The notes beneath the pieces are model-generated. The model was not told the origin of the DNA, ran no database searches, and saw only the letters and a list, made by a program, of their open reading frames with translations. From Octopus vulgaris (Eukaryota), in the NCBI GenBank assembly GCA_951406725.2, contig OX597825.1, positions 27,280,001-27,344,000 on the forward strand: a stretch of DNA of 64,000 bases. The letters are read 5' to 3'. Shown here piece after piece: positions 1 to 64,000 of the stretch (positions within the stretch are counted from its first letter, which is position 1; every line of letters starts with the position of its first letter). Position numbers and translations under genes: made by a program.

Positions 1-1248
1 TTTCAAGATCTATTTTATTTTATTTCTTCATTTTACTTTTGCCATGCTAAGCACTGTTGATATTGACTACATCTCAGCAAATAATACCAGCAGCTACCAA
101 AATTTGCAATTCCTATTTGCATTTGGCTCTTAATTTACTTTAGATTTACAGATGCGACTGCATTAAAGCTACTCACGTTTATTTCAGGGAATTTCTTCAG
201 AATTAAGTTAGCTCCGCCATTTTACTGCCAGAATTTAGATGCTCTTACAGTTAATTCCGTATTTTTTTTTCTCTACTCTGCAGTAGCTGGGGACTTGGGG
301 GATATAAATAAACGCTGAGATTTTGTGACATCTACAGAAATTTGAAGTAGATAGTGAAGTTTCTGGAGAACTTACAGGCTAAATCAATGTATGTGTAACT
401 TAAAATCTATTTGCCCTGCAAGCGGACAGGATTTACAAAGATGAGGGTGGGTTGGGTATGTATATTAGCATCTACTGGCAGTGTTATCGTTGGAAAGGCT
501 CGCGGTAGGGATGGTAATGATGGCGATTATGCTAATGAAAAGTGTATTTATATGAATGATGACCATGGCATCGATGATTGTGATGACTTTGTTCGTGTCA
601 TTGGCGACGGTGGTGCTGTATATGCTACTCCTAGTGCCGTTGGTTGCACTGAGGTGGTGCTGCTGGGGTTGCTGCTGCTGCTGGGGCTACCGCTGCTGCT
701 TGTAGTCTAGTGGTGGCGCTAGCAGTGGAGTCGGCGGTGGTTTTCGGGTGCTGATGGTACGCTTGATGCTGGAGTTGGTGATGTATGTGACTCTGTGGCA
801 CTGACGGACGTGGCGACTCAGAATCATCAAATGAGGAGGAAAACAAAGAGGAAGAGAACAAGAAAAACAAGGACAGAAATAAGGAGAAGGAGGGGAGGAT
901 AACAGGAGGCGATCAAGATTGATAGGTGAGCTAGAGGACGAGAGTAACCGTGATGATGGAAATGGCAAGGTAATCGTTAAGAGAAAGAGAAAGATGACGA
1001 TGACAAAAGCAATGATTCAACGATGGTGATGGCGGTGGAAATGATGGCTATGAGGATGGTGGTGAAGATGAGGATGATGATGATGATGATATGAAAATTG
1101 TAGGATAAGAAAAAACATCGGAGAAAATGGAGGATTACACTGATCCTAATGGCGTATTCGTTTCTTACACGAAGACATGTTCCATACTTTGCCTTGGAAA
1201 GCTCTTATATAATTGCTAGCATCAACTATGTACATAACTACATCTAGG

Positions 1249-1292
1249 TTTCTTCTTCTTCTTCTTCTTCTTCTTCTTCTTCTTCTTCTTCT

Positions 1293-1327
<35 letters not shown>

Positions 1328-1505
1328 TTCATCTTTTTCTTCTACTTATTATTATTTTTCTTCTTTTGTTTCTTCTTCTTTTTCTTCTTCCTTCTTCTTC
1401 TTCTTCTTCTTCTGGGTATGATGATGATGATCATCATCATCATCGTCATCATCATCATCATCATTGTCGTCGTCGTCGTCGTCGTCGTCGTCATCATCAT
1501 CATCA

Positions 1506-1583
<78 letters not shown>

Positions 1584-1593
1584 CATCGTCGTC
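1249..1593. repeat. Compound trinucleotide microsatellite (CTT)n/(CAT)n/(CGT)n
   Basis: Directly visible; accounts for the poly-L/H/S/D ORFs at 1213-1721. Confidence 0.95.
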
Positions 1594-1597
1594 GCAA

Positions 1598-1810
1598 GGG
1601 TGGTGAACTGCAGAAATCGTCAGCACGCTGGACAAAATGCTTAGCGCTATATCGTCCGTCTATACATTCTCTGTTTCCAAACCTCTTAAGTCGAATTCGC
1701 CTTACATCCTTTCGGGATTAATGAAATAAGTACCTGTTGATTATCGGAGCAATTTAATCGACTAAAATCCAATCCCAGTATTTCTAGCCTGGTGTCTATT
1801 GTAGCAAGAT
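1598..1810 (+). mobile_element. tRNA-derived SINE, family M (GGCGGCGAGCTGGCAGAA head; CCTTTCATCCTTTCGGGGTCGAT body), degenerate
   Basis: Aligns by eye with the better copies at 17943-18170 and 15928-16348. Confidence 0.75.
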
Positions 1811-1832
1811 TAATTGACTATTAATAAATGAA

Positions 1833-1989
1833 AAGCGGCGAGCTGACAGAATCGTTAGCACGCCGGGTAAAATGCTTAGCGACATTTCGTCCGTCTTTAC
1901 GTTCTGATTTCAAATACCACCGAGGTCGACTTTACTTTTCATCCATTTTGTCCACCGAGCTAACGAGTTCTGCAGTTCACCACTTTTCC

Positions 1990-2040
<51 letters not shown>

Positions 2041-2045
2041 AATGA

Positions 2046-2079
<34 letters not shown>

Positions 2080-2230
2080 GATGGTGATGATGGTGATTAT
2101 TGTGATGATGATGATGATGATGATGGAATCCACTTATCATCCATTTCCAGGTCGATAAATTATTGCGATAAGACGGCTTCATACTGGCAATGGAATTATA
2201 ATGCAATACTACTAGAGAAGTGAGCCTGGT
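1833..2230 (+). mobile_element. Family M SINE interrupted by an inverted SINE-head plus (GAT)n segment
   Basis: Head at 1833-1945; body resumes near 2136 (TCATCCATTTCCAGGTCGATAAATT); 1944-2125 matches the reverse complement of about 1430-1639. Confidence 0.7.
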
Positions 2231-2809
2231 AGAACTTGATACAAGGACTAAGATCGTGGTTGCGTAGAAGACGATAGAAACAATAACAACAATGCGAAAG
2301 AGAGGTGGAGGGAGAAGTGTCGGAGGACGAAGAGGACGGGGAGGAGGAAAATGCTTACAGCAGCAAAGGAGAGATGAACTTAATGGAATGGCTAAACGAG
2401 GCAAACTAGTGAAAGAATAAGACGACAAGCTTTGAGAGGAATCGAAATAGAAAAAATACTGGGCGAGATGTTTGCGAAAATCTATGTCAAAAATGATCTC
2501 AACGACATCTGTTGCCGAAGACATACTTGCAGCGTGAATCAAGAAAAAGCAATGGAAAAACAGAGATTTCAGCATCAACTTCAACAACTCAATCAGGGAA
2601 GTGTTCTAGACAAAAGTAAAAGGTGTGGTAGGCATACTGACGATTCTGAAAAATCCTACTGCACAACCTGTACAAATGACTTGTTTATACTGATCAAATA
2701 TATACACTGTACATTCGGTCGCTCTCTCCACAAGAAATCGTCGTTGCCTGAACAGGTGTGCAACGCACAACACACAAGGTGTCGAAAAGATCACAGAACA
2801 ACGACGGAT

Positions 2810-2912
2810 GAAATGTTTTTCGCAAGAACACAACTCAGCACCTGGTCAAGGAAATGAAATCGCAATCTCCTGATCAGGAATACAATACTCTAATGACTTG
2901 GCCATGTGCCCT
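2810..2912 (-). mobile_element. Degenerate tRNA-derived SINE head (head B type)
   Basis: Similar to 55590-55695 (CAAGAACACAAC...GCCATGTGCC). Confidence 0.5.
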
Positions 2913-3229
2913 CAGGGCGAAAATATTAATACAATGAATATATGGGTCAGACCTGTATTAATATATTCTGCTATTTTCTAAAATGAACAGATTTAGATGT
3001 AATAAGATTTGCACAAAATGTACAACGTACACAGCTCTTGAAATAATGTCAACAGGCTTTACCTACCAAAGAAGCATGGTTTGAGAGGTTCATACTGAAT
3101 GTCCATAGAAAGTGCTACCAGTGCTACGATGTTTGGTTTTAGATTCTATGTTATGCGCTATGAATAAAAATACTACCTGCAGCTAGAAATATTCAAAATG
3201 TCACTTTAGCATTAAGTGAATTCAAAACT

Positions 3230-3985
3230 CGAAGGAAGAACAGCAGAAAATATAGAATGAATTACGTGGACATTTCATACAACAGAGCAAGGATTTATTC
3301 CGCAAGTAAAGAAAGCTGATTGTAACTGACAGATGAAAATATAAAACGAGAAACCGAATCGCTAACTATTTCTGCTCCATCCATTAGAAGGAATTTCATA
3401 AAAGCAAAGATTGATAAATCTCAGTCAGTTAGCAAACGCATAATCTGTGGGAAAGAAGACAAAAGCATTAACCGTCTCCTAACCTAGAACATAAATGCTT
3501 AAGTGAAAACATTACTGTGCTGGTAAAAGGGTAGATTTAGATGTTAGCCATGTCGATGGATTCAACGTGACAGAAGAGTTCTATGCGTTTAATGAGGTTG
3601 AAGTTGTGATAATGAATAATATTTACAAGGTTATACGGGGAGTTTTTTTATAAAGATTTATCATACTATTATAATAAGGAGACCACGTAAAATAGTTGAT
3701 GACATAAAAGCAGTTTACGCTCATAGACACTGCCATACCATATCAGGAAAGAGTTGATAACAATGAAATTTAGAAAACTGAGAAATACTGTTAGGCTACC
3801 AAAGAGATGAAAAGACTATTATCGGAAAGTCTAACCTATAAAGGAACAGATACACGCACTCTTCACTAGCAGAGAGGTGATGATATATGCTATTGTATAA
3901 GAATCCTAAGAAATATTGAGATTTGAAGAGACTTGATTCTACAAACACTGAAGACATCTTTACTGACTCAAGTAGCATGCAATCG
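3230..3985 (+). pseudogene. Highly degraded RLE-type (R4/Dong-like) non-LTR retrotransposon, 3' part
   Basis: Conceptual translation gives KRETESL..., IKAKIDKSQ..SK.IICGKEDKSIN (zinc-knuckle region) and LIDTAIPYQERVD..E..K.EKY (RLE region), with many stops. Confidence 0.6.
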
Positions 3986-4024
3986 CTTTGTAATAAGTAT
4001 AGTTGTTTCTCCTCTAGCTACAAG

Positions 4025-4091
4025 GATGATGATGATGATGATGATGATGACGACGGCGACGATAATGATGTTGATGATGTTGATGGTGGTA

Positions 4092-4134
<43 letters not shown>

Positions 4135-4236
4135 CGACGATGATGATGAGGATAATAATAATAATAATGATAATGATAATAATTAATAATATTAATAATA
4201 ATTATCATTATTATTATTATTATTATTATTATCATT
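4025..4236. repeat. (GAT)n/(AAT)n/(TTA)n microsatellite
   Basis: Directly visible. Confidence 0.95.
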
Positions 4237-4785
4237 GAGTGAGAGAGCAGTTCATGCCATCAAAGTGACACTGGGGTAAAATATACGAAGCCCAATATAC
4301 CCATCATGACTACCCGTCTGATAAGGGTACACCAGGCACATACATCACAACCATATGTGCGCGACATGGTGATCTCATATAAAGATAAACAGCACATGAC
4401 CTTGCAGGTGGGGCCCAGTTAGAATTTTCTTCAGGTTGAGTAGCCCATCCCGCTCAAACGGTCCCTGAATAAGGATTGTTTAAGGATGTTGAAAGAACCA
4501 CCCATGTTTCCAGAGGTGAACTATTCAAACCACAAAGAATCCCTCTCAACACATGGCTATGATGCTCCCCCTCTACTTCTGCTCCTGCTCAGAGATGCAC
4601 ATATCGTCAGCCATTAAGGGACATGCTTAAGGTCAAACAACTGACAAGCAAATCTGTGGTATTGAGCAGAATATTTGCTGTAGCCCATCTTTTATACCAA
4701 GACAAAACAATGTACATGATAACACTTCCAATTAGTTAAGATCAGAAGCCATGAGAGCCACTGCCTGGTACTGCATCAGGGCATT
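4237..4785. mobile_element. ~550 bp non-coding element flanked on both sides by (TTA)n; probable non-autonomous insertion
   Basis: Sharp switch from microsatellite to complex sequence and back; no ORF, TIR or tRNA head recognised. Confidence 0.55.
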
Positions 4786-4800
4786 TATTATTATTATTAC

Positions 4801-4846
<46 letters not shown>

Positions 4847-4864
4847 ACTATTATTATTATTATA

Positions 4865-6375
4865 AGACAGTCATAACAAAAAAGAAGGATCTAAGTAGAG
4901 CTAGGAACGATTGTGAACAGGCATTTGATAGTATTCCCCACGACATGGGCCCTAGAAACACTAGCCATGAACAAGATAGCAACCATAATCATAAAAATAT
5001 ATAAAAACATTCCAGGAATGGGTGGCAAAGAATGCTACAGCTCCAGACAATTGAGAGACTCATGTAAACCAAAGCCATCCCCATTAGAAGAGGAATATTC
5101 CAGGAAACACTCCTTTTCTGTTTGGATCTGACACTTTTATTTAATATGCTAAACAGAACTGTATGTGGATAAAACTGTTACAGCAAAACAATCAACCATT
5201 TCTTGTATATGGATTATTTAAACCTGTATGATGCAAAGGATAAACAGCTAAGAACTTTACTACAGATAGTAAATTGATTTACCAAACAAATAAACATGAA
5301 ATTTGGCTAAGAAAAATGTGCAAAATCAACTTTTAAAAGACGAAAACTAGTTAAGAGTAATAGCATCCCAATAGATAAAGCAAATGATGTCAAATTATTA
5401 GACAAAAGCCAGATTTGCAAATACTTAGGAATCAATGAACGAGATACGATACAACAGGCAAATGAAACAGAAGATGAGAAACGAATATTATAGACGAGCT
5501 AAATTATTACTGAAAACAGAGCTCAATGCGAAAAATACGATAATAGCTATCAACACCCTAGCCGTCCTAGTTATAAGCTACAGCTACAATATTTTTAACT
5601 GGACTTTAAATGAACTAATTTAAATAGACTGGAAAGCAAGAATAATAAGTAGATGATTTAGGACGCAATATCCAAAATCTGACAGAAGTTTATATGTACA
5701 ACGTATCGCAGGTGGTATAGGCGTAGAAAGCTATTACAACTAGAAAACTATTACAAAATAGCTACCATAGGATAGCAGAAATACCTACTTGAGAAGCAAG
5801 GAAAACTAATGCACATGGCCACAAAATATGAATAAAAGAAAAAAAAAATATTTTGCACCTCTAAGGAAGCTGGCAAATACAAAACAAAAGAAGTTATAGA
5901 ACCCAATAACTATGAAGCAAAAGCTGTAAAACAACTGAAATCCAAACTAAAACTGCAATAGCAACGTACCAAGAGAAAACGATGGAAAGAATGGCCCCTA
6001 CATGACAAGTATTTGGATAAGATAAACAAATAATAAATAAACATAGCAAAATCTCAACATTGGTTGAGAAGCTCAGGACTGAAAGCAGAGATTGAAGGAT
6101 TTTTAATTTCAGCACAAGATCAAATACTTCCCACCATAAATCGCAAAAAGCATATAAGGCATAAAGAAATACATGTAACTGTAGAATACGTGGTGATGGA
6201 GAAGAAACAATAAATCATATTGCCTCTGGCTGCCCAGTCCTGGCTTGAAAGGAATATATTCACTGACACAACGGAATTGGAACTTATATACACTGTAAAC
6301 TAAGCCAATACTATGGAATAACACGAGTAAAAATATGGCATAGGTACACGCCAGAAACGGTCACAGATAATGAGA
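4865..6375 (+). pseudogene. Degraded R4/Dong-like RLE non-LTR retrotransposon (RT to zinc knuckle)
   Basis: Remnant motifs AFDSIPH, INHFLYMD.LNLY, KYLGI, KTELNAKNTIIAINTLAV, LYVQRIAGG, WLRSSGLKAEIEGFLISAQDQ; clearly related to 60803-61825. Confidence 0.85.
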
Positions 6376-7168
6376 GAGCTGCTGGTGGTGATCTTTTCTA
6401 CTATATGTACAAGCTCTGAAATTTTGCGGCCGGATCCAAATCGATTATATCAAGCCAGTGCTCAAGCGATACACATTTTATCAAAGTTGAAAAGGTTGAC
6501 GGCAAAATCTCCTTCGGAGCACTTTGAACAAAACACGCCAGAAGGAATGCCGCTATTTCGTTCGATAAGCTAACGTAAGAAAAACTGAACTTTCGGTAGT
6601 CACTAAATATAGTAGCCTAAATATGCACCATATCACTATATTTTACAGCAATATAAGGTGTACGATAGTAAATCTACGAGTGCTTGTTAGTAACTGAATC
6701 TGTATTCGTTCCAGCAGTAAACAACAAAGGCCCTGATACCAGACATTGGGATGAAATTCAGTGCTTTGTAATTGTGAATCAACATTTTTAAACATTCGAC
6801 CATGCTGTATGCAATGTTCATTTCATGAGCATATAGATATCAGTGTGTGAAGCGGGGTGTTAAAACAGTCCGGGGAATCTACTTGTGCTCCTTACTAAAT
6901 TCTAATTGTGTACTCTTGCTTATATGGAAGCTACAATTTCAGTATTCATTAAATATAGTAGAATCACATTTGGTATTAGCTTACAACTGTTTTTTTTTCT
7001 ATATTTATTAATGTACCCTTGCATGTGTGTCTCCTCTATGTTTAGAATGGGCTTTTAGATCTTTTCAATTCATACCACTCCTGAAAAAATTTGAATTATT
7101 TCTTCGTCAGTATATCTTTTTGTTCCCACACCTAATCGCGGTGCATGTCTATTTTATTATTTGTAAAG

Positions 7169-7388
7169 GAGAGGGGGGCTGAAGCGTTCCTGGCTTTGAG
7201 TAAAAGAAAATACAGGAAGACCAGTTTATTATGATTTTATTGAATATAATCCCCTATCGGATTCACACACTTTTTGCAACAGACTTTCAGTTTTTCTAAG
7301 CTCGGACAAAGAACTCGGTAGGTTGGGACCCCAGCTAGCTCTTTCCAGATACCATTAAAGCCAGGAACTATAGAGCACCCACCACGTA
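7169..7388. mobile_element. Mariner-type MITE
   Basis: Imperfect TIRs sharing GTTCCTGGCTTT (left) and AAAGCCAGGAAC (right); ends at CGTA next to a TA run. Confidence 0.6.
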
Positions 7389-10300
7389 TATATATATAGT
7401 TTTGTCTTCATCCTTCGCTTTGCCTTCCCATTCCGCGTTTTATCGTATTCGACATTTAATACTTACTTGCTTTTCAAACGATTTCACACTTTGAAAACTC
7501 CTACAAACTTTTATGTTTTATCTCTATAGGTTTGCTATAGAATTCTGAGTCAACACTGCAAGTTAAGACGTTTCGTAAACGAATACGTCTATGTAAAAAA
7601 TGCGGTCGCAGTATTTTCATAGACGAATTCGTCAATAATGCGATTGAAATTGTAAAGAAATAAAACTTAAAAGTGAATACACAGCACTGCTAAACACAAA
7701 GTGAAACATAATCTTGAATTGTAAACATTTTATGTGCTTGGTACCATTCTGTGGTTTCAAAACGGAATTTTATGTCCTTGTCAGCAATTAATATGTACTC
7801 CTACAGAATCCCCTAGCCTCTCGGTTTATGTCTTTCTACATAATTCGTGGCCCACACTACACATAACACTTACGCTACTTGGAATGCTATTTTCCAACTC
7901 TCTTTACCCCTACCATTTCACGTTACCCTTTCACATTTTCCTTTTTACATTTGTCTTTCTCCCATCTTAGTGTTAGTATCTATATTCTTCTCTATATTCT
8001 ATCTCAGTTCTAAAATTGTTTGTCGTTTTGTTCGTTTGCTAAATTAAGTTTACAGGCTACTACGGAGAAAATACAAATTTGCGTGAATAAGGATTGAAAA
8101 CCAGCAACCAGAACTACAATGAAAGCACCAACAACACAGACAACAACGCTAACAAAAGCCATAAATTTTTATGTACCCAAGTACAAAAAAAATACGACAG
8201 CGTTTACACTACGGCAACGACTAGCTAACGCACATAACTTCGATTCTCTTTGAATTTGATCGATCTGATCACATCTATCAAGAGATTACAATCTTTATTT
8301 CTTTAAACTACAATAAGAACATAAACTTGGACAGCACTGACACAAAACAAAGAAATAAAATGAAATATATTCTTCACAGAATATAGAATATTCAAGAGTA
8401 CCCAGAATATAATATAATTGTTCAGAATCATAAATAGTATTGCTTAAATTGTGATCAATTTAGGATAATATTTCTGTAAGATAAATACATTCTGTCGCAC
8501 ACAAAAATGTATTCCAAACCTTCTAAGGAAGACGTTCATTTGAAATTCAGAAGAAAGAAATTCCCCTGTGCTTTCAACTCAACAACGTTCCAAAATCATA
8601 TACGATAAAACGGAGAAATTGCTGTAAAGAAATTGTCATTAAACATTAAGTATTGATAAAAGGGTACGATAGTGTCTTGGATATGATATGTGGATATTAT
8701 AACAACAAGATATAACAGAGAAAACATTGCAAAAACGCAGCAGTCATGATAGAAGTAATTAGGCACCATTTCAACTTTGTATTTGCGAGTGGCCTCTTAT
8801 GTTATTCCCAATTTTGCTGATGCACTTTGGTCGATAATGTTTGTAGTCTGTATTATAGTTGCTGCTAGAAATAATATAACGTTTAATGCAAACATTCAAA
8901 CACAGATACAGGAAAACACACGCATGGAAAGCCACTTCTTCTTATACAAGCACACAGGCACACATAACTCTTATACACATCTATATACACTTTTGCATAT
9001 ACGCGATAACTTTCAAGAAAAATACGTTGCTGCAAATATCGCCATACTGTTTCTAAGTTATAACCATGATCTCTTCTCCTTTTCTCACTCACCTTCACTC
9101 TCTCTACATCTCCTTGTCTCTATCTCACTGTGTTCATGTTTGTAATTCTAAAGACTTTAAGTCTGCTGAGACAGTGTCTCGTACTTCAATACAGTTCAGC
9201 AGGCCGTAGTTCTGGGTTCCATATTAATGTACAGCTTGCTTTCTAAAATACTAATGAAATGTTCACAAACACAACCTACACTTTGCAAATCAAGTCTCAT
9301 GTGATATGTGATCTTCCTAGGTTTGGATACACTCATTAGTCACAATGAGTACTACAAACATAGAGAAATAATAACTGGCGAACGATGCTATAGTTCACTT
9401 ATTGCCCTCTAAAGCAGATATATAACTAAGTAAATAAGTATGTGCGTTGTGTTTCTCTGGGCCTATCTATTTTCTCGAATCAGCTGGAAGTTGAACATAT
9501 TGCTTCCTTTCCAAGTATGTCAACAACAACAACATAACTCTTATCAGGAGTCTTACACATACAACTGCGTTTGCGCGCGTATATTTCAGTGTGAGTTTGT
9601 GCGTAGTCTCTAAATTTCGGAAGTGGATTGGTTTCGTGCTGGCAGAATGTATGACTAAATTGCCACTTTTCAAGTCATCCATAATTCGAGCACCAGGACC
9701 TGTATATTTGCACGAGCCGCAGCCTCGACCAGACTTTCTCAAATCCATGTTTTTTCCTCTTGCAGCGGTAAATTTGGAACGAGTTTTCATTTAACTACAC
9801 CAATTCCTCAAGATTTGAAAGGCGTACAAAAACCACAGTCAGTTTAGCATCCGATTGATCAATCCAAAATGTGATTAAATGATTAATGAGACGGGTAGAG
9901 AATGAAAGTGAAACTAAAAATGGGCCTGATTTGAATTGCCAGCTTCTCATACATGTCATACAAAATAACATTCCTGGGATTGGCTTCCTGTTCGGAATAT
10001 TACTGTATTGCACTAATCTTCGATCAAATCGAAAACTGGAAGAGCTAAAATATCACAGAATATCTCTTATGTAACAGGAAACTGAATAAAACATCTAATT
10101 TACCATAGCAACAGGTAAGTCAAAGTTTATAATACGTGTGTGTGTATGTGAAATTAGTATAAAAAAGCAAACACAGCAATGAGAATATATAGCCAGTAGT
10201 AACATATACAGAATGAACAGAATTATAAGAGTGTCTTTATTTAAAGGAAGACAAAATATTACAAAATGCAAAATAAAACAAGGTATTACGAATAAAAGAT

Positions 10301-11607
10301 ATGGATATATTTCAGCAGCTATAATACTCAAAATATTCAATCAACTGATCTTACTAGTGTTATCTCTGTTGAAATTTTGTATTAGTTTTGAAGCAAATTT
10401 AGATAAAGTTTCTGTGTAATAATATATTGAATGTTTAGTATTTACTTTACATAATAATATTCACCTGGACTATTTTCCTACATTCGTGATGTTAACAATT
10501 ACAGCAGGTGAACATAGGCAAGGCGATGTATACAGAGAAATATAACAAAATGAAACATAGGAATGTAATATAAGAGGGTACTATTTAAATGTCATCGATT
10601 TACAGATATTTACTTGAAATATTAAGAAACGGACGCTGCACATTAAATTATTTTCACCAAAATGTCATCACTAGTCCACGGATATTTCCAAACAACAATA
10701 ATTTGACACACTTTCGAATTTATTGCTAATAGGATAACTACGGATGCTGCTCGTGTTTTGTATGTTTTCATCTCCGTTTAAATCTCCATCAATATCTCAT
10801 TTAACACTTCAATGTTCAATAAACTTTGCGGTAACAAGATTTAGGATTTATAGAGCCACAGCTATAATATTTAACAATTTTCAGCAGCTTGCTAAGGCTT
10901 TCCTTTGACCACCTGTTTAAATTACACTACCAGCAACAAAATCGAAATTTAATTTCTTTACCCTAGCGACCTATTCAGGTTCATATATTCTCCTGTATGT
11001 TATCACAATACAAGCCGGGGATAATAAGAGTCCAGCCTTTTCTTAATGCTCTGTCGATTTTATCACTGCTCACATTTGCTATAAATGGCACTTCAAATGT
11101 GTTAAGTCAATACATGTTTCGATAAATACATATAACTAATTCTATCATTGAACAAAATTGCCCTTTCTTATGTGCAATGAGGTTTTTCCTTCCACTATTT
11201 ACATTAAGAACAAATCTAGCTTCCCGAAAACTATATTAATATGTATTCCGATTGATACATTCAATTCATTCTACCATTAACCGAGTTATGTGCGTATATG
11301 TATGTCATACATTTATTTAACTAAATTCTCTTGTTAATATGTTATATTAATGTTGTATTTCAAACGATATATAAACCAACATCTCCCATGCATTTCTATA
11401 CTTTAGTTACAGCTAACATACTAAGAATTTTTCCTGACAATTAACTTCACTTTATTGTGCATCTATCTGCACTAGCGTTTGATCAAACAATAAATATATA
11501 GATAAATAGACACACGTCTATACAAAAGAGCAGCCATTTACACACTACACACACAGAAACACATCAAAAACAACAGAAGCCGAACGTATTTAATAGAATA
11601 TGCGAGT

Positions 11608-11608
11608 C

Positions 11609-11650
<42 letters not shown>

Positions 11651-11806
11651 TATTTATGTGTATATATATATCATATATATATTTATATATATTTATATGT
11701 GTATATATATATTATACATATATATATATATGATATATGTATATATATATTATACATATATATATATATGATATATGTATATATATATTATACATATATA
11801 TATATT

Positions 11807-11870
<64 letters not shown>
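11608..11870. repeat. (AT)n microsatellite, imperfect
   Basis: Directly visible. Confidence 0.95.
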
Positions 11871-11874
<4 letters not shown>

Positions 11875-13190
11875 CATGTATCTATATTTCAGTGTAGACT
11901 GTTTCAATCTCTTACATAACAGAGGAATTCGATACATCTAAACGAATAACTAGACAAATTAAATAAAAACGATGCCATACAAACAATGGCTTTGTATTAT
12001 TTTGGCTAAATCGATAGAGCGACATATAACGTATTTTGCAGCATTCTGGTTCATCTCTTAATGTTTTGAGTTCGAATCGTCCCGACGTCACGTTTACTAT
12101 ACTTCATTCCGAACTCAATATATTATAATATCAGTCATTGTCTGGTGTTTATGTAATTCACTTCACCTTATGTCCAAATCTCGTGACAGTTAACTAGATA
12201 TTTCATTATTTAGGCCTTTGATAACTGAAAGTATCAGCTAAGTTCTTGGTCGTACAATCGGCGAACCCCACTTCAGAAATATCGGGCCTTCTACCTATCA
12301 GAGAATTATCATTGTATTTAACGAAGGCTGTGATCTAATATCGGTTGTTGAAACCAGGGAAAGCAGTCATCAGTCTCTACCGTATTGACCATTTACTTTA
12401 GTTACAGTGGAGCATTGCGCCTTATATGTTAGTCTTGTATGTGGACACAAGCATATCCAGGTGGATAACAGCTTCGCTTCGCAGGCGCCTCATGATTAAG
12501 AAGGCGCTTGGTTTCGCTCTTGCTATTTGGCGTTGTCTCTTTCTTTTCCAATGTATTGTTTCAACTGACGATATTTGACTCAAAATCGGTGGATGAAATC
12601 TCAATAGAAACCCCTCAGTTGGATTCTATATTTAATTCACAGAACATTTTGACAGTGATTGGGAATTCTGTTAAGGATACACACGTCTATGGAATTCCCA
12701 GTCACTCACACTTTAATTACACGAGTCAGAATTTCGGTTGATTAAACGCCTTAACGCGTGAAACCGAGTGTGTATGAGTTAATTCATGTTCCGCGGGTCG
12801 ATGAATCACTTTATATCCTACTACTTCAGTGAGATCTCAATTCTCAGAATTCCGTTGTTACACATAGGTTTATGGATTTAGAGTTCATCTGTTGTATAGT
12901 CATAGTTCAGCCTGGATCATGCATTCATATAGTGAAATGCGTACTTTCACTTTCTTATATCTGGATATCCTTTTCTGAAGACTATTTTACAAATGTATCC
13001 CACTTTTTTGTGAGAGTGTAGAGAAAAGTCTGAGAGAAATATTTCAAAGAATAGTAATTTTATTGGAATCAAAATCTGTAGACTCATTCAGTTTTGCAAA
13101 TCTGACAGTACTCATTTGGATGCTGATTAATCATCGCTCACTCTCCTTCCACAATTTGAATCTCTTATTATTATCCTCTTTCATCTCTCT

Positions 13191-13243
13191 CGGCAAAACA
13201 TGGCTGATTATAAAGAAGTCGGCTTCCCAACTACATGGTTCTG
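13191..13243 (+). mobile_element. 5' head fragment of the CORE-type SINE (family C)
   Basis: TGGCTG..T.AAGAAG..GCTTCCCAAC.ACATG.TT matches the head at 51843-51885. Confidence 0.5.
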
Positions 13244-13259
13244 TCGCCATTCTATAATT

Positions 13260-14071
13260 TGAATTTCGTGCATGCAAATTTTAATTTTTTAAATTTTGTC
13301 GAACTCACGTAATAGCAGGATCAGTTTATCTCCGACTGTGAGGAAAACTGCACCATGACGCAATTCACTCTGCCTGAAATTTGGGAACGACATGCTGTAC
13401 TGCTTGGCATTTGCGCGGGAAGATTCCATATGAATATTTCAAAGTGTTTGGGTATCAATCTGAGGAGAGTGCAATCTACGTACATGTACGGATAGTGACA
13501 GAAACCAAACATCCACTCAACCTTATAGTGTTTGGAGTGATCACGAGTAATGGCAACGTTATACCATTATTCATTTTCCCACACGGCCTCAGACTTAACA
13601 TGCAGGCTCACATCAAGTGCCTGGTACGTATGTAGTGCTGAAGTAGGTGGCTGCTGGAAGACACTATGTCTGGCAACAAGATTCTGTACTGTGCACACAA
13701 GCAGAAGAATCCAGTCATGGCTATCAGGCAACTTCTGCGACCACATCACCCCTATCATCCAGCCGCCTAACCATTATTATATGTAGAGCGCAGTTGAACG
13801 AGAGACTAACAAAAATCTTGTAACATTAAAGATGAACTGAAGGCAAGCATTATAGCAGCATTCACCAACTTTAACAAGGAGACCGTCCAGAAGAGATGGA
13901 AGAGAATTAGAAGTCGTATGGAGGCCATGGTTGAAATCTATGGCAATTGAAGAGAATAAATTTACTCTTTACTATTTCGAGATATTTTTATGTAATTTTC
14001 GGAAATATATCTGTCAAGTATATTTTCATTTTTGTGTAATTAAGGCGACAGTTTATTCACCGCACCCTGTA
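13260..14071 (+). mobile_element. Tc1/mariner-superfamily DNA transposon relic (DD37D/maT-like transposase remnants)
   Basis: TKHPLNLIVFGVITSNGNVIPLFIFPHGLRLN, YVWQQDS, HTSRRIQSWLSGNFCDHITP..PPN; right end ...CACCCTGTA. Confidence 0.8.
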
Positions 14072-14085
14072 CATGCATACATACA

Positions 14086-14118
<33 letters not shown>

Positions 14119-14380
14119 GCATACATGCATACATATATGCATACATACACACATAGATACACACACACACGTACACAAACACATATATATAGTTGAAATT
14201 TATAGAATGCCAAAAGATCAAGACAGGTGTATGAACAAGAAGCATACGTATTAATTTGACGTACGGGGAAAATGAAAAAAATGTTTTAATGTTGAGCCTA
14301 CGCTCTTCAACAGAAAATAATTAGACAATATAAACAGAGAGAGAACGAATATATATATATATTTATGTGTATATATATAT

Positions 14381-14444
<64 letters not shown>

Positions 14445-14445
<1 letters not shown>

Positions 14446-15400
14446 AATGTGAGCAGGACAAAATATACAAGTGGGCTGAAAAGAATAGCATGCAGTTCAA
14501 TGCTGAAAAGTTTCAAGCTTTATACTATCAGCATGCAAAACTAAATGCAATACCCAATAAATACACTGGACCTGGAGGGATTGCAATCCCAGAGGCACAA
14601 TCAGTGCGAGACCTGGGTATTTACATGAGTGATGATGCAACCTTTCATGTGCATGTTGCTAAATTGGCAATGAAATGTAGGCGGCTGACCGGATGGATTC
14701 TTAGAACATTTAGAACAAGAGACCAGAAAACCATGATGGCCCTCTGGAGGACACTTGTCCTAAGCAACTTTGACTATTGCTCTCAGCTATGGTCACCATC
14801 CAGTGTCAAGTTAATCACAGAACTTGAGGCGATCCAACGAAGCTACACGAAGAAGATAGCCTCTGTGCAGCATATAAGCTATTGGAAAAGACTCAAGAGA
14901 TTGTGACTCTATTCCTTAAAGCGTAGGCGAGAAAGATATACCATAATATACATCTGGAAGTCCTAGAAGGACTTGTCCCAAACTTTGGCATCGAGAGTTA
15001 CACAAATGCCAGAACTGGGCGCCACTGCATAGTGCCAAGGACTCCAAATTTGCCATCAAGATGTAGGACAAGATACTGTGATAGCCTGGGCTTCTGACGC
15101 CCACAGCTCTTCAATATCCTCCCGAAGAACCTAAGAGACCTGCATGGAGTGAATGCAGATGTCTTTAAAATGAAACTGGATCTCTTCTTGTCAGGTGTCC
15201 CAGATGAACCAACTTCACGGCAAGAGGTGCAGATGAGGGCAATTGCATCAAACTCTCTCATGCACCAGATGGCATTTGCTAAAAAGCATTCGTGAAGTAA
15301 AATCATGTAGCAAAACCAAATGGCGGTGCCCCAGCATGGCCACAGCTTGTGAGCTGAAACTAAATAAAATAAATTAAATAAATAAATTAAAATAAATATA
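14445..15400 (+). mobile_element. 5'-truncated CR1-group LINE copy (RT C-terminus, 3'UTR and A-rich tail)
   Basis: WAEKNSMQFNAEKFQAL...VRDLGI...GWILRTFRTR...DYCSQLWSP, collinear with 27125-28030; in-frame stops; flanked by (AT)n(GT)n and a short (AT)n. Confidence 0.93.
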
Positions 15401-15429
15401 TATATATAACAGGCTTGTCATTTATAAGT

Positions 15430-15642
15430 GTGTGATTATGTTCGTACCTCGCAACCGTTTGACAAATAGTGTTCGGTTATTTTCATGTCTCCTTAACTTA
15501 AGTGGCACGCCGAAACCCACAAAGGAACAGCAAATGATATCAGGCTTGAAAACAGTAAATACTAGGGTCTGTCATTTCGACTAAACCAAATGAATATGGT
15601 GCGCCAGCATTTCTAAAATCTAATGACTCCAACAAGTAAAAC
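15430..15642 (+). mobile_element. 3' half of family C SINE, degenerate
   Basis: Similar to 52120-52325 and 54500-54690, including TTTCGACTAAA...GGTGCGCCAGCAT...AATGACT. Confidence 0.6.
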
Positions 15643-15927
15643 AAAATCACTGATGAGAAGGCAGAGATCTGCAAATGAAAACGATACCCATGAGGTAATA
15701 ATTTACATTTCGATTGCTCGCGTGTATGAAGGCGTTCGTCCATATACATCTGATTTTAATTCGTATCGCCTATTCTCCTTAATAATCTTTATGCATAGTT
15801 TATCACCACTTGTGAGTCGTTCGAGGTTCTCCCAGAGTCAGAAATCACAGAATTGCATTTTATTCAACTGAGAAACTTCAATGAGTTGAAACCCCGAATC
15901 AATGAACGGATTTATATTACAAGTTTC

Positions 15928-16348
15928 TTATTTCTTTCTTTCCCACAAGAGGCTAAACATAGAGGGGACAAACAAGGGCAGACAAACGGATTAATTCGAT
16001 TAAACCGACCCCAGTGCGTGACTGGCACTTAATTTATAGACCCTGATAGGATGAATGGCAAAGTCGACCTCGGTGGAATTTGAACTCAGAACGTAGCGGC
16101 AGAAAATACCTATTTCTATTTCTTTACTACCCACAAGGGGATAAATACAGAAGGGACAAACAAGGACAGACAAACGGATTCAATCGATTATATCGACACC
16201 AGTGCGTAACTGGTACTTAATTTATCGACCCCGAAACGGTGAAAGGCAAAGTCGACATCGGCGGAATTTGAACTCAGAACGTATCGGCAGTTGAAATACC
16301 ACTAAGCAATTCGCCCGGCGTGCTAACGTTTCTGACAGCTCGCCACCT
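15928..16348 (-). mobile_element. Family M SINE with tandem ~185 bp body unit (2 units)
   Basis: Two head-to-tail copies of CCCACAAG...GGACAAACAAGG...GAACTCAGAACGT, followed by the tRNA-like head. Confidence 0.85.
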
Positions 16349-16944
16349 TCTCTTTATATTTGAAGCTTCTGTGTGTGAACCCCTTCTCCTCCAGAACCGA
16401 GCAACACTCTCCTGAACATGTACACCATTATAAGATAGTATTATACGATAGTATTCATAGTGAGTTTCCTTCTTCTATCCATGATACCACTTTTGTCACA
16501 GCAAGTGTATGTATCTGCTGGTAATAGTACTTCTGACATGGATAACTGAAACAGGAAAGCCAAATAAAAGATGCTACAATTTCAACTAATCTCCTTAAAA
16601 AACTATTTATATTATTTTCGGATTAGAGTTTAGAATTAAAATACTTTATTTAAAGTTTGAATCACGAGTAAAAATTTTGAAGCTCTTTTGATCATTTTAG
16701 ATTATCAATCTTAGATTTATCAGACTCTACAAAGTTTTCTGCATCTAGCGGTCTCCGGTAAAACATTTGGAAAATGGTGCACCGTTTCAAATTTTGTTTC
16801 TGGTTTCAAACACAGAAACAGAAATTCAGTGAAGCCTGAAACACATATAACATTATAGAAATGAGGTTTACCTTCTGCCTGGTCAAATGTGATTCCCTCG
16901 TCTGGGGAGCTAATATTTGTATTTCCTGTGGAATATATGTGTTG

Positions 16945-17190
16945 TGGAGGCGCGTGGCTTATTGGTTAGAGTGTCAGCATCATGATCGTAAGATTGTCGT
17001 TTAGATCCCTGGACCGAGCGACGCGTTGTGCTCTTGAGCAAAACACTTCATTTCACGTTGCTCCACTCAGCTGGCAAAAATGAGTAACGCTGCGAAGGAC
17101 TAGTGTCCCGTCCAGCTGTGGAACACTTACGCCATCGAAACCGGGAAACCGGGCCCATGAGTCTGGCTAGGCTTTAGAAGGGCGCATTTA
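16945..17190 (+). mobile_element. tRNA-derived SINE, head B + tail X
   Basis: GGAGGCGCGTGGCTTATTGGTTAGAGTGTC (box A-like); CTTGAGCAAAACACTTCATTTCACGTTG; tail AACGCTGCGAAGGACTAGTGTCCCGTCCAGC...GGCTAGGCTT. Confidence 0.8.
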
Positions 17191-17942
17191 TTATTATTTT
17201 AATATATGTGTGAGTGGGTATTTAAGGAGTTTGAAATTTTGTGGTGAGTTTCAAACATTTAAAAAGGATATCGCCCAATTAGCCTTCAGGTTTTTAGCAG
17301 TTTGATCTGTTCCAGCAAAATTAAATTGAAACTAAAATGGATATCTCACCGATTCAAGTGAGGACAAATATTATCTTTTTAGGGCAAAAACACTGTGATA
17401 TCAATTATTTTACCCATAAGGTTATTTACAAATTGAGTATGATAATAAATTACATGTATATCACTGATTCATACTGGGGTTGACTTTTGTAGTGGATTAA
17501 TAAATTTTGTATCTTTTGTTTGAATTGATATGATTTTATACATGATGAATGGAAGGAACGATGACCAACTTGTATCTCTTTAGATATTAAAATTGCTGGA
17601 GTTAGGAATGTAACAAAACACTACTAAACAACCAAAACAATTATCAAAGTTTTTATTGCAGACTTAAAAAATGCCAAAGAATTCCTCCAAAGGAAGCTTT
17701 CATGAAGCATGTCGTAAGCTCACTGCAGAAGGCAACCGAATTACAGATATTTTGCATTTCTGCTGTCAACACCAGGGAAGCAACTCATCAACCTAAATTT
17801 CGTAATTTAGAAATCTATATCATCGCTCCTTTCTGCTGGAAACAGCATAAGTCTTTCCCTCAGTTTGCACCTTAATAAGTGGAAAAACATATTAAATACT
17901 GCAGTATTTACTACATTATGCCTTGTGAAGGATATTATAGTT

Positions 17943-18445
17943 GCGAGCTGGCAGAAACGTTAGTACGCCGGGCGAAATGCGTAGCCGAATTTCGTCTGTC
18001 GTTACGTTCTGAGTTGAAATTCCGCCGAGGTCAACTTTGACTTTCATCCTTTCCGGGTCGATTAAATAAGTACCAGTTACGCACAGGAGTCGATATAATC
18101 GACTTAATCCGTCTGTCTGTCCTTGTTTGTCCTCTCTGTGTTTAGCTCCTTGTGGATAGTAAAGAAATAAGTATTTCGTCAGTCTTTACGTTCTGAGTTC
18201 AAATTCTGCCGAGGTCGACTTGCCTTTCATCCTTTCGGTGTCGGTAAATTAAGTAACAGTTACGTACTGAGGTCAATCTAATCGACTGGCCCCCTCTCTC
18301 AAAATTTCTGGTCTTGTACCTAAAGCAGAAAAGAATATTTGGTTCTTCCTTACGTCCTGAGTTCTAATTCCGTCGAAGCTTTGTTTTCCGTCCTATCGGG
18401 TTCGATAACATAAGTACTATTTCAGCAAAGGAATCAATGTAATTG
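17943..18445 (+). mobile_element. Family M SINE tandem array (head plus 2-3 body units)
   Basis: GCGAGCTGGCAGAAACGTTAG head with box-B-like GAGTT(C/G)AAAT; the unit restarts at GTATTTCGTC (18171) and again degenerately near 18340. Confidence 0.85.
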
Positions 18446-20094
18446 AAGGAAGTGCAACTCTGTGAGAGTTTAAAACCATTCCTCTGCTAAGTCATATCGA
18501 GGCAGAGCGACAGAGGTGGCTCATCAAACCAGTATGATCTCAAGTTCAAATAAACGGCCTCCCTCAGTGGATAGAAATGGATAGAATATAGGCTATCCTG
18601 TCCAAACTAAATTAAGGATATTAGGGATAGTCACAATTGAATTTTACTCTGTCATATTTCATTTCGCACAGGGTGGAATAAAATCAAGCAGCAACACTTA
18701 GTCTAGGGAATGTCTTTCCGGTGGACTCAGTATTGCACTATTGATTAATTGCGAACTAACAAATTTAAATTTGGCTGAATCTTACGGCTTAAAATCAGAC
18801 GCCGTTTGATTTTATTTCTTTTAATGAAACAATAAAAATCAATTATCGACAAAATAATTGAACATTAAGAGAAATTATATTCTGCAATCTCGGTGTGTTG
18901 AACCTGAAGAGATAACACAAGTAAAATACGTCGTGAAACGGTCACATAAAATAGGAGCGGGAAGGCAGTATGAGAACTCCCAACAGCCATATGATATTTT
19001 AAGGCTTCGAAACTAGGAATATAATAAAATAGTTTTATTCGTTTTATGTTTTTCTTCAGTCAGGAGGGCTCCACTATTATCTTTATGACACTGATTCGTT
19101 CATCTGAAAATAAATAAATATCTGTAGTATTATTGTTGTTTTTGTTATCGTCTTTCCTGTATATTTTAAATTATCTGGATTTCTTGTCTATTTCGCTTTA
19201 TATATTTTAGTATTATTCACTTATTTATTTTTGTAGGTTAATGATGTCGATTAGAAAAATAGCTTGCTTATGAATAATCAATTTAAAGCAACCATTCAAA
19301 TATTTTATTATAAATTTAATTTTAAACAAATCATATATGAAATAAAGGAGGAAACATAAATACTGTGGTAACGCAGAGAAATAAAAAAAAAGAGGGTAAA
19401 CAAAAGAAATACTGACTATAAAACATGAAGACTGATGTAAATGCGATAAAATTTCTAATGGGAAACACGTCTGTAAATGATAATATACTGATATGAAAAC
19501 CTCCACTGAGAAATATTGTATATTTAGGGTGTCACGATAATAAAAGCACATGATTAACACTAAACTGTTGATGTTCTTCAGTTTTGTTGTGATGGTTATG
19601 TTTGCAATTGTTGATTGAATTATTCCGTTTAAACCATTAGAGTATTTGCATTAAAAACAAAACGAAAAACATAATTTTAGCATTGTTGATTTAATGTGAA
19701 GATATTTGGAAATTGTTTAATTTTTATAATTTTATTTTTGACTTCATGATATTCAATTTCATAGATAAATACCAAATTTTGTCAGAGAACACATGAAATA
19801 AAAGTAGAAAATAAAAACTTTAATTGCAGGCAGGAACAAGTATGAAAAATATATTAGAGGATGAATACGTTAAGATTTTTTATGATTATTTCAGGGCTTT
19901 TTTTTTTTTTTACATGATACATGATGCAAAAGCATTGTTATATGAAAAACAGTTTTAAAATTTATAACATGCGCGGTTCCAGCTTGAACATTCTGAAAAC
20001 GAAACCATAGACTTGAATAATGGATTTTGTTTCTAAATAATAATAATTATAATACCATGGCAACAAATGAAAATGATTCTTTCAACTGGGAGCA

Positions 20095-20895
20095 CAAGGC
20101 ACCAAATTTGGGGGAAGGGTTTAAGTCGATTACATCGATCCCAGTGTGTAATTGGTACTTATTTAATCGACTCCGAAAGAATGAAAGGCAAAGTCGACCT
20201 CGGCGGAATTTGAACACAGAATATAGTGGCAGACGAAATTCCGCTTAGTATTTCGACCCCACAAGGGGCTAAACATAGAGAGGACAAACAAGGACAGACA
20301 AAGGGATTAAGTCGATTACAACTACTTCAGTGCTTAAGTGGTACTTAGTTTATCGACCCCGAAAGGATAAAAGGCACAGTCGGCCTCGGCGAAATTTGAA
20401 TTCAGAACATAAACGGCCGACGAAATACCTATTTCTTTATTGCCCACAAGGGGCTAAACATGGAGGGGACAAACATGGACAGACATAGGTATTAAGTCGA
20501 TTACATCGACCCCAGTGCGTAACTAGTACTTAATTTATCGGCCCCGAAAGGATGAAATGCAAAGTTGACCTCGGCGGAATTTGAACTCAGAACGTAGTGA
20601 CAGACGAAATACCGCTAAGCATTTCGAGCTGCGTCCTAACGATTCTGCCACCACGCCGCCTTATTTAATGAAAATAATCTTTTCTACTATAGGCACAGGG
20701 CCTGAAATTTAGTGGAAAAGGGAGAGTTGATTAGATCGATCCCAGGACGCAATTGGTACTTAATGTATCGACCCCGAAAGGATGAAAGGCAAATTCGACG
20801 CCTGTAGCACATCTGCACTCATACCGTAAAGACAGACAAAATACCACTAAGCATTTCAGCCTGTGTGCTTAACATTTCTGTCAGCTCACCACAGT
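20095..20895 (-). mobile_element. Family M SINE cluster/tandem array (about 4 units)
   Basis: Repeated GGTACTTAATTTATCGACCCCGAAAGGATGAAAGGCAAAGTCGAC units. Confidence 0.85.
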
Positions 20896-20999
20896 AATAA
20901 ATGAAAATAATATTAAAAGCATGGATATACGCACATGTGCACGTATATCCATATATATAGTATATATTTATATATATGTATGTATGTATATATAAAATA

Positions 21000-21600
21000 A
21001 TGAAAGGAAAAGAGAGAGTTAAATCTGACTTATGTCAATTTATTAACATAATATTAATAAGCCCCACAATTGTTTCAATTCAAACTCAACACCAATAAGA
21101 AATTTAGAAAAAAATTCATATATTCAAGTGCTGGAAATATTTTTAGTAAAATTTCTTTAGGGTAAATCAGGACAAAAAATTACATATAATTACAGATAAT
21201 TTTTTTCTGTCCTGATTTATTCTCACGATATTTTTACCCAAAATTTTTCCAAAATACGTTTCCTTTAATAAATATTATATTGATTTTTTTAGTTTGAATC
21301 GAAACAATTGTGGGAATTATAGCTATAACGTTAATATATTAAGGTATATCAGTTTGAACTCTCTACATTCCTTTTTTATGTTTGTATTAAACCAGTTAAA
21401 CCTGTGAAACTTGGATGTTTCCATGCCTATAAGAGGAGCTTGTTTTCTTGAATCGATTTTATATATATTAAAAAATTTAACTAAATGTTGGCCAATTTTA
21501 CCTCCATCTTCCTACTCTCTTCTCTCCTGTTTCTGAAGAAGAACTTTGATCGAAACGTAAAACTACATTTCTTTCCTTCCCTATCTGCTAATATTTTGCA
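21000..21600 (+). mobile_element. Probable Penelope-like terminal relic: ~380 bp imperfect hairpin followed by a hammerhead-like core
   Basis: Inverted arms CCCACAATTGTTTCAATTCAAACT / AGTTTGAATCGAAACAATTGTGGG and TAAATCAGGACA / TGTCCTGATTTA; CTGAAGA-N12-GAAAC at 21533-21556. Confidence 0.45.
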
Positions 21601-21610
21601 TATATATATA

Positions 21611-22156
21611 TTGGGTTGTCCGGAAAGTTCGTGCCGATTTATAGCAGCTTACCTTTCGACTTATTTTAGAACATGGTTGAGTCCATAAAATAGGATATGA
21701 CTACACCTCTATTTAGAGCACAGTTTAAGCTATATTTTCGTGCAAGAGCGATTATGTTGCTATAACCTGTGTTAATTCTATAACCCTTTAAAATGGAAGA
21801 TAATAAAGTTCATTTTTGGCACTTGATTCTATGGAAACCAGACAAACATTGATGTGTTACTCCAGCCCCATATTCACCTGCTATTGCTCCTTCGGATGTC
21901 CACTTATTCAGGTCTCTGCGGAATAGGCTTTAATGGTAAAAAGTTCAATTCCTTGGATGACGTAAAAAGATACCTTGATGAATTCTTTACTATGAAACCA
22001 CCTCGATTCTGAGAAGACGGTATTTTCAAGTTACAGATAAGATGGAGACGCATTGTGCAACAAAACAGTTTATATTTGGTTCATTAAAAATGTGATGGGA
22101 AGTATTTATTAACCTTTTCCTTTCCTTTAAAAATGGGCACGAACTTTCCGGCTAAC

Positions 22157-22160
<4 letters not shown>
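21611..22160 (+). mobile_element. Internally deleted mariner transposon
   Basis: ~30 bp TIRs TTGGGTTGTCCGGAAAGTTCGTGCC / GGGCACGAACTTTCCGGCTAACCCAA, TA on both sides; PPYSPAIAPSDVHLFRSL (YSPDLAPSD motif). Confidence 0.92.
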
Positions 22161-22442
<282 letters not shown>

Positions 22443-22450
22443 AGATATAT

Positions 22451-22459
22451 AAGATGGCG
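22451..22459 (+). promoter_or_regulatory. YY1-type motif AAGATGGCG at the putative LINE 5' end
   Basis: Matches the YY1 consensus (CGCCATNTT reversed) about 10 nt after the (TA)n tract, analogous in position to the YY1 site of human L1. Confidence 0.5.
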
Positions 22460-22983
22460 CTGAACTAACAACAAGTGTGTTAACGTGTCTCTCCTAAATA
22501 TTAAAGAAGTCCTTCCAGAGATCGATGTTATCAGAAGCGAAATTGTCTGCAAAGCGAATATAAGTGATAGTACAACAAGTCACTGTATTTGAGAAGAATA
22601 TTTTCGCTTTTGATGTAGTATTTGCAACTAGAACATACTCGCGTGTTAAAACGCACGTGTGTTACTTCCCGAAATCGAAGTGAATTTTATTCTTCGTCTG
22701 TGAATCAACAAGACACAGGATATTTTCGTTTTTGATGTATATCTGCGTGTCCTGAAAAAAGCCTCTGAAAAATTTGCTGCTTAATACCAAATCGCTTAGG
22801 AAAATATAGAAAGTATCGTGAAACTGTTGCATGTGCTAAATCGAAACTCAAACCCCTTTTGTTTACAAAGTGCGCTTGGGGAGGAATATAAAAGGTCTGT
22901 CTTGTCTATCTATCTTCCTTTCTTATAAAAAGGAATCACGTAAGTACTCTCTGTCAGCCGGTAAGGTAAGATATTATTTATCT

Positions 22984-23281
22984 TGTTATCATTAGTGTTC
23001 TTTCAAACAGAAAATAATTAAAAAAACAAAAAAGATATAAAAATATAAAAATACGCGGTATTCTATCTTTATAATCTTTATAATTTCGTGCCTGCCACGC
23101 ACTCTCTCTTTCTCTTTTTTACATTTCTATTTCTATCTCTCTCATACATTTTTATTATTTGTTATCATTAGTGTTCTTTCAAACAGAAAATAATAATTAA
23201 AAAGATATAAAAATACGCGCTATTCTATCTTTATAATCTCTCCCTCTCTTTCTTACATTTCTATTTCTATCTCTCTCATAC
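22984..23281 (+). repeat. Imperfect tandem duplication (~175 bp spacing) in the LINE 5' region
   Basis: TGTTATCATTAGTGTTCTTTCAAACAGAAAATAAT...AAAATACGCG.TATTCTATCTTTATAATCT...ACATTTCTATTTCTATCTCTCTCATAC occurs twice. Confidence 0.85.
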
Positions 23282-24116
23282 TGTTTATACCTTATCTGTC
23301 TCCCCATCCACCAGACCCTCTATTTCCGCTCTCACTCTCCCCTCCTCCCTCTCTCTCCCTCTGCAATCGTTTCTCTTTCTGCATCTCTCTCAGATCAACT
23401 TTCTCTCACCTCACCCCCTCTCTCAGTTCCTCAACTTCACTCATTCTCTCTTGTATCTATATACCGCCCTCTTTCTCTCTCTCTCTCTCTGTTACTCCCC
23501 CTCCCTCTCTCTGCCTCTTTCCTCTCCGCTCCTTCACAGGTCAAACCCCTTTTCCTCTTCCCCTTCTGTCCCCTTATTTCTTTCTCTACACCACCCTCCC
23601 TGTCCCTTTACTACACTCTGTTGCGCCCCCTCTCTTCCTCTTCCCCCTTTTTCCTTCCTACCTTTCCTCTCCCTGTTCCCTCTAAGGCTCACCACCCCCC
23701 TGTCTCTTTTTTCCTCTCTCTGTCTCCTTCCTCCACACCACCCTCTCTGTCCCTTTACTTCACTCCCTGGTACCTCTATCCTGCCCTCTCTCTCTCTCCC
23801 TCTCCATTTCATCTCTCTCTTCCTCTCCATTTTATCTCTCCGCCTTTCTTCTCCCTGCCCCCCTAGGGTCCACCCTCTTGTCTCACTTTTCCACCCTGTC
23901 CCTTTCTACTACACCTCTATCCCGCTCACTCTCCCCCTGCTGACCTGCCATTCTCTCACCTTTCTCTTTTTTCCCTCTTATTTTCTCTCTTTCTCTCTTC
24001 TCTCAGGAAAATCCCCTCGTCTCTCTCTCTATCCCCCCCTGGCTTTTCTCCTTTCTCTTCTCCCTCTCCATATCTCTCCTTCTCTATCTCTCTCTCTGTT
24101 TCCTATATTTCACTAG
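23282..24116 (+). other. ~830 bp polypyrimidine tract ending in a 3' splice-site-like CACTAG
   Basis: Almost purely C/T on the + strand; AG at 24115-24116, ATG at 24123. Confidence 0.6.
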
Positions 24117-24122
24117 AAGAAA

Positions 24123-25018
24123 ATGGCAAGAAACTGGTCTGCGAGAGAGGTGCAATTGTTCGTCCGCGCTTGGAAGATCGCTGAGGACGACTCGCCGAAC
24201 GAAATTATTGCTGCGGCGCTGAAAAGCAACAATTTTTCGAGAACCACCGCCCAGATAGAGCGAAAGAAGAGAGAAGTTATCCGTTCGTACGCTCTAATCA
24301 GGCAACATGTGGACACCCTGGACATCATCCTGGGAGGTGACGGCAGCAGGGAGGGCCAAAAGGATGAGGAAAGCATCCAGAGCCAAATGGAGAAGCCTGG
24401 AACACAGGGAAACGATGACACATGTCCAGCTTCCAACACCACAACTGAAGACCAAAGAGGTGCGATGGCCGCAAGAAAGGAAAGGCACCCTGGAATTGAT
24501 GGGAAGCAGGAGGTAAAGGGTGACAGAATCAAGGCTAAAGGAAGCCCTGTCCAGAGAAAGCAGAGGGACCCCAGCAAAAACTGTAAGGGCAGGGAAAGAA
24601 ACACCTGCAAATTCTACCTGAGGGGGACTGCTGGTACGGCGTTGAAGGTGCAAACTGTCGCTTTGCACATCGGAGGCCCTACCAAAACCGCACGGACGCG
24701 AGACAGAGGTCCCTCCCTCAGGGAGAACAAAAACAAAAAGTTAAAAGAAGGGAAAAAAGCGCACTGACCACTACTGAAAGACGGTATGCAGATGTGGTGC
24801 GCGGAAACCCAACAGGTGGCCAGCTTCACCCAGATGTGAGAAGGGCGGCAGCTGAACAGCAGTCTTTTTTGTGCATGGCACAAAAAATTGTTCAGCAGCT
24901 GACCTGGCTACAAGCACAAAGCTGGAACTACCACCACATAAGGCCACCTCCAACAGATGCAGGATGGCCACCACAGACACCAACACCAACACACACACCA
25001 CAAAAATATTTCTACTGA
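24123..25018 (+). CDS. LINE ORF1: Myb/SANT-like N-terminus plus CCCH zinc finger; one frameshift at the G5 run 24622-24626
   Basis: RNWSAREVQLFVRAW...IIAAALKSNNFSRTTAQIERKKREVIRSY. Adding one G gives CKFYLRGDCWYGVEGANCRFAH and an open frame to TGA 25016-25018 (298 aa). Confidence 0.75.
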
Positions 25019-27974
25019 ATGTAGGAGGGCTGCTGCGCGGAAACTGTAAAAAGAAAATTTCATTCCTGAGAGACCTTGTGACATGCAATCAAGCTATATG
25101 CATGGCACTCACAGAAACGCATCTTGAACCCGATATAGGTGATGCAGAAATACACATGCCGCAATATGCAGTCATACGCACAGATAGAAAAGGGAGGAGC
25201 CATGGTGGAGTTGCAATGTACATCCGAGATGACCTCACGCCCCAGGTCCTGCTGTCATATTCAAACTCAGTATGTGAAACTCAAATTGTACACATAAGAC
25301 AACTGAATATCGTCATATGCACTACATATCGCCCACCAGACGCCCCAAAACACTCAGGCATGTTTGAAGACTGCCTAACAAAAATAGGAGAAGTCCTCAC
25401 CAACCTTGAACAGCACAACAGTGTATTCTTCATGGGTGACTTTAACCTCCCCAATGTGGAATGGCCTGGGGGCAGATGCTCCCAGGGATGACACACCATC
25501 AGCAGGCACAGGTGGAGTCCCTGCTCCATCTCACAAATACCTCTTTCATGGAGCAAATAGTTCTGCAACCAACAAGGGCAGATAATATACTGGATCTCTG
25601 CTTTACAAACAATATGGATATTATCCATAATGTTAATGTGATGCCGACAATGATCTCGGATCACAACATAATAGAGCTGTCTACGTATGGAACAAAAGCC
25701 CCCGCAGACACACAGCCTATACGAAGCACCCACCATCTCTCCAACTTAAACTTTCATAAAGCCAACTGGAAGTCGATTGAGAAAGAGATCCTCAAACAGG
25801 ATTGGCCTGAATGTCTCTCCACACCGGACATAAACATGAAACACAAACACTTCATGTCCATAATACAAGCCATATGTGACAAATATGTCCCAATGTGCAG
25901 GGCCAGCACACACAAGAATAAAAACAGGATCCCTAGAGAAAGGAGGATTCTTATGAGACGACGGACAAGGATTGCAAACCGCCTGAGCAAGCACACCAAA
26001 AGTGGTGAGAAGTCTCGGCTCGAAAGAATGCTAATGGAAACTGAGAAAAGTCTACATCAGTCCCATGAAAAGGAGAGAGCAGATAAAGAAGCTTGGGTAA
26101 TAGAAAATATAAAATCAAACCCTAAAGCTTTCTTTAAGTTTGCCAAAGAGACAGCCACAGTGCACCAGAGAATAGGACCTCTCTTCCAAAAAGATGGCTC
26201 TCTCACAGGAAATCCCACGAGGATAAGTGAAATACTGAACGAACAGTTCCAAAGTGTATTCACTACACCTCTAGGACACAGGCAAGTAAACAACCCAGAA
26301 GAATTCTTTGCCACTTTACCAGCGGCCAAAGAGACAAAAATTGAGTACATCAACATCGAAGAAGATGATATCACACTAGCCATTGATGAGATTGACACAA
26401 ACTCAGCTGCTGGACCTGATGGATTCCCAGCGATCCTTCTCAAATCGTGCAAACGAGCCCTTGCAAAACCGCTACAGCTTCTTTTTCAGAGCTTTCTTGC
26501 AAGTGGTAAGCTCCCAGTCAAACTGAAAGAGGGGGTAATATGCCCTATCCATAAGGGAGGTAGCAGAGCAGATGCTAAAAATTATAGGCCTATCTCTCTG
26601 ACCTCACACATCAGCAAAGTCATGGAACGAATAGTCCGTAAGAAACTAATCATGTTCCTTGAAGAAAATGACTTACTGTCTGACACCCAGCATGGATTTC
26701 GACCAGGTAGAGGCTGCCTAACACAGCTCCTGCAACACTATGACTGGGTGTTGAAACAGCTACTAAATGGCTCAAATGTGGATGTAATATATCTTGACTT
26801 TGCAAAAGCCTTTGATAAAGTCGACCATGGTATGATCTGTCACAAACTGCGTGGTCTCGGCATAGGCGGGAAACTTGGAGAGTGGCTGCACAACTTCCTA
26901 AAAGACAGAAAACAGGCAGTTGTGAGCAATGGAGCCACCTCCAGGGAAACGCAAATAACAAGCGGTGTCCCACAGGGCACTGTCTTGGGGCCACTGATGT
27001 TCATAGTGGCCCTTTCAGACATGCCTTCAGTTGCTACGATGACCACCCTTGCTAGCTATGCAGATGACACAAAGGTCTCCCACGCAATACAGAACCCTGA
27101 AAATATTGCGCATCTGCAACATGAGCTGGACACAATATACAGGTGGGCTGAGGACAACAACATGCAGTTTAATGCAGGTAAGTTCCAGGCCCTGCGCTAC
27201 TGGCACACAAAGGTAAATGACGTGAAGACTGGATACACTGGCCCAGGAAGAATTGCAATCCCTGAGTCAAAATCAGTGCGTGACCTGGGCATTGACATGA
27301 GCAATGATGCATCTTTCCAAATGCATATTGCTAATCTGGTGATAAAATGCAGACGGCTAGCTGGATGGATTCTCCGAACTTTCAGAACAAGAGAGAAGGA
27401 GACACTGATGGTCCTATGGAAAACATTTGTCCTCAGCCGCTTGGACTACTGCTCCCAACTTTGGTCACCACACAATATAAAACAAACAGCAGAACTCGAA
27501 GCAACTCAGAGAAGCTACACAAAGAAAATCGTCTCAATGCAAAATGTCAGCTACTGGGAAAGACTGAAGGTATTAAACCTCTTCTCCCTGGAGCGGAGGC
27601 GGGAGAGATATGCAGTAATATACATCTGGAAAATCCTGGAGGGTCTTGTCCCAAACTTTGGCATTCAAAGTTACTCCAACCGCAGAACGGGGCGCCGCTG
27701 CGTGGTGCCAAGGATTCCAACATCACCATCAAAATACAGGTCCAGATACTGCAACAGCTTGGGTTTCAGAGGACCACAGCTTTTCAACATCCTCCCTAAA
27801 TGCCTGAGAGACTTACATGGTGTGGATGTGGGTTTCTTTAAAACTAAACTGGATCTCTTCTTGTTGGGAGTCCCAGATGAACCTACCTCACGACAGGAGA
27901 CACGGATGCGGGCAGCAGCATCGAACTCCCTTGTTGATCAAGTGCCACGTATCAGAGGTGGATTCACAAACTAG
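24964..27974 (+). CDS. LINE ORF2: APE endonuclease plus reverse transcriptase; one frameshift near the G5 run 25468-25472
   Basis: APE motifs LLNVGGL, LTETHL, RTDR..GGVAMYI, YRPP, GDFNLP, NILDLCF, SDHN; RT motifs NYRPISLTS, QHGFRPGR, YLDFAKAFDKVDH, GVPQGTVLGP, YADD; CR1-type C-terminus SYWERL...SLERRR. Corrected length 1003 aa. Confidence 0.95.
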
Positions 27975-27987
27975 TGTGGCTCATTCA

Positions 27988-28774
<787 letters not shown>

Positions 28775-30879
28775 ATATATGGGAACAGTCTGCCCATAAT
28801 AGTGCTTATCCGCACAGTTCTGTTCAAAGCTAACTCTCTTCAGTTCCTTCAGAAAGCCTTTTATGCAAGTTTTATACCCTTTTCTTTAATTGTCGTGAAG
28901 ATGAAATGGCGTCAGCATTTTTGCTATCAGTACTCTTAAATACGCGCGCAAAAACATATATATATACATCTATATATACTTGTGTGCATGAATGTATACA
29001 TGCATATATGTATGTGTTACTTACGAACGTATGTATGCATGCATGTATGTATATATGTATGCATGCATTTATGTATGTAAGGCAGGATAAATGAAATGCG
29101 TTTATGAGATTTATTGTCCCATGTGATTAAATGGAAAATTATTGGAAGACACCACAGAATGATAAAAATTCTACAAGATGGAATTCGTGGTGCACAAATC
29201 TTAATCCTGTTCCATGAGTTACAGTTGTTGCCGATGTTATTGCCTAGAGAATGTTACTACAAAAGAAACAAATTGAAGCGAATCATATTCAAAACTACAC
29301 AGCAAAATAATATCTGAGTAGAAATTTATCTTATATTACATCATGTACTAGTGTTTCCTGCCCTCTGCCTTTCGAGAATTTAGAATACTCTAGACGACTT
29401 CAGAGCGGATCTTAGTTTAGAGAAATTTGTAGCAAAATGCCAGAATAATACAGAAATAAATAAAAAAAAATCATCCAATATTGGTAAATTATTCCTTGTA
29501 AGTGTAAATGTTTCCTAAACAGGCTTTTAGAAAACACTAAAAATAATAAATCTTGCACTTATATGTTTCTTCCTTTATGACGCTAAGCAGATGAAAAATA
29601 AACGTGGCACACTATATCCGATATTATTCTAAGATTATCTGCCTATTACCTAGATGCTTGTAAACTGAGGTAATGCTGAATTTAGTAAATAGCTTAGATA
29701 CTAACGTAACGAGTAGTTCAGTTCTTAATGTATGTTTACCAATCAATACTCCAATACATTATCGACTAAGCTATTGCTCTTTTATGTTATTGGTAAATCA
29801 AGTGTAATGATAGCAAAGCGGTTGAAGGTGCTCTGAAAAATAGACAATAACGTATCGACGAGTTGCCATGCGAATGTAGTGAAAACATATGACTTATGGC
29901 GATCACCATGAAAAAGTTGTTTCTCAGTTGATAGTAACGTAATACATCTGGTGTGTAGTGGACAAGGATGAATTTTAATCTCACGCTGAACATTGGCATA
30001 TAACTGAGGAAAAGAGAAACAATGTTGAAATAGTAATACATTTCTCTTTCGAAATGGGAATTTTATATATCGCATTAGAACATCAATAAAGTTTCATGAC
30101 ATTGTGTAATGGAATTGCAACAGCAGGTGGTGAATAATTTTGAATTACATCGACGTTTAACGCTCTAAACGATAAAGAGTGTAAGAGGCGTAGGCGTATT
30201 TATCTGTCGACTTCCATCAATTCTCTCTTTGTCTATTTATCTTTTATGCACGCAAACAGACATACACATATACATGCACATGTATAAGTACCCTCGTACA
30301 TGCATACATATATACATACACGCATACATGCATACATACATATATACATATATACATACATACATACATTCATGCTTACATACTTCTCTGATGTTCACTG
30401 CTTAGCTCTGGCAGAGACAAAGCTGATCCTCAAATGCAGAACCACCCACATAGCAAAAGACTGCCGGCCAATTGCATGCCAAAACTTAATGTATATGATA
30501 TATACAGCATGTTCAAACCTCTTCGTCCAAGACAACAGTGAGAGTAATGATATCATCACAGTAGAAATAGCAGTTGGAAGAAGGGAGTCTAAGCATGTGC
30601 CGAGCAATTGTTAATAAACAAAACTGTAATGTCAGAGTTGTGGGAGCAAAGATGGAAACTAGTCTCAATGTGGCTAGACTAATAGAAACCTTAAATACAT
30701 GCCCAAAATGTCGCCCGACTCCACCGCAACATATCAGATGAAAGGATGAGCGTATATGATCAGAACATCATGCATGGATATATTAGTAGAAACCACTGAC
30801 ATGAGAGTAACATTGATTATCAAAGCAGTCTATCATAGACCAATAATCGGAGTACCACCTCCCACTGTGAAGGGTATGC

Positions 30880-31565
30880 GTTTGCAAACCAGAGTAAAAA
30901 ATGCCAACCAAGTATTTTATGCAAGAAAGGGACACAGATGCAAGAAATGCGGCAAAATATGACAATCGATGCAGACTTTGTGGAGTTAACACCGAAGATA
31001 TCACCCCGACCATAAGTAGTTGTCCGAAAATGCCATCACGGTATTATCTGCCGATGAGACGCAATGTTGCAGATAAAGCACTATAGAACAAGATCTGTCG
31101 AAAGGATAATTCTAAGGATAAAGAAATAAGAACCCACAGTATGCTGAAAGTCATAGCCACTCAAAATAAAAAAAACACAATAGTGATAGAACGCCCCAGT
31201 GAAAACCTGAATAAAATGCAAACGCGATAGGCTTGATATAATGATTTGGAACTGAGACGAGAAGCTGTTTGCTGTTGTGAAAATTAGCTGCCTAGCGGAT
31301 GGTAACAGAAATTTGAAAATCAATGAAAAAGAAAATACCAACGCTGAACTATTGAGAAATGTGCAGTTACTGTAGCCAGTTTACAAGTTCAGATTTATAC
31401 CTGTAATTATTGGAACACTAGGATATGTAACACACTGCATAAATACCAATCTTGAGAAGTTAGGCTGCTTAAAACCAGAAAAGCGAAACCTGATTCTATG
31501 ACTACAAATCCCAGATATCACTGGAGCTGCAAATGTCTGTAAAGCTTTCAAGACGTTTATCATTT
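30880..31565 (+). pseudogene. Degraded RLE-type non-LTR retrotransposon 3' part (distinct family)
   Basis: CRLCGVNTEDITPTISSCPKMPSRYYLPMR (zinc knuckle); R.DIMIWN..EK...VVKISC.AD...KINEKENT.AELLRN; FIPVIIGTLG. Confidence 0.7.
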
Positions 31566-32987
31566 AAACATATAGGAACATATCTAGTTGTGCAAGTATG
31601 CGCACGATGAAAAAAATGCATAAAACAAAACATACAATTTTGCACGTATACATACATATATACATACATACAAAAATACCGTTGTTTGAATTTCGAATAC
31701 AGCAATCTTGGAGCTATGTTTGAAATCGGCTCTTTCTCTATTGGCAAGGAATATTGAAATAAAACTGAATAATGATATATATATATATATTAATCAGGTC
31801 ACAACGATCATAGTGAGGAAGAGACTGAGAGAGGGAAGGACAAGATGTTAATGACATAGTACTGGATTCTTGATTTGCTGTGTTTAGTATGCTTATAGAA
31901 CGTTTACATGTCTAGACATTAAATTACGATGTTACAATATGTTTATAAATTTTATTGAAATAATACCTGCAGGTATATACGATATATGCATCTACTTGTT
32001 AAATTCTATATTTGAAAAGCATTTATGGGTTCCTTCCTACAATATAAAATATGAGAAATGCTTTGAAGAATGTGGTTAATAACATGCATAGAGGAAGAGG
32101 CTATGATGTTAAGAAATAAGACTTTAACTGTTAAGTTAATAACCAAAATTGAGATGTGATTGATTATTTTTATTGCTATGCCCTTGTCATATATATCATA
32201 CTTCTAGTTTTCAGAAACACATGAAGATGGTGCACCAGCATTGCAGCAATGCAATGACTGCAATAAGTAAAATAAAAACGCGAAAAATGGTAGCTTCTTC
32301 TTTTTGTCGTGAAGTTTTGAGTTTAGTTTTATATTTTACATTCATAGAAATATGTTAATTTCTGTATGACAATGTTCTTTATCCCACATAGTACTCAACC
32401 GATGTCATAACAAACGATATATAGAAATTATAACAGAAGATGAATGAATAAAATATGGCAAATAAACGAACGTCGATCATCGCCGTCTTGTCTTTCAAAT
32501 ATAACCACTCCTTGAGAAATAAATTGAAAACTAAAATTTTCTAATATAAATAATACAATATATTTATTGAATAATGTCATGTCGAGCGTACTTTTGCATT
32601 GGTTGCTGCAAATATTATATTCGTTAAAGACTTGTAGCTGATTATTTGCTATGAGAATTGATATAACAAAATCTAATTTGCTGAAGGTGTACTCGAGAAA
32701 AATTTATATGGGCGTGCCGAAACCGCAGGCATTCATTATCTTTTCATGAAATCTAATGAATCTGAAGCTATGATTCTACACATTTTAATTGCTCTAAGAT
32801 ATGTTAGAATAAAATCCATAATCTGTATATGAAAAATTTAGAAAATAAAGATATATGTTATATATTTTTGATACAATTTATACGAATGTAATGTACCTGA
32901 AGCGATTATTCTGACCATTTTGATTGTTGTATGACACTGGGTTAAAAACCAACATATATAAAATGAAAATGATTGCATACGTATTAT

Positions 32988-33018
<31 letters not shown>

Positions 33019-36000
33019 TAGTAGATATGAAGAAATAAATTATTTTAAAACACCCAATTATATTATAATTCCATATGGACGTGATTTGAAGATATGAATC
33101 AATCGAAACAATCAGTAATACCCGTAGAAATATTAAAGAAAAATAGAATGTTTAGCAATGATATGAATGCCTGTTAACCTGCAGCGTTTTCTGGCAATTT
33201 GTCAACGCTTACGTTAAAAAGTGGCTGGACATGATATGAAACTCTAAGAAGAGAAAAATGACTGCTATGAAAACTAATATGAAATCAGTGGGAGTTATTA
33301 TATGATGGTGCAACTGTATTGATAATGTGCACTTTTGAGGCAGAACGCCGTCGTTTGAAAGAGCCTATAATAAATATATATATCGATAATTGTTTCAAAA
33401 CTCAACAATTATAATCCAAGCAGATCTCCACTATTTAAATGACAATTTACAAATGTTATTGGGTTAGAGACGAGACCAAGTCAAACCAAAACGGGTTCTT
33501 AATTTTGATTCTATACAAATAATACAACAACGGTAGTAGTTGAATAATATTCTTAAGGCAAAAATTTACTCACACGCAGCAGTATATTTCAGAGCTTGTC
33601 GCTAATTCAGTTCTTAAACAAATTGGAAATTGTTGACATTTTTGATGAGCGCTGGTCCCTAGCTTCATCTTCACATTAAGTAATTGAGATTCCATCCAAT
33701 AGAAAAAGGTTTACATCAAACGTTTTAGCAATGTTATTGGAGTGTATGTAACTCCTCCTATCACGTTTAGATCTAAATACCTTTTTTATTTTAAAAATAA
33801 ACTATATTTTAACTAAGCTTAAATTATAGAGCTCAATTCGAGGAATTTCATAGTATCAATCTCATGCAATGAAGTTTCAAATGAAAAGAGTTATGAGTGC
33901 TTGTTTCTCAAATTTGAGTGTGATGATATATTTCTATCCATTTTTAATGAATATACGGGGACTTTTAATATATGTCACCAGCATCATTGAGGTAAGAAGA
34001 CAATTATCAATGACACCGCTAATTGGTACATTTGGCATATTCTTAATTAGCATAATAACATGGCCTGGAAAAACATGGTTTACATGGGAATATGCGAGCA
34101 AGAAAAATATTATTCATAAAATCATAAACCTGGAAAAGTACACGATAAGTTATTATACTTGGAAAAGTTCAAGACAAGTTATTACATCTACTAAATTACA
34201 GAACGAGAATCTTTTACTTAAAATATTGCAGCTAAGGATAAAATATGAATATTAAAATTTATTTGTTTTTAATTTAAAAAGTAACATTATAATTTTAAAA
34301 GAGTACCATAATTTTGTTAAAATAGTCAAACATTACAATACTTAGCTAAAGTTTTTTGCAAAGTAGAATAGTATATATATGGTAGGCAAACTCCATGTAA
34401 AAAATAGTCATTGCGTCAAAACTAAAAATGTGAAGACTTGACAATAACAGGTAAGAACTCAAGCAAACTTTACTGTGAATTTGTTGTTATAGGTATATTT
34501 TACTGTGATATATAACTAATTTTTGTATTATTATATTTATTGTACTAACTAATTGTACTACAATTAATTTTTTATAATTTATTTTCAAATTTCTAATTAG
34601 TAATTGATAATTAAAAAATAATGTTTTTAAAGGGCAAAAAATATTTTGAATTATTTTAGAATTTTTAATAGAAGTAATAAGTAATAAAAATTACAAGTAA
34701 TAACTATTAATAACATTCTTAGTGTTAACAAAGCTGGTATTATTCACTAAACCTAAATATTTTTATTTGAAATTTTAACCTTCACTGCAGAATTTTAAGT
34801 AAAATTGTTCTTCTTCTGTACTTTACCGGATGTAACAACTTGTCATAAACTTTACCAAGTGTAATACCTTGTCCTGTACTTTTCCATATTTATGGTCTTG
34901 AGAATATCATTTCTCTTGCTCGCATTTTTCCATATAAAATGAAATAAGACTGAGAAAACTACGATAAATTTTGAAGGTGTATTACGGAGTGAAACGTTAT
35001 AGAATAATTTGCAAATCATTCAGCACATTTGTCAATTCCATTCATGTTGACTAATAGTAAATTTAATGATAACTTCATAGTTATTAATTCTATAATTGCT
35101 CTCTATGAACATAAATATCAAGGTTACTGATATAGGGTGACACGGTACGAATATATTAGCAGTTCTTAATCGTTACCTAAAACCCATTTGTTCTAACCCT
35201 AACTGATGCACAACGACATTAAATACATTTTAATATTTTTAATGCAATTTTTGGCTTGCATTATGTGCTTAATATTTTGAATATCACATTGAATGTGATT
35301 ATAATCTATGACCGTTTTTTAGTAGATTTTGAGAATGCAAAGAAAGGCAAGAAAACTGGCACAATGAGGATAAGGTCTCATAAGATGTAAAGAATGTCAT
35401 AATAAGTAGAAAATTTAGAAATATATTAGTTCAATTTGATAAACCTGCAGTTCCTTTCTCCTGTCAAAACCTTCCCATTGGTTCTTAAATTAAATTATTT
35501 TCCTATAAATTCCTTTCTAAAATGTTTCTTTCAAATTCCCTGTATGTTCATGACATGTCTATGTAAAAGAGTTTTAACTTAGTTACCCTTCGCCAGTTAT
35601 TGTAGTGTCGCCATATTTATGACGATACTTGTTTACACTATAATTGTGTGGTAATATTAAAATATATAACGAAGCAGGGTAACAACAATGTAGCAATCTA
35701 ACCAACTCTCCGTGAACTATACACATACTAACAAACGATATTCCGACAAACTACCAAAGCGACACCTTACGACTTCCTGCGATTAATGCCCATTCCCTTT
35801 GTTTCTCACTCGGACCGCTACTATTTATTGCCTTTCGGTCAAGTCTATTCTCGCAGAGGGTGTCGTGACTCTCGCCACAACAAAAAGAAATAATTTGTTG
35901 GCGCAGTGCTATACCTTTTGATTGTATATTAAGTGATCCCATGTCGATAATCGGAGCAAAAGATATTTAATGAACCTATCTATCATCCTTCAAAAGTAGG

Positions 36001-38544
36001 TGTCGACATAAGCTATTTATTCTCTAAAAAAAATAATTGTTTATAATTCTCATTATTCAAATAAGTGAACCGTGCATAGATGTTACCAGATAGATTGAAC
36101 AGCTCAAAGTCAAGTCAACTTTACTTGAACTGTTAGCCTTGTTTCACCGTTGAAAGATCATGGACAGCTCGATACATCTACAAACAAGCAGCCGCATCAT
36201 TTGCTACAATACCTTTAGACTTATGATATTTTACGAAAATAATGCAAATTAAACGTTAAAATTACTATTCGACCGACTTCGGTTCTTGCTTATGAATGTC
36301 TCAAAGCTAATGTTACTTTCCTTTAGGACGTTAGCCATATATTAACCATGTGCTCCCCAACTAGCAAAACAAAAGCAACAAAATGATTGATGATTTTGTA
36401 ATGTCCAGTTTCAATCTGTTCTGGGAATAATAATTAATTTCGAAAAGAGTTTTATACCACTATTTTATGCTTTTAAATAATTATTGCATTCCCCTGTCAC
36501 CTTTGCAAAATATTGTTCCGTGTCAACGAATGTAGTTAAATAACACAGACTGTAATCGATATGTTCAAGGGTGTCTATTTAGAAAATTCTACTTAAACTT
36601 AGAAACCTCATTGTTTTCTGTTTCGATTATAGACAGTTTAGAAGCGTCAAAAAAACGAGCATTACTATATTAAGCATTATATATATCTATAAATTTAAAT
36701 TATTAGAAAATTTGTTTATTAACAATTCTTTGCAAGTGCAAATGTTGAAGAACGACTAAATATTCAAGAGTGCTATATGTATCTATTTTTCAAATGTATT
36801 AAATGTCTAATTAAGATGAAATATATTCAAAGAGTGCTCTAACTCTGTCTTGTTAGATATCAAGTTATTATCGGTTTTTCCCTTTTTTTGTGAAGTATAG
36901 ATTTTATTTTCTAACAGAGGGTAGCTAGTTTTCAGACTATAAAGTTAAGAATTTCCCTAAGCGACAACATGTTTTAGACTTCACTGAACGGTAAATTAGG
37001 TAAGTGCCATCTACCATAGTCCATGGAGAACGAATGGCTTGTAAATGAAATAAGTCAGGGAAACTGCAAAAGCAGGCAGAATATGTGTGTGTGTGTGTGT
37101 GTGACTGTGTGCGTGTGTTTGTGTGTACATGCGTACGTGTGAGTCTATTAGGGTGTCCTAGTGTATGTCTCTACACCCCTTAAGAATAGTTGTTAGTTTG
37201 TTTAGGTTACAGAAACATAGTCGGAGTATGGCTGCTCTGCAACAACAGCCAATGAATATAGTTGAAGAGAGAAAGAATTGACTGCACGTAAATAAGGGAA
37301 CGAGTCACCTAAGGAAATCCAATGTGGACGTAACAAACAACTTACAGTTACATTCTATGAGTGTCTATCGCTCATTCTATAAGAATGTCCTAACGATATA
37401 CTCATTGCAGTTTAAGAAACAAGTTTATAAGCACAGTACAATCTGTAGTTTTACAGACATACACATGAAACTCTTTGGCAGTTTGTGTTTATTCTTGTCC
37501 GGGACTTGGCGAGGTACCAAGTTTAAAGACGATTAATCTTTAGATTTGTAATTGCTCCATGTCACTAGAGATATGGCAAATAAACATAACTTACTTTATT
37601 ACAAAGTACTAATTTCAAACGTTTGCCTACTGCTGCTTTGGAAATATGATAAATATATTTTACAGTTCTGCTAGTTCTACTTATGGAGCCGCGACTATGA
37701 TGGTGTGCTGCCTTGTTGATTTAATAGAAGAAATCGACGTATCTTTAAGTCTAATACTTGTCAAAACACCTGTGTCTTTTAACAAAACGTTTAGATACGC
37801 CTTAGTAAAGAATGCAAAACCGATTATCAATCCTAGGAGAGTGCAAACAGAAGCACAATGACACATACATACATGCATATATGCATACACAAACACACAC
37901 ATATTCGTTCGCATACCCGTTAAACCTGATTGCCTACCGTAAAATATAAAAAAGACTATTTTCAAGTTATCGTAATTCGATAAGAAAACATCCGCAACCT
38001 ACCGTCTCAATTAACGACTGTTATCCCTGAAAGTGTTTTTTAGTATTTTTTACCACGGATTGATTGAAATTTTGAGGTGTTTCTATTATTTTGCCCAACA
38101 CCTGTAATGCATATATAAATCCGTGCGTGTATATAGTATGGGTTCTGCATACTTTCTCTATAACAAATTAGCTAAGAAGTGATTAGCCTTCCCATGGCTT
38201 CAGTCGAGAAGCACATGTCTACAGATCAGCGCAATGGAGCTAAACCCAAAATTCATACATGCAAGGGACAATTCTAACTATACACAAGTCAGAATTTCAT
38301 TGTTATTGATTAAAATTGATGTTTGTTTCTCTTTCTATGAGGCTGAGAGAAAATACATGTTATTCTGAAAATTGAAATGAGATTTTGGGCTTACATCAAC
38401 AAGGGAAAAAAGTGTTAGAACTAAAATTTGAGGCACATAATAGTTTTAGCATCATTTGAAGTTTACTTTATCTTTTTACAATACTGACTCAATAAACCAT
38501 TGATATTATTGATACAGCTTAATTTTTGTATATTATTTGTGGGA

Positions 38545-39160
38545 ATAATGTCATTTATAGCTGTTTTCGATTTAGTTTGGAGTCCTTGCCATCAAATTTG
38601 AATTCTTTGCAATCAAATTTGAATTCTTTTCAATCAAATTTGAATTCTTCAATTGTTGCTCTAGCCTTGAAAAAAATAGAGTTAAACTACATCAGCCGTA
38701 AGGGAATACATGTCTATCTTATCTAACTCGTCCAGTGGAGCCCACAAATTGATATCTGATAAGTTCGATGAAATAACTCATAAACACTGTGATAGCTTCT
38801 ACCAAAATATGCTCCGTTACATCGACTGGTCTGAACAAGGGGAGATAATAGAAAAAGAATCATTCGTTGATTATCTCCCCTTGTTCAGACAGGTCGACGT
38901 AACGGAGCATGTTTTGGTAGAAGCTATCACAGTGTTCATGAGTTATTTCATCGAACTTATCAGATATCAATTGGTGGGCTCTACTGGGACGAGTTAGATA
39001 AGATAGACATGTATTCCCTTACAGCTGAAGTAGTTTAACTCTATTTTTTTTTTGCAAGTCTTGAGTGCCAAGTGAAAAATTCAAATTTGATTGCAAATAA
39101 TTCAAATTTGATGGCAAAGAATCCAAATTAGCTCTAAAACATCTATATATTTTATTTCCA
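38545..39160. repeat. Long inverted repeat (~300 bp arms, 20 nt loop at 38850-38869); foldback/MITE-like
   Basis: Arms are near-exact reverse complements, e.g. GGGAATACATGTCTATCTTATCTAACTCGTCC / GGACGAGTTAGATAAGATAGACATGTATTCCC. Confidence 0.95.
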
Positions 39161-39269
39161 TCGTTCTCTGTTATCACGTTTTTAAACGTTGTTATCGAAG
39201 TTCGACAAACAATTGAAAGAGTGCATGAAATCATAAATCATTTTCTTTTAATATTCGTTTCAAATCATA

Positions 39270-39590
39270 GCGTAAGTCCAGAAATTTCGGATGTGGGATT
39301 AAATCGATTCCATTGACACCGGTGTTCGACTGGCATGACTGAAAGACAAAGTCGACACCAGCAGAATTTGAACTCAGAAAGAAAACATGGACGAAATGCC
39401 GCTAGCCGCTTTGCCCGCGTGTAATAATGATTCTACTGACTACGCGACTTTCTGATATGCTCGTTTCAAAATTTTACCTAATGCCTACAATTTTAATGGA
39501 GGGGATACATTTACTACATTGAGCCCTGGACAAAATACCACTAAGCATTTCGGCCGGTGTGCTAACGACTCTGCTCTCTCACCGCCTTAC
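39270..39590 (-). mobile_element. Degenerate family M SINE copies
   Basis: AAAGTCGACACCAGCAGAATTTGAACTCAGAA...GACGAAATGCCGCTA; second head AAATACCACTAAGCATTTCG. Confidence 0.7.
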
Positions 39591-40439
39591 TGATAATAAG
39601 TAAATATTGTAATATTTTGTTGACTGACTAAAATTGACATTCACAATCATTTTCTATATATAAATACAACTTTCATTTTTTTTCTTTTTGTCCCCAAGAT
39701 ATATGACATCATAGGAAATAATCTAAAGTTTAACATTAAACGTGTGCGCGTGTGTTAGTCCTCCATTGGCATCTAATGCTTACACGTTCTCTCTCTCTCT
39801 TTCTCTCTCTTGCTCTTATCTGCTCTCTCTCACCCTCCCTCTCTCTCCCTGCAAGTATCATTTTCCTGTCAGTGATTATTTAATTCTCTTCCGCAAATAT
39901 AGCCATCGCCATTGTTCTAATGAACCCTCAACAGTTGTATCACATAACCTAATCTCATTTCTATTTATTTGTTATCGTGCCCAAAAACATATGATCTGAA
40001 TTCTAGTAAATATAGCAATTATCCTGATATTAAGATTATTAATTACCCATTAGATGTTTTTCTAATCTTATCTCTTTCTAACTCTTAACATACTGAATAG
40101 TAATTACGTCCTTTACACACATACGCCCGCATATGCGCGCACACATATATGTGTATAAATATATACATATATATATGTTTGTAGAGATATATTTATCTAT
40201 CTTTCCATCTATGTACCAATCTATAGATTGGTCTATTTAACTATATATCTATCTGCCTGTCTGTCTGTCTCTCTCTCTATCTTTCTTTCTCTCTCTCTCT
40301 CTCTGTATATATATATATATATATATATTTACCTACCTATTTTCTATCTACGTACCTATCTATACATCTGTCTGTTTGTCTGCCTGTCCGTTTATCTGTC
40401 AGTATCTCAGTCTGTCTGTCTATTTATCTATCTATACAT

Positions 40440-40610
40440 GTGCATGTGTGTGTATGTATGTGTTGGTATGTCTTTCTAATTTTGTTTGTCCCTACCACAG
40501 CTTCAAAAACGATATTATCCCCTTTACGCCCCCTCAGTGTACAGAGTCTACAAAAAAGACCAACAAAGTAAGTACCAGGCTCAAATAAATGTCCTGGGGG
40601 CGATTTCTTC
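40440..40610 (+). mobile_element. 3' half of family C SINE, degenerate
   Basis: GTTTGTCCCTACCACAGCTT...TAAGTACCAGGCT...GTCCTGGGG.CGATTTCTTC, similar to 54500-54625. Confidence 0.5.
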
Positions 40611-40624
40611 TCTTAATTTTTATG

Positions 40625-40940
40625 ATGAGTAAAAGATTCACACTTTCCACCAAATGTTGTTTGCAGCGATAAGGCTACATTAAAATGAAATGGCTCTGCT
40701 AAACCACCACAGTTGCATCTATTGGCTACCAGAGAATCTGAATATTGAGGAGGAAACAACTTGTCAATTTAGCAGCAGTCACTATATATGAAGAGGCTAA
40801 TCATGAAAAAGAGTAAATGGACAAATCATTTTTTATGGGAGAGGTTTTTTTTGGTATTTATAAAACTTTGTTGTGACATATTATCCTAAGCATTCAAGAA
40901 AGATTTTGAAATCTGGAGCTGTATTTTCAGTGAAGTGGAA
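40625..40940 (+). pseudogene. Tc1/mariner-type transposase relic
   Basis: Frameshifted remnants resembling SDEAxF.LNG..N.HNC.YW..ENP...GP.FF. Confidence 0.4.
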
Positions 40941-40952
40941 AAACGATAAACG

Positions 40953-41250
40953 TCGCTCTTTTCAAGCGTAGCCAGGCTCATGGGCCCGGTTTTCCGGTTT
41001 CTGTGGTGTATGCGTTCCCCCCTGCTGGAGTTGACGCCAGTCCATCGCAGCGTTACTCAAGAAACAGGAAGAGAGAGTGAGAGAAATTTGTGGCGAAAGA
41101 GTACAACGGGGTCGCCACCGCCCCCTGCCGGAGCCTCGTGGCCCTTTTAGGTGTTTTCGCTCAATAAACAACGCCCGGTCTGAAATTCGAAAGCACGATC
41201 CTCCGACCACGAGTTCGCTGCCCTAACCACTGGGCCATTGCGCCTCCACG
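40953..41250 (-). mobile_element. tRNA-derived SINE, head A + tail X
   Basis: Reverse strand reads GTGGAGGCGCAATGGCCCAGTGGTTAGGGCAGCG...TTCGAATT; tail GCTGCGATGGACTGGCGTC...GGCTACGCTTGAA. Confidence 0.9.
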
Positions 41251-42370
41251 CGAGATGGAACATATACAATAGTAATACAAGAGCCTACAAAGATGGGATT
41301 TTGATACACAATTAGACTGGGCGAAGCGGGACAGTAAAATGAGCTCATACTATTGAAGGTTTTTCATTTTACAAGTTATAATTTACAAGTTACACCTTAC
41401 CAAGAGTCATTTTAGAAGAATGCAAACCGATACACAATTAGATGTTTCTTGCTGTTCGTTCTTTGCGATTCTATTGCTTTTCATTAACTACGGTTTACGA
41501 CTGTTAACATCAGTTTGGAAACAGATATTCTTCAAAGTGATAAAGTCTCTCAAATTGTATCAAATTTTTGAACCGAAATATATTTTCATAAACGCTTAGA
41601 TTATAATCATTCAATGTTTGTATACGATTTTGGGGTTACCTTGTATGTATGAATATATATATATATGTGTATGTGTATGCGTGTGGTGTCTATGTATGAG
41701 TCTGTGTGTGTAAATATAAATTTGAAAATCCACATATGCGATGAATGAGTGGATTCCCATTACTGCACATACATAAGGGTTATTAGATAAAAAATAGAAT
41801 AAAATAAAACAAAACTTCTTCCAAAATACTGAAGAGATTCAGTAGTAGAAAGAGAAACGTTCTATTATTGTGTCGCTCTTCTTATAAAAATATAATGCAA
41901 TATTGAATATTTTCTTACAGAGAATATATATTCCAATGAAATTTTCCAACATTCTTCTTCTCTTCCGATGAACATTAATTGTGTCCATAAGCCATAAGCC
42001 ATCACAAAGCAAAAATAAAGGTTTTGTTTCCATATAAGTATGTATTTACACACCTATATATATATATAATATTATAATATTAGGGAGTATAATAGTGTTT
42101 TTTCTCTAAATCATATACATATATATATATATTTAAATATATAGAAGTATGTAAGTTTATGTATGTATAAAGCCGTATCTATTAAGATGTGCTTTCTGTG
42201 TTTATGTATATGTGCGTGTGTGATAATTTATAGTCCATAATATCATGCAATTATTGTATCATATACGTGTTCTATTGATATATTCATATACCATATGTTG
42301 TTTTTCTGTAAAGTCATGTAATACGCTTGTTGCTCTTTACCATACACCAAGAACATGTGTACACGCGTGC

Positions 42371-42451
<81 letters not shown>

Positions 42452-42457
42452 GATGAT

Positions 42458-43240
42458 GTCCGATGATTATGTATCTTGGATGTTGCCATAGTAACAAAGC
42501 TAAAGCACGCAGAGTAAAGTGGCTTGGGGAAGATTGACCTTGACCTCTTCTGTGCATGCGCGGTAGGTTCTAACGGTCTAGCTCCATTTTTCTGTTTACA
42601 ACAGTGCTTGGAAGGTATGTAGTATGTGGTCGTCGCATTGACCATCACAGAGCAACTTGTCATGGCGATGCCTGCTCAGATGCGGACGCAATGTTGCAGA
42701 AAGATTATGGGGAGGATTTGGGAGACCCGCGACCATCAGGACTGCGAAAATTCAGATATGCATTCAACTGTGAGAGGAAAATGTTGAATTATCTTCTGTG
42801 AGTTATCCGACATATGCAGATTAGTAACGGTTCAGTTCAGCCTATTATCGCAGAAAATTTGAGTATGAGACGTGCTTCTGCTAAGTTTATGCCAAAACTG
42901 CTTTCAGCTGATCAAAAGATAATTTGGATTTCAGTTGCAAAAATTCTCCTCGATTGTGTTAAGAACGATGAAAATTTCTTGAAAACATTGCGTAGTTCTC
43001 TGAGCAGGTATCACCAAGCTTTTGACAAAATGCGATGTAGATTCTCTGCTCAACTTACTCTGTTGTGGCTAATGCGAGGATCACACGTTCATTCCAAGCT
43101 CTGCTATAAACAGCGGGAGTGAGCTAGAACGTTAAATCTTAGTGCACATGCACAGCATATCACAATGTATGCCAAGCAGCTTTAACCTGGGTGATTTAGC
43201 GTCGTTACTCTAACCACAGTCCGGATACTTATTGATCGGA
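42458..43240 (+). mobile_element. Internally deleted mariner-like element with long (~160 bp) TIRs
   Basis: 42458-42615 is the imperfect reverse complement of 43090-43240; transposase remnant ISNGSVQPIIAENLSMRRASAKFMPKLLSADQK...NDENFLK. Confidence 0.85.
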
Positions 43241-43284
43241 ATATGTTTATGTGTATATATATTATTGTAAGATCACAAAACTTA

Positions 43285-44200
43285 TATTAAAGCGCTTCAG
43301 CCATGCAGTTGTTGTCATGCTGGAACACGAGCGTGGCCTTTCTGATTTCCTCAGAAATTCAGCTGCTCATGTCTGTACGTCATGTCGGGCTGTTGGTTCA
43401 TCTGTATAGTGGAGAGGATGATGGTGAGTTCCGTTTTGAAGACATCTCCTACCACCTTATGCAGATTTCTTAATTTTTGTGGCAGGGCATTGAAAAGTTG
43501 TGGCAATTTGAACCGTAGACTATTGCAGCAGCTGGTCATAAATTTAGAAGGTGTGGATGGTAGTTTGAGTTCAATGCAAAGGCAGCCGGTTCTGGTATTT
43601 GTATAACTCTCAATGCTGAAATTAGGAACTACCCTCTCTAGAATTTTCTATATGTAGATTATTACATATCAGTCGCGCCTTCACTCCAGAGAGTAAAGTT
43701 GTAGGTTTCTCAACCTATCTTTATAGCTCATCCGTTGCACTGTTTCAATCTTTTTAGTGTCGAGGCGTTGGACTACTTCAAGCTCCGCAGTTACTTTGGC
43801 ACTATATGGTGGCTCTGAACAAAGGTTCTCCACAGGGTCAACATAGTTTCTTCGTCTCTCGTCTTGAAGGACAACAGTATCCATCCTTCTAGTTGTCTGG
43901 ACTCTGCTGTAATCTTGGTAATGTGCATATAAAATGATGCATCATTGCACATGCTGAACCCCAAGTCTTTTACTGCCCGTGACTCTGGGACTGCAGAGCC
44001 TTCAGGTGCTGCATATACAGGTTTTAGTGCATTTAGAAGCTGATAGCGCAGTACTTGAATTCCAGAATTAAATTGCATGTTGTTTATTTCGGCCCACTTT
44101 TATATCGAATTCAGTTCCCATTGCAAGCTTCCGACGTCATCTTGATTTTTATTGCATCTGATAAATTTGTATCATCCGCATAGCCAGTGACAGTGGCTCT
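43285..44200 (-). mobile_element. Older 5'-truncated CR1-group LINE copy
   Basis: GYADDT, NNMQFNSG, VKDLG, GWILLSFKTRDEETMLTLWRTFV, SYKDRLRNLQLYSLE, CCNSLRFKLPQLFNALP; 3' motif GTGTTCCAGCATGAC...GCTGAAG. Confidence 0.88.
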
Positions 44201-44204
44201 GTCA

Positions 44205-44595
44205 TATCATCATCAACATACGAAACCAGATAGTGCAACAACTTGGATTTCAAAGGAATATCATCAATATACGAAACCAGATAGTGCAACAGCTTGGATT
44301 TCAAAGGAATACAGGTTTTCAATATCTTCCCAAAATGCCAAAGACCTATATATGGCGGATATTTATGGTGGATATTTATGGGAGATATTTATGTCTTCAA
44401 AAGAAGACCGTATCCCCTTCTATCAAGAGTTCCAGATGAACCTACCGCGCAGCAGAAACGAAAGTGAGCAGCAACATCAAACTTCCTCAGTAAACAAATG
44501 TTACGTATCAGAGGATGTTTCAAGGGGTGAAAGTTTAGGAAAGGTGGCGCCAATGCTCCAGCACTGCCACAGCTGCTTTCGAGGTGAACTAATAA

Positions 44596-44600
<5 letters not shown>
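44205..44600 (+). mobile_element. Short 3' fragment of a CR1-group LINE ending in (AT)n, with an internal ~51 bp tandem duplication
   Basis: GTGCAACAGCTTGGATTTC...CCAGATGAACCTACC...GCAGCAACATCAAAC...CGTATCAGAGG...TGCTCCAGCACTGCCACAGCT, collinear with 27720-28030. Confidence 0.8.
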
Positions 44601-44651
<51 letters not shown>

Positions 44652-45829
44652 TGCGAGGGAAAGAGAGAGAGAGAGATTGACTAGCAGAAAAACATGTAGA
44701 AAGACAAGCTGAAGCTGAAGTAAGACCAATCCCTAGGAAGGTAATTATTCAATTCCTCAGAAGACGAATGCTGGTCGCTCGAACGCATTCCATATCTTAT
44801 ATGAATTTCCGCATGCCAACTTATGTTAGAAAGTACAAGGTACATGAAATTGTATAATGCAGAACATTACATATAACTTCACTGTGTAGCATGACATGAA
44901 CTGCAATATGTTCGAAAATTGTAGGAAGTTATCATCAACAAAATGGTCTCACAATGCGCTGTGTACCTATTTTTATATGTCCGTAGGTCACTGTTTTGTA
45001 TATTTAAAGTCTGAGATGTGTGTAATACGAACCGATGTGTTTACCGACGATATGTCCCTGATCGTGTTATTCAGAATTACATATTTCCAGTAATGCCAAG
45101 CAAGAAGATATGCAGGTATGTTGATGAGGATTCATTGATATAATGTAATTAATTGCTTGTGGTCTTTATTTGTTTTTGGGGTGGGGTGACACCTTATTCC
45201 GTGCAACATCGGATAGATATATGCAAACATTACATGCTCACATTCATACAAATGCATACACACACACACACACATGACGCAACGGTCATCTCTATTCAAT
45301 TGAACATATATAATGTAGCAGAGAGAGTTCAATATATAAATATACAAATCTTACTGACATTGATACATGTATTCTGTCTGTTTGCATTCGTAAATATATG
45401 CAATTGTTTATTCCCGTTCCTAACAAGAGAAAATATTTGCTACAGGAAAATAACTGTAGATATTCACTACCCAACGCATATACATTCATGAATCATGCTT
45501 TTATATCTCTGTACCTGTGTTTTGATGAAAATTTACCAAAGGTGTTCCCGCCGAAATGGGATAAACCGTTGTATATAAGCGTCACCACAGGAAAAAAAGA
45601 CAAATGAGAAGATTCAGTGTCCAACGATCATTGTCCTACCCACACTTAAAACACCAAACTGAACATAGCAGCACTTCCATCACACCACACAGTACTACAC
45701 AAAAAAGAAAAAAAAACTGCAGGAAACACCAAAGATCACAACAACACAAAGTGCACAAATCTACAACTAATTCTATGCTGTTAACAAATATATCAATGTT
45801 TTAATGGATAACATACTTCTTTCTTCTTT

Positions 45830-46125
45830 GGGCCCCTTCGAAGCCTAGCCAAGCTCATGGGCCCGGTTTCTGTGGCGTATGTGTTCCCCGCAGCTGGTCG
45901 GGACGCCAGTCCATCGCAGCGTTACTCAAGAAACAGGACGAAAGAGTGAGAGAAATTTGAGGCGAAAGAGTACCACAGAGGTCGCTACCACCCCCTGACG
46001 GAGCCTCGTGGATCTATTGGTGTTTTCGCTCAATAAACACACACAACGCCCGGTCTGGGAATTGAAACCGCTATCCTCCGACCGCGAGTCTACTGCCCTA
46101 ACCACTGGGCAATTGCGCTTTCACA
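45830..46125 (-). mobile_element. tRNA-derived SINE, head A + tail X
   Basis: Closely matches 40953-41250. Confidence 0.9.
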
Positions 46126-47139
46126 ATTGAGAACCTATACCAATATCTATTTGAAAATAGCAAAAGGGTAGCAGAAAGGGAAGGTTTATCCCAATGCCAA
46201 ATTAGTATTGGCACTAACGTTCTTGCATTTATGCAACAGCCACTCATAGGAACGCCTAAAGATTAACTTCTCAAATGATATTAGACATTCTTATAAAAGG
46301 GTAAACAAAATATTCCGAGACCAGCTAGTATGAAGATAAACGGCCCAGTTTCGCGTTGGATATAAGTGCAATACTGAATGAATTCCTATCTCAGTGTAAA
46401 TTTATGATAGCACTCAGCAAAAATAGGATTCTCAAAATGCGTATACCGGCGTCCATTTTTACTATAAACAGGTATAAATATCCCTTAGGCACCCTGCTTT
46501 GCATGGACGAGTTTCGGTGGTTTTCTAGAATGGCAAACTCCTACTGTCTTGCTACTGTAATAAGATAGAAGCAACATTTCAACATCACAGAACTACAAGT
46601 GTTTTGCTGATGAATGAATAGCAAACATTTATTATTGCTGTAGCTTATGTTGATGTTGGGTCTTACAGCAAATATTTCTCAAGGTAACTTCTATTTATTT
46701 ATACCTGTTACATTTGTTCTATAATTTATCGAAATTACTTTAAGGGTTTCTTCACAGGTTTCTTTGTTGTACTTGTCTCCAAAACTGAGATTCCTTTTAC
46801 CGTAGCTACAGTGGCCATTGCGTATAACTACAAGAGGTGATGTTAAGGGGGAGCAGTGGTGTATGATATTATACGAGCGATGGATATGAATGAAGAGAGG
46901 TGATGAGCATTATCAACCTTGGTAATAAGAGTGTATGACTATATTAGTGATGAATTTAATTATGGAAAATATCAACGATTTCTCATTCAGATTCATGAGA
47001 AGGCTAACAAGAAGAGCTCTACAAAATTCATATCGAACAGACATTAAAATGTTTTCTACCTGCATCATTACAATTCCTGAAAACCTGTCATTATGTAGAG
47101 GCTACTATAAAAATTAAGTCTATACACAGTCTGTTGATT

Positions 47140-47636
47140 GTGGAGGCGCAATGGCTTTGTGGTTAGGGCAGCGGACTCGCTGTCGTAGGATCGCGGTTTC
47201 GATTCCCAGACCAGGAATTGTGAGTGTTTATTGAGCAAAAACACCTAAAGTTCCACGGGGTTCCAGCAGGGGATTGTGGCGAACCCTGCTGTACTCTTTC
47301 ACCACAATTTTCTCTCACTCTTTCTTTCTGTTTCTGTTGTACCTGTATTTCAAAGGCCAGCCTTGTCACACTCTGTGTCACGCTGAATCTCCCCGAGAAC
47401 TACGTTAAGTGTACGTGTCTGTGAAATGCTCAACCACTTGCATGTTAATAAACGAGCCGCAACGTCACTGGCGCGAAGCTGTATCGGCCTTTGCCTTTCC
47501 TTTGGATAACATCGGTGGCGTGGAGAGATATGCGTGGGCGACTGCTGGACTTCCATAAACAATCTTGCCCGGACTTGTGCCTCGGAGGGTAACTTTCTAG
47601 GTACAATCCCATGGTTATTCATGACCCAAGGGGGTC
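47140..47636 (+). mobile_element. tRNA-derived SINE, head A + extra middle + tail Y
   Basis: Head as in 40953 and 45830; 47460-47636 matches the tail of 55355-55555. Confidence 0.85.
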
Positions 47637-47720
47637 ACAACACAGTCTGTTGATTACAATTGAAGTTGCTGATAAGGAGCTACTTCCATCACACACAATA
47701 CACACACACACACACACACA

Positions 47721-47767
<47 letters not shown>

Positions 47768-47929
47768 TCTCTCTCTCTCTCTGTCCCGCTCACACAAACA
47801 CACACACACGTACATGCTCACATACACACACGTACATGCTCACACACACACACGTACATGCTCACACACACACACTAAGGCATTGCAATCGCAAACGCTC
47901 AAACCTTTTAGAAGTTATAGTGTATGTCA

Positions 47930-48130
47930 AATAGCACGATCATTAGAACTTAAAACAACACTTTTCGGCGTTTCCTGCAGCAGCTCTTTATATTCTAAGT
48001 TTCAACCCCGCCGTAGTCAACATTGCCATTCATCCTTCCAGGGTTGGTAAAATAAAATCCCAATAAAGTAACCAAGTTGTAATCGACACAACCTTTCCCC
48101 TAAAATCGGTGTCTATATTTTAACATTTGA
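47930..48130 (+). mobile_element. Degenerate family M SINE
   Basis: CGCCGTAGTCAACATTGCCATTCATCCTTCCAGGGTTGGTAAAAT...GTAATCGAC. Confidence 0.5.
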
Positions 48131-51100
48131 ATTCATTGTCATAGATTCTTCATTATTTCGTAGAATCGATAACACGATCAAGTAAAGGAATTTACTTCAT
48201 TTACGATTTGAAGTCAAAACTCATCGGGGTTGTGTTCTCTTTCCTTTATTCTATGATAAACAAAGCACTGGACAACAGAGCATCAGATAGACCTCTTAGT
48301 GATTATTTGTGTTTGAATTTAATTATTAAATTACGAATATCACAGAACATTGACAACCTCATTTGAAATATACTCAAGTGAATCTCTTTCCATTTCTTTC
48401 TCCTTCGCTCTCTTATTTCATATGATGTCCTTGCAGAAATTGAGGAACATATGAAAAATTAAGAGCCTACCAGGTTATTTAATTTTCTCTGCTAATCTCT
48501 AGTTCACCCGTGATTACACTTAGCACAGATTCTTTGAACATAAATCAAAGGGTTTGTTTCCCGTGTTAACAGGATATATACACGAAGTTTTCGGCCACTG
48601 AAACACATGTCCAATGGGCAAAAACTCCTCGGACACTTGTATGACCTTCTACAGGACTATCCATCTACTATTAGACACATGGGTGCAACCTTTGTTTGCC
48701 ACTGGTTCCTCACACCAGGGTAGACATTGGAATAGTTGCAACTAAGGGATAACTTAATGTATACCCAACACTTGAACTTCAAGCCTCATACTCCTCTAAG
48801 CAGCAGTTCTTCTATCTGAAGTACACAAGTAAAACATCGTTGACAATTTTGTCCAGCTTATGCAGATTTGAGCGCTAAATGATTCTACTTATAACTCAAT
48901 CATCGTCCTTGTAGCTACATGGTAATTAAAACAGCACAATCTAGAGTTCTCAATTTATGTTAAAGGCAGAACGATGCAGTGTGAAGGAAATATCTGGGAC
49001 GGAGTGACTGTCCACTTTAAGATACCTCGTGTCTTTGTCTCTAAAGATATACGCGTTTTATCGTGGGTAGATTAAAATATATATAAAAATGGCAATCGAT
49101 ATTGTACTGTAGAAAAGAGTGGTTTTAATTTTAGGGTTTAATTTTTGTTGTTATAGTCAGTTTTTATTTTTTGAAATAAAACAACTAAACAGAGATCTGC
49201 TTCCTCTGTATAATTCAACTTTTAAAAAAGTATTGCCAGTGAAGCTTATGGTGCATTTGAACTGCCCCAGAGTTTTTCCAAATTGGTTATAAAATATGTT
49301 ACTCGAAACAGCCACAACTTCTGATAGCTTCAGAGATATAACACTTTTCGTATTAACGGAAACATTTATTTACAGAACTTTCAAATCTTTACATTAATAA
49401 ATGACATCTAAAATAAATACCGAGACTTGTAAGGAATCAAATAAAATAGCAAAAATTTAATTTATTTGAAATTCGATATAGGAAAAGAAAGGAAGACAAA
49501 CAAATCTAGGCATAACATTTTCAGATTTTTAACTAGAAATTAATTAATGCCACCTGCTCAATGTTTCACACTTTGTATTTCAACATTAAGCTAATAAAAG
49601 ATTTCAGGCAAGCCAGTATTCTTGGATTTCAATTTCACAGTAACTTAATTTAAAAGGATTACCATCATTGAAGTTTATTTTGTTGCCAAAGTGACAAGCT
49701 GCTAATCAAATAGACTATTGGAAGAAACTTGATTTTTCTAGATTTTTTTCTTTTTTCTTTCTTTGCAGTTAGTTATTCATCAACATACACTAAATCTGTT
49801 TAAACAGTATGGATGTTTGCCAGTTTATCTCTCTCATTAGATTCAACACTCTCCTTCCGATTTCCATTTCCCTCTCTTTCTGACCATTCTCTCCCTGCCT
49901 CTCATCTCCTTTCTCTCAGTTTGTGTCTCTATATTTTCACGCATATCGTTGCTACTGCCACCTCCAACTTCTGTTCTCACTCGTTATTGCTTTTTTGCTT
50001 CTCGTTACCTCGCTTTTGAAATCATTTCTTAACGTTTTATTAATATTATTTTATTATTTTTGCAATTGCTTTCATCTATCATGAAATCTCTTGTCAAGCA
50101 ATAGATTTTTGATTGATAGTTTCCAATTTAACAGAAAATTATAACTTCCTTATATCAGTAATTTTATATACTGTTAAATTAAAATTGCATTACATTCAAA
50201 TTTCTTTGACTTAACAGCTTCAAAATAAATTGATATCCCAATTGGAAGTAAGCAAACTATTGAGTTGATGGTTTAACTTTAATCAAATTGTGAGGTCTCT
50301 ATCTACCGACTTCATCAATCATTTCATTCTACAAATATATTTTCAACCAAAACGAAGAGGAGGAAAGCGAAAACTACAAAGTTTAACAAATACAGAATGA
50401 TGTCGTAAAAACATTAAAAATAATAATAATAATAATAATCGTTATATAAATAACAATGTTGGTAATAACAGTTATAGTTTGATTAGATAAAAAAATAAAT
50501 ATTAAGTGTTGTCACACTTTTATCATTAGTTTCAATATGAATGATTACAAACAAATCTATCAAGAGAAAAAGTATTAAGATATTTCCCTCTCTCTCGCTT
50601 TTTATCGCCATTTCTTTCCAGAACATCCTCCCTCTTGCTCCCCCCCCCCCGTGTTTCAATAAGTAGTCTTGTAATATCAGCGTACTTAAATTAGTTTCAA
50701 ATGATACATACCGTATTATTTTAAATATTTTTAAAACCGATATATTACTTGTTGCGTATGCTATACTTTTAGCATTCAACATACAGGCGGGCAAACATTT
50801 TCCTTTTCATTTATGTATATGAAGTAGGGTTTCTTCTTGTGTGTCTATAAGTACTCTCAGAAGCTAATATGCCCCCCTTCCAATACCACACTAAATCTTT
50901 CAAAGAAATATTGGAATATAAGTGGCTTTCGAGATGCAGTAGAAAATCATAATATACTGCTATTTTAACGATGCAGTTTGAAAAAATACGTGACATACAA
51001 ACAAAACTTTTACTTTTCTTTTATTTATATATATTCAAATAGAATGAAATGAAAAAGGACAGGTAAACAAGCACACTTCTGTTTTCAGGAAAAGGAAGGA

Positions 51101-51189
51101 GAGAAACGAACTTATCCCAGATTTCGCCAACCAAATTCTCGCATAAAGCTTTTGTTGGTGCAGTGATAGAGTAGAAACACTTGCCTGTG

Positions 51190-51598
51190 ACAATTTGCGT
51201 AAGAAAATTTGTTGGGCATGCTAACAGTTTATCAGAAATATTGAAGAATGTTTCGCCTGAAAGAACATTAGGCCTACCGCTTCTTGCTGCGTCTTCCACT
51301 GCGCCTGCGATTCTAAATTTTCTTATCAAATGCCGCACAGTGTAACGATGTGGAAGAACAGGATTTGGAAAGTTTTCACTGAAATTCGTTTTCTCAATAT
51401 CTGTGTATTTGTTTGCAGCTCAAACACCCATTCAACTAAAAACGTACGTTCTTCAATGGTTAGCATGTCGACACGCTGAAGAGTACACAATGACTGAGGA
51501 ACAATGGCTGACACCCGTCCGCTCACTCACTGATAGACAAGTTGCGCATGCGAAGGATGAAAACATTCACTGCAGAGAAACTTTTTGAACACACTGTA
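51190..51598 (-). mobile_element. 5' end of a Tc1/mariner-type element (HTH region of transposase)
   Basis: Terminus TACAGTGTGTTCAAAAAGT; MLTIEERTFLVE...; RHLIRKFRIAGAVEDAARSGRP. Confidence 0.7.
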
Positions 51599-51622
51599 TA
51601 TTTGAAAAGCCATCTCAATTTT

Positions 51623-51670
<48 letters not shown>

Positions 51671-51834
51671 CATACATACAGGTGCACACACACACACATA
51701 CATTAATCTTCACCATATAGCGGTTCACCTGTCGTTATTTATTCTTTAACCTTATGCCGATTCGTCCGTGGAATTGTTTTGCATTTTAAATAAAATAGAT
51801 TTATACAAATTATGAAAATAAAAAATATATGCAA

Positions 51835-51999
51835 GCGAAGGAGTGGCTATGTAGTAAGAAGCATGCTTCCCAACCACATGTTTCCGGGTTCAGTCCCACT
51901 GTGTGGTACCTTCAGCAATAGACTTCTACCGTAGCCTCGGACCGCACAAACAATGTCTTGTGGGTGGATTTGGTAGACAGAAACTGAAAGAATCCCGTC

Positions 52000-52088
<89 letters not shown>

Positions 52089-52325
52089 TGTTTGTATTTA
52101 TGTGTGTGCGTGTTTGTGTCTGTGTATGTCCCCTTAACTGTCGCTTGACAACCGATGCCGGTGTGTTTATTTACCTATTACTTAACCTTTCGGGAGAAGA
52201 GACCGATAGAATACGTACCAAGCTTACAAAGAATACGTCTTGGGGTCTATTTCTTCGATTAAAAAGCAGTGCTACAGCATGGCCATAATCAAATGACTGA
52301 AACAGATAAAAGAGTAAAAGAATAC
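51835..52325 (+). mobile_element. Family C SINE: tRNA head, CORE-like body, internal (AT)n(GT)n, CR1-like 3' tail
   Basis: Box A-like TGGCTATGTAGTAAG, box B-like GGTTCAGTCC; tail GCAGTGCTACAGCATGGCCA...GACTGAAAC. Confidence 0.85.
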
Positions 52326-54189
52326 AGTAATGTTTCTACTTCGCGAAATTTCAGGTATCGCGGCGGGTTTTGGGACGAAACAACCGCAATACTCGAGGGA
52401 TTTAATGCTTGTGTGTGTATACATGCACACATGCACACAAACTCACAAGCACACAGACAAACAAAAACACACTCACGCACATATATCGAGAGTAGGAATG
52501 GTTTGGGCCACGAATGATCTAAACTAACAGTTATGATGTTTGAGTGCTCCAATAGATAAGCTACTAGGAACGTAGTTGAAAACTAGGGCTGGAGTTAACG
52601 ATCTGTAAACTACTTCCGAATCAGTGGGTATAAATTACAGGGAGTGGAAAACAAAGACAAGTAGAACAAGCTTATCAGAACATTTAAGTCATTTTAATGG
52701 TAAATCGAAGACAATATGAACAAAACAAGAACGTATCAACATCAAAATAATGCAGCATCGTTACATCCCCGTCAATAATTATAACGCTGTGAGACGTTAT
52801 AGATATTGCAATGGGATATACTCGATGGGGTTGTAAGGGTAATGTATTTTATACAACTATTGTACCCATTTTGTCCTCCTGAAGTGGTCAGTATATCGTA
52901 AAGTATGTTTCTGCATATTTCCATAGTCTTTGCGAAATTGGGAATATAGTATAAAGAAAACTAGGTAGAAACAAAAGAAATTTCTAGATCACGTATGAAA
53001 TCCCTGTCTAAAAACGAATAAAGTTTAATCGTACTAAGACAAACGCTTCATAAACACATTCAGTTGCCCTTTTTAAAATAATCCTTATATGTTCTATACG
53101 ATTTAATGAACATTTGAACAGAATATTACGGGCATTTTGCTATTCCAGGTCTGATCGTCTCGTAATTCCCACATGTGAGAATTGAATCAACATTCTGAGT
53201 TATGTTAGGCAGAAACTAATTATATGAATGTTGCTAATCATCCAAGTAAAATTAGATTAATAAACTAGATCGCGAAGTATGCTGGTGGGAACAAGGGATA
53301 CATAGAAGTATAACGTATTTCGTGATAAGAAACTTATAGTGATGCTGACTGCAATAACAATAACATTATATGCTTGCAAAATAAATTAGCCAAATAGAAG
53401 AGAAGCTAGCAAGCAACAATACGCTCTGAAATACTCGATCCTAGAGTGTACACTATGTTAAAATAAGAGAATATTTCAAAATATTCTCTTACATTATATT
53501 CAAAATCTGTAAAAAAAAACCATCATGCATTATATGATATATCACGGTCTATTCATATGTTAAATTACTGAATGTCAGAAGTGCTCAACCGAGGAAAACA
53601 CATTGGAAAACAAAGAGAGATAAATCTATGGCGCACAGCAATAATTCGATCGACCAATGTTTTAAAGTGTTCAAACCGGACAGAGCCGAGAAAATAAAAT
53701 TAGAAAACGCAAAAGGAAATAATCCAATTCTATATCACTTATCAAAAAGGATATTTTTTACAAATATCGTAAATCGTAATCTTTATTTTCTTCCTGTAGG
53801 GAAAAGAATGTAAGTATGAGTGCGTCTATGTTTACATTTGAATATATTTAAGTTTACCAGCAATATTGTGGAATTTGATAAGGTTTCCTTATTTACAAAA
53901 TTTCTTCGAATTGGTCTCTGTGATATCAGGAGCACTGGATACACAATTACTGACACGTAGCATTTCTCTTTAAAGATGATTTTTTATAGCTAACTTCATA
54001 CATAAATACACACAGATACAGAGTGGTACAAGCAAACACTCACACACACAAATACACGCGCGCACACATTCACACTGGCTAAGGCAGTCAAGCACGACGG
54101 CATTGTCAAGAAATTTGGTGGGTGGATGAATGCTATAGCTAGCCAACAGAGGTCTCATACGCTATAGGGGTTCAATTCAGTACTATAAA

Positions 54190-54346
54190 CTACCCTCCAA
54201 CCACATTGTTCCGGGCTCAGTCCCACAGCATGACACCTTGGGAAATTGTCTTTTACTATAGCCTTGGGCCGACGAAGGCCTTGTGTGGAGACTGAAAACT
54301 GAAAGAAGCCTGTCGTACATATGCGAGTGTGTGTGTTGTGTGTATG

Positions 54347-54391
<45 letters not shown>

Positions 54392-54422
54392 TGTATGTAT
54401 GTATATATATATATATACAATG

Positions 54423-54476
<54 letters not shown>

Positions 54477-54690
54477 CATATTTGTGTGCGTGCCTGTATA
54501 TTTCCCCACCAACGCTTGACATCCCATTCTGGTGTGTTTATGTCCCCGTAACTGAGCGGTTCGACATTGTTAAAATATGTACTTAGGCTTACAAAGAATA
54601 CGTCAAGGGGTTGATTTCTTCGACTAAAACACCTTCAATGCGGTGCTCCAGCATGGCCGCAATCATAAGCCTGAAACAAGTAAAAGAATG
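54190..54690 (+). mobile_element. Family C SINE copy
   Basis: GACACCTTGGGAAATTGTCTTTTACTATAGCC (CORE-like), internal (AT)n, tail GCGGTGCTCCAGCATGGCCGC...CCTGAAAC. Confidence 0.85.
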
Positions 54691-55354
54691 TAGATATGAA
54701 AGACTACAAATGTACATATGTATACAAACGTGTGTATATGTGTGGGTGTGTGTCTTGATATGTACGTATGGACGTTCATAAAATTATGTCGCTTTTATAG
54801 CTAGTTTTGTGTTATAATAATTATGCACATAGTTACTGATAAGCTGCTCTTTTCTTCAATAATTTTAACCACTGCGTTCTATTCATAGTACTTGGTTCTT
54901 TTGAAATTAAGAGTGCATATATTTCTGTGAGCTTATCTACGTGTATGCACATTTGCATTTGCAAAAGTGTATTTTCATAGATTTCTTTAATTTAATGCAT
55001 ATACGTTGAATTCATTCAAATTTCTATGGTTAGTGAAACTGTCAAGACAGTTCTTTTTATAGTCTACTTAATATATTTTGTTGATCGTTAAAACCGAAAG
55101 AATTTAAAACAAATCCATAGTATTAAAAACACTTCCAAAATATTGCATATTTCTTGATTTGTGTTTGGTTACTTTCATGAAAAGTTATGTACTTGCCCAG
55201 ACATGTGAGGAGACATGATAAATCTCACCATGTGAGATGCATGAAATAATCAGTTGGATGCCACCACTCCTAACGGACGATGAATGAGTCTTGCTGACGG
55301 TCAAGAGAGAAAAGTAGTTTCGTGCGACAATGAAGCTAATTGAATTGAATCAAT

Positions 55355-55695
55355 GCTGCTGAGACCCCCTTCGGTAATGACTGACCGTGGGATTGTACCT
55401 AGAAAGTTACCCTCCCAGACACAAGTCCGGGTAAGTTTGTTTATGGAAGACCAGCAGTTACCCATTCATACCGCCCTCCCCTCTGCACGCCACCAGTATT
55501 ATCCAAGGGAAAGACAACGGACGATACAGCTTGACACCTGTGACGTCGCGACTCATTTCTACAGCTGAGTGAACTAGAACAACGTGAAATACATTGTCTT
55601 GCTCAAGAACACAACACGCTGCCTAATCCGGGATTCGAACCAACAACCTCACGATCGTAAGCTCGACACTCTAGCCACTGAGCCATGCGCCTTCA
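55355..55695 (-). mobile_element. tRNA-derived SINE, head B + tail Y
   Basis: Reverse strand GAAGGCGCATGGCTCAGTGGCTAGAGTGTCG...GGTTCGAATCCC; tail shared with 47460-47636. Confidence 0.85.
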
Positions 55696-56210
55696 CATAC
55701 TGAATTGAACCACATCCTAATATATGGTAGCTTTGATAAAATTGTGCCTTCCAGATGTTTGAGAACGAATCATATATTGTTACAAATATTGGTGCACCTG
55801 ATTTTAGTAGCAGCATGATGGGTGCACCTAAATATAGTAGCAGATTCAGAAGAGGAAAACTAGTGAGCGGTGGAGAGGTCTCTTAGATAGCAGGCGCCAT
55901 TCACATCAGCTCGGACGTAGCTCTGGTAACTTTTCAAAGACGGTTGCGTTGATATCTTACAGAATACCATACTGAAACATAGAATGATAGTGAGAAAATT
56001 CTTTTGTGTTTTCCCGCACAAAAAAAAATGGTGGATGAGCATTCATTCTTATATTTTCACAGCTGAGATTTCTAATTATGTGTGTGGGGTGGGGATGTGC
56101 ACTTATGCTTACATACAAAAAAAGCATTTAACATTTCTTCTTGAATGTAACACTCGCTCTGTGTTCCCATCTTCAGAACCCTCACTTTTCATGCCTGTAT
56201 TACATGCAGT

Positions 56211-56480
56211 GTGGAGGTACATGGCCTAGTGGTTAGAGCAGCGAACACGCGGTTGAGGAATCACGGGTTCGAATCTCAGACCGAGCGATGTGTGTGTTTA
56301 TGAGCGAAACACCTAAGCTCCACGCGGCTCCGGCAGAAGGTAATGGCGAATTTCTGACTCTTTCGCCACAACTTTCTCTCACTCTTTCCTCTCGCATCTT
56401 GCAGCTCACCTGCGACGGACTGGCGTTCCGTCCAGGTGGGGAACCTATATGCCGGGGAAACCGGGAAGCATGGTTCGAGA
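56211..56480 (+). mobile_element. tRNA-derived SINE, head A + tail X
   Basis: GTGGAGGTACATGGCCTAGTGGTTAGAGCAGCG...GGTTCGAATCTC...CTGCGACGGACTGGCGTTCCGTCCAG. Confidence 0.88.
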
Positions 56481-56544
56481 AGAAACATTGCATGTAGTCC
56501 TCATATTTGCACTAAGCCAAATCAGAAATTCCCAAGCAATTCAA

Positions 56545-56570
56545 TTCGGCAGTTCATATATTAAAATTGG
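56545..56570 (+). pseudogene. Possible U6 snRNA 5' fragment
   Basis: TTCGGCAGTTCATATATTAAAATTGG versus recalled U6 TTCGGCAGCACATATACTAAAATTGG (23/26); the rest of U6 is absent. Confidence 0.4.
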
Positions 56571-57962
56571 TTTTTAACATTTGCTTTGTTCGCAAATTCA
56601 GTCTCTTTCTTCAATCAGGCGTATTCCGATTGTGCTTACATACACAATCATTGTTAAACGCTGAAACGAATAGAAATTCCCATGTAAAAACAAATATGGT
56701 TGTGAGGATTTCCTAATATGTACGTATGTGTATACCACTGTGACTTCATTATGGTCTTATATTTTTCCCTCTGTATGTGTGTCTCTCAGTGGGTTATGAC
56801 TGCGTATGGTTACATGAATGTATATTTCTGCAACTATATGAAGACTAATTATTTTCCTTCTTCATAAAACTTCACGGTGTTTTTTTTTTCTTTTCAGATT
56901 ATGCACTTAAAATAATTGTGCCGTATAGCATCATGACCTTTTCAGTCAGCCGAAAGCTGTGGTTTGTTTAAGAGTATTAATACATTTTTGATAACAGAAA
57001 TCGTTTGAAGAAAAACAGCAATACACTTTATTGATTACATAATCAATCAAGTACTCATTAGACTTCAATTTCACGCTGAACTAATCTTTTCCCAATTCAT
57101 AACTCAACTCAGCGTAGCTTTCTCCAAAATAAAAACATCAAGTTAATATTGGCATTCATTTACTTACTTATTTACTTTTTTTTTTATTGTATCTCAGATA
57201 TGATAGGGTTAATAATGATAAAAAAAAAACTTGCTAAGCAATAACTAATCTTTTCAAATTTCTGCTTATCACAATGCATCCATTTTATGTGCTACGATTA
57301 TAATTTTTACGTCGTTTAACGGTACATGTTAGGTCAAATGTTTGTGTATTTCAGTAAAGATTTTTTTTCTCTTATATTTCTTCGCTTATAGTGCACATAT
57401 TTGGTTAGAGTGCACTATTGAACTTTTTAATATTACATTTTGTACAATGATTGAATAGTCTGATCATTTTATGACATGGTTTGAGTGAAACCTATAAAAG
57501 TAATAAGACACGTCTAGAGATATCATTCGCTTGCAATGTTGACGTAATTATTCATATTTTCTAAGTATTGTGTGAGAAGGACTTCATTAATATGCGATGT
57601 TTCTTTTCATAATGTTATGTTTGGTCATCGTTGAAGATGGAATAGTTTAGATTCTATGGTTTCTATTGTGGTTTGTAATATTCTTTTGAAGAAAAGGAGC
57701 CGAATATGCATTTAAGAGACAGCAGGAACACTATAATAATTTTCTGCTTATGGGAGAGAATGTCTTCGCTACTTCAAATCACTGCGGAAAGATATATCTT
57801 TACATATGAAATGGACCACAAAAAAAAAGATTTGGCATGGAATATTTCGAGTCAGGAACACAATATGTTATACATCCCTATCTATCTATCTATTTATCTA
57901 TGTATCAATCTATATCTATCTATCTATCATCTTTATCTATTAATCTATATACATATACGTAT

Positions 57963-58312
57963 AGGCGCCAGCGTAGCAGTGTAGTAAGAAGATTCCCAGC
58001 CACTCGGTCCTGGGTTCAATCCTATTGCATTTGTCTTCTACTATAGCCTCGGGCCGACCAAGGTCTTGTGAGTGGATTTGGTAGACAGAAACTCAAAGGA
58101 ACCCATCGTGTATATATATGCATATATATGTGTGTATGTGTGTCCTCGTGTCTCTTGTTCTCCCCCACCATCGCTTGACAACAGATGTCGGTGCGTTTAT
58201 GTCCCCGAAATTTAACGTTTCCGTAAAATGGACCGATAGGCTTACAATGTATTAGTCTAGACACGATTTCTTCGACAGAAGGTGGTGCTCCAGAATGACC
58301 GGGCGTGTAAAA
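57963..58312 (+). mobile_element. Family C SINE copy
   Basis: TGTCTTCTACTATAGCCTCGGGCCGACCAAGG.CTTGTGAGTGGATTTGGTAGACAGAAAC; short internal AT/GT tract; tail GGTGGTGCTCCAGAATGACC; followed by (AT)n. Confidence 0.85.
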
Positions 58313-58328
58313 GTATAAATAGTAAAAG

Positions 58329-58421
<93 letters not shown>

Positions 58422-58428
58422 TTATATG

Positions 58429-58478
<50 letters not shown>

Positions 58479-59254
58479 AGTATATATACATATACATATA
58501 TATATGTATGTATATATATATACATATATCATATATGTGTGTGTTTGGTTGTGTGTATGTCTGTTTGTATTGATATAGAAATGTACGCCCACGCGTATAT
58601 GTGAGTGCATTGTTTGAGCCACATTGTCGCCGTAACTTCAATTTTAGTAAGATAAATCAAGGAGATCCATCTCTACTTTTAGAAACTTGTTATATTTCTC
58701 TTGACAAATATCCTAATAGTAAGAATAATATGTTTTTTTATATCATATTTACACATAAACGTAAATCATAGGAAAGCGTAACAGCAGTGTTTCTATTGTT
58801 TTTTAGCTTAAATATGTTATTCTTCAGAGTAAAAATCGTTTTATCTGTTCCTTTCTGTCATTCGATTGAAACTATAAAGTCATTTATCATTTTTATTACA
58901 TGTTAGATTACAATAGTTATTATAAGAGTCGGATTACAAAATCAATACAATTTAGAGCTATATATAGATGTAGTACATATATGCGGACCATTATACATTG
59001 TATTATATTTATCCCACCAGTGTTGATCATTTGAATACCAGTGATGTACGGCAGCATAGAACATAAACATATTTTCGTCATTCAATTCAGCTGTCTTTTA
59101 GGTTTTCGTTACCATAAATAATAATGATTATAAAATATCTTTGTTTCATTCCTTGGCACTTATTATTAATCCAGCTTCCCCCACTATAGGGAACAGCCTT
59201 TTCTCTGCTGGAAGCTTCAGATTTTGGTCTATATCTGACCGTATCCATACATAT

Positions 59255-59935
59255 TAATTCACGATTTTTTATATCTACCCTTTTTCAGCAACTAAGTACT
59301 CGCTCCCTAAATTCCTCTTAAGAGTGACTCCTTATATATTTATAACTTGTTGCAATCACTTGCCGAGACACACTAATTCACGATTTTTTATATCTACCCT
59401 TTTTCAGCAACTAAGCATCCACTCCCTAAATTCACTAACATTATTACCCACTTCCTCTTAACAGTTACTCCTTATATCTTTATAATTTGTTGCAATCACT
59501 TGCCGAGACACACCCAGCGTCCTAAGGCAAGTGAATTATAAGAGATGTTGCGGTATGACTGAAAGAAATGAAGGGGCAGGGACAATAGCGAAATATCCCC
59601 CTGTAATACAACACGGACATTTAAATTGAAAAGGTTTTTCTAAGAATGTGGAAAGTACTTGACAACACAATCTTTTGGATTTCTCTGAGGCATGGCTCTC
59701 CTGAGATGTTGTCTAGATCTTTCGAATATCCCTTTTTTATCATACCTAAGGCATCTTTTGAATTTCTCTGAGGTATGGCTCTCCTGAGATGTTGTCTAGA
59801 TCTTTCGAATAACCCTTTTTTATCATACCTAAGGCACCAACAGTTTTTGCTTTAAGATGCCACATATTCTATATTTGAATTTACAGCTTATGTTTTTCTT
59901 AATTTGTCTAATTCCTTTAGAGATATTTTTTAACA
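59255..59935 (-). pseudogene. 3' end of an R4/Dong-like element with two internal tandem duplications
   Basis: WHLKAKTVGALGMIKKG...EIQKIVLSSTFHILRKTFSI; duplications at about 59255-59375/59376-59515 and 59675-59753/59758-59836. Confidence 0.7.
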
Positions 59936-59953
59936 TTAAGAACACTAGCATTT

Positions 59954-60111
59954 TTTCTTCTTCTTCTTCTTCTTCTTTTTCTTCTTCTTCTTCTTCTTCT
60001 TCTTCTTCTTCTTCTTTTCCTTCTTCTTTTTTCTTCTACGTCTTCTTCTTCTACGTCTTCTTCTTCTTCCCCTTCTTCTTCTTCCCCTTCTTCTTCTTCT
60101 GCTTCTTCTTC
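59954..60111. repeat. (TTC)n microsatellite
   Basis: Directly visible. Confidence 0.95.
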
Positions 60112-60525
60112 TATCGCTGGAGATGTACTACGGTGGCAGTTGTTCACCAACAGTGAACTAAGGTAACACCCCTTATTTTGGAGCACCATACGGAGTATTC
60201 GAGCGGTTCCAAGCATTGCTGTTTTCTGTAAGTGCCTCACCCTAATTGCAGCCCCTATTTCTTCCAGATACTTCTCAAGATTTTTACTCACTTCTCCAAG
60301 GGCTCCGAAGATATTGGTACTAATTCCATCTTTTTCATCGACCACAACTGCTTAACCAACCTGTCATATCTATCGACTTTTCGTTCTTCCTTATCCCATA
60401 CCTTGTTATCAGCTGAGCATTCTATATCCATGATCCAGCATCGTTTGCATTCTTTCTCAATTCACACTATGTTTGGATTCCTATTCTTTATCTCATGGTC
60501 GCACTGAATCCCAAAATCACATAGA
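60112..60525 (-). pseudogene. 3' fragment of an RLE-type (R4-like) element
   Basis: GALGEVSKNLEKYLEEIG...HLQKTAMLGTARILRMVL; CWIMDI; same family as 62010-63410. Confidence 0.8.
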
Positions 60526-60617
<92 letters not shown>

Positions 60618-60621
<4 letters not shown>

Positions 60622-60720
60622 TAGTTTTATTTTTATTTTTATAGCGTGCTTTCACTTCACTACCGAGCGCAGCTCTGTGTGCCTTGGGTATGTGCTGTGA
60701 TTTGTTGTGATGCTCTGATG

Positions 60721-60722
<2 letters not shown>
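60618..60722 (-). mobile_element. Isolated 3'UTR copy (~105 bp) of the Dong-like element, flanked by (TAA)n
   Basis: Near-identical to 60803-60903. Confidence 0.9.
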
Positions 60723-60802
<80 letters not shown>

Positions 60803-60807
<5 letters not shown>

Positions 60808-61825
60808 TAGTTTTATTTTTATAGCGTGCTTTTACTTCACTACCGAGCGCAGCTCTGTGCACCTTGGGTATGTGCTGTGATTTGTTGTGATGCTCTGATG
60901 GTTATTGTATGGAAAGTGTTCTGCGTAGGATGTGTGCAGTGCCTAGTAGTGCAATTTTCTGTATGTTATATGTGTTTGTAAGTCCTGGTGTTTTTGTTAT
61001 GTATTTGTCTGAATATTTTTTTATCGTGCCTAATGCACCTACTATGATAGGAATTGTTTCTGTTTTCAGATTCCACATTCTAGTTACCTCTATTTCCAGG
61101 TCTTTGTATTTTGAGAGTTTCTCCATTTCTTTTAGAGACACGTTGTCATCAGCCGGTATTGATACATCAATTAGAAAGCATTTTTTTCTTCATGATCTCT
61201 GACAACTATATCTGGTCTGTTGGCCTTAATTTCTCTATCTGTGTGTATCGGCATATCCCAGAGTATGGTTGCTTTCTCGTTTTCTGTGACCTTTTCTGGT
61301 GTGTGCATATACCATCTTTTTTCTGTTGTTATTCCATAATGTTGGCATAGCTTCCAATGTATGTAGGTTCCAACTCTGTCATGTCTGTGAATATATTCCT
61401 TCTTAGCCAGGACTGGGCAGCTAGAGATAATATGATTTATTGTTTCTTGTCCATCTCCACATATTCCGCAGTTACTTGTAATATTTCTTTTCATTACATG
61501 TTTTTGGTAATTTCTGGTGGGGAGGCTTTGGTCTTGTGCTGCAATTAAAAATCCCTCTGTTTCTGCTTTGAGTCCTGAGCTTCTCAACCATTGCTGGGAT
61601 TTTTCTTTGTCTATTTCTTTTGCGTTTAGTTTAGTCCAGTATTTACCATGAAGGGGCTTTTCTTGCCATCGTTTTATCATGTTTCGTTGCTGTTCTATCT
61701 TTAGTTTGGATTTCATTTGTTTTATAGCTTTTGTTGTTTCTTCATCTTCTTCTTCTTCTTCATGTTTATTAGGTGGTAGGATTTCTTGTTTGTATTTGTC
61801 AGCTTCCTTAAATACTGAGAACAGT
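60803..61825 (-). mobile_element. 5'-truncated, little-degraded R4/Dong-like element inserted in (TAA)n
   Basis: WQEKPLHGKY, LKAETEGFLIAAQDQSL, CGICGDGQETINHIISSC (CCHC), HRHD, NRPDIV, LIDVSIP, EKLSKYKDL (PD..D/ExK restriction-like endonuclease); one frameshift in a T run; (TTA)n on both sides. Confidence 0.92.
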
Positions 61826-61847
61826 TATTATTATTATTTTATTATTA

Positions 61848-61917
<70 letters not shown>

Positions 61918-62009
61918 TTCATTGTTGTTGTTGTTTTTATCATTATCATTAATATTATTGTTGTTGTTGTTGTTATCATTATCATTAATATTATTGTTGT
62001 TGTTGTTGC

Positions 62010-63410
62010 CTTTGTACTGCACCTAACGCTGGAGATGTACTACAGTGTCAGGTAACACACCTTACTTTTCGAGCACTTTCCAGAGTATTCGAGTGGTTCC
62101 AAGTAGTGCCGTTTTCTGCAAGTGCTCCACCCTTAATGCAGCCCCTATTTGTTCCACGTACTTATCTAGAAATTCGTTCACTGTTCTCAGGGCTCCGATA
62201 ATTATTGGTACTACTGCTAACTTTTCTTCGACCACAACTGCTTAACTTCCCAAGCTTACCTATCATATCTCTCGAGTTTTCTTTCTTCCTCATCGAATAC
62301 ATTGTTGTCAGCTGGGCATATTTTGTCTATGATCCATCATGGTTTGCTTTCTTCCTCAATTAAGACTATATCCAGCTTCCTATTCTCTACCTCATGGTCG
62401 CACTGAATCATAAAATCTCACAGGATCTTGGCATTTCTATTTTTGACGATGCTTTCAGGCTTGCGATCGTACGAATTTTTTGCTCTGTCAAGCCCATACT
62501 TGTTGCCAAGTGTCCAATAGGCAAGCCAGGCTATATTGTCGTGGCGTCTCTTATATTCCTTCTCGGCCAGTAGCGTACATTGACTGTCCATGCGATTACA
62601 CCTGCTCCATATCTAAGGAGTGAAACCGCCCACGTTTTCATAGCTTCGATCTTATTCCGTCCATTTAATTTCGAGTTAAGGATTAGTCTCAGTCTGCGCA
62701 AGTACTCCACCTTAATTTTTTCTGTCATTTCTTCCTCCATCAATATATCCAATTCCCAAATCCCCAACTACTTATAGTCCGTCTCTTCTATCTGCTTCAT
62801 AACCTCCCCTGACGATATTGTTAGCGTGCCCATACGTTTGATTTTGATTCTCTTCAAGTCTAACGCACCACACTTTCTAAGTCCGAACTACATTTTGATA
62901 TTAGCCGTATCAATGAGGGAACTTACTTGGGATTCATCTTTCCCATAAACTTTCAGGTCATACGTGAATAATAAATGGTTGACTTTTTGCTGTCAGCTTT
63001 AGAATACCTACCCAGCATTTGCTTTCCTCAGAAGCAGTGTTAGTGGTATCAAGCACAGTACAAAGTTCAGTGGAGACAAGCAGTCCTTTTGGAAGATGCG
63101 CCTCCTAATTTCTAATGTCCCTAAACTTTGTCCGTATGCTGTCAGGTCCTTCCTCCAATTCGCTATACTTTTTCCAATCAATCGCTCAACGTTCGATGCA
63201 ATATCAATTAGGCTCATACACTCCATAATCCAAGAATTTGGAATCATATCATACGCCTTAGTGCAGTCGATCCCTGACGTGGCTAAGTTACTTTTCCTCT
63301 TCTTGCAGTCTCTAAGTACCGTTTTGTCTATCAGGAGTTGATCCTTGGTACTTCTGCAATTACGCTTGCAATTCTTCTGCTCATGTGGCAGGTCTCCATT
63401 TTTTACAGAT
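62010..63410 (-). pseudogene. Degraded, internally deleted R4-like RLE element
   Basis: [22 protein letters not shown]...[10 protein letters not shown]; [10 protein letters not shown]; EYLRRLRLILNSKLNGRNK; KEYKRRHDNIA; HLQKTALLGTTRIL. Confidence 0.85.
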
Positions 63411-64000
63411 GTTCTTACATTGCCTCTGTATGTTTTTATTTTTTTTTTTTAAATGTTATATTAAGTTATTTGTCTGCCTGTGTTTACTTTATGCATATTT
63501 CAGTATTATGTACACCAGTTATGTATCTGTATACATCATTAATATATAAGTGCATGTGGATGTATGTATTCATATATGTGTTTATATGTACATTTGTGCA
63601 TTCATGTGTGTGTGTGTGTGAAAGGGGTGCCTGTCTCCAAAACTCCAAAGTTGAGTGACGTTTTCAAGCTTGGATTTGTAAACTAAGAAAAGAATAACAC
63701 TGGTCAGCAAAGAATCTGTCACAAAAGCACAGAAAATACGTAATATACAAACACACAGGGAAATTAAAACGAAACACGCGGGTGAAAAGAATCACGTGAT
63801 GTGAAGAGTCAACATAGTACAAGGTGCGGCACAGACAACAGTGGTTGTCATGGTAACAAGCTGCTAATGCCACGCTGTCTGTTGATTGGCGAAAATTACC
63901 CAAATTTCTCACATTCAATTCCAAATAACATCATAAAGTAATTGCTTGATCGTAATCAAAATTCAGAGTTGCATCGATTCACCAAAATTGAAACCAATCT

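What the first reader, a model, noticed from the sequence alone, without database searches (positions are those of the whole stretch)
24123..25018. LINE ORF1 with a Myb/SANT-like DNA-binding domain fused to a CCCH zinc finger
Seen: the N-terminus RNWSAREVQLFVRAW-x8-NEIIAAALKSNNFSRTTAQIERKKREVIRSY follows the W..E..L...W / IA..L....F.RT..Q...K......Y pattern of Myb/SANT-like (trihelix) domains. After restoring one base there is a C-x7-C-x8-C-x3-H finger (CKFYLRGDCWYGVEGANCRFAH) that the ORF track hides. Established: CR1/L2-group ORF1s typically carry PHD, RRM, CCHC, zinc-finger/leucine-zipper or esterase modules, while Myb/SANT-like domains are typical of the PIF/Harbinger DNA-binding ORF. Inference: a dsDNA-binding plus RNA-binding ORF1 could tether the LINE RNP to a DNA target such as (TA)n, or autoregulate the internal promoter. 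I do not recall this architecture for CR1 but cannot exclude that it has been described.
Basis: partly seen in the sequence, partly recalled or inferred. Interest (0 to 1): 0.85.

Follow-up and report, generated by a model that had tools for sequence, protein, structure and literature searches.

The report
Octopus LINE with Myb-tipped frameshift fusion
A young octopus jumping gene carries, in its first protein, a predicted Myb-type DNA-binding fold where its relatives have a histone-reading PHD finger, and a conserved slippery sequence likely joins that fold to the element's cutting and copying enzyme, which would help explain why its copies sit mostly in (TA)n repeats.

Summary
The window copy is a full-length CR1-group LINE (22451-28056) inside a (TA)n array. 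Its ORF1 frameshift is a one-G loss: 15 of 30 sister copies carry the intact 298-aa ORF1, and four short-read runs show mainly the intact form. The N-terminus is a Myb/SANT-like three-helix domain under purifying selection. It scores below the Pfam cut-off here but above it in a related octopus family. A CCCH finger follows. Relatives in the same RT clade, including one family in this genome, have PHD plus tandem CCCH, so Myb most likely replaced PHD. One captured Myb module sits on two RT lineages that are not sisters (AU p=7e-5). New here: the invariant ORF1 'FL' is encoded by U_UUU_UUA/G in 8 of 8 lineages, exactly where the -1 ORF2 frame opens, and family D has no Met before the endonuclease. 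This points to a programmed -1 frameshift giving a Myb-CCCH-endonuclease-RT protein, an R2-like layout. Myb families flank (TA)n more often (28/30, 10/29, 12/30) than the PHD family (1/26), but that is one control. Frameshifting and DNA binding are untested. I did not find the architecture in 10 paper searches; Repbase and Dfam were not available.

The parts
22160..22450 (.). (TA)n array, 5' half of the insertion target
   Evidence: family A 5' flanks TA-rich in 20 of 26 full-length and 7 of 9 truncated copies
22451..24122 (+). 5' UTR, 1672 nt, begins AAGATGGCG; pyrimidine-rich (85% C+T) from about 23281 to 24110
   Evidence: shared 5' junction in sister copies
24123..25018 (+). ORF1, 298 aa in intact sister copies; broken here by a one-base loss in the G run 24622-24626
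24126..24338 (+). Myb/SANT-like three-helix domain (residues 2-72; helices 7-19, 25-35, 42-70)
24606..24670 (+). C-x7-C-x8-C-x3-H zinc finger, matching the first finger of the tandem CCCH array of relatives
24785..24934 (+). YADVV motif and C-terminal helix (residues about 222-271), conserved, dN/dS 0.10-0.16 between A and B
24865..24871 (+). Predicted -1 slippery heptamer T TTT TTG (S-F-L codons); the ORF2 frame opens 3 codons upstream
24964..27974 (+). ORF2 from its first ATG (APE endonuclease plus RT), 1003 aa in intact copies, -1 frame to ORF1; broken here at the G run 25468-25472
27975..28056 (+). 3' UTR and (TTTAAGGA)3 tail; no poly-A
28055..28726 (.). (TA)n array, 3' half of the insertion target
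   Evidence: 28 of 30 family A 3' flanks TA-rich

Best explanation
This is ORF1 of a young CR1-group LINE of an octopus, made of a predicted Myb/SANT-like domain, a CCCH finger and a conserved helix, and a programmed -1 ribosomal frameshift at U_UUU_UUG likely fuses it to the endonuclease-reverse transcriptase, so that the Myb domain would dock the enzyme on target DNA and bias insertion toward (TA)n arrays. Shown: the architecture, purifying selection, PHD at the same position in relatives, the conserved heptamer at the opening of the -1 frame, and TA-rich flanks. Inferred: most ribosomes make the 298-aa ORF1p, whose CCCH finger binds the element's RNA (from known CCCH function). A minority slip and make a roughly 1284-aa Myb-CCCH-EN-RT protein (248 + 1036 aa). 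The Myb module was captured once from a Myb/SANT gene or transposon, replaced PHD, and moved between co-resident RT lineages. My odds by step: architecture 0.95, fusion by frameshift 0.7-0.75, Myb contributing to the TA bias 0.4.
For: Fold: AF2 gives three helices, pLDDT 85.5. Top VIA rows are RAD MYB Z7.6, DNAJC2 SANT Z7.3 and GT-1 Z7.2. Selection: Myb dN 0.32-0.37 with saturated pS 0.76-0.86 between A and B; dN/dS 0.14-0.27 within B. Helix 3 is basic (7 K/R, 2 D/E). PHD-like plus tandem CCCH in L082, L084, L087, P0029 and octopus family D, interleaved with the Myb families in the RT tree. An HMM of 11 A/B-type domains scores 7 family C domains 34-47 bits and 6 other Myb/SANT ORFs of the genome 2-7 bits. 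A/B plus C as one RT clade is rejected, p-AU 7e-5 (26 rows, LG+G4). Heptamer T TTT TTR in 19 of 19 elements with the motif located. Joint codon probability is 4e-13 over 8 lineages, assuming independence; 2 of 31 other FL dipeptides show it; -1 frame openness has joint 2e-9. Family D: T6A in 17 of 17 copies and no Met before EN in 14 of 14 with EN in frame. 3' flanks TA-rich in A 28/30, B 10/29, C 12/30, D 1/26, background 2.2%. Full-length copies: A 6/9, B' 14/17, C 13/22, D 1/10. 5' flanks of truncated copies: 7/9, 6/21, 8/15, 2/21.
Against: The window family's domain is below the Pfam cut-off; Foldseek gave no E<=0.001; Z<8 can be a common arrangement. The recognition helix has K49 where host Myb/SANT ORFs mostly have W, and an acidic E51, so base-specific binding is unproven. 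A and B use U_UUU_UUG, which does not occur in the held part of the frameshift review, and both have a Met before EN (28/28 each). No consistent stimulator structure: z from +1.2 to -2.5, below -2 in only 1 of 8 lineages. 9 of 22 outgroup CR1s also lack an upstream Met. There is only one PHD control family. By the junction-run metric D is also enriched (7/26 vs 1.3% background), B vs D p=0.77 and C vs D p=0.06. A and B differ (p=2e-6). Three B loci (L379-381) are duplicates of one insertion. The ORF1s of the RT sister group (P0070, P0077, P0081, P0090) were not seen.
Confidence: 0.45

Rival explanations
1. The domain is a generic chromatin or protein reader (SANT-like), a functional stand-in for the PHD it replaced. 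The (TA)n bias comes from the endonuclease and from annealing of the AT-containing 3' tail, with or without the fusion.
For: It occupies the PHD position. The recognition helix lacks the canonical W. SANT domains rank as high as DNA-binding Mybs. All four families join at AT/TA, and PHD family D has a TA run at 7/26 junctions. A and B differ in TA bias despite 56-61% identical Myb domains. PMC4120745 suggests a general genome-targeting role for PHD (passage).
Against: Two RT lineages about 38% identical that share only the Myb module both exceed D in long TA flanks (p=2e-12 and 0.001; 0.02 and 0.02 for full-length copies). Helix 3 is basic with conserved R40, R47, K48.
Confidence: 0.33
2. In family A, ORF2 starts separately at AUG 24964 by reinitiation and the slippery site is a relic. 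ORF1p works only as an RNA chaperone and RNP coat.
For: Met before EN in 28 of 28 A and 28 of 28 B copies with EN in frame. The heptamer ends in G. No clear stimulator. SART1 uses stop-start reinitiation (PMC3708506 passage).
Against: The T run is identical in A and B although synonymous sites around it are 58-67% changed. The Met position is not conserved among B subfamilies (38, 22, 13). The AUG lies 55 nt upstream of the ORF1 stop.
Confidence: 0.2
3. ORF1p binds the element's own 5' UTR promoter and autoregulates transcription.
For: Myb/SANT-like folds include transcription factors (GT-1, RAD).
Against: The 5' UTRs of the three Myb families show no blastn similarity at E<=0.01; a short shared motif would be missed. 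The longest TA run in the family A UTR is 6 nt.
Confidence: 0.07
4. History only: Myb-CCCH was ancestral in this RT clade, or was captured twice, and PHD replaced it repeatedly; no module moved between lineages.
For: Myb occurs on both sides of the clade's deep forks, several of which are unresolved. ORF1 is known for few rows.
Against: PHD-like domains occur in four in-clade lineages and in the outgroup CR1s. A/B and C domains share a helix-3 extension and form one group (90/83). No Myb ORF1 was seen among the metagenome loci.
Confidence: 0.2

Closest known systems
CR1/L2 ORF1 types I-V (Khazina and Weichenrieder; Metcalfe and Casane, PMC4120745)
   Same: Two-ORF APE-RT LINE; an N-terminal reader domain plus an RNA-binding module; domain shuffling between lineages.
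   Different: No Myb, SANT or CCCH in that paper's text or supplements. Here there is no RRM, CCHC or esterase. The PHD-CCCH relatives may be hidden among its 'PHD only' types (not tested).
R2 and other RLE retrotransposons (ZnF-Myb-RT-RLE)
   Same: Works like it if the fusion is real: zinc finger and Myb N-terminal to the RT recognise target DNA (PMC12503042 passages).
   Different: APE endonuclease, two ORFs, CCCH finger, Myb first, and a microsatellite bias rather than an rDNA site.
TRAS telomeric LINEs
   Same: APE LINE with a Myb domain proposed to aid repeat targeting (PMC5537684 passage).
   Different: The TRAS Myb lies in Pol (ORF2); here it is the N-terminus of ORF1.
Dictyostelium TRE5-A
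   Same: Precedent for ORF1p-guided target choice (PMC3159450 passages).
   Different: TRE5-A ORF1p binds TFIIIB by protein contact; this is a different clade and domain.
Retroviral/LTR gag-pol -1 frameshifting
   Same: X_XXY_YYZ heptamer; U_UUU_UUA is the HIV site (PMC5009743 passages).
   Different: A non-LTR element; no clear 3' stimulator; A/B end in G. The review passages I saw give LINE ORF2 a separate initiation.
Myb/SANT-like (PF13837) host and PIF/Harbinger proteins
   Same: W..E..L...W and RT..Q...K pattern; predicted three-helix fold.
   Different: Shorter loop, no third aromatic, and a helix-3 extension private to these LINEs. No donor was identified.

Membership tests
Myb/SANT-like domain (PF13837) | Profile score at or above the curated cut-off | tested here: inconclusive
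   21.5 bits < 27 for this family; homologous family C 28.6-29.9 in 3 of 4 queries and P0041 29.3
Myb/SANT-like domain (PF13837) | Three-helix HTH fold matching solved Myb/SANT/trihelix domains | tested here: met
   AF2 pLDDT 85.5; top three VIA rows MYB, SANT, GT-1, Z 7.2-7.6, moderate; Foldseek not significant
Myb/SANT-like domain (PF13837) | Sequence-specific dsDNA binding | not testable with these tools
   basic helix 3 only
CCCH zinc finger | C-x-C-x-C-x3-H ligands conserved; Pfam zf-CCCH | tested here: met
   21.3 bits > 20.5 on the 50-aa segment, 18.9 on the whole ORF; ligands conserved across families
CR1 group LINE | APE endonuclease plus RT in ORF2, 5' truncation, short tandem-repeat tail | tested here: met
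   (3'-biased DNA depth)
Canonical CR1 clade | RT placement among named reference CR1s | tested here: inconclusive
   forms a separate, fully supported clade beside PHD-RRM/esterase CR1-type rows; no named references and no L2/Crack rows in the tree
Zenon | No ORF1 and a poly-A tail (PMC13343379) | tested here: not met
   ORF1 present; tail (TTTAAGGA)n
Programmed -1 frameshift element | In-phase slippery heptamer, conserved, at the start of an open -1 frame | tested here: met
Programmed -1 frameshift element | 3' stimulatory structure | tested here: inconclusive
   no consistent hairpin; pseudoknots not modelled
Programmed -1 frameshift element | Transframe product observed | not testable with these tools
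   needs a reporter assay, proteomics or ribosome profiling
PIF/Harbinger ORF1 | Linked DDE transposase and terminal inverted repeats | tested here: not met
   the ORF is linked to EN-RT in the copies read; a Harbinger origin of the domain remains untested

The most novel reading that the evidence does not exclude
A broad invertebrate CR1-group clade makes its endonuclease-RT as a gag-pol-like -1 frameshift fusion with ORF1, so the ORF1 N-terminus acts as an exchangeable targeting head. Octopus lineages swapped the PHD head for a Myb head, passed it between unrelated RT lineages, and so became (TA)n-seeking: an APE LINE converging on the R2 ZnF-Myb design.
Probability: 0.3. Interest if true: 0.9.

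Novelty: new variant of a known kind. Interest (0 to 1): 0.7.

Why it matters
How LINE ORF2 is translated and what ORF1p does beyond coating RNA are open questions (PMC3708506 and PMC12503042 passages). This genome holds a natural experiment: young, intact families with the same layout but either a Myb or a PHD head, and different insertion flanks. That makes ORF1-directed targeting and ORF1-ORF2 frameshift fusion directly testable by reporter and swap experiments. It also adds two ORF1 types (Myb-CCCH and PHD-CCCH) that are missing from the surveys I read. A swappable targeting head on an APE retrotransposon would interest people building gene-insertion tools.

Tried and rejected
PDB sequence search with the domain profile: nothing relevant, best E 0.32. 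Foldseek: no E<=0.001; GT-1 first for the full model, TEAD4 first for the domain. ESM Atlas: PF13837 clusters at 0.87, lead only; no usable hit for family C ORF1. Trimer prediction of the C-terminal helix: no verdict, score 0.02. AU test on the 60-row mixture set did not finish, so the 26-row LG+G4 test is cited. In one search the L075 row picked up a neighbouring family A copy; this was corrected. In one search the family B tail was not stripped; one search replaces it. Rfam: no match. 3' UTR fold is unremarkable, z -1.15. The label CR1-Zenon was rejected. Three look-ups in earlier scan findings were empty. Expression: two runs guessed to be RNA have contigs spanning ORF1 into ORF2 with the intact frame, and X4 lacks the DNA-like 3' bias. 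RNA status is a guess and contigs cannot show level or strand, so I do not count this as shown transcription. A paper on turtle CR1 asked for by PubMed id was not held.

Full report
Element and observation. The finding is ORF1 of a full-length LINE at 22451-28056: a 1672-nt 5' UTR, ORF1, an APE-RT ORF2 (Pfam Exo_endo_phos and RVT_1) and a (TTTAAGGA)3 tail, between two (TA)n arrays. Named protein hits are Octopus vulgaris. The family is young: the window copy is 99.3-99.8% identical to three full-length sisters. Of 30 sister loci, 15 encode the intact 298-aa ORF1 and 14 keep the CCCH ligands; 4 of 10 fetched copies also have a full-length ORF2. The window's breaks in ORF1 and ORF2 are one-base losses in G runs. 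Short-read contigs of four runs carry the longer run, so these are most likely assembly or private homopolymer slips.

The domain. Residues 1-80 match Myb_DNA-bind_4 at E=3.2e-4, under the cut-off, and 14 of 21 homologues match. AF2 predicts three helices with a long third helix. A structure search of 48,161 chains ranks RAD MYB, DNAJC2 SANT and GT-1 first (Z 7.6-7.2); Foldseek and sequence searches of the PDB were not significant. A PF13837 search of the genome returned 43 matches over the cut-off; of the 20 loci read, 15 are a divergent LINE family, C, with Myb plus tandem CCCH fingers, and 5 are other Myb/SANT ORFs. The domain is under purifying selection. Its recognition helix is basic but lacks the usual W, so I call it Myb/SANT-like by fold and leave its ligand open.

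History. I label the window's family A and its 47%-identical relative B (Myb plus one CCCH). C has Myb plus four fingers, and D, also in this genome, has a PHD-like domain plus three fingers (the PHD Pfam score for D is weak, E=0.033). Metagenomic relatives L082, L084, L087 and protein P0029 have PHD-like plus tandem CCCH, whereas more distant CR1-type loci have PHD-RRM-like or esterase-like ORF1s by inspection. In the RT tree D groups with A/B (97) and C lies outside; A/B plus C as one clade is rejected. Yet their Myb domains are one lineage. The simplest reading is an ancestral PHD-CCCH ORF1, one Myb capture, and transfer of the head between co-resident lineages. ORF1 is unknown for most rows of the tree. 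Unnamed records P0008 and P0014 show Myb plus one CCCH at 32-33% identity, so the type extends beyond the families read here; their organisms are not given.

A frameshift signal. The only invariant columns of an 11-row ORF1 alignment are F249 and L250. In all 19 elements examined they are encoded T TTT TTA (C, D, five metagenome loci) or T TTT TTG (A, B). The -1 frame, which is ORF2, opens 1-3 codons upstream and runs into the endonuclease in intact copies, while the +1 frame closes within 11 codons. The chance of these codons from each element's own usage is 4e-13 jointly over 8 lineages, and 2 of 31 other FL pairs have them. Family D has no Met before the endonuclease in 14 of 14 copies with it in frame; the frame is open in 11 of those, and 3 further copies had an indel or were truncated. 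The first Met also falls inside the endonuclease in L082, L084, L087 and L083. U_UUU_UUA is the HIV shift site (PMC5009743 passage). Against: no consistent 3' stimulator, a G-ending heptamer and an available Met in A and B, and missing Mets in 9 of 22 outgroup loci. I infer a roughly 1284-aa Myb-CCCH-EN-RT product in family A; it has not been observed.

Targets. With the tail stripped, the first 30 nt of the 3' flank were at least 60% TA/AT steps in A 28/30, B 10/29 (1 dropped), C 12/30 and D 1/26 (4 dropped), against 2.2% of window background. Each set is the 30 best of 40 scored matches. 5' flanks of truncated copies follow the same order, so the arrays predate insertion. Full-length copies give A 6/9, B' 14/17, C 13/22 and D 1/10. 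A stricter junction metric weakens the contrast (D 7/26; B vs D p=0.77). Two Myb RT lineages against one PHD lineage is suggestive, not proof; endonuclease and tail differences are confounded with the head domain.

Literature. Ten searches combined ORF1, LINE, CR1 or non-LTR with Myb, SANT, CCCH, PHD, Zenon, octopus or microsatellite terms; none listed a Myb or CCCH LINE ORF1. Read: PMC4120745 (parts 1-2 of 5 of the body, term passages, supplement search); PMC13343379 (abstract, passages, supplement search); and passages only of PMC10294476, PMC9115989, PMC13708176, PMC5537684, PMC5203782 (its ORF1 domain supplement was not searched), PMC12503042, PMC5009743 (first 300,000 characters held), PMC3708506 and PMC3159450. 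Myb, SANT and CCCH occur zero times in the main text of PMC4120745, PMC13343379 and PMC5203782. I recall that overlapping ORFs and possible frameshifting were suggested for single CR1 or R1 elements in older papers; this is unverified. Repbase and Dfam were not available.

Verdict. The feature is real: a new ORF1 variant of a known kind of element, with a strong sequence signal for an ORF1-ORF2 frameshift fusion and a plausible but unproven role of the Myb head in (TA)n targeting. Interest 0.70.

Noticed in passing
L098:1080, L099:1621, L100:1541, L108:937: Four of 22 outgroup CR1-type loci have an in-phase slippery heptamer (A_AAA_AAC, U_UUA_AAC, G_GGA_AAC, A_AAA_AAA) inside ORF1 where a 963-1064 codon -1 frame begins. 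-1 frameshifting may be wider in CR1; no chance control was run.
   Followed up: partly
L291, L297 (G000 family D); L082, L084, L087: PHD-like plus three tandem CCCH fingers is itself an ORF1 type not named in the surveys read. Family D is young and has intact copies.
   Followed up: partly
window 14443-15362: 5'-truncated family B copy (91% to L414) after an (AT)n(TG)n array; an older relative lies at 43357-44200 on the minus strand.
   Followed up: partly
window 22451-22462: The element starts AAGATGGCG, resembling a YY1 site as at the human L1 5' end (recalled, not tested).
   Followed up: no
L070, L301, L306: Copies in which ORF1 runs in frame into ORF2 (1228 aa in L070, 1439 codons in L301); L301 and L306 switch frame at the same T run. 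These may be homopolymer errors or real slips.
   Followed up: no
L163, L164 (G000:C26): Two short Myb/SANT-like ORFs about 18 kb apart, the nearest non-LINE branch in the domain tree; a possible donor class, but they score only 5-7 bits against the LINE profile.
   Followed up: partly
window 15924-16290 and 20115-20614: Tandem 185-188 nt units of a SINE-like repeat.
   Followed up: no
L414 5' UTR; L297 5' end: Families B and D have tandemly repeated 5' UTR units unrelated to A and C, which suggests promoter turnover.
   Followed up: no

Follow-up and report, generated by a model that had tools for sequence, protein, structure and literature searches.

A putative tRNA-type SINE of Octopus vulgaris with the 3' tail of a probable CR1-family LINE, and the modest share of its internal tract in the microsatellites of a 64-kb window

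Introduction

Can a SINE build the sites in which its partner LINE settles? The question is raised by a stretch of 64,000 nucleotides of Octopus vulgaris DNA (hereafter the window), for which a first-pass annotation had proposed that a SINE shares the 3' stem-loops of a LINE and that, by depositing a fresh (AT)n at each insertion, it feeds a LINE found in (AT)n and helps to explain the microsatellite load. In its strong form this loop would, if true, provide a testable cause of the octopus microsatellite load, and an example of a parasite that prepares safe sites for the helper on which it depends. SINEs and LINEs represent about 12% and 13% of the O. vulgaris genome, respectively (PMC13282606).

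Results

The SINE (Table 1) is short and dispersed (366-546 nt, 11 pieces in the window), and its pieces total 2595 of the 64,000 bases. A B-box-like motif is found in the heads of S1, S2 and S3, and neither ARAGORN nor Rfam returned a match for the putative tRNA-related head. A T4 run, i.e. an internal Pol III stop, is absent from S1 and S3 and occurs once in S2. As regards target-site duplications, the longest common words measure 4-6 nt in all three copies analysed, the 95th percentile expected by chance being 7, and the copies are old. Membership of the decayed halves was assessed by profile E-values, the profile being built from S1-S3 only; iterated profiles include the decayed copies and their scores are circular for those copies, and likewise for the seven training copies. 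Between decayed halves, global identity is 56-67%, a range also reached by shuffles (mean 59, max 67), and these values were left unused. No left half was detected for the orphan right half at 40464-40624. Two candidates were rejected. One was a module that the SINE right half would have in common with the tandem SINE family of the window (15 of 15 pairings without significance), the other the nesting of S3 inside an older SINE copy (no flanking halves found). Two scans of bacterial and archaeal genomes for stray octopus DNA yielded none, and no SINE copies beyond the window. The SINE is best explained as an old, abundant and probably tRNA-derived family of Octopus.

Table 1. Features of the LINE and SINE copies in the window.
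Feature	Position	Strand	Remarks
LINE A, near full-length, CR1 (by proxy)	22452..28055	+	tail 27988-28030; three copies of an 8-nt terminal repeat
LINE A ORF1	from ~24124	+	frameshifted; weak Myb/SANT-like N-terminus
LINE A ORF2, two pieces	24856-25491 (APE); 25446-27974 (RT)	+	Pfam PF03372 and PF00078
(AT)n on both sides of LINE A	22160-22451; 28055-28726
LINE B, 5'-truncated	14445..15395	+	sister subfamily, 74% to A; tail 15320-15362
LINE C, 3' fragment	44209..44600	+	decayed tail, then (AT)24
LINE D, 5'-truncated	43290..44205	-	back-to-back with C; tail 43334-43292
SINE right half near LINE B	15422..15645	+	tail 15593-15635; E 2.6e-9, profile from S1-S3 only
SINE head fragment	13201..13243	+	31/41 identical to S1 head; E 0.018, 11.7 bits
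Decayed mobile element	13245..14069	+	between head fragment and microsatellite block
SINE S1	51833..52325	+	tRNA-like head with B-box-like motif 51886-51896; left half to 51999
S1 internal tract	52000-52109	+	(AT)14(GT)27, then right half
S1 two-hairpin tail	52263-52305	+	CR1 type
SINE S2	54175..54695	+	internal tract 54317-54483, longest AT run 46 nt; tail 54637-54679
SINE S3	57963..58330	+	short internal tract 58108-58139, longest AT run 9 nt; tail 58279-58321
(AT)n directly 3' of S3	58333-58522
SINE S4, decayed, two-part	36945..37220	+	left half E 6.9e-4; right half weakly detected, E 3.1
SINE S5, decayed, two-part	37660..38270	-	right half E 3.9e-7; left half E 0.03
Orphan SINE right half	40464..40624	+	E 8.4e-8; decayed tail; 3' of 350-nt mixed microsatellite block
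Lone SINE-type tail	32212..32273	+

The internal tract attributed to every two-part copy is indeed present in the five of them as purine-pyrimidine alternating sequence (81-100%), but only two have a long (AT)n of their own. The longest perfect AT runs in the tracts of S1 to S5 measure 28, 46, 9, 4 and 6-7 nt, with a perfect (AT) run of at least 12 nt in two of the five, and the idea that each SINE insertion deposits a ready (AT)n is not supported, being true of these two copies. The S4 tract consists of (GT)n only, while that of S5 is interrupted by an insertion of ~200 nt (38105-37905) beginning at TA, with what we take to be a Tc1/mariner-like end; a partner TIR for this end was looked for and not found. 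The SINE master may have carried a short AT/GT-alternating proto-microsatellite, from which slippage would later have produced a long (AT)n in part of the copies, leaving the rest with (GT)n or without a repeat.

The common 3' tail was borne out. The 19-mers of the LINE (27993-28011) and of the SINE (54642-54660) are found where they had been located and are identical at 18 of 19 positions, and the related tails are present at 52266-52302 and 58281-58300. With up to 3 mismatches allowed, the tail motif has 5 matches in the window and 0 in each of 100 dinucleotide shuffles, the two further matches being the tail of a second LINE (15325) and the lone SINE tail (32229). Alignment confines the homology between SINE and LINE to ~43 nt, at the 3' end of both elements, where decayed copies agree in 23-29 of the 43 columns. 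The LINE tails fold as two adjacent hairpins (z of -2.15 and -2.55), and the five decayed SINE tails, folded singly, do no better than shuffles (z from +0.7 to -0.7). In an alignment of seven related tails, 74.7% of 91 cells pair and 7 changes affect both sides of a pair; 5 of 500 shuffles are as high, and slid controls give 22-45%. These compensatory changes fall in 5 of 13 hairpin pairs with modest statistical support, and other covariation measures are modest as well (25 and 31 of 500 shuffles for two of them, 368 of 500 for another). This common and covarying tail supports the view that the SINE and the CR1-family LINE form a putative pair of the stringent type.

Which LINE is the partner? 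The window holds four LINE copies (A-D) and not one, LINE B having gone unnoticed in the first-pass annotation. By eye, the RT stretch of the LINE is close to O.bimaculoides_1_LINE and O.sinensis_104_LINE, classed as Jockey/CR1 in the tree-based table of PMC10294476 (in its available part), and the family would thus belong to the CR1 clade by proxy, through these published Octopus families. The proposed partnership is supported for the CR1 family, through the common structured tail, but not for the ORF2 of LINE A itself. Indeed, the letters of the second hairpin and the terminal repeat of LINE A differ from those of the SINE, and the SINE copies are older than LINE A, which points to the CR1 family rather than to the ORF2 of LINE A. 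Since a SINE repeat unlike that of its partner is known for Bov-B/Sauria (PMC13295347, available part), the repeat mismatch lowers LINE A as the partner copy and not CR1 as the partner family. Over the 43 columns LINE A and LINE B are at the same distance from the SINE tails; a closer kinship with LINE B was considered and rejected, the column count being 26 versus 24 in one tail with ties in four, and the higher gapped scores for LINE B (5 of 6) gain from A-rich ends. The source of the SINE tail would be a sister or an earlier subfamily of CR1 rather than the young copy at 22452-28055. The CR1 reverse transcriptase would recognise the ~43-nt two-hairpin 3' tail and copy the SINE, as the common covarying structure suggests.

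That the LINE is found at (AT)n was confirmed for three of its four 3' ends, which lie at most 40 nt from a perfect AT run, versus 5.3% of window positions (P 5.7e-4, a statistic on four LINEs in one 64-kb window and not a genome-wide rate). AT is on the 3' side in three copies and on the 5' side in one. Both flanks are AT in LINE A alone; LINE B has (AT)n(GT)25 on its left and (AT)6 on its right, C and D adjoin each other, and the flank of LINE D is AT-rich, its perfect AT runs being shorter than 12 nt. Only one of six SINE 3' ends is at an AT run, as against three of four LINE ends, which is unexpected if one AT-seeking enzyme serves both, though the SINE copies are older. Transposons with TIRs occupy the same kind of AT tract, one of them (21612-22159) in the left tract of LINE A; Pfam, NCBIfam, PDB and a homologue search gave no family label for the DNA-transposon remnants. 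The CR1 family may favour AT microsatellites as insertion sites, by endonuclease preference or 3'-end annealing, in which case SINE tracts would sometimes be targeted, as is probable for LINE B, just as they are by TA-targeting DNA transposons.

As for LINEs inside SINE-internal tracts, LINE B is probably such a case, but A, C and D have no neighbouring SINE half; an insertion of LINE A inside a SINE was rejected, with no SINE half on either side. At LINE B, a SINE right half begins ~27 nt past the LINE end on the same strand, an adjacency with a chance of about 1% over 4 LINEs. The SINE head fragment exceeds the best scores of 10 shuffled windows (1.8-8.0 bits) and ranks next after the S1-S3 windows among 1418; it is short, with E of 0.018-0.06, and lies 2.2 kb upstream of the right half. 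Between both pieces are a mobile element, one unlabelled segment, microsatellites and LINE B. The mobile element, along which relatives at 52-58% map back, has no Pfam or NCBIfam label and no left TIR, and is presumably Tc1/mariner-like by its motifs. No more than 3 stops interrupt the 276 codons of LINE B (P<=0.03 if decay were 30%), and the right half is 37% from the S1-S3 majority, a figure that may include a subfamily difference, so that LINE B looks younger. About 110 nt of the left half are missing, and nesting therefore requires a deletion. Judging from the sequence, LINE B is probably nested in a SINE tract, with the head fragment as the left end of a SINE split by LINE B and two other insertions.

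The claim that the loop explains the microsatellite load is not supported in the window. The tracts of two-part SINEs provide 313 of 4979 simple-repeat bases, and 795 at most (6-16%), and make up 2 of 21 AT tracts and 129 of 1661 AT bases. The flanks of LINEs A-C hold 1199 of the 4979 simple-repeat bases (24%), and LINE-flanking tracts hold 1011 of the 1661 perfect AT bases, including the two longest (659 and 261 nt). SINE tracts thus make up the smaller part of both the load and the AT sites of the window, and it is LINE copies that are flanked by its longest AT tracts.

Discussion

We consider it fairly probable that an old SINE with a borrowed tail was copied by CR1, that this CR1 favours AT, and that any loop between them is minor. 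Since SINE-carried repeats are a small part of the repeats of the window, a self-feeding loop is plausible but minor, and the window suggests that its effect is modest. A strong loop, in which CR1 would owe its landing pads mainly to SINE tracts and these tracts would be a main cause of the microsatellite load, would agree with a LINE probably lying in a SINE tract although such tracts are so few among the visible AT tracts, with a tract in every two-part copy, with the coverage of the window by SINE pieces and with decayed SINE flanks that may go unseen around other tracts; it is, however, quite improbable in view of the three LINEs lacking an adjoining SINE half, the scarcity of long (AT)n in SINE tracts and their share of the load. 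We give equally little credit to its most complete version, in which an AT-seeking CR1 copies a SINE whose tract becomes a CR1 target, SINE bursts build safe sites for later waves of CR1 and of TA-targeting transposons and are behind much of the octopus load, and the Myb/SANT-like ORF1 may read AT. That (AT)n are mere tolerated sinks, in which elements accumulate passively with no real preference of CR1 and no loop, is likewise improbable: unrelated TIR elements do crowd the same tracts, SINE ends are seldom at AT runs and the presence of Waldo-A/B near CA repeats has been described in such terms (PMC3812793), but the proximity of LINE ends to AT runs, calculated for LINEs alone, argues against it.

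It is doubtful, though compatible with the reading that we favour and not exclusive of it, that the LINE itself makes or lengthens (AT)n, by slippage in target priming or by later expansion, with the SINE incidental. The predominance of LINE flanks among perfect AT bases and the bias of AT towards the 3' side speak for it, but LINE A has AT on either flank, with a TIR element in the left tract as well, suggesting that this tract was there before the LINE, and in A and B differing terminal repeats stand between the tail and the AT. At the LINE B locus, we find it unlikely that a SINE whose 5' part was lost at the internal tract, through annealing with AT/GT repeats of the target, landed in the AT flank of an un-nested LINE B, next to an unrelated head fragment. 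The orphan right half likewise begins at a tract boundary and lacks a left half, and S3 is a precedent for a SINE sitting in an AT tract, but LINE B looks younger than its neighbouring right half, and the upstream head fragment is on the same strand.

The pair is of a known kind, with an unusual (AT)n-associated CR1, and the loop, plausible but minor, resembles the nesting at Alu linkers and the seeding of microsatellites by snake CR1. One abundant octopus SINE family is tied to CR1, and attention is drawn to a CR1 whose association with (AT)n is missing from the list of microsatellite targets in the available part of PMC3812793. Our literature searches gave no octopus SINE for which a partner LINE had been named and, by term search, no mollusc entry in the available part of a review of SINE/LINE pairs (PMC3747384). 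The octopus SINEs OK, OR1 and OR2 are named in the literature (PMC4758252; PMC4824008, available parts), and the present SINE may already be named in the paper on them, or in Repbase, Dfam or SINEBase.

The following comparisons draw on the available parts of the sources cited. In bivalves, BivaV-SINE2 and BivaCORE-SINE1 pair with CR1-14_CGi (PMC4824008) and HCD SINEs with CR1 and CR1-Zenon (PMC11481361). These are likewise tRNA-type SINEs whose last 35-61 nt correspond to a CR1-group LINE, with stem-loops and compensatory changes, whereas the present pair differs by its Octopus host, the internal AT/GT tract and the (AT)n-associated LINE; searches for the tail motif in the available supplements of published SINE/CR1 work gave no match. 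The resemblance to O.bimaculoides_1_LINE and O.sinensis_104_LINE concerns the RT stretch, as seen by eye, and neither a partner SINE nor a target preference was found for them in the available part of PMC10294476. Waldo, Mino, Kibi, Koshi and Dong also insert into simple repeats (PMC3812793), but the list in that part of the source is without CR1 or an (AT)n-targeting LINE, and the association of the octopus CR1, with AT on both flanks in one of four copies, is loose and falls short of the two-sided target repeat of Waldo-type elements. Snake CR1-L3 similarly ties a CR1-clade LINE to an extreme microsatellite load (review PMC8303610; see also PMC6050309 and PMC3157835), but there the LINE does the seeding, with no SINE-borne target (PMC8303610). 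In the Haliotis MESC SINE, a (CA)n expands inside a mollusc SINE, but a link between this repeat and the target of the partner was not found in the available part of PMC4758252. Finally, in the Alu-in-Alu hotspot at the A-rich linker (PMC2836564), the internal simple sequence of a two-part SINE also draws insertions made by the machinery of the partner LINE, mostly in sense orientation. The elements nested in Alu are mostly SINEs, and L1 is of the relaxed poly(A) type, whereas the octopus tract is AT/GT and the only element that is probably nested there is the LINE.

Results

The first-pass annotation had proposed a loop in which SINE insertions deposit the (AT)n where a partner LINE lands, thereby feeding the microsatellite load. 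The window is AT-rich animal DNA, dense in repeats, and both 19-mers taken as a shared SINE/LINE tail, together with two related tails, are indeed in place. With at most three mismatches, the motif has five matches versus none in 100 shuffles, and the homology covers about 43 nt, over which seven copies align gap-free. The tails of the CR1 copies LINE A (near full-length) and LINE B each contain the same two adjacent hairpins, although 12 of 43 positions differ. Pairing extends to 74.7% of the 91 cells of the seven-copy alignment (22-45% in slid controls), and in 5 of 13 tail pairs both partners have changed, three of these pairs belonging to hairpin 2, whose letters differ between SINE and LINE; shuffle controls for this covariation were modest (5, 17, 25, 31 and 368 of 500). 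Folded alone, all five SINE tails performed no better than chance, as expected from decayed copies. Stringent LINEs are reported to mobilise SINEs via such shared structured tails (PMC3747384), and the sequences suggest that CR1 would mobilise this SINE likewise.

Coordinates of the features in the window
Feature	Position	Strand or remark
LINE A	22452-28055	+
ORF1 of CR1	24124-24950	
LINE B	14445-15395	+
LINE C	44209-44600	+
LINE D	43290-44205	-
Tandem duplication, LINE C/D junction	44209-44311	51 bp
Orphan SINE right halves	15422-15645; 40464-40624	
Lone SINE tail	32212-32273	
Stack around LINE B	13201-15645	
Segment upstream of LINE B	14190-14348	160 nt
Almost pure (AT)n	28055-28726	670 nt
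TIR-type elements	21612-22159; 42431-43262; 38105-37905	at TA, within or beside AT tracts
SINE-like family	15924-16349; 17940-18450; 20066-20914	head plus tandem ~185-bp units, not single copies
Dispersed repeat family	40964-41249; 45841-46127; 47137-47335; 56210-56467	
Dispersed repeat family	47450-47642; 55357-55558	
Dispersed repeat family	5918-6379 with 61271-61733	
Dispersed repeat family	60161-60524 with 62050-62423	
Long trinucleotide arrays	1250-2125; 59955-61995	adjoined by some dispersed families

Profiles built from the three SINE copies cited originally (S1-S3; best score on the reversed window, 2.6 bits) recovered further pieces above this control: S4 and S5, which are decayed two-part copies, one right half each at 15.4 and 40.5 kb, an isolated tail at 32.2 kb and, at 51.1 kb, a weak left piece. 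The total is 11 pieces and 2595 nt. S1-S3 carry what we take to be a B-box-like motif; they match neither a tRNA nor Rfam and display no target duplication above chance. An internal tract, annotated for every two-part copy, is present in 5/5 as alternating purine-pyrimidine sequence, but the longest AT runs measure 28, 46, 9, 4 and 6-7 nt, and the S4 tract is (GT)n only. This points to a SINE master with a short proto-microsatellite, which would expand differently after each insertion. Both orphan right halves start at the internal tract, as if breakage or truncation were favoured there. The head-plus-tandem family is presumably Deu/Nin-like.

LINE A contains APE and RT domains, and its RT stretch, compared by eye, is very similar to those of two Octopus families listed as CR1 in a tree-based table (PMC10294476), by which proxy it is probably a CR1. 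Translated search of the window added LINEs B, C and D, 63-74% identical to A. Among 120 ORF2 matches listed with an organism, the sole named relative is from Argonauta hians (58%), and for ORF1 6/6 relatives belong to Octopus vulgaris or O. sinensis (44-96%); the host is an Octopus. ORF1 opens with a stretch weakly resembling a Myb/SANT domain (Pfam E 0.009, short of the cut-off; Atlas 0.88, only a lead), a candidate AT-repeat recogniser, and has Cys/His clusters spread over frameshifts. LINEs C and D, two different copies, lie back-to-back, 5' to 5', through either independent insertions or a two-template event.

Over 842 codons LINE A is free of stops (P 0.013 at a decay of 5%) and the S1-S3 halves are 9-23% off their own majority, so these SINE copies are older than LINE A. 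Furthermore, the five SINE tails are equally near LINE A and LINE B (43 columns), and terminal repeats differ among LINE A, LINE B and the SINE. The partner is thus the CR1 family or an older subfamily rather than, as first annotated, LINE A's ORF2. Terminal repeats also differ within a true pair, Bov-B/Sauria (PMC13295347).

Three of four LINE tails have a perfect AT run (at least 12 nt) no more than 40 nt away (P 5.7e-4), as have 5.3% of window positions and only 1/6 SINE tails; LINE A, described as found in (AT)n, has it on both sides. This association fits both targeting and seeding by the LINE; at LINE A a pre-existing left tract is favoured because a TIR-type element also lies inside it. 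AT tracts serve as landing sites for TIR-type elements and LINEs alike, and CR1 would prefer AT repeats as sites. Two of the three TIR-type elements adjoin LINE ends. The 670-nt (AT)n following the youngest LINE could reflect expansion or assembly error.

Discussion

Whether LINEs land in SINE tracts depends on LINE B, since A, C and D have no adjoining SINE half. The LINE B tail is followed by (AT)6 and a same-strand SINE right half (E 2.6e-9), an adjacency with a chance of about 1% over four LINEs, and LINE B looks younger than this half. Upstream lie, in order, (AT)n(GT)25, the 160-nt segment (present once in the window), a block of (TACA)n, the decayed remnant of a mobile element missing its left end, and a SINE head fragment of 41 nt, which matches S1 at 31/41 positions (E 0.018) and outscores 10/10 shuffled controls. 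Alternatively, a truncated SINE landed beside LINE B without nesting, for which the orphan right half at 40.5 kb offers a parallel. The simplest reading of the stack is one old SINE whose tract was hit by three insertions and one deletion; transposon, (TACA)n, 160-nt segment and LINE B would then probably be nested within one SINE tract. On the count suggested in the first-pass annotation, one of the four LINEs therefore probably lies in a SINE tract. The S5 tract is interrupted at a TA by what is presumably a DNA-transposon end (38105-37905).

As an explanation of the extreme microsatellite load, the loop is not supported, SINE tracts being a minority share: 313 of 4979 simple-repeat bases (arrays of period ≤6), or 795 with tracts before orphan halves, against 1199 flanking LINEs A-C, the latter two sets overlapping around LINE B. 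Two-part SINEs hold 2 of 21 AT tracts and 129 of 1661 perfect AT bases; LINEs flank five and 1011, respectively. The SINE shares are lower bounds because decayed flanks could hide further SINE-born tracts; next to the window's long trinucleotide arrays the profile search found no SINE piece. The observation is therefore real and its interpretation borne out in part only: the loop is possible as one source among several, and a strong self-seeding version is improbable.

Searches of the freely available literature yielded no octopus SINE/CR1 pair and no (AT)n-associated CR1; the SINE may well be catalogued somewhere already. Each component has reported counterparts: CR1-tailed SINEs with compensated stem-loops in bivalves (PMC11481361, PMC4824008), internal microsatellites in abalone SINEs (PMC4758252), an insertion hotspot in the SINE's own linker for Alu (PMC2836564), and seeding of microsatellites by CR1 in snakes (PMC8303610).
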